Assembly: GCF_964194025.1 (NCBI RefSeq)
Contig: NC_134476.1
Coordinates: 19,034,001-19,098,000, forward strand
Reading direction: 5' to 3'
Origin: Convolutriloba macropyga
Taxonomy: Eukaryota
DNA: 64,000 bases
Shown: positions 1 through 64,000 of the stretch, piece after piece
Position numbering within the stretch: the first letter of the stretch is position 1
Layout of the letters: the number at the start of each line of letters is the position of its first letter
Made by a program: the position numbers and the translations under genes
Notes under the pieces: model-generated
The model's database searches: none
What the model was told of the DNA's origin: nothing
The model's input: only the letters and a program-made list of their open reading frames with translations

Positions 1-3000
1 TGAAAACATTGTCAGCATAACAAAAACACATCGAGGCTTTTCAAGCATCACGCGTCATTTTCCGATCCAGTACGTAAACTGTCTGGAAGAACAGATTTTT
101 TTGGAGGATTTGTTGAGGTGATCTGAGACCGAAATCACATTGGGATGGTTCCATAAAAAAAGGCATGACCAGAATGAAAAAAGTAGTTGACCAGAATGAA
201 TGTAGATCAGGTAGACCTGTTTAAAAAATATATGGTACATTTTGTTCAATTGCTGTCTTATACTAAGCGAGAAGACCTACTTAAGCTGTCCAGTCGATTT
301 GAATATTGAAACTACATTATAACTTTAAAATTATATTATACGTTTTAGACATATATAAAAATTTCGTAATTTGTAGCAGGCGTTATATTGTTGTAGTTCC
401 TATTTCGTTAATTTCAAATTTTTCGCTGAAACTTGAGGGAAATGTGATGGTTTTGAATATGACGAAACTTAAAAATTTGTTGTTAAAGTTTCATGAAGCA
501 AAAGAAAAACTTTCCTGGCGAACTCTGATGTTGCGCTAATAAATAAGGCGGGTCAAAATATTAAATTTGATTTTAATTGTAATTTTGTCTTGGCGCTATC
601 AATATCTTATTGACCGATCAATCAGGACCTATCTATCCAGCCACTTTAAGAAAATCATTGATTTTACATGATTTTAAATATTAATGATTTTAAATGAAAA
701 ATAAAATGAAAAGCGAATTTTTAAAGTAGCTGGATAGCACATTTTATCCACTCCTTAAGAAGCTAAATTCTCCTACCCATAGAAATCCGATTTGAACACC
801 CAATGACCTCATACTGATAAACTCAATCGGATAAAAACAACAAAATAAAAAAAAATGTGGTCTGGGAATATGCATCAAACAAAGTCTATTTCACATGCCA
901 ATCAAGTAAAATAATTCTAGCTAATCTAAATTTTCTCTGTATATTTTGCATAAGTACTATAAATACCAGCCAACTTATTTACCAACTCAGTACTATTTTT
1001 TCCTATTGAATTATTTTGACACGTGCTCAAGACCACGACAGGATTGAAAACTGTCCCCAGTCTAAAACCTAATTTATTAAAAACCGTCCGCGACCAATAT
1101 ATTGCAAAAAACGGCTCAGCTTTAGCTGTAACTACAAGCACGGATATCTCGGCTTTGGCTTGATAATAAAAGATGTCCCCATCCATGATTCGATAACTTT
1201 TGGCCAAAAGTTTGCTCGGTAAAAATAGCAATTCCAACAAAATCTGTTGTTCTGCGTTTATTATAGTTAAAACTTTGATTATTTTCCTATATTTACCCCC
1301 AAAATCGTTGCTATTTGGAACATAAGAAATATTTGGCAAAAACTTTACTAAATTGTTGAAATCCTTCAACATTTTTGAACACATAAAAATCAAGATTATT
1401 TCTAGCTGCAACAGCAACCATACTATCAAAGACAAAATTAGGGTCCACGTTTCCAGCTCTCAAGTTAGTAGCATTCCTGTACACTGATATTCAGCTAATT
1501 TAGAAAAAAATATTCTTAACTCGTGTTTTTTTCTATGGTAATCGAACCACCTTCAAATAAAAATTTGAAACCTTAAGGCTGTAAAAAATTTTTAAAAACA
1601 AAAAATAATTCTATAAATTCAGTAGCTGCTTTTTCTTCTCTGTGGAAAGCTCAATAGAAGGGACAAAAAACGTAGGTTGGCTTCTCTTAATGTAACGCCT
1701 GCTTTCCTATCAATTACAAGGAAAGTTTTATACCGCCCAGTTCGTTATTAGCGGTTTACAAGCTGTCGGGATACTAAATTGTGCAGTTCGCTTTTGTAAC
1801 TTTATATCGTAACTTTATTTATATATGCTATTGTCTAAATTACCGTTTCATTAAACGTTGCTTTATTACTCCAAATAACTAATCGTTCAGCTTTGCTGAA
1901 TAATAAATTCAATTGCTGGAACTACTCAGTAAGTTCCAATTAAATAATCAAACAATTTTTCTGAGTTCCGGTTAATAACTCGATAATTCAAGTTGGTGCT
2001 ATTCAAACCAAAATTTCTGTCCCTATAGGTTTCTCACTGTTTATGTTTATAAACGAATCTAAGGGGGTACATTCGGTTTCGGAATAGAACACAATTCACA
2101 GAGGAGATCCCGTCTTTTGCCGTAAGCGGACTTGAATCGTTGGTCAAAACAGAGGTCCTTCGTTAGTCACTGGGGCCAAAGCCATAAAGACGGCGTAGAA
2201 TCTAAGTTTTTGGTTCTGAAAACTCAAGTCTGTGAACTGAAAATCTATCTTTCACCGCCTTTAACTTTCAACGAACTGATTAAAAGTCGTTCGTCTGGTC
2301 AAAGAAGAGGAATTTTTGTCACCCTAATGTTCAGCTGTCAGAGATTCATTAATTTCCTTTCTCTCAAGTTACTCAAAGTTTCCAGACTAAATCGAGGATA
2401 AGCTAAAATACAAGTTTCACGTTAGCAAGACACAGTATTTTACTGCTCAAGTGAGATTGTTAGGCAAACTGGATTTCCTTCTGAAAATAGATTTCTTAGT
2501 TCTTTCAAAGCCAACCTGACTTGAAATAATAAATCTTGTGTTCTGCTCAAGCTAGAGTTCCCGTTTTTCCACAAAACTGAACCCGGTTTTCATTATTACA
2601 ACAAAGCTCAGGCATAATTATCTGATTCTTCACAGCAATCTGCGACACATACACACCTACTTTTATTAAGCTTTGAAGTGTGTGGAATCAGATCTATGCG
2701 GAATTTTACGAGTCTTAGTTCGTTCGCTGCAGTTCTGTATAAGTGGCAGCAGCTGTGATTATTTAGAAAAATCAAACTGACACTTCGTTGTTACCAGGTG
2801 TAAAACGCAATTTTGGTATACAGTAGTATAAGTGACCTCGTTTTGTTAAGACGTTAACCCGGTCAGCCTGTTCGCACGTTTGGGCTCTTTTTACACGTTT
2901 ACAAATGTAAGAAATTTAGAAACAAAATATGTCGACATAAATTTGTTTTAATGAAATAAATGTTTGAGGAATTTATTAACGATCGGCCTTCACACTTAAC

Positions 3001-3192
3001 TTTCAAAACAATATATATCGTCATGCCAGTTATTTATTTTTCAATTAATAATTAAACTTCTTTCATATTCAGATAATCATCCGACTGTAAGTTTTCAACA
3101 AAAAAACCTGTTCTGACAATTTGATTGTCTAATTGTACCAAGTTCTTTTTAATAATTTCAACTGATTCTCAACTGATCTTTTTGTTTGTCAT

Positions 3193-3619
3193 CGTGTCCG
3201 GACTAAACAGTCCCAGACAAAACAGTCCCAGACAAAACAGTCCCAAATAGCAAAATATTCCCAGACAAAACAATCCCAGACAAAATAGTCCTAAGAAAAA
3301 GGGCAAAACAGTCCCCGGCAAAATATTCCCAAATAAAATATTGAAACAATTGTTAGTATAATCTACAAAAAATTAGCAAACATAATCTATGAGCTAAGCT
3401 TCTGAATGCATTGTTTTTAATTAATATGAATTAGGACTAAACCAAACACTTGTTTCAAAATGCATTATTTGGGAAAAACTATGTTGTAATGAGCTTAGTT
3501 TTTGATCAAACAAATACAATCATATGAATAACTTAAGGGGTTTATTTGTTAATTGATGTGCATGTGTTTGACTCTGCCTGTTGGGACTATTTTGTCTGGG
3601 ACTGTTTTGTCTGTTCACC
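3193..3619. mobile_element. Mutator/Foldback-like MITE with 15-bp subrepeated TIRs and 9-bp TSD
   Basis: The left arm has tandem cagtcccagacaaaa units and the right arm has inverted ttttgtctgggact units. The element is flanked by the direct repeat gtttgtcat (3184-3192 and 3620-3628). Confidence 0.8.
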
Positions 3620-4064
3620 GTTTGTCATGTTCATCAAGACGTGCCTTTATGTGATTCCAAATTGGGTTGTTTTAAGTGCACGTTTGTTGCTGACTTCACA
3701 TGGTATTTGTACTAACCTTTCCACTTTTCCTATTTAAACCTAGGTTTCCTTTTTTAAAAAAGACAGAAAAACTAAATTCTAAACTGAGAAGACTGCTCTT
3801 AATTGTCATCCGTGCATGGCACTCTAAAAGATGTGTGCTTTGTCTCTTCGTATAAACGTGCAGTAACAGAACAACTGTCATGCTATGCGCGTTCCAAACT
3901 CTACAACATATACTGTGCATAATTTTTGCCTAAGATTTTTTTGCGTATAAATTCTGTAAACCAATTGAGTTGAGAAAATTCTGTAGGACGGTTTGGATTT
4001 AATTAATTGGCACGTTGATGTTCATTTTGTATGCGCATATTGAGTTTAGTGGTGCAATTTTAGC

Positions 4065-5134
4065 TCATGAGGTTTGTAGCTGACTTTGATAACCTGCAGC
4101 GTTCTGTGCTTGATAGAACATCTCTTTCGTGATGAGGAACAATCCTCCCAACTCATTGTCGTCACCCTTGAACTGCTCAGCCTTTCCGAACTCAAGTGTG
4201 AATGCCAGTCGGTTCAACATGAAGTTGTGCCTGGAAAAATTTAGGCTCATCCCTATAGTTGCTTTGACTTTTATAAAAAATAATAATTATGATAGTTTCA
4301 GTAGCCGCTTGATGGTGTAAATATTTGCAACATTATAGCCAGCTTCAGCCAATTAATTGCAAAATTTTGGGTCCAGCTAAGGTCTTTTGTGAAAAATCTG
4401 AGTCAAGCTAAAATCCAGAATGTCTTAAACTCCAGCTAAAGACTTTAAAGTCCATTGTCTTTTCATAAGTCGAGGTCTAGTCTTTTCATAAGTCGAGGTC
4501 TAGTCCTGGGTAGACCAGTGCAATGATCACTTATGCAATCTTGATTATTCCCAAGGTGGTTGGGTAAGAGAGGATAATAACCTGTATAACCTCAACATGG
4601 TTAAGTCCAGACACTTATAGCACCGCTTTCAATACGCGATGAAAAACAAAGAACACGTTAGTGAGCTTAAACGTGTTCGATTCAAATTCGATTAATGTTG
4701 AATACAAAGACATCATCCTCCGCCCTCCAAAAAACTTGACGTCACAGATTCTTTCTATCTTTGCAGCTGAAAACACACATCGGATTCACATATGCGTACC
4801 TGCACGGAACATAGCATAATAAAACTTTATTGAGATGGAACCCAATTAACAGAATAAACTTGCCAAGAATTGGTTTAATACCTATAGACATGGCACATAC
4901 GGTTTCCTAAGAACAGACACTTATAGCACCGCTTTCCTAAGTCAGTCGAAAACAATTGGATATTAAACCAAACAATTTTCAAGTATGTAACTGAACAATC
5001 ATTGATACATACTCTGCAAATATCTGACTAGCGTCTATCCTCTGAATGACAGCAGAAGCCACTTGACAGCCATGCGCATCTGGTTGAATTGTGAAATCCC
5101 TCACCCCTCTTGAAACTCCAAAAATTGTCACAAG
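4065..5134 (-). CDS. Last two exons of an uncharacterised small protein (weak FERM F1/ubiquitin-like similarity); 5' end uncertain
   Basis: Exon 5013-5134 (tttcag acceptor, GTATGT donor, phase 2) splices in frame to terminal exon 4065-4230 (ttccag acceptor, TGA stop). The product is LVTIFGVSRGVRDFTIQPDAHGCQVASAVIQRIDASQIFAEHNFMLNRLAFTLEFG...QLQTS*. Both exons look more GC-rich than their flanks. Confidence 0.6.
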
Positions 5135-7706
5135 CTGAAATAGAAACTCAAAAGACTCCAATAGTTTGGCGTAGATTGTTGCCGGAAGTCAAAAAAAATA
5201 ATTTGAATAAAATTTATGGGTGAAATTGATAAAAGTTTTAGAATTTCGGTTTTTGAAAGTCACAAATTAAATCTTAGCACCCCTCGTGTGACTTGTAACC
5301 CTCTCTGAATCTCACTCCTATTTTAAATTCAAATATATGAAAGAGTTTTAAAAAAGTATATTGACAAAAAATGGATTCCTTGAACGACACATTGAGTAGT
5401 TTTCTGAATTAGGTCTGGGTCTTTTAACTGCATCATGGGCCCCAATTAAAAAAGCTATTAAACAGAACTTCCCGGAGTTGCTATTTTTTCGATGAGTTAC
5501 TGGGGTTTGAAAAATTTGGAGGATTTTTATTGATTTGTTCCCTTTCCTTCAAATATTCGAAATTGTTGCAAAATTGTTATAATTGCTAACAATAGAACAA
5601 TAGTCTTACTGATTTTACTGTCAAAAATAGAAGGTGTTTGCTGAATTGCCCGCCAAGTCAAATAAAATTTTTGGGCTAAAGTTTTGAAAACCTAACATTT
5701 TTCAAGAAGAATTTTTCCAAATCAGCATTTTGCCAAATTCTAGAAAAAGTTTTAAAAAGACGTTAAATTTGCTGTGACAATCTTTTCAAACCTAAATGAT
5801 GACTACTTTGCTTCCGTTTCCTAACAGTGTTGAGGAATAAAAATTTTACAGTTGCAGTGTTATTCTAGAGAAACATCTTTTTGTTAATGTTTTGTCGATG
5901 GGTCCCTTTTGTAATTAGATGCAAAAGATTTGTGCTTCTTAACATTAAAAAACAACTTGACTACTGGTTTTTGTACAGTTTTTGGCTAATGACTTTACGT
6001 TATAAAATGGGAAATGTCATTTTCGAAATTGTTTTTCCTTTTCGGGTGTTTTCTTCTTTGTTTGCTGTGTCAAGTTCTCCTTTGACAAACAAAAGCTAGT
6101 TTTGCGAATGTTTTGATATTCAGGCTTTTAACTTAGTTTTTGAATTGTAATTTATGATTTGATGTGCTATATTCTTTTTCGTCGTCAAGGCTTGTTACGG
6201 CGCTTGACGTCAAGCAATTCCAATGAGCTTTTGTGCATCCTCACATGACAACTGAGTTGCGTATTTGACATTATTTATCACAGCGAGATCTTTGCTCGTT
6301 TTTATGACGATCCTCTAGGTCACACATGGAGCCTACTTTTAAAAAAATTCATTGTTAAAATAACTTCAATTGCATTTATCTGCTGACAATCTAATCGAGG
6401 GCAACTTCTGAACAGACAGTTAGATTTAATTTAAATTCAGTCATCCAATAATTTTATTTTGTCTTATTTTTTCAGTGATTCTATCAGACTGCAGTTCTTC
6501 GAAGAAATCGTAACTTTTTTCGGATAATCTGCAGCTATGTTTTGATTCAAAAATAAAACAGTATTGGAATTAAGTTGATTTTTTCTATGCTTACGATTTT
6601 TTATCAATTTCTGTAACAGGTTTATCAAATGTTCAAAAATTTTAAATTTTAATCAGTTTACAATGTTCAAGCAATTTCAGGCAATTTAAACTTCAGGCAA
6701 CTATAAATTTAAAATTTGCACAAAGAAGAGAAATACGTTCAAAATTCTCCCTCTAATTGTTGAAATGTTCTCAAAGTCATCTGGTTCATTTTTTGTGATT
6801 GAACCCTCATTGAATAAAGAAGCAAATCATAACGTGGGGGTGCATAACGTACTGGGGGAGCATAAACAGAAAAGATCCAAGATGCGAATTAAAAAAGTTA
6901 GTCAACAAACAAATCAAGAAGATAAGTGTGATATTAGTCGATAAGTCAAAACGGTCTAGCATGAATTTTGAGTAAACTCAAAATTTTGCTAAAACAGCAA
7001 AAGTTTTTGTGTAAATAAATAAATTCTAATTTTGTTCAGGACCAATTAATCGTTTGGCAACTTATCCAAAACCTCTGCCTAATTTCCTCGAAAAATAATT
7101 TTTCTTAATGAGTTCCACATTCCCAGTTCTAAGAAAAATCCCTTGTTCAAATACCGATTTCTTTCTCCGGGTATATCCCGGGGCAGATTAGGCTGAAAAG
7201 AGAAACTCTACCATGGCGCTTCTCCGCACATCACACGAGTGCGGAAGAATAAGGCGTTTAAAGTTTTGGTATCGGGATCACACCTATTATAACAGGGAGG
7301 CTCGGTAATGTGCGAGCGCACATAAGGTTCCGGCCCCGCTCATCCACAATTTTGGCATAATTGTCTACCAAAGGAGGAACAGATTGAAAAACACAAAAAT
7401 TCAAGTATTTTTCAAAAAAAATAGTGTTTGAACGAAAAGGTATCCTCCAAAGCAAATAAGTCAGCGGAGTAAAGAATGATGCACTAGATTGATGAGATAG
7501 GCCAATATTAACAAAGCGAGTTAAGCTGAACACCAAAATCAAATAACAACAACAAACATTAACTACATCAAAATTTTAAGGTCCGTTTAAAAAAAACTTA
7601 ATAACAAAGTCAACATAGCGTCAGTTAAAAAGGAAGCTCAACAAAATTAACTTGTATTTCATCAGAAAAGATGAGCAACACGTCCATAATAGGCCTTATC
7701 AACAAT

Positions 7707-7856
7707 TAGCGAATAAAAAGACACAAAAAAAAACAAAATAAACAAAAACTGAATTAAATTAAAACTTACCAGAAAAAAAGAACCAATAGCGAATAAAAAG
7801 AACCAAAAAAAACAAAATAAACAAAAACTGAATTAAATTAAAACTTACCAGAAAAC
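7707..7856 (+). repeat. ~80-bp local tandem duplication
   Basis: tagcgaataaaaag...ctgaattaaattaaaacttaccagaaaa occurs twice in tandem. Confidence 0.85.
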
Positions 7857-9965
7857 GCTGTCGACAAGCCATAATTTGGCACTCAAAATTTTTTCAATTG
7901 CGTCTTCTCTGATAACCGATAATGTGGTATTTTACCTCTCCTTAATGAAACTAGGTAACAAGAAGAAAAAAGAAAAAAGGCAAAATTCATTAAGACCTTT
8001 TTTGGAACAAAATTAATTCCAAAGTCATGACAGTCAATAATTACAAAATAAAACAATTGAATAAGTTTGTTCATTCGTTCAAAGGAAACTTTTTAGGCTT
8101 GTTATTAACCAGAACATTAAATCGTCAAATATGACAGCAATCAAAAATTATATTACTTTTCTGTGAAAAACCCGTGTCGAGGCCAGTAAAGTCATAACGA
8201 AGTCTTTAAAAACATTAGATTTTGGGACACCAATGCATTCTGACACTTTCCTCTGACACCAAAAGTAACCTTTTTGACCTGTAGTTAACGATACTAGGCA
8301 ACAAATAGGCAATAAAGAGGACAAAACTTCGAACTTAAATAGTGTTTTTTTGTTTTCAAAAAGCAATATGTTCAAAGTCATAAAATACAGCAGCTATTTA
8401 CTAATATCAAAATATAGGCTCACTTTTTCTTCACGAAAAGCCAATGAAGCCTGTCATTATGCAGGAAATTTCAGAGTAAAGCGACCAAAATAAACAAAAA
8501 ACAGTTAAAGACAACATTAAAAAATTCAGTTAAATACTTCAAGAAAGTAGTGTCGAAACCGTTAAAACCATATTCTATATCTTTAAAGAAATTAATATGT
8601 TCAATTGTGCCTTATTTTAAACGCCAATAATGTGATATGCGAACTGTCAATAATTTGATACCGTGACAAAACCAGAGAACGTGAAAAATGGGCAAATACA
8701 TAAATAAAAAAAAAAGTTAAATTAGTAGTATCAAAGTCAGAAAACCATAACTTAAGGCGTAAAACAGCAAAGGATTATAGATTTCAAATCAGCAGAAGGA
8801 AGAAGCATTCTTTCTTTGCTGACAGTAAGCTACAAAAAGACCCAATTAAGAAAAAATACAAAGGCAAAGTTCAATAAGCCATTGTTTATTTAAAAATCTA
8901 ATATTTATGGTGCAAACGACCGACCATAAGCTTACACTTTTTATGAATTGAAACTAAAGGCATTATTTTGGAGCAGTTTAGGAAGCCAGTTGAATCTAAT
9001 ACTACTTAGCTTTGATTTGAAATGTTCTGATCTTAAATTAATATAGAAAAGGTTGATTTTTATAAAATCTGAGTACAATCCGAATTCTTTTCGGATTGTA
9101 AAAGTCAAAGATTGGTTCAAAACTAACCCTGCTAATGCTATTCGACCATTAGGAACGCATAAGTTTTCGATTGCTATAGGTATAGATAATTTGGCAGTTA
9201 ATAAATCAAAAATAAAAGCTGCTTTTTTGTTAATCAACGAGTAAAGTTAGCAAAAAACGGTGAAGTTTTAATTACAGAGCACTCTAAACGGAAGTTGCTG
9301 TAATATCCCTTCTTCTGAGTCTACAGAGATTGTGTTAGTGGTGTTGGGTTGCGTACTTCCGGCAAATTTTATCAAAGTGGACTAAAGAAGCTTATTTCGT
9401 GCTGTTTTGAATGAAAAAGGCTAAATTTTGAAATATTTAGCCAGAATTTTTGACTGAAGTTTAAATAATAGTCCGCAAAATGTTTTTGTCTTTAAAATTA
9501 CAACACCAACACTATTCTTTAGAAGTTTAGCAAAACTGACGAAAATTTAGCCAAAAATTCCGGAAAATGTTAATAAAAACAACGGAATTCACTCTACTTT
9601 TCTCAGAAGTTTAAACCTGTAAAAAACGAAAATAAAAAAAATATTTTTAATTCCAAATTCTACGCCGGACAAGCGTTCTAATGATATCAGTCTCAACTCT
9701 CTACGATGAATATATCGATCGGCCAAAATTGTCTGAACAAAAAAACCCATTTGCGTATATAGTTCCTCCCCCCTCATGAAGGGTCGGAACAAAAATGTTA
9801 ATTACTTCGTTTCTTTCGGCAGTTACTTTGTAAACGACTGGATTCGACGTTTACTTTTGCCGAGAACTCTGGCACATTGTAGTCATCACAACTCGACCGG
9901 TTTAATGGTATCTTCTCTTTTATAACACTATAGAACGTTAAACTATACTGCTGAGAACAAGAAAT

Positions 9966-9968
<3 letters not shown>

Positions 9969-10012
<44 letters not shown>

Positions 10013-10015
10013 GGG
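9969..10015 (+). repeat. (TG)n microsatellite fused to a poly-G tract
   Basis: About 13 TG units are followed directly by about 21 G. Confidence 0.95.
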
Positions 10016-10548
10016 TCGGTCGGCAGAAGTGAATTCTCTAGTAAATATAGCTGATAGATCGCAAAGCTTTCGCGTCGTCCTTGACGAAAAATTTTCATCC
10101 AAGGAATATTGAACCGCTGTTATTTGGTGCGCACCGTGAACCGCAATAGCCTGCAGTCGAATTTCCTGTAACAGCTTACAGTTTAATTAATAAACATCTG
10201 AGTACTTACCAGTCCTGTAGCTGTCAAAAACTGTATATTAAAAAACATCCTTCTTCTAAGCAAGTATACTTAAATCAAGTACATATGCACTCCTAATTAA
10301 CCACGTGCCAAATGAATTCAGTACTATTAGTTTAATCATTCAGGTACAAGAGTAACTGCACCTTAGGAATTAGAACGGGGTTGGTTGAAACAGGCTGATT
10401 AAAAGACAATTTTGCCTGTCGCTAGAATTCTCAAGGTACATATATTCCGCATATTCGGTGCCTTGACGGTCCTCTCTGATGTAATCTAATTGAAAAGTTT
10501 ATTTTATACATTGTAATTACTTACAAAACCATAACATTAGTAAACTAA

Positions 10549-13500
10549 TTAGAAAAAAGAGAATGCAGTTTTGTGTTTTATCAACTGAGTTCTGTGTTTA
10601 AATTGAGGATATATGACAGGTAGTGTTGCACACAGGATAACAGCAGTGAGTCCATAGATGTAACAGTCGGGGTGGTGGAATGCTGGTCCGTAGTACATCT
10701 CGAACATTGGGTTGGGTCTCCACGCTTTGAAAACTGTGTAACGGTGGTTCGATACATCACATAGGTGGCCGAGGGTCACTAAAAATAAGGAAGAGGGTTT
10801 AAATCAACAGTGTATTAGTTATTTCTTCGGCCCTGAAAGTGTTTATTACATTTTAATAAGCCTTACTTACCAGTGTTATCAGCAACTAAAGATTGAGGGA
10901 AACTACAAGGTACGAGGAGGAAGGGTGTTTTAAGCCGGTGCGTGCACGCCCAAATTAATCATGCTATCAGCCATTTTGCAGATAAGGTCTGAGATTAAAT
11001 CACGTCTACTATCAAGGTCAAGAATCTGACACCAGTGAAAAACGAGACAAATAAAAATTTGCTTTGAGCTCATCTGGTATCTCTCATTCAAAGCAAGAAC
11101 TAAACGCTCACACGAAAATTACTTCAGCTACAATTATTTTTCTCTCGAACAATATGCTAAGTAAGTTTTTAATTTCGAAGTGATAAAATTTAAGTGATTC
11201 AATTTCGGCTATCCAACTGTACTAACCTATGTGTATCTTGTCAACCTCTTGCGGAGATGGATTCATCTTCAGCTTTTCAAACTCGCCTAAGTGGGCAATG
11301 ACAGGGGTGGCCAGCATCCTCCCTCTAAAATAAGGCATTACTTATTGAAAATATTACAAAACTGCATAACTCATGCAGAGACAAACCCCAAATAACGTCG
11401 CCAAAAAATATTATCTGTACTCCCGAAAAGCAGAATGTTCAATATCAAATAAATTCAACTACGGTTCTCAATAGGACATGCACTTCTACCTGCCCGGACA
11501 ATTCTCCAACTTGTCCGGGCCCTCCACCTCTCCAAGTGTTTAAAATTGCTTCTTCACTAGAAAAGCTTCAGCAGCAGTCCTCAAGCTTAGCCAGCTATTT
11601 TACTTTGCAATAAAACGCCAACAAAAATCAGTAAATGGATTTTATGCTGGATTTTATGCCATCATTTTCCGTTCAATGATCTGAAATTGCGGCAGTTTTG
11701 TACAATCATTGTAAAAATTAAGCATCAAAAATTTTCAATACAATGTTTACAGCGGTTGTCAATAGTCTACCTTGCAGGGAGCTCTTTGGGAAGTGCAAAC
11801 TCGCCCCATACATCTATTAAGGACTCTTTAACTCCCAGTTCCTCACAGGTCTCCCTTACAGCTGTCTTTGTGACGTCACCTCCATCCTTTATGTCCATCA
11901 GACCCCCAGGAAAACTGAAATTTTGTCACAATAAAACACTATTTTTATTGAAGGCCTTTCTGAAAGCAGAGCAGTTGACAGCATAGGCTCTCAGATTGTT
12001 TGTGAAACTGCTCACGAAAGATTCCTTGAAAAGGAACTAATAAAAGGGAACCTGAAAAAAAGGAAACATAATTCGCCGAAACAGTTAGCTCAGTTGGAAA
12101 CCATTCAGGAAAAACGTCACAATATCATCTCTGAAAAAAAAAGAAGTAATGCCATATTTGTTTTTCAATTTTGTAGAAAAATGAATTGCGTTAGAGAAAA
12201 TGCGGCGCCAAGCATCTAAAACATAGCTGGCAGATTGCCAGAAAATAGCCGCAATAGATTCGTAGATCGGCCGTCTAAACAAACAGTAAAAAAGACAGAC
12301 CAAAAAAAATTCGTCTTTTGATTGAAGGCTGATCTGTTAAAATTTGATTAAAATCTGCATAAGTTATTGCTGCCTCTATTAGCTGATCTCAAATAACCTT
12401 CATTTAGAGTGACACGCACCCATTTGACCTTATCTCTTTGAATTAAAGTAAATAAAAGTCAATTTCAAAGTGAGGAAGTCATTTTTGAGAGTGAGGTGAG
12501 TCAAGTGTAACCAAAAATTTAATCACGCGCATGAACAAAAAAACTCGCTCCACTAAGAGCGAAAAATGACGTCACACATGCAATTCAGTTGAAATTGCAT
12601 GAACGAATGAACAAAAAGTGGCTGTGACGTCATATGGTCCTAACAAAAATCATGACGACGAAATAAAAAACAGCAGGACAAGTCCTGACGCACAATTCAA
12701 AGAATTTTCATTGACTTAACAGAAAACTAAACCTAGAACGGACTATTAATGGATTGGGAAAACCATTTAGAAAAAAATCCGATCCAAAAAATCGAAAAAA
12801 CAGTAAAAATCAAAGTAAAATTGCCGCATGTGAACAAAAAAACCACTAGCGAGAAAGCGAATTTTTGTTCAAACACCGTTTTCTCACTCTACTTTAAAAT
12901 TAGAGCGAAAAAATTTCACGCCACAAAACTACTCGCTTTTTCGCTCCATTTCCTGTTTCGGCGTGACCAAAATCACTACTCCAATTTGACTTCAAAAATC
13001 ATGAAAATGTGTGAACAGATCTTAAAAAAAAAGACAGCGCCCCAATACAATTCAAATTCTTTGAATTGTAAAAAAAACCAAGAGAAGGCCAATAATAGCC
13101 CCAGCTATCGCTGTGCGGCTATTAATAAATAATCAATTTTAAATTAGTTTCTCGAAATGAAAGTTGCAGAAATTTGCTAACATACGAAAAACTTAGTGAA
13201 TGATATTCATTTTAATGAATGATAATATAAAGACTTTACTCACAAAAGTTAATTCAGAAACGGCTATGCATTACTGACAAAAAATTATTTTCAGATTTCT
13301 GTTATTATGATTAGGCTAAAATAGAGGTTATTTTTTCAAAAAAAAAATACATAATAAGAGCTTCGCTCAACAATCGCATTTGTTGGTACTGGAATGTAAT
13401 CTCAACGATGATATATATCATACCTAATTTCGCCTCTATGTGACTTCAAATTCGTGGCTCTTCGCGTGAACAACATAGCTGGCTCTCCCCCAATAGAGCA

Positions 13501-13629
13501 CAATGGCACCAGGACAGCACTCACTGTCTCTTTCTTGGAGACTGAGCTTCTTGATCTCTGTCGCAGTTTCTCATTTCTTCCTGTCAGTTCTGAGATTACT
13601 CTCTGTTTGTTCTCTTCTGACGTTTACAT
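10549..13629 (-). CDS. NUDT8: NUDT8-like Nudix CoA diphosphatase (4 exons; TAA at codon 2, so possibly a null allele or a sequence error)
   Basis: Exons 13424-13629, 11771-11914, 11227-11324 and 10549-10778 join in phase through GT-AG introns. They encode SAVLVPLC...MLFTRRATNLKSHRGEISFPGG (CoA-Nudix motif), the Nudix box GGLMDIKDGGDVTKTAVRETCEELG, PVIAHLG..PSPQEVD and IYGLTAVI. The ATG at 13629 is followed directly by TAA. Confidence 0.88.
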
Positions 13630-14154
13630 GATAGGTCTTTCTTATTCATAGCAACAAGCAAATTCTGCCAAGCTATAAGTCGTTTTTGGTTACTTTTTCT
13701 TTCCTTTATAGGTTCTAAAATTTAATCGTCATTTTTACATTATTATAATGTTGGATTACGTTTTGATTAGTCAACGCTCATATATGACCAACTGCGATTG
13801 CCTTATTGGTTCGATAAATTGAGCGTTACGAGATCAAACGATCGAGGACGTAGTGAGCAGATGACTTACGGGAAAACGACTTCATTTTCACATCCAGTAC
13901 TTAAATTTTAAAGACTTCTACGGAAGCAATGATTCAACACTCAGGCAGTGTTTCGTGTCTTAACATGTTTTTAACCGCAAGTCAAGTTTAGAGTTCGATT
14001 AGAGTTTGATGGATATTTTAAGATATGTTGAGAAAGACCAGAGAGAACATTGCACAATGCAACTGCATCTTTTGATAAACTCCTTCTGCAGATGGCGTTG
14101 ATTGCACCAGATGTGTGAGGTAGCTTCGTAAGGACAACTAAATTCAAATTTAAT

Positions 14155-14215
14155 CTATTTTCAGAAGGTTTATTGGTTCAAGTAAGACTTGAACCAATAA
14201 ACCTTCTGAAAATAG
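14155..14215. repeat. Perfect 29-bp inverted repeat with 3-nt loop
   Basis: ctattttcagaaggtttattggttcaagt-aag-acttgaaccaataaaccttctgaaaatag. Confidence 0.95.
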
Positions 14216-16828
14216 TTTTTTAAGACGTGTTATTGTTACAACCCTCCACGTAATGGCGGCCTGGAGCTATATACAAGCCCAACTTTTTTATTAACACAAT
14301 TTTGGCGATCGATGTTTTGCGAAGATTTATAAAAGTGGTATCTTTAAAGAACTAAACAGGAACTCTAGAGGCCAGCGCTTTCACCTTTTGCTATCTACCT
14401 TAGAATGTATTTTTTATAAATTCGGATCCCAATAGATTTATTCAATTAATGTGTGATTTCGAGATATTAAATTTCCAATAATTGTAGAGAAAATTTTTAT
14501 TAAACAACTCGCTTAAGTTTTCAAGAAACATGCGCATTTAAAATCAGACTATTCGGTGATTTCGCTTTTGTGACATCAAACTACCGTGTTCCATTCAGCT
14601 GAACTCTTGCTTAATCTTGGTTCGGCCATTTAATCTCAGATAATACCAAAATTTGTATTTTACGGGTTTATTTCTGTTTTATGTACCTCCATTTTCATCC
14701 ATAGCCAAACTGACTGAATTTTGTCAAGTTATTCTAAATTAAGTACCTTATTACTAACACATTTTGGCTGTAGACAGTCTTTCGACAGACTTTCATTCAA
14801 AAATGCTGAATTTTGATGCAGGCTCACATTTGTCTTCCACCATTTGTTATCTGAAAATTTCAAACATAACTTGCCGAACTGTTTTTCATCTTTGTGTAAC
14901 CCACAATTAGTTGAAAATCCACTAAAACCCAATCGCAGTAATTCATAACTTTGTGATTACATCACAATCATCGAGCATTGTTAGAGAGTGACGAACCAGC
15001 CAGGTATTTTTCTTAGGCAAAATTTGATCGACTAAGGGAGCCAAAATTATTTCATTAAAAACCTTTATCGGTACCGCAGTGATATTATCTCCAAAGAAAG
15101 TGCTTCAGCCTTAAAGCCATTTAATTTTTTATAATGAACTATTTATCCCGAAAATAGACGGCAAGGGACGTCTTAAACTGTTGCAATTTTTGCTTCGGCT
15201 TTTGTTTCAAGTCAGTCTTCTTCTTTTCCCTCTAGCAGAAAGAAAATTATAGAAAGGTTGAGCAGCCAACCAACTGTAAAAATCTCTAATGATAGTTACC
15301 CCTTTGATCCCTGGTCTGCTATTTGACACTATACAGTAGCAGACATAGCAGAGTGTTAGGAGGCTGTATGTCAAAAAATTTGTTTCAACTTCAAACTAAA
15401 TATGTTTCTGAATTAAAGGTACATCAGTTCACTTATATTAAATATTTTTAAGTAGGTCCATTTTCTATCTCCAATAACTCAAAAATGTGTACCCAAGTTT
15501 TTTTAAATCATTTCGAGGTTCTTTTCGATGCATTTCGACATTTTAAAAAAAAACAAACAAAAAAATCCTCCGTTTCAATTTTTTTCTAATCGTTTTTTTA
15601 GTTCGTATGAATTGCAATTTATTGGAAAATTCTGTGTGAATTGATGAATTGCTAGAAAAAATGGGATTTTTCTTCAAAATCCGTTTTTGAGAAATTCAAG
15701 TCTCGTTTTTACATTTTTTGTGACGGTTTTTAAGTACATGAGGCAAGATGTTTAAACACAGTAGTTGCTTAGTCATTAATGAATTTGCCGACTGCTGTTT
15801 CGTTTTGTTCGAAGCTTTTTTATGCCATGTTACCAGTTTTTTTAGACTTACATGGGACCATAGTGGGCCCTTCACGGTGGCGGTTCTGTATGAGGTATGT
15901 ACATACCAAGCTAGCATCCGCGTAAAAATTTCATTACACTGAAAAAGCGGCTCATTTTAAATGTTGCTTAAAAGAGTAACGGGAGCCGTAATTTCCGACA
16001 TTCTTGATAATTCTTTCTAATTCTATGTAAACCTTGAAAAATCTAGCTTAATATTCTGATTTCGTGCAATACTTTAATTTTGGGTGCCATTGAATTTTCA
16101 ATACTTGATGTCTTCCATGTCATGGGCGATCTTTCTGAAAATCTTGACAAAATCTTGTTTTGTCTCAGCCAAGCAAAAAAACTTGCAATTTCGTATATAT
16201 CTGAATATTATCCTGCCACTAAGATCGCACGATCTTGGCAAGATTATTCACGATTACGTATCTTTCTTATCAGGGCTATCAAGTTTCGTCTCACAGGCTT
16301 ACCAATATCAACAAATACAGTTGAACCCGACAAAACTTAACAGTCATTTGACATCAAAACGAGACAAAAGTTTTAAAAATTTAATTCCAAAAAAGCCATT
16401 ATGAACTTCCGAGTGATTAAGTTTCAGTGATTAGCGAGCTGATCACTCTGCAACCAACAATTATGCAGTTACTATCACTTTATTACTGGTACTTCAACAT
16501 AGCGTAATATCCCTCAAGTTTATTGGCTATGAGCAATTATATAAAACGCAATTACAATTTTAAAAAATCAAAATTTGCAAGTCAGTTAATTGATAAATGC
16601 AACAAACTGACTGCAAAAAAGATGCCACCCAATTGATGGAATCAGAATAACTCAAAAACTGACTCCAGCAGAAATTTAAATTGCTCAACAATTGACGCAA
16701 GAAACAGGATCTATTCTGTCCCCCTCCCCCAACACCATCAAGCTTATTGGCTATATCTTTTGCGCCCCCAGTGACCTGCTATATAACAAAACAAATTGCA
16801 ATTGTTTGACATCAAAACACTCGGGGCG

Positions 16829-17023
16829 AGTAATGTGTATATGGGCTTACAGGGCCAGGGGAGGGGATGCATATTTTTTCATATATTGAGAAATTGGGAT
16901 GCATATTTTTTCAGAAATTTATGAATTTATTGAAAAAATGTTATATTGTGTATGCAAAAAATGTTATATTGTGTAATATGCAGATCCCCTACCCTGGCCC
17001 CGTAAGCCCATATACAAATTACT
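16829..17023. mobile_element. 195-bp MITE with ~47-bp TIRs, AG...CT termini and 6-bp TSD (Polinton/Maverick-like ends)
   Basis: The TIR AGTAATGTGTATATGGGCTTACAGGGCCAGGG matches the reverse complement of the right end at 30 of 32 positions. The element is flanked by ggggcg at 16823-16828 and 17024-17029. Confidence 0.8.
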
Positions 17024-18124
17024 GGGGCGAAACAGAAGAAATCCGAGAAACCTCCACAGCAAGTTGAATTCATTTCCATATACCCAAATTGCACAGACTA
17101 ATGCATCACATAGATCAAGACTAGAATCAGGTCAGTGAAAAAGTCAGTCAGAAAAAAATAAATCACGAAGAAAATTAATTACTCTATGAACTAACTGCTG
17201 AAAATATTATCCCAAGACAAAAAATTACAGAAAAAACACTACTTTCATGGTCTATCTGAAAATCATTAAAACAGCTGGTTGCTGACTGTAAAAATCAGGC
17301 CAAAAAGACATAGAAAGCAGTAGGGCTTTAATGTGACGATCAATTCACTTATTCCCTTACAGGACGCCCAAATTAGTCCAGGAAAGTTAAGATCGCTTTG
17401 AAAAAAAAACAGTCAGCGTAAGTTAGAACCGGGAATCACAATTCTCCTGCTGAGACTACCAAAAAGACAGCAAAAGATATAAATGGATAAACAGTCACAG
17501 CGTTTAAAAATTAGAAATTTCAATTGGCAACCACCCGAACAAAAATGAATATTCCATTGAAGACGAATATATCAGCAAACATTCCAGCTACAAATTGATC
17601 AGTAGAAAGGAAGCCATTTTTAAAAATGTTCTCACCTAAAAAATTCTCATCAGGCGCGAGAGCTAAATACAAGACAAACCGATTGTAATTATATGTTCCG
17701 TAACTATTGACCATAACTGTCTGATTAAAAATTCGGCCATTGTAGTCTACGTAGATAAAGCATGGGCTTCAATAAGACAACCAACTTTAACTTTGACAGG
17801 AGAATGGCATTCAGAACATCACATTTTCCTCCGTGATAGTGAAAAGGCTGGGATACATAAAAGTGAGGTTAAATTATCTTGTATGAATAACAGAACCATA
17901 AAGAAAATTCGAAATCCATATTAAACCAAATATAAAATCGAAAAGTTTTAATATATGATTGAATTAAATTAGTCTAGAAGAGACTGAAGTTAGAGCAAAT
18001 ACTACGAAAAATTACTTGTTCGGCGCAGAAAAAAAAAGAGTCGAATGCACTGCCAGATCATTTCGCCACATAGCAGAAAAATAAATTTACAAAAAAATTT
18101 GCAATGAAGGTCAAGACTACAATT

Positions 18125-18465
18125 AAAAACATAAACCGACAAATGTCGGAAGAATTGCTCTTGAACGACAGGCGAGGCAATTTAATTCAGGGGCTGTAGC
18201 CTAGATCAAATTATGGGTGCAAAAAAATTTTTCCCCGCGGGATTCGAACCACTGCCCTCCCGAACCACTGCAACCGAATTTATATTAGCTTTACTTCAGA
18301 GCAATAGAGATCACTCAAAAATGAAGAACGAAAGCGTGAAAAAGTCACTTGAGAAGTCAAAGAATGTTCTAGAAGAAAAGCGCAAAACTGTCAAGCGAAA
18401 AATTTGCATAAAAAAAGACACACGTTTACAATAATTGCTATGAACTGCGTTCAAGAGCAATTAAA
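18125..18465 (-). mobile_element. Non-autonomous Helentron (HINE/DINE-1-like) element
   Basis: Perfect 15-bp subterminal inverted repeats aattgctcttgaacg (18153-18167) and cgttcaagagcaatt (18448-18462); an internal partial IR at 18433-18445; a terminal hairpin ccgac-aaat-gtcgg (18136-18149); T-rich ends on the minus strand; no TSD seen. Confidence 0.75.
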
Positions 18466-21400
18466 CACAAACGAAGTGAAAGCCGCTATGGATTTGGGGT
18501 TTAGATTACAAATAATAAAACAGCAATCCGATTAAGCAGTACCATTCGATTATCGAAGCTATTTAAGCAAACAAAGCAATTCAACATAATTTGATAGCAC
18601 AAAAACCAGAACCAAACACTAAAAAAACAGATGTTTTCCGTTTGTTCTCTCCAGATTAGTCACATATTATTTGCAGGGCACAAACGGAGAAGATCCAAAA
18701 AATATAATGACCACTATTATATATGTTTTAATATAAAGCGTCTTGCCAGAATTTGAGCATTATTGCAAGATTGGTTAAAAAAATATTGAATTCGAAAAAA
18801 TAGCCCATCCTTAGAGAAAAATGTCAATCGAACTCTATTGAGCGAAAAACGGAGAAGTATGTTATGCACCTCCAATTACAGTGCACGTTCCATTACACAG
18901 TAATTCAGTGTGTAAAAATATGGTACGTGCGTCTGGGGGGTTTTCATTGCGCCGTAAAACGTACATTTGTCAATTTTCGGCCGATTTGACCCAATCAATG
19001 ACAAAACTGACAAAACCTCATAAGAAAGTTCAGAAATTAAACTTTGTTAATTAGCATAGTATGTGTACGTTCAAACCAGCCATTTGCCTTTTGAATCCGC
19101 AATTTGTAAAATGAAGACCACTTAGGCTTTCTGTGATTTCTGCTAAATTGGCATTTTGCTAAGAGTTTTCGTTCAACGCTAGCCCATAAACAAATCGTGG
19201 ACAAATGTTACGGAGATTTCCAAACGTTCTCAAATTTGAACTAAATTCACCTTTCTGTTACTGTTTTCCGCGCTCTCTTATATTAAAAAATGGGCCGTGA
19301 AAACCCCGACAGATCAAGCAAATTTGCTGGTCTTCGCGTACGTTTTGCGTGGTAATGAGGATCTCATTAACTAAGAAATAATATGGAAAATACGTACAAC
19401 TTCAGCCAAAAATTTACCCAATTGTAAGCTTCATCTCAAAGCTTCGAGACAATGGTTGGGACTGCAAAACCCATCCTATCAAGAAATGATTCGCAGCAGA
19501 AATCAAACCCTATGGTCATGGAATTATAGTCCTCAATTTCCTATTTTTGAATGGCCTCTGGGGTATAAAATAAATTTACAAACCAGACTTTTCCGCAAGA
19601 TATATTATCCAGCGGTTGATTTCTGATGTAAAACAGAAAAATTGATTTATTAGTCAGAGAAAAACTAACATAAACATAACAACTATTAATCCAACTATTA
19701 CTTTCATGACCGTGGAAATCTATCGTACAAAAAATTTTAACCTGATAAAATTTGCAGTGAAACAATAGGTCAAACTAAGTTTACAAACACAAAAAACACT
19801 AAGACCTCCCGGAAAAAACCGGGTAAATCAGCTATTCGAGGAATCGTAAAAAGCACCTCACTTGATAGAATAATTGACAAATTCAGAAGAAGTATGGTTT
19901 GCAGAAATCAGTTATTAGTGGTAAAAAAATTCTACAACCCAACAAGCTCGATCAAAAAGGGACTTGCATCAAGAAGACGTACGTCAATTCTTGAAAAAAA
20001 AGATTTCTTCTATAGAAAAACAACGCTTAAAATAGTAAATGCTTATTATTTTTTTTACTCTGCGAGGAAAACTGAGAAACGGATCACCGCTAAAACTACA
20101 AACTTAAACAACGGTGGGAAAATTATGATGCTTCCCGCGAGCTTTTCTGAGACCAGGGATAACCAGATAGCAGCTGCCGACTTCCTGAAACTCAGTGAAA
20201 GTGAGCACACCTTAATTGGTTCTACACAGAGGAGGATGACCGAACCAGAACCAACGACGAGTAGTCCTGAACTGTTAGCGTGGACGCCTTCTTGCGAGGT
20301 CCACGCCAGCCCAGTTCAGGGCCAGGACGAGACCACGCTTCTCATCAACAACGAAGAAATGAGTGAAAAGAAAGCGATGCCATCTACTCAGAAGACGCCC
20401 CGAGGCGAGGAACAAGTAGAAGGAGACCGCCCGACCGTTTCACCACCTGTTAACAATTCGACAGCAGTTGTTAAAACAACAAAAACCAGGAATAACTTCA
20501 CTTGATCAAAAACCTAAAATCATAAGACTTTAACAGTAAAAACAACTTAAACCTCTGAACAACCAATTAAAAACAGCAAAAACCGAAACCAAATTGCCAA
20601 AAAAAATTGAAATTACATTCAAAAAATTGAAATTGCTTTGCAATTAACTTCAGCAACATGTCTCGTCAGAGTAGAAAAATCAAATCAACAATTTTACTGT
20701 TGAAATCAAAGGCACAAGACAAACTAAATAAACGAAAAACCGACTGTAGTATAAAGCTTTACCAATATTTTAACTCACAAATCTTGACACAACGCATCAA
20801 GTACAATAAAAAAGCCGTTGGTTAAAATCATTATGCCAAATATATTACAGAAAGACGAAGACTTAACAAAAGGGCTTAAAATTGAAAACAGCTTCTAAAT
20901 TTCTCCGTTTTTGACAATTCAGAAAAAACGCACCGGCGCTAAATCTGAAGATATACACAATGGAGGAGTAAGGAAACTGTATTTTGCACCAACTTAAGAT
21001 GCCAGTCATGTACGCTTCATCTAAAACCTCTGAGACAATGGTTCGAACTGCAAATTCAATCCTATCATGTATTGAGTGTTCTAAATCTACACTTATGGCC
21101 ATAGAAAGCGCCAAATAAGCTTTTCAGGTAAAATCGACAACAATTTCATCCCAAGCGTTACATAATAAGTCTTCAAACGTATAAGCCAATCAGCCCAATT
21201 AAAGAAAAGAACAACGTAAATTGGGAGAAGTTATGTCATTTACGTTTACACTTTCTTCACTCCTTTCCTTCACAGCAACTCGACACGGAGGACCAATTAT
21301 ATACAATTGACAGTGTAAAAAATACAGAAAATCAAGGTCCAGTCAAATTTAAAATGCATTCCAAAAACGGAAAAGGAATTGCAGAACAATTTCCACGCCA

Positions 21401-21899
21401 TAGAAAAACTCAATAAACTGGTAATTGGTAAAACCATAAAACACATTTAACTCAAATGTCGAGCTGAACAATCAGTGCAACGGTATTCTAAAACCTATGT
21501 TTATTAAGAAAATTTGGGATGCTGGAAACCCAGCATTTTGAACACAATTGATTAAAAACAGTGGTCCGCGTGAAAACAGCGTGAAATTGGCCGCCAATTT
21601 CCGGTGAAAAACAATGGAAGTTACGCTTCAGTTTAGAAACGCACACAAGACAGCGAGACCGCTTTGGTGCTGGCGATAACGTATAACGACCATCACCAAT
21701 CCAGTAGAAGTGATAACCTCGTCTCCCGCAGATCTGAAAAACGAATTCACAATTCAGAAGCAGATCGACGAAAATTCTTCCAAACTCTACACTTCAATGC
21801 AAAAATAGGGCAAATAAAACTCCAGAAGTTTGAACAAAGATCCTTCAATGTCCCAGGCAGTTGAGAAGGAGCATTACTAACTGTAATTGATCGAAATTT

Positions 21900-24800
21900 A
21901 CTAAGCTCAATAGAGATTTGGCGGAAAATTATTTTCAGCTACATTCTGTGCAATCAGAGTAGAATATTCAAATCACGAACACAATGGTCAAAATTATAAG
22001 CGCATAGGCAACACAAAAACATACAGAAAACAAGAAGAACAAAATCTCAGACAAACAGACTCTGTTATAAAATTTTTCCAATAATTCAACCCGAACGCAG
22101 ATTGCTTTTCGAAATATTCCCTCTTCATAGTGGAACATTATATACAGCGAAAATGCTGTAGAGAGGAATTTCCGAAAGAAGTTTCTGGTCAGAGTAGAAA
22201 AAACAGCAGAAACAATTGAGGTTTAGGTATAACTAGAAAAAGCAACTCCAATAAACAGTACCATCGGAAAACTGAAGCTAATTAAACAAACGCACCGAAA
22301 AACTTGTTTTTATTAGCACACGACAGAGTCGGCACCTGTTTAAAAAACTGCATATCAGTTAACACCATCGAGAACCTTGCGCAAATTTCCACAACCAAGC
22401 CAAGTTGTTTGAAAAAGGCTTTGGCTTGATTTCCTCAAAATTCATTTTTCTCGTATTTTATTCTGTTTCTTGCTCCAAACTTTGGGACCTAAAAACTGGT
22501 TCTCCAAGAGCCGTAGGTAGCCATATTTTGATCAAAAACCTCAATTTCACAGTAAATCACGCATAAAATTTGGGCCTACTTGAACAAGATTTTCCGCAAA
22601 ATTATTTTCAGCAACATTTTTCAACTGCAGTCAGAGTGGAAATAACCAATCAGAAAATTTGGTTTAAATTATAAGCGTCATTGACACCCATAACCAAAAC
22701 CCCGATTGGGACCGAAACAACAAGAGATAACTGATTGATTTACACATTTTTTATAGTGCAAACTAATTTGATTTCATTTTGTCATTCCTGTTAGTTAATG
22801 AGATAAAACAGGCGATAGTATCAATACCAAAGAACATTAGATATGGTAACTATGATTGATAAAAACAAACTTCAAGTAGAGGTAATCTAAAATTGGGATA
22901 AATGGATTTAACCAGTTTCTAGTTTATGTTTTTTCCCATTGAAATTCACTTCAATTTAGTTTCCTTGGCTGAGGAAACTAAAATGAACTGCCATTTAAAA
23001 GCATTTCTAGCAGGATGAGCGGAGAACGAAACAAGTCCAGAGAAAAAAACAATCCACCCGAATTGTTGAAAAAACGGCAAAATAAGGAAGAGCCAAACAA
23101 ACACTTATTCGACGAATTGTTTTTAAAAAATAGAAGCTGTCTAATACAAACGCAATGCCAAACCATTTTAATTAGCACACGACAAAATCGGCCCCTAATA
23201 ATAAAATCTGCATATCAACTTCAACCATCAAGGAACTTGCGTAAATTTCTACAACAAATCGGGGTTGATTTAAATAAAAACATTACTTCGATTTCCGTTG
23301 CAGAATAACACGGAGATGTAACAACAGGGCTTACAAATGATAAATTCATTTTTCTCGTATTTTATTCTGTTTCTTGCTCCAAACTTTGGGTCCTGAAAAC
23401 AGGTTCTCCAAGAGCCGTAGGTAGCCATACTTTGATCAAAAACCTCAATTTCACAGTAAATCACGCATAAAATTTGGGCCTACTTGAACAAGATTTTCCA
23501 CAAAATTATTTTCAGCAACATTTTTAAACTGCAGTCAGAGTGGAAATAACCAATCAGAAAAATTGGTTTAAATTATAAGCGTCATTGACACCCATAACCA
23601 AAACCCCGATTGGGACCGAAACAACAAGAGATAACTGATTGATTTACACACTTTTTATAGTGCAAACTAATTTGATTTCATTTTGTCAGTCATTCCTGTT
23701 AGTTAACGAGATCAAACAGGCGATAGTATCAATACCAAAGAACATTAGATATGTTAACTCTAATTTATAACAACGAACTTCAAGTAGAGGGTATCTAAAA
23801 TTGGGCTTTATGGTTTTAACCAGTTTCCATTTTGGATTTCTTTTTCTGATAAAAATTCTGTTCAATTTACATTCCTTGGCTGAGCAACTGCAATTAAAAA
23901 GCACTTTGAGCAATATGAGCGGAGAATGAAACAATTCTACCTAAGCCGAAAATATTTCACGCGAAATGGTCAAAAAAGCGGCAAAATGAGGTAAAGCGAG
24001 ACAATTTTTATTCGAAAAAAACTTTCAAATAGGAGCTCAATAAGAGCCCGGTGATAACATGAGGGCGTCCATTCAATAAACCACGGAAACCTTTGAGGTT
24101 TAAGTATACCAATAAGCAACTCGATGAGCAGTATCTTTGGAAAATTAAGCCATTTAAAACAAACGCAACACAAACTCGTTGAACACGGCAGAATAGGCAC
24201 CTATTTAAAAAACCAGTTGCCACCATTGAGAAACTTGCGTAAAATTACCCGACCAAATTAAAGATGTTTGGAAAAAAGCTGTGGTTTGATGTCTTCTGCA
24301 GAGTAACACGGAGATGTAATAAAAGGGCTTAAATTGATAAATATTTTTCTCGTAATCTCTTGTTTTCTTGTTCCAAACATACTGTCCAGAAAACTGGTTC
24401 TCTAAGTGGCGTAGGAAATAGAACTTCTATCAAAAACATCGATTTGAAATGTTCGACACAAAATAGGGCATAAAATTTGAACCTAATTGAACAATGGATT
24501 TACCGGAAAAATATTTTCAGCAACAATATCTGCAATCAGAGCGGAAACATCCAATCAGGAAAAATATGGTTGAAAACATAAGCCCATATACCAGACAAAA
24601 ACATACAAACTTAAGACAAAAACTTTCAAATCAAACGCAGATGGCTTCCCGAAATATGTTTTGTCGTGATAGAGCAAAAACATTAAGAAGCAGAAAAAAT
24701 AATTGCGGAACTTTCAGTAAAATTACTTTCCGTAACAAGATGCGTCATTAGAGTAGACTAATCAAATAATGCCATTTTAAATTCAATCTACAAGAAAGTC

Positions 24801-27800
24801 ATGGTTTAAAAATTACGGTATAAAATTATTTAGAAGAAAAATTAATTGAGGTATATCATTTAACAAAAGATTTCAAAGCAAACAAAGATGACTATCATCA
24901 AAATATGATGTTTCAATATAAAGTCATCATTATAAGACGCAGTTTAAACTCGAAATTAAAATCACGGTAGAAAACAAGTAGAGAAAGTGACAAAAAACGA
25001 TGGTAATTTAAAGGACTAAGAGTAACAATTGGGTAGGCTAGATAAAGTAGCTATTAAACCTGCACAACATTGCGACAACAATTTTTCACTCTCAGCAAAA
25101 TTGCACTGAAAATAACATTCCTTGTTTTCTAATTTTGAACGACTACTTGGGTATACAACCACTTCCAAGACACAGATTTCAACGATATAGTTGAGCTAAT
25201 TGTTTTGCATCAAAGAATGAACTACATTTATTAGCTTCAGAAGGATCCAATAAATAGAACAAAATTTGATACAATTTATATTAGAAGATTAAGATAAACC
25301 CATGAGAGATTTTGATTTTTCGTCCAAGACAAAATTCCAGTAAAACAGACTCGGGTATAAAACATAATCGATGTTTCAACTCAAACGCAGGTGGCTTTCC
25401 GAAATATATTATGTCGTGATAGAGCAAAAATTTTAAGAAGCAGAAATGATGTTTCAGGAATTTTCAGTGAAATTATTTTCCGTAACAAGTTGCGTCATCA
25501 GAGTAGACTAATCAAATCATGCCATTTTAATTTCAATCTACAAGAATGTTACGGATTAAAGAACAAGGCATAATACTATGTACAGGAAAAATTTACTGAA
25601 GTATATACTTATAACAATATTTCAATGCAAACACAGATGACTATTTGCACTATATCTGCAATATACGATGTTTCAATCTAAAGTACACGTTATATGAAGC
25701 AAACTAAGTTCGAATTTAAAATCACGTAGAAAAAAATAAGAACCAGACAAAGAGACAAGAAACAGATGGTAACTTAATGGACTAAGAATAACAAGTGGAT
25801 AGGCTAGTTGAAGTAACTAATAAAACTGCACATAAGCCTGACAACAATTTTTCACGTTTAGCATAATTGAACTGAAAACAGGAGTCCTTTTTTTCTTAAT
25901 TTGAACAACTACTTGGGGATACAACCACTTCAAGAAATATTTCAATGGGAAATAGTTGATGAGCTAATTTTTTTAATCAAAGCATTAGATTCAGAGAGAA
26001 CCCATGAATAGAACAAAATTAAATTCAATATATAGTGAATGATTAGGAAACCAATGGGAGATGATTTTTTCGTTAAAACAGCCAGTCGTTCAAAACAATG
26101 AGGATTTCAGTGCCAAAGCATCAAATCTAGAAGAAAAAGGGTCTTAGAAAAAATTGCCGGAAAAGAGCCGTGATTGATACTCATAAATCCGATTGCGACT
26201 AAAGGAACGTAACCAAAACGAATAAGCTGATTGATTTAAAACTGTTTATAAGTGCAAACTATTATGATTTCATTTTGATAAACATATCCCTGTTAGCTAA
26301 TCAAAACACACAGCGATAGAATCAATACCCATGAGCATTGGACATGGTAACTCAGATTTATAAAAACAAACTTTAAGTAGAGGGTATGTAAAATTGGGCT
26401 TTAAGGTTTTAACCGGTTTCTATTTTGGATTTCGTTTTTCGATAAAAATTAAGTTCATTTTAGGTTCCTTGTCTGAGAGACTACAATTTGACCAGAATGC
26501 GCGAAGAATGAAACAAGTCTAGAGAAGTCAAATGATTTCACGCGAATTGTTGAAAAAAGAGGCAAAAACATTCAAATCAAACGAAGATGGCTTTTCGTAA
26601 TTCGTCAAGACCAAAAATTTTAAGAAGCAGAAACAATGTTTGAGGAATTTTCAGTAAAAACTACTTTCCGTAACAAGATGCGTCATTAGAGTAGACTAAT
26701 CAAATCATGCCAATTTTAATTTCAATCTACAGGAAAGTCATAGTTTAAAAATTACGGTATAAAACTATGTAGAACAAATATTAATTGAAGTACATCTTTT
26801 CACAAAACATTTCAAAGCAAACACAGATGACTATCATCAATATATGATGTTTAAATATAAAGCACAGTTTATACTGGAAATTAAAATCAGGGTAGAAAAC
26901 AAGTACAGAGAAAGTGACAACAAACGATGATAATTTAAAGAACTAAGAGTAACAATTGGGTAGGCTCGATAAATTAGCTATTAAACCTGCACAATTTTTC
27001 ACTCTCAGCAGAATTGCACTGAAAATAACATTCCTTGTTTGCTTATATTGAAGGACCACTTGGGTATACAACCACTTCCAAGAAACAGATTTCAATGATA
27101 TAGGTGATGAGCTAATTGTTTTGCATCAAAGAATGAACTACATTTATTAGCTTCAGAACGATCCAACAAATAGAACAAAATTTGATACAATTTATAGTAG
27201 AAGATTAGGAGAAACCCATGGGAGATTTTGACTTTTTTCATCCAAGACAAAATCCCAGTAAAACAGACTCGGGTATAAAACCTAATCAATGCTTCAACTC
27301 AAACGCAGACGGCTTTCCGAAATATATTTGGTCGTGATAAAGCAAAATTTTTAAGAATCAGAAATGATGTTTCAGGAATTTTCAGTGAAATTATTTTCCG
27401 TAACAAGTTGCGTCATCAGAGTAGACTAATCAAATCATGCCATTTTAATTTCAATCTACAAGAATGTTAAGGTTCAAAGAATACGGAAAAATACAACGTA
27501 CAGGAAAAATTTACTGAAGTAATGATTAAAACAAAATTTCAATGCAAACACAGATGACTATCTGCACTATATCTGCAATATACGATGTTTCAATCTAAAG
27601 TACACATTATATGAACACTAAGTTCAAAATTGAAATCACGGTAGAAAAAATAAGTACCAGACAAAGAGACAAGAAACAGATGGTAACTTAAAGGACTAAG
27701 AATAACAATTGGATAGGCTAGTTGAAGTAACTAATAAAACTGCACATGAGCATGACAACAATTTTTCACTTAGCATAATGGAACTGAAAGCAAGAGTCCT

Positions 27801-30800
27801 CGTTTTCTTATTTTGAACGACTACTTGGGGATTCAACCATCTCAAGAAATATTTCAATGGGAGATAGTTGATGAGCTAATTTTTTTAAATCACAGCATTA
27901 GCTTCAGAGAGAACCCACGAATAGAACAAAATTAAATTCAATTTATAGTAAATGATTAGGAAACCAATGAGAGATTTTGATTTTTTCGTTAAAACAGCCA
28001 GTCGTTCAAAACAATGAGGAATTCAGGGCCTAAGCATCAATTCTAGTAGAAAAAGAGTCTTAGAAAAAACTGCCGGAAAATAGCTGTCATTGATACCCAT
28101 AAATCCAATTGCGACTGAAGGAACGTAACCGAAACGAAAAAGCTGATTGATTTAAAACTGTTTACAAGTGCAAACTATTATAATTGCATTTTGTTAAACA
28201 TATCCCTGTTAGTTAATCAAAACACACAGGGATATAATCAATACCAATGAGCATTAGATATGGTAACTCAGATTCATAAAAACAAACTTTAAGTAGAGGG
28301 CATCTAAAATTGGGCTTTAAGGTTTTAACCCGTTTCTGTTTTGGATTTCGTTTTTCGATAAAAAATCAGTTCATTTTAGGTTCCTTGGCTGAGCGACTAC
28401 AATTTGAAAGCATTTTGACCTGGATAAGCGAAGAATGAAACAAGTCTAGAGAAGTCAACTGATTTCACGCAAATTGTCGAAAAAATGAGGCAAAAACATT
28501 CAAATCAAACGCAGACGGCTTTCCGAAATAATTCATCGTGAGCAAAAATTTTAAGAAGCAGAAACAATGATTGAAGAATTTTCAGTAAAAACTACTTTCC
28601 GTAACAAGATGCGTCATTAGAGTAGACTAATCAAATCATGCCATTTTAATTTCAATCTACAGGAAAGTCATGGTTTAAAAATTACGGTATAAAACTATGT
28701 AGAAGAAAAATTAATTGAAGTATAGCTTTTAACAAAACAATTGAAAGCAAACACCGATGACTATCATCAATATATGATGTTTCAATATAAAGTTAACATT
28801 ATAAAAAGCACATATTAAACTCGAAATAAAAATCAGGGTAGAAAACACAGAGAAAGTGACAAAAAACGATGATAATTTAAAGAACTAAGAGAAACAATTG
28901 GGTAGGCTCGATCAAGTAGCTATTAAACCTGCACAACATTGCGAAAACAATTTTTCACTCTCAGCAGAATTGCACTGAAAATAACATTCGTTGATTTCTT
29001 ATATTGAAGGACTACTTGGGTATACAACCAATTCCAAGAAACGGATTTCAATGATATAGTTGATGAGCTAATTGTTTTGCATCAAAGAATGAACTACATT
29101 TATTAGCTTCAGAAGGATCCAACAAATAGAACAAAATTTGATACAATTTATGGTAGAAGATTAAGAGAAACCCATGGGAGATTTTGATTTTTTTTTTCGT
29201 CCAAGACAAAATCCCAGTAAAACAGACTCGGGTATAACTTAATCAATGTTTCAACTCAAACGCAGATGGCTTTCCGAAATATATTTCGTCGTGATAGAGC
29301 AAAATTTTTAAGAACCAGAAATGATGTTTGAGGAATTTTCAGTGAAATTATTTTCCGTAACAAGTTGCGTCATCAGAGTAGACTAATCAAATCATGCCAT
29401 TTTAATTTCAATCTGCAAGAATTTTATGGTTTAAAGAATACGGCATAATACTATGTACAGGAAAAATTTACTGAAGTATATGACTATAACAACATTTCAC
29501 TGCAAACAGATGACTATCTGCACTATATCTGCGATATACGATGTTTCCATCTAAAGTACACATTATATGAAGAACACTTTAAGTTCAAAATTGAAATCAC
29601 GGTAGAAAAAAATAAGTACCAGACAAAGAGACAAGAAACAGACGGTAACTTAAAGGACTAAGAATAACAAGTGGATAGGCTAGTTGAAGTAACTAATAAA
29701 ACAATTTTTCACTCAGCATAATTGAACTGAAAGCAAGAGTCCTTGTTTTCTTATTTTGAAAGACTACTAGGGGATACAACCACTTCAAGAAAAAGTTCAA
29801 TGCGATATAATTGATGAGCTAATTTTTTTAAATCAAAGCATTAGCTTCAGAGAGAACCCACGAATAGAACAAAACTAAATTCAATTTATAGTAAATGATT
29901 AGGAAACCAATGGGAGATTTTGATTTTTTCGTTAAAACAGCCAGTCGTTCAAAACAATGAGGAATTCAGGGCCAAAGCATCAATTCTAGTAGAAAAAGAG
30001 TCTTAGAAAAAATTGCCGTCATTGATACCCATAAATTCGATTGCGATTGAAGGAACGTAACCGAAACGAAAAAGCTGATTGATTTAAAACTGTTTACAAG
30101 TGCAAACTATTATAATTTCATTTTGTTCATATCCCTGTTAGTTAATCAAAACACACAGGGATAGAATCAATACCAATGAGCATTAGACATGGTAACTCAG
30201 ATTTATATAAAAAAAACTTTATGTAGAGGGCATCTAAATTGGGCTTTATGGTTTTAACCCGTTTCTATTTTGGATTTCGTTTTTCGATAAAAATTCAGTT
30301 CATTTTAGGTTCCTTGGCTGAGCGACTACAATTTAAAAGCATTTTGACCAGGATGAGCGAAGAATGAAACAAGTCTTAGAGAAGTCAAAATGATTTCACG
30401 CAAACTTATTGAAAAAATGAGGCAAAATGAGGTAAAGCGAAACAAATTTTTGTTCAAAAATTTTTTTAAAATAAAATAGGAGCGCAATAAGAGCCTGCTG
30501 AGATGTTGGGGCTATTAAAAATACAGCTGAAACTATTGAGATAACAAGAAAATTCGATTAAGCAGTATCTTCGGAAAATTGAAGCTGTTTAATACAAACG
30601 CAATGCCAGCTCGTTTAAATAGCACACAAAATCGGCCCCTAATCATGAAACCTGCATATCAGCAACCACTTGCGTAAATTTGCACAACAAATCAGGGTTG
30701 TTCGAAATAAAGGCTTTAGTTTGATTTCCTCTCCAGAGTAACACAGAGATGTAACAACAGGGCTTAAAATTGATAAATTATTTTTTTCCTCTTTTATTCT

Positions 30801-30950
30801 CTTTTCTTGCTCCCAACTTTCTTTCCTGAAAAGTGGTTCTTCATGAGCCGTAGGTAGCAATACTTTGATCAAAAACTTCAATTTGAAAAGTTCAACAGTA
30901 AATCGGGCATAAAATTTGAGCCAACTTAGACAAGAAACAAGGAGTAATTT
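21900..30950 (+). repeat. Complex hierarchical tandem array (~0.9 kb units on the left, ~1.93 kb higher-order units from ~24.6 to 30.4 kb)
   Basis: The marker gatgcgtcattagagtagactaatcaaat recurs at ~24740, 26680 and 28610, and its variant gttgcgtcatcagagtagac at ~25490, 27410 and 29365. ttcatttttctcgtattttattctgtttcttgctcc recurs at ~22441 and 23346, with diverged copies at ~24345 and 30780. Boundaries are approximate. Confidence 0.9.
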
Positions 30951-31207
30951 CAAAATATAATACGAGTGCTCTGTTTTACTCTTCAACGATTAATCTGTTT
31001 CCTTCCAACTAGTATGATTGAAATGAAAGCAATTAATGTCAGGTGATCAACGCGAAAATATGAGATGTATTTACCTTGTTAAAACGGATGAACCAAACCT
31101 AATGAGTCCTGCCCTAGAAGATAGCTGATAACTTATCAGTGCGAGATAAGCGTCTACAAAAATAGTTAAGTTTTCTAGAAGGAAACAGATACAGTTTAGC
31201 ATAAGTT

Positions 31208-34200
31208 TCATCTATAAGGAAATTGTCTACTTCTGGAGTCAAAGGATCTGCGATTATCGTTGGAACTGAAACCTCCGTACCGACCAACCGACTCATTCGC
31301 CCAATCACGCGCCATCACTCTCTTTGACGGGTGATCCGAATCTTCGTCCATCAATTCAACGGCACTGCGTTTTGCCGCACGTGAATCACCTCCGTATTCC
31401 AGACGCATTCGGTCCGTTTCCGACAGGATCTCATTACCACTTCCCCCGCTGGGTGGTAAAGGGGGTCGGGTATCTACAGGTAGTATCGGAGGTGGCCTTG
31501 CAACTCCCGAATCGTAAGCAGAATCAAGAGGTTTGTAAAGTTGCTGCATGTAGTCATCATTGCGTCGTGGACCAGGGGAGCCCTGTTGGGTTTTGAATCG
31601 AGATAGTGCAGAATTGTGGCTCGCGCCAGTTCCTCGGTTCCAACTGGAGGAGCTCTCATGTGACTGTCGTCTACTGTGGTCGGGATACCTGAAATACTAT
31701 CGCAAATAAGATACAACGATACAACAACATACTTGGTCCCCAATTTCTTTGCAAAAACTCATTTTTTTGTTATTCAACCAATCACTTCGAAATCTGATCT
31801 CGCGACCATTTTCACATTCCTTATGTGTCTCATCAGAAAGTGTCTTGAAATAGCCTTACCTGTCAGCGGGCGCAGATCCATTTCGGTTCCTGTCATTTGT
31901 CTCTTCTCGGAAGTAAGGAAAACTTGAGTTCTGAGCTTCATTATACAACCCTCTATCTGCGGGCCTCTGAGAGCCCGAAGATGCATTATAGTGCCCGTTC
32001 TCCCTCCTGAACGCTTTTTCCTGAGTTTGCCTGGGTGGCGACGCTGGTCGTCTATTGATTATTGCAGGTGCTGCACTGGAACCATTAGCACCCTCCGAGT
32101 CTGGAGGTCGGTTCCGAATAATGATTGCAACCAACATGTCATGTCTAGGACCAGATAAAGTAACATTGAATCCAAAATCAGAAGGAAAATCTTCACTGGC
32201 CGACAGGGACATTATGTAAATTTCTTTAATGCTTGCTGGATTTTGAGCGGTAGCCCCCAACATACGTTTAGTTTTGAGGGTATCAAAATACTCGACATAA
32301 AACTTTTTTCCGCGACTATCACCGGGAACTTCGATTTCCACGACAGCCATTCCCAACTTCCTTCTCGCGTGAATTTTCTTCAAATAATCAAAAGCCTGTG
32401 TCCTTTCAAGTTTACCCTTGGTAATGATTTGAGTGTTCATGTCTGCTCTCAGGTTTCTTACTGACCCTTGAATCGGCAGCATAGATACGCGACATTGCCT
32501 ATCGTCGGCAACCACCAGGTTTCCTTCCCAGATCACCCCAGCTGGTTCCATTGGAGGTTGAGATATAACAGGTACCAACGCTGGTGGGGGCGGTGATGGA
32601 GCTTGTGATACACGCTTTAAAGGTGGCGGAGCATCACCAGGCGATGAGCCCAAAAGACCAGAGCTACTGGGCTCTGAGTTCAGGATAGAGTCACGAGGTG
32701 GGGAAGCGTTCAGACCTAATGGTGCGGAAGGTTCAGATATCAAAGGTTCGGAGGCAGGTTGTGAATCGTCAACTTCATTCAGAAGTCCAGCACCTCCACT
32801 GACCTTTCCAGTTCCAAATAAACGATCGTCTTCAACAACCTCTTCATTCAATTCATGCAAAACTTGCACTCGATTTCGTGCTATTTCGTGTCGCGATCTT
32901 TCATACTCGTCACGTCTACTGCGTAATTGCTTGCTAACATCATCTTCGTAATCGTCAAGTTTGCACTGATAACATGTCTCGTCGTACTGCTTTCCACTAA
33001 ACTGGTGCTCTCTATGAGCTACACGTTGCGCATCCGTCACTGGGTTCAAACAGAAATAGCATACAGAGGGAGCGCACCTTTTAAGCTTGTGATTATAGTA
33101 AAGGGTTTTCTCTTGTGCTTTGATTCTAAGTTGTTCTCTTTCCTGAGCATCCAAAATTGAGCTTTCATTTCGGCGACTTCTGCAAATCCTACAATTGCCA
33201 CTATATTGATGACCCTTTCCATGTTCCGCCGTCGTATCCGCAGCCAGACTGGACAAAATATCACTGGATTGTTTGTACCTCTGAGATGGAATCGCCGTGG
33301 GAATATCAGGGAAAAGGTCGCTTTCTGGTATAAAATCAATAAACTGGCTTGTTCCCACCTTTTTGAAGTCATCTTCTGACATCAAAACCAGATGTCTGGT
33401 TGTCAGACGTCCACTAGATATCCATTCAAAAAGGGTTTTGTTAGCATCCAGGTATTGAACAACTCGATTGAAACAGTCTGTATACTTGCCCGTGATATCC
33501 TTGCCGTTATAGTGGAACAAATTTAGCTCAAAATCGTTTGTAATTCTGTTCAATTGGGTACCACTAAGTGGTTTGCCAGAGGTCATATTAACATTTGAGT
33601 TCATCTCCATCAGTTTCCGATTCATTTGTCTCTTGTGTTTACTCCTTGCATCATTCAGAACTTCAGCGGCATTTTTCTCTGGCATTTTAATTTCGTAAGT
33701 AGGGTTTTGTCTCAACCATTTGAATAGTTCTCCAATATTTGGCGCACGTCGTCCTTCCACCGAGATATTGGCCCGTTTGTCGACCAAAGTAATGACAATT
33801 TTGCTCCAATTTTCTGAGTTGCTTTGGTTTGCGCTACCCTCTCCGTTCTCAGCATTCGGAGGCTTGTAGCCGACAGCATCGTAGAATTTTTTAACGTGTC
33901 TCTTGATACAAGGCTTTGAACAAAAGTTGCTTTCACCTGAAATGAACAGTCTTTTAGCCTAGTGCAAGAAAGGAAAGGAAAGGCAAAACTGTAAAATCAG
34001 TTTTAACGTTCGAAACAGCTGGCTAAAACGTCTTACAGGAAAGACCCAAAAATGCTATATAATTCGCTAAGTACCAGAACTATTTCCGTTCACAATTCTG
34101 CATTTCTTACTATATATTTTAATTTTTTTCTTCATGGGCTCCATGGTTAACAATTAAATTCTGAAAACCTTGGCGTACTTCTGATTTATGAATTGAATTA

Positions 34201-37200
34201 ACCAGCAGCAGTAAAATCAAAAACCGATCGAAAATCTCTTTAGTAAATTGGTACCAATTTGAGAGCGCAATTAAGATAATAATTTAAATCACGCAAAGTG
34301 AAGCTATCAAGCGCAAAAAAGGCTCAATAAGTGAAATACAATAACCTGAAGAACAAAATCTATCCATTTGCATATACCCATTAACAAGAACAAAAGCTTT
34401 GACAAGTCTTTTTTTTGCCCCTAAAGATCGAAAAACTCGAAAAAAGGCAAGAAATTTTCACAATTATAGAAAAAAACAATTTGATGAAAATTGTCAAAAT
34501 TCGTGATATAAATATGTTCAAGATCAATCCTTTGTCTCTTTAATCTGTCCGGTGACCCATCATCAAGCCATTAAAAATATCACGGGCCATCAAGGAGCGC
34601 TAAACTCAACAAAAATGACACATTTTGAAAACATCTTAAAAAAATTGCACATTTTTCTTAGAGGGTTGATGTAAATTTCGTGATATCAATATCTTGAAAA
34701 CGATTTATTATCTCCTGAAACTATCCTGTAATCCATGGTAAAGCCCTTAAAAGTTTCATTAAAACCGAAAATTCGAAAAACTCAAAAAAACGACAAAATC
34801 TTCAATAAACTTTTATTGAATGGAAAAATCAAAATCATTTTGGTTGTTTAAGTTCACACAAACAAAACACAAAGCCCAAAAACAGACATTAAAAAATTAA
34901 TTAAGGCTTGCAAACAAACTTCATCAACAATAAAATACGAATCAAACAAAAATGATTTAAAAAAACGTGGAAAATTTGACCATTTAGGGCTCAAAAATTA
35001 CTAAGAACTTTCCAGTTTGAATTAGAAGTTTCCAGCAGTTTCGCCATTCTTAGCATTTCAAGTAGGATGGACAAAACCTAATAAGATCACAAAACTGACA
35101 GGGCTGACAACCAACGATAAAAAAATTAAGAAATCTTTATTAGGAATCTTCTGAGCAGTGGGAATGAATGGTCTCAAAAATTAAGAAATCGTCATAAGTA
35201 ATCTTCTAAGCATTGGGACAGCATAAGGCAAATAGCATTTTTGGAAACTGAATTGACTTGACGAATTTTAGGCTATGAGAAAACAGAGAACTTTTCGTTG
35301 AGGCGTCACAGCACTTCAAAACAAAAACTTCACTATTGGAGATAATTTTCAAATTAAATTCTTTTGCAAAAATTAACCTTATCAGAAATAAAAACAACAT
35401 TATCAAGTAAATAGATAGAGTAAATCTCGAAGGCAAAAAATCGATTAAACAAAATCTAGTCCCAAGAAAATCCACATAACTCAAATATCAGTCATAAATA
35501 CCAGTCAAAAACAATAGAAATTCCAAAAATCTTAGAGCTGCAACAGATTGTATGTATTGTTTTCCAAAACCAAGGAAAATGAAGGAAAACTATAAAATCT
35601 TTAAATATTTTAAAGAACTCATTCAGGCAGAACAAAGAAAAGTGAGGTTAATAACAAAAACTCGGCAAAGGTATTTGCGAGAAACAAAGGGATGGCAAGT
35701 ACTAGTATGTGAAGGTCATGCACACATAGTAAAAAAGCAACAAAAATGCAGCTTATATACTTTGATTACAAAAAAGTGCTCAAAGATACAGAAATATTAA
35801 CATAACCGACAACGTCGGGCGAATTGCACTCAAACGACCGGCGAGCGGTTGGCTTGGTCAGTAGCTAGCCACGGTGGGGGGGGGGGGGGTGCACCGGGGG
35901 CTGATGGGGGGCAGCACTGGGTTGGGGGGGGGGGGCAACAGCGCGGTGGGGCGGGGGGGTCAACAAGGGGGGGGTATCTCAACCTCTAAGAACCGCCCTT
36001 CACACCATAAGTATAAGTATCAGTCTCCAAAACAGTGAGCTGAAACAGACCTGAAAGGCTCTAAGAGCACTTAATGCCCGCTGGGCGCTACCTGTTTATC
36101 CCGTTTTTGAGGACGAAAAGTCAAAAGCGTCAGACGAAAAATTGGTCAAGCGAAAAATCGCTTAAAAAAGACCGACAGGACTAATATAATTGCTACACAC
36201 TTCGTTTGAGAGCAATTAAAAAGAAAATAATAGAAATCAATAAAAGACTAAGAAAGCCCTGCCCAACTTGCAGCATTATTAACTCTCAAAAAAAACTGTG
36301 GTGACAATTTCAGAGAGTTGCATATTAATGCAGCGTGGAGCAATACAATATTTCATCAACAAGTAAAAAACGAGCCTATTGGACAAAAAGACGGTCAATT
36401 ACATGCACTATTTTCACAAAAACACTTTTCAAAGTAAAAGAAATTGGTTCCACAACGCAGTTCATGAACAAGAACTTTAGCACGATCAAGCACGAATCGC
36501 TCTCGGACGACAGGCGGGGCAAATTAATTTAGAGTAGGTGTTGCTATGCAGATTTTCATGGTTACAAAAATGCGGTCCCCAGAAGGGTACAAATCCAAAA
36601 CAGTCAAGGATAACAGTATGGCATCTTAACTATTAAGCCACATCGCCTTTGCATGTTTGACGATAAATCCGGCTTTACATCAGCGACAAACGTTCTTCGG
36701 AATAAAAACAACTGATATCACAAAAAATCTGAGGTCAAGGGTGGTAAAGTCACTTGAGGGAAATTTTTTTAAACATTAGCGCAAAAACGGCCAAGCAAAA
36801 CATACGCAGCAGATTGCCGGAAAATAGCCGCCGTTGATTCCAATAAGCATGATTGGGATTGAAAGAATAGAAGATATTGAAAAAAAAAGAGTTTTGTACA
36901 AAAACATTTTTTAAGTCCGATTTATTTTGATGGCATTTCGTAGTTGAACATACTTCTGTTTCTTAGAGAGATGCTACAGGGGCTGCTATCGTAACCAATA
37001 AGCATTAGAGATGTTAACTAAGACTTAAAGGAACGACGTTCAAATAGCGGGCATCTAAAATTGGGCTATATGGGTTTATCCCGTTTCTATTCCTGACTTT
37101 CAATTTTTTATTCTGACTCTGTTCATTTTGAATTGCTTTGCTGAGCAACTGATGTTCAAATTCACTTTTAGCAGAATGAGAGAAGAGAGAAACTAGCCTA

Positions 37201-40200
37201 GAGAAGTCAAAAAGATTTCACGCAAAATGCTGAGAAAGCGGCAAAATGGTAAAGCGAAAAAAAGTTCGACGAAGTAAAAAAAAAAGTAGGAGCGCTATAA
37301 TAGCCGGCTGAGAAGATGAGGGCGGCTATTAAAAATTTTGCATTAAAAAGACTTGCACGTTTACAGTAATTGCCTTCTTCGTTCGAGAGCAATTAAACGC
37401 CAAATGCCACAGAAAGCAAATGCAAAGTAACCATGGAAGTAACTTTTAAAATTTTATAAATTATCAATTACCGTCAAGCGAATTGATTTCAATCGACTTA
37501 TCGCTTTCCAAAAACTTACGTTGGTCTGGCTATCTTGAGGCAAGGGGGCGAAATGTGAGGGGGTCCACGCCTACCACCCATGCCTCCGCTTTAGAACTTA
37601 GTTAACCTTTTGGCTGTAGTCTTATAGACCAGTAAATTTCTAACGGAACTTCGCCGCAAGTTCATGCCCTTGGGCTTTATCAGTTTATCCCAGTGTCAAC
37701 CTCTCCACGTCATAAGTATAAGTCGCCAAAAGAGTTTCTGTGAACCGCATACTTGGAGACTAGTGAGCTGAAAGGCTCTAAGAGCACTTAATGCCCGCTG
37801 GGCGCTACCTGTTTATCCCATTTTCGAGGACGAAAAGTCAGATAGGTCAGACAAAAAATCGGTCAAGCGAAAAATCGCATTAAAAAAGACCGACAAACTA
37901 ATATAATTGCTACAAACTTCGTTTGAGAGCAATTAAACACCATAATATTTCGAGTCGTAAAAGGGCATAAAACTTCAATATGGCCAAATCAAATGCAACA
38001 ACCCTTACTTGCGGACAAGTAAAAGTTCATATGCTACAAGCTTTAAAAAGCACAAAACTTTTGCAATGAACGCCGTTTCCGCAGTGTTAAAATTTGATCT
38101 CTCTGAGAGATCCCCCCGTGAGAGCAATGGAAATTTAACTTATTACACAACACTTACCACCACCGACTGTGACTGGTTTTCCACACGCAAGCACAATGCA
38201 GCGTCTTCCGCCAGAACTCGGTTTCCCACTGCTCGACTGTTTACTGCTCTTAGACTTGCTTTGCTTATGAATTGGAGACTGCTGGTTGTCCGTTTCCTCA
38301 TCCGCCTGAACAACTCGTGATTGAGGCTTGGACGGTGATAAAGCCGGTTTTTCCTCTTTCTTCTTCTTTTTCTTGGGTTTTTTGAACAGATCTTCATCTA
38401 GCAATCGAAGTTTTGCATCATCTTCAGTTTCAGTTGGAGTTATAGCAGAAGGCTTAGAACTAGACTTGTCACTAGGTTTCGAATCTTTAGACGCTGACTT
38501 TGTGTCACTTGAAGATTTCTGCGCAGCAGGTGGTGGTTTTTCATCATCTGAAGAACTAACAGGTCGAGCCTTTTTCTTCAGCTTGCTGACAGGTGGCGGA
38601 GAGGGAGACCGCTCTTTTTTCTTGAGCTTTTTCTTTTTCGTCTTCGGAGGCGGAGAACTTGGTTCAACGTACTCATTCTCAGAAGAGCTAACTTTCCGTT
38701 CTTTCGGAGGTTTCACGGGCTTGGCCGGTTCTTCCTCCTCCTCCTCTTCATAAGCTTCTACAGACTCTTGAGGTTCTGGAGGGTCCAAAAATTTAACCGG
38801 TGGGGGTGCAGTTGACACTTCTAAACCTGCCAATGCCTCCATTGAAACTTCAGGTTTGTTCTCTAATGGACTAACCTCATTAGATCCACTCTGCTGGCTA
38901 TCCTCCTCTTTCTTGACTGAGCTCTCAATTTTTACAGGCTTGGACTCGGCTGACACCGCGGGTTTTTCTACCTTTATATCTGGTTCCTGTTTTGAAGTTT
39001 TCTCTGAAGTCAGAGGAAGTTTGAATGACTTTCCTTCAAAAATTGACTTCTTTTCTGTTTCCCATGGCGACTTAGATAGTAGTTTTTCAGGAGGCTTTAG
39101 AAAATCTTTTTTGCTCTTAATCTTAGGTGCTGTTTCTTTTTCGTCATCTGAAGAGTCAGAATATTGTGGTTTCTTAGGTTTAGAACTGATGAGTAAAGAT
39201 GGCGGCTTTGAAGGACTTTTAGTTTTGTGCTTCTCCGCAGCCGTACGACTAACTTTCAATGACTGTTCTTTAATCTTTTTCAGCTCTAGAGAACCCAATT
39301 TAGCGCCTTTCTTGCACCTTTCAACAACATCAGGCGGCAAACGAGGACAAAAAATGATCAAATTCATGCTCAATTTATGATGGTTCTTATAAAGCGTGTT
39401 CAATTTTGCTTTCTGTTGTTTGGTCATGGTTGACTTCTTGGTCAGTACCTTTTTCCTACCACTTGAGTCACTTCCAGATGAAGATCCACTGGAAGAACCA
39501 GAACTTGAAGAGTCGCTACTTGAATCAGAACTTGAGTCATCTGAACTTGAATTGTCATGTGCCTTTCGTTTTGGACTTGGAGGAACAAGCATTGGTTTGG
39601 CTTTCACCGTCCCGAGTGCTTCATCTTCTGAGGATTCAGCACCGCTGTCATTAGCTTTTGACATTTTGGATTCCTCTCGTTTTACTGTTGAATTCTGATC
39701 ATCATCGGTGGATTTACCATAATCTACTTTTGCATCAATGTTTTCTTTTTTTATGTCCAACTTTTCATCTGCTGAACTTTCTTTTCCGTCTGACAATTTT
39801 TCACTTTCACTATTAGCTGGTTCTACTTTAGCGTCCTTGTCAGCCTCTCTTTTATTAGATTCTTTTTCATCTTCATCAACAAGCATTGAATCCTCAGCTC
39901 TTTCACGAACATTGTTGGAACTTTTGGCTTCAATTACTGACTCATCCTGAGAAACATCCGATTTAACTTCTTGACTACCATTTGTTGACCAAACTAATTC
40001 ACAAGCACCCTCTGGTTCCTTTTTGGAAACTTCGTTTTCCTCCATTTTAACTTCAGATTTTGTATCAGAAGACATTTTATCATCTACCGCTATTGCAGTC
40101 GCGGTCGAGTCGTTTCCGACATCCGCGTCCATGGGCTCTGTAGTTGTGACTTCCGGTTCCGAACATTCCTCGCCTGAACTCTCGTCAAATGATGATGATG

Positions 40201-40855
40201 TATTAGTTTGAGGCGTATTAATCGCAACATCAGCGTCAAAAACCGGCATTAAAACTGAGGTCTTTTTGGGAGAAACTTTTGAAGTTTCACTTTTTCCAAC
40301 TGATGCGAGGTCACTGGAATTTGAAAACACAGCTGGAATTTGGTCAAACTTGGGCGCCAGGGCAGAACTAAACGGTTTCTTTTCTGTTTTTATTGCGGAT
40401 GAGAGGTTGCTGCTTGAAGGTGTTGTTGTACTATCAAATACCGGTGTTAATGCTGATTTATTTGGCTTAGGAGTTGGTACACTGCTTTCTGATTTGGTCG
40501 TTGTTTCTGAAGTTTCATCTTTGATGCTGGAACCTGCTTCTGAATTTTGCATCTCGTTATCACCCATGTATTCGCGCAATTTTTGTTGTTTTTCCTGTTC
40601 CTTAACTTGGTTCTCTTTATCCTTACAAAACAAGCATTTGTACTTTTCACGGTCTTCCATCATTTTCTGAATCCTGACTTTGCTAATTCCTACACAGTCT
40701 GAATGATACCAGGTATCACAGAAATCACAACACAACATCAATTTTGAGTTCTGAGGTTGTTTGCAGAAACACCATTTTCCATTGTGATCTTCACTATCCA
40801 TATTCATTGAATCAGTGTCCGTTCCATAGCTGACCCGGAGTATTGATTCCGACAT
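31208..40855 (-). CDS. DIDO1: DIDO1/PHF3/PPS-family chromatin/transcription regulator (PHD, BRK, TFIIS central domain, SPOC; 3 coding exons, ~1751 aa)
   Basis: Exons 38158-40855, 31860-33936 and 31208-31688 are joined by GT-AG introns with matching phases (1 and 2). Motifs: N-terminal PHD (WCFCKQPQNSKLMLCCDFCDTWYHSDCVG...KYKCLFC); CIVLACGKP...NFCSKPCIKRH, formed only across the splice junction; BRK-like GRRAPNIGELFKWLRQNPTYEI; TFIIS_M-like ...LFEWISSGRLTTRHLVLMSEDDF; DTTAEHGKGHQYSGNCRIC; SPOC (IWEGNL...DMLVAIIIR). Orthology among DIDO1, PHF3 and PPS cannot be resolved here. Confidence 0.9.
35797..36220 (-). mobile_element. HINE-like element (same family as 18125-18465) in DIDO1 intron 1, carrying poly-G tracts
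   Basis: Hairpin ccgac-aac-gtcgg (35806-35818); subTIRs aattgcactcaaacg (35822-35836) and cgtttgagagcaatt (36203-36217); shared ggtcaagcgaaaaat...aattgcta block. Confidence 0.75.
36485..37397 (-). mobile_element. Longer diverged HINE-like copy containing a tRNA-like segment and a module of the 22-31 kb array
   Basis: Degenerate subTIR aatcgctctcggacg followed by acaggcg, as in the 18 kb copy; the other end is cgttcgagagcaatt (37380-37394). Internal 36810-37340 is similar to 28070-28500 and 30170-30530. Confidence 0.65.
37695..37937 (-). mobile_element. Truncated HINE-like copy
   Basis: Near-identical to 36035-36220 (aaaggctctaagagcacttaatgcccgctgggcgctacctgtttatccc...cgtttgagagcaattaaa). 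The hairpin end is missing. Confidence 0.7.
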
Positions 40856-41103
40856 ATTCAATTTAATAGAAGTGATAAATTTAGGTTTACAGATACGAAA
40901 AACGCTTCATAAATTTGATCTGAAATAAACATCAGAACTGCGAAAGATAATCTCGATCAGTTACAATGGCATTTATGAGCATGAGCAAAAACCAGGTGAA
41001 AAAAATATTACTAAAGGACTCAGAGCATCCAAGAGTTCAATTATAACGTATATTGAACAAAACTTCCAATCAGTGGAAAAAAAAATTTTTAACCAAATAG
41101 TTT

Positions 41104-44100
41104 TTAAATATCAACTAAATGTTTCGTTCCCAACTTTCGAAGCATTTTTGTGATTTTCGCATCATCCATATTCTCAGCAGTCAAAATTGTGTTGGCGACA
41201 AGCATCAGAGTTCCGTGGGATGAGGCGGCAATATATATGCGACCGTTGATACCAACACAGATTTCAAATTTGTACATTTCAGACAAACCATTCAGTAATG
41301 GAAACGTATCCGACAGCATTCTGAAACAGCTCATGGCTTTAAAATAAACACTTTCAGAATATCTAGCGCATCAACACTTTTTGGAAGGGGAACATACTTC
41401 TGTTCTTTTTTAATAACGCCAATGTGATAAAAATTAATCAGTGTGTTTGCAAAAATTGTTTGCAGTCGTAGTATTGAGACTTTCGAAGTTGCCGCTTCTG
41501 GGGATTTGATTCCCTTTATGGCAATGACTTAAGTATTCAATTATTTTTCCAATGGAGCAGCTTAACCATTGTTATACCTTCTACAAAAATTGCAAGACGT
41601 GTGAATGACAGTGGATGGCTGCGTGGAAGACAAAGGACCAAGACCATTAGCTTTCCCTTTACCATCTATGCACACAACTTCGTACTCGTATGAAGCGTCG
41701 GATGAAATTAATCGGCAAAAAACGACGTCCCCTATCTGAAACAGAGATCAGAGGAAAAACCACAATTCAAACCACTGCTTATTGTCATAATTTGTCTCCC
41801 TTATAAACCTCTGCTTATTTGTATTCCCTGATCTCGGTATATCTAACCTGTGTTGGTTTGTTTTCAGGTATTTTACTTGCTGTTTGTTTAGAATTTGCCA
41901 TAGTAGCATGATTCTCTAGTTTCAGCCGACTTATATTATCGTTCCAACCCCACTTAGTGGATGGGGGAATGGGGAGCTACATGCTCAAATGTTTTTTTCT
42001 AATCAGTCAATTTTAGCTGATCGATTTATTTGATATAGAAAGACACGAGTGATATCATTAGAAAATTCATCGAACTTAGAATTGTAAATTCTTGTAAAAA
42101 TTTTTGTAAGATTCGGCATTTTACAATAATCGATTAATTGTAATCATTTTACACTGATTAAATGTCTATACAATTCATTTTCGGTTTTCAGAGAATTTTT
42201 CACGTACGGCAATTTGACTGCTGTTTCCTTTTTTCTCTTGATTTTCTTCAAATGCCTTGAAAGCTGATACATGCAATCTAATGGTGAATAGAGGATATTG
42301 TGCAAATCGATCAAGGGAGAGCAAACAAATTTTGTGGTTTTGACTATATATTTCAATGAAACAAATTGATTTTTCAGTTACTCTCGTTTGTTGCGTAATT
42401 TTGTTTTTCTGTCATTAAAGTTTCATTTAAGAAGTCCCACTGTTGATTTAAAAAATGAACGAACCTAAATAACTTTTTCTTTGAACAGCAGGTGTCAGGA
42501 CAAATTACCCAATGCTATAATGCCCAATGCCATTATACCCAATGCCAATAAACCCAATGCCATTATACCCATCGTACTTTGATATTTTCATTCAATAATC
42601 CGAAAACAAATTAGCAGTCGTTATTACCCGTATATTTTAACATAATTAATGGCCATGACCATGCCTCACCGGCCCGTGAGACTTGATATGGAATTATCAC
42701 AACCGAACATGTGATTAAATTACACGATTGTTAAATCATACGTGTAACAGCTATTTTCTGCTAATAAGTACTCGGATTATGGAAAGAAAATATCAATGTG
42801 AAATGCGTATAATGGCATTGGGTAATTTGGCATTGGGTATAATGGCATTGGGTAAATTGTCATGTAATCAAACACCATATTAGTTAATGATTTTGACCCA
42901 AAGGTCCGTTAAAAATTTTTTAAAAGTGTTTTACCTGTATTCTTCCCTTTGAGTTCTGATCATTAACTAAGTTAACTAATGAGATGACTATTGGTCTCTC
43001 AAAGGAGGCATCAGTGCACATTTATCGCAATTTTCATCTTTTCTGGTTTTTATGGCCCTGATACCTTTCGTGCACCTCGTGAATTTTTGGGTTTTGCCTC
43101 TATTTGGATACTTCTCATTCAGCCTCATCACTGACAGCTATCATTGGGCTTTTTAATGCAGCATTATTTTAAAAAAATTAAGGCATAAATTGTTTTCAGT
43201 CAATAATTTATGATTTTGGTTGAATTTTGTATTGTCTGAGGTCAATAGTTCTTGCCTTTTTTACTTTGAAAATGTTTGTTCTTGAAATATTGATTTTCGT
43301 TATAATATGAGCGTGTGTTAATTTTAAATTTGACGCCACTAATTTTCAACGAAGTTTTTGAATATCTTAATGTCCGTTTTCTGCTTTTCCGCAAAATTAT
43401 TGATGTTGGTGATGAATAGTTTAAATAATTTCAACAGGTGATCCTATGGATAAATTAAGCGTCTGAGTTCTAACACCCTGCTTCTCAATTTCTCTTCTTA
43501 CTGCGCATGCATTTTTTGGCCACTCGATTGATAAATTTTTCGGAGCATCATAATTCAGAATGCAAAATCTAAACAACTGAAATAAGGCTGCACCAAGGTG
43601 ATTATCATAAGGCTTTATTTCTTGAAGGATCTCGATGTTTGACGTTTGGTTTCAACATTTAATTAAGATAAACTCAGAATTTTATTTTTTTCTGTTTGAC
43701 AAGTTTAGGCGTTTACTTGACCAAATCGTTGTTTTATTTGATCAAGAAATTGCACTAATATTGATTTTTTTCAGCTAAAAGTGGAATGTGCAAATCAATT
43801 CTATATATGTTCATTCTAGCGAAAAACAACAAGATTGATATTAACCTCAAAGGTTTATATGTCTGTCTTACTTCAAGAATACATCAATTTTTAAGCCCCT
43901 TATTTTTTCATCTACCCCCTATTATTTTGACTTTTTTAATCATTACGTGCGAACGCACTATACTGAGCCCCTTTTAGCAACATACATTAGAAAACTAATC
44001 GAGCTTAGAAATGTAAATTCTTGTAAAAATTTTAGTTAAGATTCGGCATTTTACAATAATAGAGTGATATTAATCATTTTACACTGATTAACTGTCTATA

Positions 44101-47100
44101 CGATTCATTTTCGGTTTTCAGAGAATTTTTCACGTACGGCAATTTGACTGCTGTTTTCTTTTTTCTCTTGATTTTGTTCAAACACTTTGAAAGCTGATAC
44201 ATGCAATCTAATGGTGAATAGAGGATATTGTGCAAATCGATCAAGGGAGAGCAAACAAATTTTGTGGTTTTGACTATATGTTTCAATGAAACAAATTGAT
44301 TTTTCGGTTACACTCGTTTGTTGCGTGATTTCGTTTTTCTGTCATTAAAGAAGTCCCACTGACGATTTAAAAAATGAATGAACCTAAATAACTTTTTCTT
44401 TGAACAGCAGGTGTCAGGACAAATTACCCAATGCTATAATGCCCAATGCCATTATACCCAATGCCAATAAACCCAATGCCATTATACCAAATGTACTTTG
44501 ATATTTTCGTTCAATAATCCGAAAACAAATTAGCAGTCGTTATTACTCGTATATTTTAACATAATTAATGGCCATGACCATGCCTCACCGGCCCGTGAGA
44601 CTTGATATGGAATTATCACAACCGAACATGTGATTAAATTACACGATTGTTAAATCATACGTGTAACAGCTATTTTCTGCTAATAAGTACTCGGATTATG
44701 GAAAGAAAATATCAATGTGAAATGCGTATAATGGCATTGGGTAATTTGGCATTGGGTATAATGGCATTGGGTAAATTGTCATGTAATCAAACACCATATT
44801 AGTTAATGATTTTGACCCAAAGGTCCGTTAAAAATTGTTTAAAAGAGTTTTACCTGTATTCTTCCCTTTGAGTTCTGATCATTAACTAAGTTAACTAATG
44901 AGAGGACTATTGGTCTCTCAAAGGAGGCATCAGTGCGCATTTATCGCAATTTTCATCTTTTCTGGTTTTTATGGCCCTGATACCTTTCGTGCACCTCGTG
45001 AATTTTTGGGTTTTGCCTCTATTTGGATACTTCTCATTCAGCCTCATCACTGACAGCTATCATTCCGCTTCTTAATGCAGCATTATTTTAAAAAAATTAA
45101 GGCATATATTGTTTTCAGTCAATAATTTATGATTTTGGTTGAATTTTGTATTGTCTGAGGTCAATAGTTCTTGCCTTTTTTACTTTGAAAATGTTTGTTC
45201 TTGAAATATTGATTTTCGTTATAATATGAGCGTGTGTTAATTTTAAATTTGACGCCACTAATTTTCAACGAAGTTTTTGAATATCTTAATGTCCGTTTTC
45301 TGCTTTTCCGCAAAATTATTGATGTTGGTGATGAATAGTTTAAATAATTTCAACAGGTGATCCTATGGATAAATTAAGCGTCTGAGTTCTAACACCCTGC
45401 TTCTCAATTTCTCTTCTTACTGCGCATGCATTTTTTGGCCACTCGATAAATTTTTCGGAGCATCATAATTCAGAATGCAAAATCTAAACAACTGAAATAA
45501 GGCTGCACCGAGGTGATTATCATAAAGTTTTATTTCTTGAAGGATCTCGATGTTTGACGTTTGGTTTCAACATTTAATTAAGATAAACTCAGAATTTTAT
45601 TTTTTTCTGTTTGACAAGTTTAGGCGTTTACTTGACCAAATCGTTGTTTTACTTGATCAAGAAATTGCACTAATATTGATTTTTTTCAGCTAATAGTGGA
45701 ATGTGCAAATCAATTCTATATATGTTCATTCAAGCGAAAAACAACAAGATTGATATTAACCTCAAAGGTTTATATGTCTGTCTTACTTCAAGAATACATC
45801 AATTTTTAAGCCCCTTATTTTTTCATCTACCCCCTATTATTTTGACTTTTTTAATCATTACGTGCGAACGCACTATACTGAGCCCCTTTTAGCAACATAC
45901 ATTAGAAAACTCATCGAGCTTAGAAATGTAAATTCTTGTAAAAATTTTAGTTAAGATTCGGCATTTTACAGTAATAGATTAATTGTAATCACTTTACACT
46001 GATTAACTGTCTATACGATTCATTTTCGGTTTTCAGAGAATTTTTCACGTACGGCAATTTGACTGCTGTTTTCTTTTTTCTCTTGATTTTGTTCAAATAC
46101 TTTGAAAGCTGATACATGCAATCTAATGGTGAATAGAGGATATTGTGCAAATCGATCAAGGGAGAGCAAACAAATTTTGTGGTTTTGACTATGTTTCAAT
46201 GAAACAAATTGATTTTTCGGTTACACTCGTTTGTTGCGTGATTTTGTTTTTCTGTCATTAAAGAAGTCCCACTGACGATTTAAAAAATGAATGAACCTAA
46301 ATAACTTTTTCTTTGAACAGCAGGTGTCAGGACAAATTACTCATTGCCATAATGGCCAATGCAATTATACCCAATGCCAATAAACCCAATGCCATTATAC
46401 CCAATGTACTTTGATATTTTCGTTCAATAATCCGAAAACAAATTAGCAGTCGTTATTACCCGTATGTTTTAACATAATTAATGGCCATGGCCATGCCTCA
46501 CAGGCCCGTGAGACTTGATATGGAATTATCACAACCGAACATGGGATTAACATACACGATTGTTAAATCATACGTGTAACAGCTATTTTCTGCTAATTAG
46601 TACTCGGATTATGGAACGAAAATATCAATGTGAATTGGGTATAATGGCATTGGGTAAAGTGTCATGTAACAGAACAGCATATTAGTTAATGATTTTGACC
46701 CAAAGGTCCGGTAAACATTTTGACGAAATTTTAGAGTTTTACCTGTATTCTTCCCTTTGATCATTAACTAAGGTAACTAATAATAGGACTATTGGTCTCC
46801 AAAGGAGGCATCAGTGCACCTTTATCTCAATTTTCTTTTCTGGTTTTTATGGCTCTGATACCTTTCGTTCACCTCGTGAATTTTTGGGTTTTGCCTCTAT
46901 TTGGATACTTCTCATTCAGCCTCATCACTGACAGCTATCATTGGGCTTTTTAATGCAGCATTATTTAAAAAAATTAAGGCATATATTGTTTTCAGTCAAT
47001 AATCTATGATTTTGGTTGAATTTTGTATTGTCTGAGGTCAATAGTTCTTGCCTTTTTTTACTTTGAAATTGTTTGTTGTTGAAATATTGATTTTCGTTAT

Positions 47101-48332
47101 AATACGAGCGTGTGTTATTTTTAACATTGACGCCACTAATTTTCAACTAAGTTTTTGAGTTTCTTAAAATGTCCGTTTTCTGCTTTTCCGCAAAATTATT
47201 GATGTTGGTAATAAATAATTTCAACAGGTGATTTTATGGATAAATTAAGCGTCGGAGTTCTAAGGTTTATGTCTGTCTTAATTCGAGAATACATCAATTT
47301 TAAAGCCCCTTATTTTTTCATCTACCCTCTATTATTTTGACTTTAATCATAACGTGCGAACGCACTATACTGAGCCCTTTTTAGCAACATACAGCTACAG
47401 AGTATGATAACGCTCAGCTCCGGCTGGGGAAGGTTACCTTCAAAGTTTCAATTCCCATAATTACTCTTGTTTAATTCTTTTATACTCGATGACATCACTT
47501 ATATTTCAGAGTTACATCGGTTAGCACGTTCAACTCAATTGTTTGGAAAAAAATCACTTACAAAAAAGGCGGTAAACTGAGCATTAGCATCGAATCTTAC
47601 CTTCAAATCTGGATAACTCCTTTTTGTAGCACCTTCGAAGCTCAAAACGTTCAGCATTGCAGATTCCCCGCATCCGATGTCAATTTTGAACGCATCTACC
47701 ATTTTGCCGAGAACGATACCGACTATTTCATCTCCCTTCTGTGCAGCATACTAAAAAACCATTCAAACTTGGTAAATCCATTATTCTTGATAACGGTACC
47801 TATTTCCCCTAATCATACAAACGAATGCCGCCATCAACATGTATTTTGCAAGATCACAAAATTCGGTGCAAATTCAGTAAACGTTATATTAACGGAGTAT
47901 TTTATGAATAAAAAATAAAGTTAAATCAGGCAACAGTTCAAAAAGTAAAATAAGGTTTACAACATGATAATTGTCGTTTCTATTGGAATCTTTTACAGGA
48001 AGGTTTATAAGTGAAGCAGAGACATCTTTCGTTAGAAAGTCGATCAGTGGAGCAACAATAAAAAAAATTAAATTTTGAGACATGAGTAAATCTGCCCACC
48101 CTAGAAAGACTTATTATGACACAAAATTATTGTTCACTGCTGATAAACAGAAAAAAGGCCAAATACCTGCCTTTCTCTGCGCGTAGTCAACCCAAAGCAC
48201 ATTTTTCGTCTTTTTGCAAATTCCACTATTATGACACCTCATTTCGCCGTTTACGAAAGCAAACCCGGGTCCAGCAACATCTCCCTCATCGTAGCTGACA
48301 CATTCTCCAGCCAAAACTGTTTCGTTGATCAT
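41104..48332 (-). CDS. EXOSC3: Exosome complex component RRP40 (4 coding exons, 228 aa)
   Basis: Exons 48171-48332, 47601-47750, 41578-41735 and 41104-41320 join in frame (687 nt). The translation has RRP40 hallmarks: GPG, WVDYAQRK|YAAQKGDEIVGIV, FKIDIG, LSFEGATKRSYPDLK|IGDVVFCR, EVVCID-GKANGLG and the KH-domain FEICVGINGRIYI. Intron 1 needs a GC donor; introns 2 and 3 are GT-AG. Confidence 0.95.
42491..42869. mobile_element. Mutator/Foldback-like MITE, copy 1
   Basis: The left arm ggtgtcaggacaaattaccc + (cccaatgccattata)n is inverted at the right as (tataatggcattggg)n + taaattgtcatgtaatc. Confidence 0.75.
44410..44788. mobile_element. Mutator/Foldback-like MITE, copy 2
   Basis: Near-identical to 42491-42869 and at the same position in the second 1.92-kb unit. 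Confidence 0.75.
46323..46670. mobile_element. Mutator/Foldback-like MITE, copy 3, with recognisable TSD
   Basis: Same arms, with the right arm shorter. It is flanked by tgaacagca and agaacagca (8 of 9 match). Confidence 0.75.
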
Positions 48333-49599
48333 TTTGATCGATAATCTGAAAAATAACTGATCACGAGGGAGTGAAATATCTTAGTTTCCCTGAGTGAAGG
48401 TATTAACCTAACTCATTACAATGCTCAAGCATTCTCGTTTTTGCTTGACGATGAAATATGTTTGAAAGTAAGATGCATAATAAATTTTCTTAAAAGGACG
48501 CTCTATCAAGGGCAGTGATCCAAACTTTTTTAAACACCGAGAGCCTAAAACCGAGTTTTCCTCCGATCCAGCGGTGGATTCTCATCAACTTTCATTGGAC
48601 CTATATTGGTTAACCGATACTTTTTTGTAAATTCAAAGTTTTCAACCAAAGATACTTTACTATTACTGACCGAATCTAATCGCAAAAGGAGTAAACAATA
48701 AAAAAAACTCCATGCTGCTTCAAATGCTTTGATTACACTATATGTAATCAAACCATTTGATTTTATTTCTCATTTAAGCCACTTACATGTTAAAACGAAT
48801 TAGGTATAGTCCACCAGCAACAAATTGAGTGAAAAAAATTTAACCAATAGATATTGAGCACGAGAATTTGATGCTTTCATTAGTTCGTAACCCACAAAAA
48901 CATTATACAAGGCTCCAGCAAAATCATAAAATATCCGGAAGCCTGCCTAGAATACTCTTCTATGCTGCTGTTTATCAAAGCCAAAACGATCTTCCCGAAA
49001 AACGTCAACTTATATTTCAAAAAACATGAATTGAACATAAAGATGCTGACAAAACAGAAAACATCAAGTTTCAATGCAATTGTAACAAAAACAGCAGCCA
49101 TTTCAGGAATAGAAAGCACTATACCCGGAATTTTCATAAAATTCGGAATATAAAATGAATTGATTTTAGTGTAATAAGTTTAAATAAAATGTTGTAAATG
49201 TGATTTTAACTGTAAATAATTTCAAAAATTCGATGTTATTTTAACTCATTTTTTAGAATTATAGTCAAAGACAAGTTTATATACTTTGTAAATGATTTCA
49301 TTTAATTTTTAAACCTGACGATGAACGCAATGTTCGAAAACGTTCGTTTTAGTTAATCAATATAAGTTTTAATTGACAATTACTTCTCTGCAAAAACAGC
49401 AACGTTTCGCAAACATTAGAATTGGATAAAGTCATACAATCAGTGCCCTTAACTGCGCTTTGTATAATTATATTGATTCTTGTGCCTTAAAGCTGTTTAT
49501 TGTTTCACCTCATTTAGGAATGTTCTTGAACCTATCCTGTTCTGTAAAGACACCGTGCACTTCTTCTTCCATGGAAACCACCCGTTGCACCGTTTCTCG

Positions 49600-49896
49600 A
49601 AAATTTTGGCAAGTTCCCATTTTCTTCCCGCTTTTTTTCTAACATTTCCCACCGGGAAATTCAAGTGGGAAATTTTTGGGATATGCAAGATTAAGTAAGT
49701 ATAGGCAAGTTCTCGGTTTTTCCCAATGGGAAAAGTGGGGAACACAATTTTCCCATTGGGATTTCCGGGAAAATTAAAATTCCCCACTGGGAAAATCGGG
49801 GAATTTGCAAGTATCTCACCGGGATCGCCGGGACTTAGGCAATTTCCCACTAGGATTTTCGGGATTTAGTAAGTTTCCTACCGGGATTTACAGGGG
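49600..49896. repeat. Cluster of short ttccc-nnn-gggaa/gggatt dyad motifs, probably a DNA-transposon terminus
   Basis: ttcccaccgggaaa, ttcccaatgggaaa, ttcccattgggatt, ccccactgggaaa and ttcccactaggatt all occur within 300 bp directly before the satellite. Confidence 0.55.
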
Positions 49897-49899
49897 TTT

Positions 49900-51213
49900 G
49901 GCTAAAAAGCGCAAAAAAATTTTCTGAATACGGCTGGTTATTCCTGCATAGTATGTCACTTAAACATGCATTGGAACTTAGCAAAAAAGCTCAAAAAAGC
50001 GTAAATTATCCCAAAATTCCCCCAAAAACAAAGAACAATTACTCCCGAGGAAACTTCGATACCTGAAAACATGCTTAAAATGACGCACGTGAGGAGTAAA
50101 AATCAAAAATGTGAAAAATAAATAAAAGGGCTCTTGGTTCTGGGAGATATTGATCCCAGAACAAGAGTAATCTGTTAGAAACTTTCGTTTCTAACAGATA
50201 TTAAATTTTTTTTTTGAAATAAAAGTGTTAAAAAAAACTTCTACACTTGCCCACATGTCTGGTTGTTACCGCAAAGTATGTCATGTAAACAAGGATTGCT
50301 CAGGCACAACGTATTCACACTTCTGCCTCAAACACTTAGCCAAAAAAGCTTTAAAAAAAGCAAATTATCCCGAAATTCCCCCAAAAACAAACAGAAAACC
50401 TCCCCTGGAAACCTCGAAACCTGTAAACATGCTTAAATTGACGCACGTGAGGAGTTAAAAAACAGAATTGTCAAAAAAATAAAAGGGCTCTTGGCTCTGG
50501 GAGATATTACTCCCAGAACCAAGAGTAGTCTGTTAGAAACTTTCGTTTCTAACAGACATTCAAATTTTTTTTCAAGTAAAACTGCAAAAAAACTTTTTGA
50601 ACACGGCTGGTTGTTCCTGCATAGTATGTCACTGAAACATGCATTGCTCAGGTACAACACATTCACACTTCTGCATCAAACACTTAGCAAAAAAAGCTTT
50701 AAAAAAAGCAAATTATCCCGAAATTTCCCCAAAAACAAACAAAAAACCTCCCCTGGAAACTTCGAAACCTGTAAACATGCTTAAATTGACGCACGTGAGG
50801 AGTTAAAAAACAGAAATGTCAAAAAAATAAAAGGGCTCTTGGCTCTGGGAGATATTACTCCCAGAACCAAGAGTAGTCTGTTAGAAACTTTCGTTTCTAA
50901 CAGACATTCAAATTTTTTTTCAAGTAAAACTGCAAAAAAACTTTTTGAACACGGCTGGTTGTTCCTGCATAGTATGTCACTGAAACATGCATTGCTCAGG
51001 TACAACACATTCACACTTCTGCATCAAACACTTAGCAAAAAAAAGCTTTAAAAAAAGCAAATTATCCCGAAATTTCCCCAAAAACAAACAAAAAACCTCC
51101 CCTGGAAACTTCGAAACCTGTAACAGATATTCAATTTTTTTTCAAGTAAAACTGCAAAAAAACCTTTTGAACACGGCTGGCTATTCCTGCATAGTATGTC
51201 ACTGAAACATGCA
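49900..51213 (+). repeat. ~355-bp satellite, diverged left edge of the array
   Basis: About 4 units of the same monomer as 53220-64000. The first units are the most diverged and the last has an internal deletion of about 125 bp. Confidence 0.95.
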
Positions 51214-52630
51214 TAGCTATAGCAAAAATTCTTTTTGTTTTAGACTCTACATACACTGGAGATACTCCATATCGAGTTTGGTTCCATTTGGACAACTCCT
51301 TGACCCGATCAAAAAGCCATATTTTTAAAATTATTTATTTGAAATAATTGCAAATTTCCGTATGAAAAGCTAACTTTTTTTCTAGGCAAGCAATAGCATA
51401 AATTCTTTTTGTTTTACCTTCTAGGTACACATGGGATACTCCATGCCGAGTTCGGTTTGATTTGAACAACTCCTTGAACCGATCAAAAAGACCTATTTTT
51501 AAAATTATAATCGCAAAATTATTCGAAATAATAGCAAATTTCCGTATGAAAAACTAACTTTTTCCCAGGCAATCTATAGCAAAAATTCTTTTTGTTTTAG
51601 ACTCTACATACACTGGAGATACTCCATATCGAGTTTGGTTCCATTTGGACAACTCCTTGACCCGATAAAAAAGCCATATTTTTAAAATTATTTATTTGAA
51701 ATAATTGCAAATTTCCGTATGAAAAACTAACTTTTTTCCTAGGCAAGCTATAGCATAAATTCTTTTTGTTTTACACTCTAGGTACACATGGGATACTCCA
51801 TGCCGAGTTTGGTTTGATTTGAACAACTCCTTGACCCGATCAAAAAGACCTATTTTTAAAATTATAATCGCAAAATTATTCGAAATAATAGCAAATTTCC
51901 GTATGAAAAACTAACTATTTTCCTAGGCAATCTATAGCAAAAATTCTTTTTGTTTTAGAGTCTAAATACACTGGAGATACTCCATACCGAGTTTGGTTCC
52001 ATTTGTACAACTCCTTGACCCGATCAAAAAGCCATATTTTGAAAATTATTTATTTGAAATAATTGCAAATTTCCGTATGAAAAACTAACTTTTTTCTCAG
52101 GCAAGCTATAGCAAAAATTCTTTTTGTTTTAGACTCTACATACACTGGAGATACTCCATACCGAGTTTGGTTCCGTTTGGACAACTCCTTGACCCGATCA
52201 AAAAGCCATATTTTTAAAATTATTTATTTGAAATAATTGCAAATTTCCGTATGAAAAACTAACTTTTTTCCTAGGCAAGCTATAGCAAAAATTCTTTCTG
52301 TTTTACACTCTAGATACACATGTGATACTCCATTGGCCGCACTGAGCAGACTTTCTCCAGACCATTGGCCAGACCGAACAGAACCATGGCCAGGCCGTTG
52401 TCCAGACCAACGGCCAGACCGTTGTTCAGACCGTGGGCCAGACCAAACAGACCTCTTAAGAGAGCCCAAAAAACCGACCGCACGTAAACTACGTCCCCAA
52501 CATGAGGTGCACAAAATCCCAGCGGGGGGGAACCGACTAACCGGCGTCTCAACGGGGCAGGGGGGGGTGGTGCACCTCATGCGGGCCCGAGGCCCTCACC
52601 TTAGAATAATAGTATTATATAAATATAAAA
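51214..52630 (+). mobile_element. Helentron/HINE-like insertion with a ~178-bp core tandem repeat, CAGAC-rich short repeats and a 3' IR/hairpin
   Basis: About 6.3 copies of a 174/183-bp unit (51214-52332; gatactccatatcgagtttggttcc), then ccagacc-rich repeats (52355-52455), a 12-bp IR catgaggtgcac/gtgcacctcatg (52501-52512 and 52570-52581), the hairpin gggcc-cga-ggccc (52583-52595) and an AT-rich tail. The tandem repeat is directly visible; the Helentron assignment rests on architecture only. Confidence 0.6.
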
Positions 52631-53219
52631 AAAAACAATTTCACATAATGATTTACCATTTTGTGACACGAACTCTGTAACTGGAAGGAGGAGAACGTAC
52701 TGGCGGGATTGAGGGAGGCCAAAGGTCTGTCTTACTGTAATCCCCGTAAAGTCACAGGGTCAGTTCTCCTGTTTCAACAGGTCAAAATGGTGGTATCTTT
52801 AATAGTCAATATTTCAAAACTGGCCGAACTAAAAACAAACAAACTGGGACCAACAACAGTACTCCTTAAGATACGCGTTATGTCAAAAAATCAACCAAAT
52901 CGGTCCATTCTACGAGGAGATATTGCAAAATTGAGGTACCGTACCAATCTCGTCAGAAACGAGGAGAGGTGACTTGCAGACCAAAAATTGACCATCTAAA
53001 CTACGGAAAACGCCCTAGAAAACATATATGGGGAGAATCCTCATTATCAGTGGAGTCTAAAGAACTAAAACTTGGGGCTAAATTCGTCTTTTTTGTTGGT
53101 CTAACATGGACATACACGAAATGTACCGGACACGAATTGGTCAAAATGGGGGTATGTGTCCTGGCCAATTTCTCGAAAACGGCTGAAAAAAACAAAACGC
53201 CATTTACAGGGATCCAAGT

Positions 53220-56200
53220 AAGAAACTTTCGTTTCTAACAGACATTCATTTTTTTTTTCAAGTAAAACTGCAAAAAAACTTTTTGAACACGGCTGGTTGT
53301 TCCTGCATAGTATGTCACTGAAACATGCATTGCTCAGGTACAACACATTCACACTTCTGCATCAAACACTTAGCAAAAAAAGCTTTAAAAAAAGCAAATT
53401 ATCCCGAAATTTCCCCAAAAACAAACAAAAAACCTCCCCTGGAAACTTCGAAACCTGTAACAGATATTCAATTTTTTTTCAAGTAAAACTGCAAAAAAAC
53501 CTTTTGAACACGGCTGGCTATTCCTGCATAGTATGTCACTGAAACATGCATTGCTCAGGTACAACACATTTACACTTCTGCATCAAACACTTATAAAAAA
53601 GAATTAAAAAAGAGAAAATTATCCCGAAATTCCCCCAAAAACAAACAAAAAAACCTCCCCTGAAAAGATTGAAACATAAAAACATGCTTAAATTGACGCA
53701 CGTGAGGAGTAAAAAACAAAAATGTTAAAAAAAATAAAAGGGCTCTTGGCTCTGGGAGATATTACTCCCAGAACCAAGAGTAATCTGTTAGAAACTTTCG
53801 TTTCTAACAGATATTAAAATTTTTTTTTTTGAAATAAAAGTGTTACAAAAAACTTCTACACTTGCCCACATGTCTGGTTATTACCACATAGTATGTCATG
53901 TAAACATGCATTGCTCAGGCCGAACGTATTCACACTTCTGCCTCAAACACTTAGCCAAAAAAGCTTAAAAACAAGCAAATTATCCCGAAATTCCCCCAAA
54001 AACAAACGAAAAATCCTCCCCTGGAAACTTCGAAACCCGAAAACATGCTTAAAATGACGCACGTGAGGAGTAGAAAACAGAAATGTCGAAAAAAATAAAA
54101 GGGCTCTTGGCTCTGGAAGATATTACTCCCAGAACCAAGAGTAATCTGTTAGAAACTTTCGTTTCTAACAGATATTCAATTTTTTTTCAAGTAAAACTGC
54201 AAAAAAAACCTTTTGAACACGGCTGGCTATTCCTGCATAGTATGTCACTGAAACATGCATTGCTCAGGTACAACACATTTACACTTCTGCATCAAACACT
54301 TATAAAAAAGAATTAAAAAAGAGAAAATTATCCCGAAATTCCCCCAAAAACAAACAAAAAAACCTCCCCTGAAAACTTCGAAACATAAAAACATGCTTAA
54401 ATTGACGCACGTGAGGAGTAAAAAACAAAAATGTTAAAAAAAAATAAAAGGGCTCTTGGCTCTGGGAGATATTACTCCCAGAACCAAGAGTAATCTGTTA
54501 GAAACTTTCGTTTCTAACAGATATTAAAATTTTTGTTTTGAAATAAAAGTGTTACAAAAAACTTCTACACTTGCCCACATGTCTGGTTATTACCACATAG
54601 TATGTCATGTAAACATGCATTGCTCAGGCCGAACGTATTCACACTTCTGCCTCAAACACTTAGCCAAAAAAGCTTAAAAACAAGCAAATTATCCCGAAAT
54701 TCCCCCAAAAACAAACGAAAAATCCTCCCCTGGAAACTTCGAAACCCGAAAACATGCTTAAAATGACGCACGTGAGGAGTAGAAAACAGAAATGTCAAAA
54801 AAAATAAAAGGGCTCTTGGCTCTGGAAGATATTACTCCCAGAACCAAGAGTAATCTGTTAGAAACTTTCGTTTCTAACAGATATTCAATTTTTTTTCAAG
54901 TAAAACTGCAAAAAAAACCTTTTGAACACGGCTGGCTATTCCTGCATAGTATGTCACTGAAACATTCATTGCTCAGGTACAACACATTTACACTTCTGCA
55001 TCAAACACTTATAAAAAAGAATTAAAAAAAAAGAAAATTATCCCGAAATTCCCCCAAAAACAAACAAAAAAACCTCCCCTGGAAACTTTGAAACCTGAAA
55101 ACATGCTTAAACTGACGCACGTGAGGAGTAAAAAACAAAAATGTCAAAAAAAATAAAAGGGCTCTTGGCTCTGGGAGATATTACTCCCAGAACCAAGAGT
55201 AATCTGTTAGAAACTTTCGTTTCTAACAGATATTCAATTTTTTTTCAAGTAAAACTGCAAAAAAAACCTTTTGAACACGGCTGGCTATTCCTGCATAGTA
55301 TGTCACTGAAACATTCATTGCTCAGGTACAACACATTTACACTTCTGCATCAAACACTTATAAAAAAGAATTAAAAAAAAAAGAAAATTATCCCGAAATT
55401 CCCCCAAAAACAAACAAAAAAACCTCCCCTGGAAACTTTGAAACCTGAAAACATGCTTAAACTGACGCACGTGAGGAGTAAAAAACAAAAATGTCAAAAA
55501 AAAATAAAAGGGCTCTTGGCTCTGGGAGATATTACTCCCAGAACCAAGAGTAATCTGTTAGAAACTTTCGTTTCTAACAGATATTAAAATTTTTTTTTGA
55601 AATAAAAGTGTTAAAAAAACTTCTACACTTGCCCACATGTCTGGTTATTACCTCATAGTATGACATGTAAACATGCATTGCTCAGGCACAACGTATTCAC
55701 ACTTCTGCCTCAAACACTTATAAAAAAGTATAAAAAAAAAAGAAATTTATCCCGAAATTCCCACAAAAACAAACAAAAAAACCTCCCCTGGAAACTTTGA
55801 AACCTGAAAACATGCTTAAATTGACGCACGTGAGGAGTATAAAACAAAAATGTCAAAAAAAAATAAAAGGGCTCTTGGCTCTGGGAGATATTACTCCCAG
55901 AACCAAGAGTAATCTGTTAGAAACTTTCGTTTCTAACAGATATTAAAATTTTTCTTTGAAATAAAAGTGTTAAAAAAAACTTCTACACTTGCCCACATGT
56001 CTGGTTATTACCACATAGTATGACATGTAAACTTGCATTGCTCAGGCACAACGTATTCACACTTCTGCCTCAAACACTTATAAAAAAGAATTAAAAAAAA
56101 AAAGAAAATTATCGCGAAATTCCCCCAAAAACAAACAAAAAAACCTCCCCTGGAAACTTTGAAACCTGAAAACATGCTTAAATTGACGCACGTGAGGAGT

Positions 56201-59200
56201 AAAAAACAAAAATGTCAAAAAAAAATAAAAGGGCTCTTGGCTCTGGGAGATATTACTCCCAGAACCAAGAGTAATCTGTTAGAAACTTTCGTTTCTAACA
56301 GATATTAAAATTTTTTTTTTGAAATAAAAGTGTTAAAAAAACTTCTACACTTGCCCACATGTCTGGTTATTACCTCATAGTATGACATGTAAACATGCAT
56401 TGCTCAGGCACAACGTATTCACACTTCTGCCTCAAACACTTATAAAAAAGTATAAAAAAAAAGAAAATTATCCCGAAATTCCCCCCAAAAAAAACAAAAA
56501 AACCTCCCCTGGAAACTTTGAAACCTGAAAACATGCTTAAATTGACGCACGCGAGGAGTAAAAAACAAAAATGTCAAAAAAAAACATAAAAGGGCTCTTG
56601 GCTCTGGGAGATATTACTCCCAGAACCAAGAGTAATCTGTTAGAAACTTTCGTTTCTAACAGATATTCAATTTTTTTTCAAGTAAAACTGCAAAAAAACC
56701 TTTTGAACACGGCTGGCTATTCCTGCATAGTATGTCACTGAAACATGCATTGCTCAGGTACAACACATTTACACTTCTGCACCAAACACTTATAAAAAAG
56801 AATTTAAAAAAAGAAAATTATCCCGAAATTCCCCCAAAAACAAACAAAAAAACCTCCCCTGGAAACTTTGAAACCTGAAAACATGCTTAAATTGACGCAC
56901 GTGAGGAGTAAAAAAACAAAAATGTCAAAAAAAAATAAAAGGGCTCTTGGCTCTGGGAGATATTGCTCCCAGAACCAAGAGTAATCTGTTAGAAACTTTC
57001 GTTTCTAACAGATATTAAAATTTTTTTTTGAAATAAAAGTGTTAAAAAAAACTTCTACACTTGCCCACATGTCTGGTTATTACCACATAGTATGACATGT
57101 AAACATGCATTGCTCAGGCACAACGTATTCACACTTCTGCCTCAAACACTTATAAAAAAGAATTAAAAAAAAGAAAATTATCCCGAAATTCCCCCAAAAA
57201 CAAACAAAAAACCTCCCCTGGAAACTTTGAAACCTGAAAACATGCTTAAATTGACGCACGTGAGGAGTAAAAAACAAAAATGTCAAAAAAAAAATAAAAG
57301 GGCTCTTGGCTCTGGGAGATATTACTCCCAGAACCAAGAGTAATCTGTTAGAAACTTTCGTTTCTAACAGATATTAAAATTTTTTTTGAAATAAAAGTGT
57401 TAAAAAAAACTTCTACACTTGCCCACATGTCTGGTTATTACCACATAGTATGACATGTAAACATGCATTGCTCAGGCACAACGTATTCACACTTCTGCCT
57501 CAAACACTTATAAAAAAGAATTAAAAAAAAAGAAAATTATCCCGAAATTCCCCCAAAAACAAACGAAAAATCCTCCACTGGAAACTTCGAAACCCGAAAA
57601 CATGCTTAAATTGACGCACGTGAGGAGTAAAAAACAAAAGTGTCAAAAAAAATAAAAGGGCTCTTGGCTCTGGGAGATATTGCTCCCAGAACCAAGAGTA
57701 ATCTGTTAGAAACTTTCGTTTCTAACAGATATTAAAAATTTTTTTTTGAAATAAAAGTGTTAAAAAAAACTTCTACACTTGCCCACATGTCTGGTTATTA
57801 CCACATAGTATGACATGTAAACATGCATTGCTCAGGCACAACGTATTCACACTTCTGCCTCAAACACTTATAAAAAAGAATTAAAAAAAAAGAAAATTAT
57901 CCCGAAATTCCCCCAAAAACAAACAAAAAAACCTCCCCTGGAAACTTTGAAACCTGAAAACATGCTTAAATTGACGCACGTGAGGAGTAAAAAACAAAAA
58001 TGTCAAAAAAAATAAAAGGGCTCTTGGCTCTGGGAGATATTACTCCCAGAACCAAGAGCAATCTGTTAGAAACTTTCGTTTCTAACAGATATTAAAATTT
58101 TTTTTGAAATAAAAGTGTTAAAAAAAACTTCTACACTTGCCCACATGTCTGGTTATTACCACATAGTATGAAATGTAAACATGCATTGCTCAGGCACAAC
58201 GTATTCACACTTCTGCCTCAAACACTTATAAAAAAGAATTAAAAAAAAGAAAATTATCCCGAAATTCCCCCAAAAACAAACAAAAAAACCTCCCCTGGAA
58301 ACTTTGAAACCTGAAAACAAGCTTAAATTGACGCACGTGAGGAGTAAAAAACAAAAATGTCAAAAAAAATAAAAGGGCTCTTGGCTCTGGGAGATATTAC
58401 TCCCAGAACCAAGAGTAATCTGTTAGAAACTTTCGTTTCTAACAGATATTAAAATTTTTTTTGAAATAAAAGTGTTAAAAAAAAACTTCTACACTTGCCC
58501 ACATGTCTGGTTATTACCACATAGTTTGACATGTAAACATGCATTGCTCAGGCACAACGTATTCACACTTCTGCCTCAAACACTTATAAAAAGAATTAAA
58601 AAAAAAAAGAAAATTATCCCGAAATTCCCCCAAAAACAAACGAAAAATCCTCCCCTGGAAACTTCGAAACCCGAAAACATGCTTAAATTGACGCACGTGA
58701 GGAGTAAAAAACAAAAATGTCAAAAAAAAATAAAAGGGCTCTTGGCTCTGGGAGATATTGCTCCCAGAACCAAGAGTAATCTGTTAGAAACTTTCGTTTC
58801 TAACAGATACTAAAATTTTTTTTGAAATAAAAGTGTTAAAAAAAACTTCTACACTTGCCCACATGTCTGGTTATTACCACATAGTATGACATGTAAACAT
58901 GCATTGCTCAGGCACAACGTATTCACACTTCTGCCTCAAACACTTATAAAAAAGAATTAAAAAAAAGAAAATTATCCCGAAATTCCCCCAAAAACAAACA
59001 AAAAAACCTCCCCTGGAAACTTTGAAACCTGAAAACATGCTTAAATTGACGCACGTGAGGAGTAAAAAACAAAAATGTCAAAAAAAAATAAAAGGGCTCT
59101 TGGCTCTGGGAGATATTACTCCCAGAACCAAGAGTAATCTGTTAGAAACTTTCGTTTCTAACAGATATTAAATTTTTTTTTGAAGTAAAAGTGTTAAAAA

Positions 59201-62200
59201 AAACTTCTACACTTGCCCACATGTCTGGTTATTACCACATAGTATGACATGTAAACATGCATTGCTCAGGCACAACGTATTCACACTTCTGCCTCAAACA
59301 CTTATAAAAAAGAATTAAAAAAAAAAGAAAATTATCCCGAATTTCCCCCAAAAACAAACGAAAAATCCTCCCCTGGAAACTTCGAAACCCGAAAACATGC
59401 TTAAAATGACGCACGTGAGGAGTAGAAAACAGAAATGTCAAAAAAAAATAAAAGGGCTCTTGGCTCTGGGAGATAATGCTCCCAGAACCAAGAGTAATCT
59501 GTTAGAAACTTTCGTTTCTAACAGATATTCAATTTTTTTTTCAAGTAAAACTGCAAAAAAACCTTTTGAACACGGCTGGCTATTCCTGCATAGTATGTCA
59601 CTGAAACATGCATTGCTCAGGTACAACACATTTACAATTCTGCATCAAACACTTATAAAAAAGAGTTAAAAAAAAGAAAATTATCCCGAAATTCCCCCAA
59701 AAACAAACAAAAAAACCTCCCCTGGAAACTTTGAAACCTGAAAACATGCTTAAATTGACGCACGTGAGGAGTAAAAAACAAAAATGTAAAAAAAAAAAAA
59801 AGGGCTCTTGGCTCTGGGAGATATTACTCCCAGAACCAAGAGTAATCTGTTAGAAACTTTCGTTTCTAACAGATATTAAAATTTTTTTTTGAAATAAAAG
59901 TGTTAAAAAAAACTTCTACACTTGCCCACATGTCTGGTTATTACCACATAGTATGACATGTAAACATGCATTGCTCAGGCACAACGTATTCACACTTCTG
60001 CCTCAAACACTTATAAAAAAGAATTAAAAAAAAAGAAAATTATCCCGAAATTCCCCCAAAAACAAACGAAAAATCCTCCCCTGGAAACTTCGAAACCCGA
60101 AAACATGCTTAAAATGACGCACGTGAGGAGTAGAAAACAGAAATGTCAAAAAAAAATAAAAGGGCTCTTGGCTCTGGGAGATATTGCTCCCAGAACCAAG
60201 AGTAATCTGTTAGAAACTTTCGTTTCTAACAGATATTCAATTTTTTTTTCAAGTAAAACTGCAAAAAAACCTTTTGAACACGGCTGGCTATTCCTGCATA
60301 GTATGTCACTGAAACATGCATTGCTCAGGTACAACACATTTACACTTCTGCATCAAACACTTATAAAAAAGAGTTAAAAAAAAGAAAATTAACCCGAAAT
60401 TCCCCCAAAAACAAACAAAAAAACCTCCCCTGGAAACTTTGAAACCTGAAAACATGCTTAAATTGACGCACGTGAGGAGTAAAAAACAAAAATGTCAAAA
60501 AAAAATAAAAGGGCTCTTGGCTCTGGGAGATATTGCTCCCAAAACCAAGAGTAATCTGTTAGAAACTTCCGTTTCTAACAGATATTAAAATTTTTTTTTG
60601 AAATAAAAGTGTTAAAAAAAACTTCTACACTTGCCCACATGTCTGGTTATTACCACATAGTATGACATGTAAACATGCATTGCTCAGGCACAACGTATTC
60701 ACACTTCTGCCTCAAACACTTATTAAAAAAATTTAAAAAAAAGAAAATTATCCCGAAATTCCCCCAAAAACAAACAAAAAAACCTCCCCTGGAAACTTTG
60801 AAACCTGAAAACATGCTTAAATTGACGCACGTGAGGAGTAAAAAACAAAAATGTCAAAAAAAAATAAAAGGGCTCTTGGCTCTGGGAGATATTACTCCCA
60901 GAACCAAAAGTAATCTGTTAGAAACTTTCGTTTCTAACAGATATTAAAAATTTTTTTGAAATAAAAGTGTTAAAAAAACTTCTACACTTGCCCACATGTC
61001 TGGTTATTACCACATAGTATGACATGTAAACATGCATTGCTCAGGCACAACGTATTCACACTTCTGCCTCAAACACTTATAAAAAAGAATTAAAAAAAAA
61101 GAAAATTATCCCGAAATTCCCCCAAAAACAAACAAAAAAACCTCCCCTGGAAACTTTGAAACCTGAAAACATGCTTAAATTGACGCACGTGAGGAGTATA
61201 AAACAAAAATGTCAAAAAAAATAAAAGGGCTCTTGGCTCTGGGAGATATTACTCCCAGAACCAAGAGTAATCTGTTAGAAACTTTCGTTTCTAACAGATA
61301 TTCAATTTTTTTTTCAAGTAAAACTGCAAAAAAACCTTTTGAACACGGCTGGCTATTCCTGCATAGTATGTCACTGAACCATGCATTGCTCAGGCACAAC
61401 GTATTCACACTTCTGCCTCAAACACTTATAAAAAAGAATTAAAAAAAAAGAAAATTATCCCGAAATTCCCCCAAAAACAAACAAAAAAACCTCCCCTGGA
61501 AACTTTGAAACCTGAAAACATGCTTAAATTGACGCACGTGAGGAGTAAAAAACAGAAATGTCAAAAAAAAAAATAAAAGGGCTCTTGGCTCTGGGAGATA
61601 TTGCTCCCAGAACCAAGAGTAATCTGTTAGAAACTTTCGTTTCTAACAGATATTAAAATTTTTTTTTTGAAATAAAAGTGTTAAAAAAAACTTCTACACT
61701 TGCCCACATGTCTGGTTATTACCACATAGTATGACATGTAAACATGCATTGCTCAGGCACAACGTATTCACACTTCTGCCTCAAACACTTATAAAAAAAA
61801 ATTAAAAAAAATGAAAATTATCCGGAAATTCCCCCAAAAACAAACAAAAAAACCTCCCCTGGAAACTTTGAAACCTGAAAACATGCTTAAATTGACGCAC
61901 GTGAGGAGTAAAAAACAAAAATGTCAAAAAAATAAAAGGGCTCTTGGCTCTGGGAGATATTACACCCAGAACCAAGAGTAATCTGTTAGAAACTTTCGTT
62001 TCTAACAGATATTAAAAATTTTTTTGAAATAAAAATGTTAAAAAAAACTTCTACACTTGCCCACATGTCTGGTTATTACCACATAGTATGACATGTAAAC
62101 ATGCATTGCTCAGGCACAACGTATTCACACTTCTGCCTCAAACACTTATAAAAAAGAATTAAAAAAAAAAAGAAAATTATCCCGAAATTCCCCCAAAAAC

Positions 62201-64000
62201 AAACAAAAAAACCTCCCCTGGAAACTTTGAAACCTGAAAACATGCTTAAATTGACGCACGTGAGGAGTAAAAAACAAAAATGTCAAAAAAAAATAAAAGG
62301 GCTCTTGGCTCTGGGAGATATTACTCCCAGAACCAAGAGTAATCTGTTAGAAACTTTCGTTTCTAACAGATATTCAATTTTTTTTTCAAGTAAAACTGCA
62401 AAAAAACTTTTTGAACACGGCTGGCTATTCCTGCATAGTATGTCACTGAAACATGCATTGCTCAGGTACAACACATTTACACTTCTGCATCAAACACTTA
62501 TAAAAAAGAGTTAAAAAAAAGAAAATTATCCCGAAATTCCCCCAAAAACAAACAAAAAAACCTCCCCTGGAAACTTTGAAACCTGAAAACATGCTTAAAT
62601 TGACGCACGTGAGGAGTAAAAAACAAAAATGTCAAAAAAAATAAAAGGGCTCTTGGCTCTGGGAGATATTGCTCCCAGAACCAAGAGTAATCTGTTAGAA
62701 ACTTTCGTTTCTAACAGATATTAAAATTTTTTTTTGAAATAAAAGTGTTAAAAAAAACTTCTACACTTGCCCACATGTCTGGTTATTACCACATAGTATG
62801 ACATGTAAACATGCATTGCTCAGGCACAACGTATTCACACTTCTGCCTCAAACACTTATTAAAAAAATTTAAAAAAAAAAGAAAATTATCCCGAAATTCC
62901 CACAAAAACAAACAAAAAAACCTCCCCTGGAAACTTTGAAACCTGAAAACATGCTTAAATTGACGCACGTGAGGAGTAAAAAACAAAAATGTCAAAAAAA
63001 AAATAAAAGGGCTCTTGGCTCTGGGAGATATTACTCCCAGAACCAAAAGTAATCTGTTAGAAACTTTCGTTTCTAACAGATATTAAAAATTTTTTTGAAA
63101 TAAAAGTGTTAAAAAAACTTCTACACTTGCCCACATGTCTGGTTATTACCACATAGTATGACATGTAAACATGCATTGCTCAGGCACAACGTATTCACAC
63201 TTCTGCCTCAAACACTTATAAAAAAGAATTAAAAAAAAGAAAATTATCCCGAAATTCCCACAAAAACAAACAAAAAAACCTCCCCTGGAAACTTTGAAAC
63301 CTGAAAACATGCTTAAATTGACGCACGTGAGGAGTAAAAAACAAAAATGTCAAAAAAAAATAAAAGGGCTCTTGGCTCTGGGAGATATTACTCCCAGAAC
63401 CAAGAGTAATCTGTTAGAAACTTTCGTTTCTAACAGATAATTAATTTTTTTTTCAAGTAAAACTGCCAAAAAAACCTTTTGAAGACGGCTGGCTATTCCT
63501 GCATAGTATGTCACTGAAACATGCATTGCTCAGGTACAACGTATTCACACTTCTGCCTCAAACACTTATAAAAAAGAATTAAAAAAAAAATTATCCCGAA
63601 ATTCCCCCAAAAACAAACAAAAAAACCTCCCCTGGAAACTTTGAAACCTGAAAACATGCTTAAATTGACGCACGTGAGGAGTATAAAACAAAAATGTCAA
63701 AAAAAAAATAAAAGGGCTCTTGGCTCTGGGAGATATTACTCCCAGAACCAAGAGTAATCTGTTAGAAACTTTCGTTTCTAACAGATATTCAATTTTTTTT
63801 TCAAGTAAAACTGCAAAAAAACCTTTTGAACACGGCTGGCTATTCCTGCATAGTATGTCACTGAACCATGCATTGCTCAGGCACAACATATTCACACTTC
63901 TGCCTCAAACACTTATAACAAAGAATTAAAAAAAAAAAGAAAATTATCCCGAAATTCCCCCAAAAACAAACAAAAAAACCTCCCCTGGAAACTTTGAAAC
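53220..64000 (+). repeat. ~355-bp satellite array (two monomer subtypes, ~359 and ~349 bp), continuing past the window end
   Basis: About 30 highly similar tandem units, each with ctcttggctctgggag-atatta-ctcccagaaccaagag and atctgttagaaac-tttc-gtttctaacagat dyads and long A-tracts. Confidence 0.98.

Follow-up and report, generated by a model that had tools for sequence, protein, structure and literature searches.

Background

Spliced-leader (SL) trans-splicing resolves operons in nematodes, tunicates, flatworms, chaetognaths, rotifers and a few other groups. In Caenorhabditis elegans, close same-strand gene pairs are as a rule taken as operons when the second gene receives a leader; as Blumenthal and colleagues have described, the operons of this worm are resolved by SL2. 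Among the closest systems is that of the acoel Symsagittifera roscoffensis, for which SL trans-splicing was published in 2022, with 30.2% of genes reported as trans-spliced (PMC9911081). In the literature that we searched, we found no description of operons in acoels or in Xenacoelomorpha as a whole, a group that is central to debates on early bilaterian genome organisation.

Here we consider two neighbouring genes of Convolutriloba macropyga, EXOSC3 and a gene of the DIDO1/PHF3 type, within a stretch of 64 kb of genomic DNA (hereafter the window). An earlier note on this DNA had proposed that they form an operon. In our opinion it is plausible that the pair is a two-gene SL-type operon, with both genes then transcribed together, and we would put the probability of this at about one half. 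The RNA data that we used are assembled contigs of one poly(A)-selected run of spliced RNA, which agrees with the poly(A) RNA-seq specimen (txConMacr14) in the C. macropyga genome note. All features described below lie on the minus strand.

The two genes

EXOSC3 is modelled with four exons encoding 228 aa. Exon 1 (48171..48345, ATG at 48332-48330) ends in a GC donor, AAG|gcaggt, and is required by the reading frame and by the alignment of an orthologous cDNA (L046). Exon 2 (47601..47750) carries part of the S1 domain; it is placed by the loose end of an RNA contig behind 41737, which reads as the end of this exon, and by a tblastx match to L047. Exon 3 (41578..41735) is covered by RNA contig 31, whose joint 41320/41578 spans 257 nt that are bounded by GT..AG in the minus-strand sense, and the last exon (41025..41320), with the KH domain (Pfam KH_6) and a 79-nt 3' UTR, finishes where contig 31 does. 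The model is collinear with an 80%-identical full-length orthologue, likewise of 228 aa and bearing RRP40_S1 and KH_6 (P0003), and agrees with the EXOSC3/Rrp40 architecture (N-terminal, S1 and KH domains in about 230-275 aa). Only one copy of EXOSC3 is present in the genome. With the 71 aa of the last exon as query, no candidates came out of a protein search. The ORFs located 5' of EXOSC3 (48.5-49.9 kb) have no Pfam match and so give no hint of an additional operon member on that side.

The mRNA of the downstream gene begins, in the genome, with a 5' UTR of 64 nt (40856..40919), known from the sequence and from RNA contig 30, which includes a 7-codon uORF (ATG 40910-40908, TAA 40889-40887). 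The coding part of exon 1 (38158..40855) encodes a PHD finger at residues 29-77 and ends at a GTAAGT donor (38157-38152); the loose end of RNA contig 25 joins it to 33936. This is the start of the next large exon (31856..33936), which encodes a TFIIS_M and a SPOC domain and is collinear in tblastx with an orthologue (L015). In Pfam the PHD finger (29.8 bits) and SPOC (50.4 bits) score above their cut-offs, while TFIIS_M, at 23.4 bits, stays below its cut-off of 29.2. With TFIIS_M counted as sub-threshold, the order of domains is that of DIDO1/PHF3/PPS proteins: PHD, then the TFIIS central domain, then SPOC. A distant match from Seison has the identical PHD-TFIIS_M-SPOC architecture. The C. macropyga gene is single-copy. 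A protein search with its 182-aa N-terminus gave no match, and scanning JGI metagenome contigs for an orthologue returned distant proteins only (35-47% identity). The gene names that the earlier note had assigned, EXOSC3 and DIDO1/PPS-type, thus agree with the Pfam matches to KH_6, PHD and SPOC.

The spacer

The EXOSC3 stop codon (TAA, 41106-41104) and the ATG of the DIDO1/PHF3-like gene (40855-40853) are separated by 248 nt (41103-40856). This distance is kept despite the swelling of EXOSC3 intron 2, which measures 5.9 kb and contains 1.9-kb repeats, whereas the introns of a relative are about 90 and about 590 nt long. The spacer is U-rich in the sense of the RNA (T 44%, A 27%, G 14%, C 15%). 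Scanning its 248 nt revealed no AATAAA; an AATATA at 41054-41049 precedes the end of the RNA contig (41025) by 24-29 nt and is likely the variant poly(A) signal of EXOSC3. An ATTAAA (40867-40862) is found only within the 5' UTR of the downstream gene. Near its end the spacer contains the acceptor tgtttatttcAG, whose AG (40921-40920) lies 64 nt 5' of the ATG. Upstream of it, the GT sites in the spacer are just gtaata (about 41011) and gtaact (about 40963), preceded by TA and TT, so that AG precedes neither of these weak donors.

These features were mostly put forward in the earlier note, and they stand: co-oriented genes with a 248-bp spacer, a U-rich composition with AATATA and no AATAAA, the two weak GT sites as the sole upstream ones in the spacer, and an acceptor about 65 nt before the ATG, for which the exact figure is 64 and which, as the RNA contigs show, is actually used. 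At gathering thresholds, an Rfam scan of the window returned no match. A scan for sigma-70 promoters and terminators was set aside, since its models are of bacterial type and not applicable to a eukaryote.

Two messages and a probable spliced leader

EXOSC3 and the DIDO1/PHF3-like gene mature as separate mRNAs. The EXOSC3 message is contig 31, which ends at 41025, about 25 nt past AATATA. Contig 30, of the downstream gene, aligns at 40310-40921 and continues with 19 letters that have no match in the upstream genomic sequence. The depth bins are wholly explained by contigs 30 and 31, and no RNA contig lies over 40922-41024. One mature bicistronic mRNA, or a fusion of EXOSC3 with the PHD gene that is left unprocessed in between, would fit with the common strand and the short spacer, but two separate contigs, one ending at 41025 and the other starting at the acceptor, and the stretch free of RNA between them make it extremely improbable.

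Contig 30 thus leaves the genome exactly at the AG 40921-40920 with non-genomic letters at its 5' end, and the earlier view of this acceptor as having no partner donor is borne out. No joint of the 19 letters to anywhere in 37000-42100 is reported. What are they? The 31-nt SL of S. roscoffensis, GCCTAATTGTTGTGATAAACTTATTAAATAG, is present in identical form in the C. macropyga genome, with more than 2,600 occurrences versus 0 in the reversed control, and its 3' part followed by a GT donor has 1,275 genomic copies, again versus 0 in the control. The SL RNA genes are mostly in tandem arrays on the same chromosome (C9, 23.1-23.7 Mb); they read ...AAATAG|GTAAGT and have a conserved stem-loop downstream. 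The assumption that SL trans-splicing operates in this lineage therefore proved sound, with the acoel SL present and 1,275 copies joined to a donor. On an RNA joined at 40919 the SL would be expected to end in ...TTATTAAATAG (likewise ...CTTATTAAATAG). No SL-like sequence occurs anywhere in the window, hence the leader does not come from a nearby cis exon.

Contig 30 (depth 111) over-extends by 2 nt onto the acceptor AG, which means that AG are the last letters of the foreign sequence, just as in the SL (...ATAG). Further, the EXOSC3 contig is 800 nt long, compared with 779 nt in the exon model, an overhang of 21 nt at the 5' end that equals the one of contig 30 (19+2). EXOSC3 has an acceptor of the same kind, ttatttttcAG, with its AG at 48346..48347, 13 nt before the ATG, and orthologous EXOSC3 mRNAs (L046, L056) carry the full SL, or 23 nt thereof, at the homologous acceptor, 9 nt before their ATG. 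From the acceptor, the 21-nt excess and the orthologous mRNAs we infer that EXOSC3 is itself leader-spliced at 48345. Given the departure of the contig at the AG, the equal 21-nt overhangs and the SL-bearing EXOSC3 mRNA of a relative, it is very likely that the DIDO1/PHF3-like mRNA is SL trans-spliced at 40919. Of what had been expected earlier, a non-genomic sequence joined at 40919, the 19 foreign letters are there in fact and, judging from the indications just listed, are probably those of the leader. That both contigs stop after 21 nt may be due to incomplete 5' ends in the library or to k-mers in common; at this point the SL genes show no variation in the 30 loci sampled.

Could ordinary cis-splicing be at work instead, with the 19 letters as a short and unique 5' UTR exon that the DIDO1/PHF3-like gene has elsewhere upstream? 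Pieces of 19 nt are too short to be placed as a joint, which leaves some room for this. However, at a depth of 111 a unique exon should extend the contig to the transcript start, and the contig stops after 21 nt. The overhang also matches the one of the EXOSC3 contig, and the SL is demonstrably present on orthologous EXOSC3 mRNAs. The terminal AG of the foreign sequence agrees with the SL but not with the GT sites of the spacer, which follow TA and TT. We therefore regard cis-splicing as improbable.

Operon or independent genes

If the pair is an operon, Pol II would start at the EXOSC3 promoter and continue past the poly(A) site of this gene, and trans-splicing of the SL at 40921-40920 would cap and free the downstream message. 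Between the end of the EXOSC3 RNA and the acceptor lies a U-rich gap of 103 nt (40922..41024; 46% T); it is a candidate intercistronic region or outron, and most simply it would be the former. The layout is that of an operon: one strand, a stop and an ATG with 248 nt between them, and an RNA end (41025) that is 103 nt away from the acceptor (40921). The spacer has also stayed short beside the swollen intron 2. The pair fits the operational criterion used for chaetognath operons as well (a distance below 250 bp and an SL on one of the genes; PMC12460157).

A serious, though not favoured, possibility is that the two genes are independent. The DIDO1/PHF3-like gene would then be driven by a separate compact promoter, sited in the spacer or towards the 3' end of EXOSC3 (in its last exon or an intron), the SL would trim a short outron only, and the closeness of the genes would be a by-product of a recent rearrangement. 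In S. roscoffensis about 30% of genes are SL trans-spliced and operons are unreported (PMC9911081). A TATA-like CATAAA is present in the spacer at 40977-40972, 51-56 nt upstream of the acceptor. No RNA contig bridges both genes, which also agrees with independence, although a poly(A)-selected run such as this one rarely retains precursors. Against independence, just 103 nt separate the EXOSC3 RNA end from the acceptor, and a start after CATAAA would yield an outron of about 25 nt, which is short for a branch point and a pyrimidine tract. In other SL lineages, same-strand neighbours this close are as a rule called operons if the second one bears a leader (PMC12460157).

Related acoels bear on both explanations. 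In ERZ26859043, EXOSC3 and the PHD gene are on different contigs; the 9 kb downstream of EXOSC3 contain no PHD gene, and EXOSC3 is absent from the 10 kb upstream of the PHD gene. In the PHD gene of this acoel a strong acceptor, ttattttcag, is located 84 nt 5' of the ATG, which also speaks for leader splicing at this gene; hence the leader splicing of the orthologue is independent of an EXOSC3 neighbour, as the independence of the genes would have it. In the relative whose EXOSC3 is 80% identical (L056), the 3' UTR on an mRNA contig is followed by an ion-channel-like ORF in convergent orientation, and in a third assembly, ERZ21818094, a same-strand ORF follows EXOSC3 after 122 nt. Two other matches to EXOSC3 exons (P0006, P0009) were dropped from the synteny comparison, with 41-43% identity and no PHD gene among their called neighbours. 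Conservation of the adjacency, which the earlier note had suggested looking for, was therefore not found: two acoels have other neighbours downstream of EXOSC3, and the pairing is young or unconstrained. This again suits independent genes. It also leaves the link in function once proposed between the exosome and a Pol II/SPOC factor with no support.

The sequence 5' of the orthologous acceptor in L015 shows no similarity to the spacer, which argues that no promoter travelled along with the DIDO1/PHF3-like gene and so speaks against independence. The 5' UTRs of the two orthologues share a weak 24-nt match alone, a score reached by 10 of 500 shuffles. A global-alignment match between the spacer and the EXOSC3 3' UTR of a relative (L046) was rejected as chance, with 939 of 1,000 shuffles scoring as high.

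Where does this leave the operon? The used and unpaired acceptor, a lineage with SL and the 103-nt spacing uphold this interpretation, while the lack of RNA spanning both genes and of a conserved adjacency weakens it. If the operon is real, it is evolutionarily young, as the pair is not together in two related acoels. Tentatively, we would go one step further and propose a newborn operon in Xenacoelomorpha: a solitary DIDO1/PHF3-like gene, already leader-spliced, may have moved in the Convolutriloba lineage to a place 103 nt behind the EXOSC3 poly(A) site, and may now depend on read-through from the EXOSC3 promoter. Should this be true, the locus would illustrate how, given SL trans-splicing, genes that merely come to lie side by side can turn into an operon; because relatives are without the adjacency, the pair could show how operons arise. 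The coordinates for a direct test are precise to a few bases (RNA end 41025, acceptor 40921-40920, gap of 103 nt).

Comparison with known systems

With operons of the C. elegans type the locus shares the common strand, a distance of about 100 nt from the poly(A) site to the trans-splice site, a U-rich intercistronic region, unrelated genes of a housekeeping type and a first gene that is leader-spliced too. The nematode operons have a polycistronic precursor; here such a precursor is a possibility that the layout suggests. Unlike C. elegans, acoels have, to our knowledge, no specialised SL2-type leader. Nematode operons are also mostly conserved, whereas the C. macropyga pair is not conserved in related species.

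The resemblance to S. roscoffensis (PMC9911081), an acoel of another genus, is in the leader: it is identical, the SL RNA genes have a GT donor, and the distance from acceptor to ATG is a few tens of nt. The difference is that the S. roscoffensis paper does not mention operons, while here a leader-spliced gene is found 103 nt behind the RNA end of another.

The operons of the chaetognath Paraspadella gotoi (PMC12460157), of tunicates and of flatworms are supported by genome-wide RNA, ATAC or long-read data, compared with one pair and the contigs of one poly(A) run in our case. These are single-SL systems, in which one leader family serves monocistronic and operonic genes, as it would here.

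Spacer, acceptor and gene identities

EXOSC3 and the downstream gene lie with exactly 248 nt between the EXOSC3 stop codon (TAA, 41106-41104, minus strand), which ends the last exon, and the downstream ATG (40855-40853, minus strand), which opens a 906-aa frame with a PHD finger. The sequence of this spacer is 44% T and contains no AATAAA; an AATATA lies at 41054-41049 (minus strand), gtaata and gtaact are the only GT sites, and the spacer end reads tgtttatttcAG, an acceptor on the minus strand with its AG at 40921-40920, 64 nt 5' of the ATG. The earlier note, which had reported a 248-nt spacer with a TTTCAG acceptor and no AATAAA, was accurate on these points.

We assign the downstream gene to the DIDO1/PHF3/PPS family because its second large exon (33936-31856, minus strand) carries a SPOC domain and, below threshold, a match to TFIIS_M. 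The EXOSC3 model of four exons (48345-48171, 47750-47601, 41735-41578 and 41320-41025, minus strand) gives 228 aa, collinear with an 80%-identical orthologue of 228 aa bearing RRP40_S1 and KH_6, and a genome-wide search returned one copy of each gene. Intron 1 of EXOSC3 has an apparent GC donor (48169-48170, AAG/gcaggt), a boundary that the orthologue cDNA backs; the reading frame would be lost if the GT four bases downstream were used instead.

Probable leader addition at 40919

Four public runs, all from one study, hold the stretch. Three behave as DNA, since their contigs cover the introns, while the fourth (X4) is spliced RNA and fits the poly(A) RNA-seq specimen of the C. macropyga genome note. 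Its 800-nt contig 31 is the EXOSC3 mRNA, with a joint at 41320/41578 (GT..AG on the minus strand); it reaches on into exon 2, and the RNA ends at 41025, 79 nt beyond the stop codon and 24-29 nt downstream of the AATATA. The 628-nt contig 30 represents the start of the downstream mRNA: its alignment spans 40310 to 40921, followed by 19 letters for which the upstream genome has no match. Because this contig leaves the genome at the AG at 40921-40920, the proposed acceptor is indeed used. The acceptor is real, and almost certainly a site of leader addition.

The aligned part of contig 30 includes both letters of the acceptor AG, hence the foreign sequence ends in AG, like the leader (...ATAG); an overrun of two letters is also seen where EXOSC3 exon 2, which itself ends in AG, joins exon 3. 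The two GT sites of the spacer are preceded by TA and TT, not AG. We consider it highly improbable that the 19 letters come from a short cis-spliced 5' exon. The EXOSC3 exon model, counted from its own acceptor (AG 48347-48346), comes to 779 nt against the 800 nt of its contig, which leaves a 21-nt 5' overhang, equal to the 19+2 letters of the downstream contig. In a related acoel, EXOSC3 mRNA carries the full 31-nt leader (contig L046) or 23 nt of it (contig L056), joined 9 nt before the ATG, and in another acoel assembly a strong acceptor precedes the ATG of the orthologous PHD gene by 84 nt. We infer the identity of the 19 letters; in our opinion, spliced-leader trans-splicing at 40919 is very probable.

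Just 3' of the acceptor, the DIDO1/PHF3-like 5' UTR has a uORF, MKRFSYL* (40887-40910), and the orthologue in another acoel likewise has one, MEIKSTNNP*, just past its acceptor (L015, 9923-9952).

The spliced leader in the genome

Spliced-leader trans-splicing is already known in acoels, and in the related Symsagittifera roscoffensis it affects 30.2% of genes (PMC9911081). The leader of that species has more than 2,600 copies in the C. macropyga genome, against 0 in a reversed control. A GT donor follows 1,275 copies, which read ...AAATAG/GTAAGT with a conserved stem-loop downstream, and the SL RNA genes stand mostly in tandem arrays at C9:23.1-23.7 Mb (L027-L045), on the window's chromosome at a distance of about 4 Mb. 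The genome thus has the machinery for trans-splicing. A search of the window found no leader-like sequence within it.

The arrays are spaced at about 1.06-1.8 kb, in both orientations. Eight of eight exact leader copies read (L001-L008, at various places on C1) run into mRNA-like sequence rather than a GT donor, and resemble retrocopies of leader-spliced mRNAs. Across the genome, an identical 20-nt stretch (AGATGAGCCAGCGAGGCATG) follows the leader in eighteen copies, which diverge beyond it. In L046, a metatranscriptome contig, positions 1-46 hold adaptor-like ACATGGGGG and then CTTTTA before the leader, and TTTA precedes GCCTAATTG in most genomic SL genes; hence the true leader may extend about 4-6 nt further 5' than the published one.

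Repeats around the pair

Within EXOSC3 intron 2, at 42144-47200, a unit of about 1.9 kb is present in about three tandem copies, each with internal 15/30-nt repeats (TACCCAATGCCATAA); the corresponding intron in L047, from a related acoel, is about 90 nt. Long satellite arrays with units of 348, 357 and 360 nt occupy 49976-64000, starting only about 1.6 kb from the EXOSC3 leader acceptor, on its upstream side, and the 360-nt array has more than 29 copies and continues past the window end. In DIDO1-like intron 1, 37000-37340 and 37684-38025 are a very high-copy repeat with many rearranged joints, whose summed contig depth is 10^5-10^6 in the DNA runs and above 1,000 in the RNA run.

The operon question

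The earlier note proposed a polycistronic unit resolved by the spliced leader. For this speak the shared strand, the leader-type acceptor and the U-rich gap of 103 nt between the EXOSC3 RNA end and the probable downstream trans-splice site; with both genes very probably leader-spliced, the layout fits an operon. Intron 2 of EXOSC3 has swollen to 5.9 kb with its 1.9-kb tandem repeats and the spacer is still short, while in the relative the corresponding EXOSC3 introns measure about 90 and 590 nt. Against it, no RNA among the contigs of the one poly(A) run bridges both genes across the gap, a weak negative: contigs 30 and 31 explain the X4 depth bins exactly (251.5 x 79/171 = 116.2; 111 x 160/171 = 103.9), and therefore no X4 contig lies on 40922-41024. 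The main rival, in which the downstream gene has a compact promoter of its own and a short outron, is in our view a serious but somewhat less likely possibility. We regard a two-gene operon as credible but unproven, with a probability of about 0.5.

The adjacency, whose conservation had been suggested as a check, was not found in two acoels. In the relative with the 80%-identical EXOSC3, the mRNA contig extends beyond the 3' UTR into an ion-channel-like ORF of convergent orientation, and ERZ26859043 has EXOSC3 and the PHD gene on separate contigs (L047 and L015), with no PHD gene in the 9 kb downstream of the former and no EXOSC3 in the 10 kb upstream of the latter. A third assembly has a same-strand ORF 122 nt after EXOSC3. 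Since the adjacency is missing in two relatives, the pairing is young or unconstrained, and nothing supports the suggested, selected functional coupling between the exosome and a Pol II/SPOC factor. The L056 EXOSC3 contig (720-1309) reaches the 3' end of the ion-channel-like gene, which has a weak Ion_trans match, and the two transcripts seem to overlap at their 3' ends.

Our literature search found no description of operons in acoels or xenacoelomorphs. In nematode operons, a gap of this 103-nt type from the upstream RNA end to the trans-splice site is the classic spacing. By the operational criterion applied in chaetognaths (PMC12460157), the C. macropyga pair would be counted as an operon.
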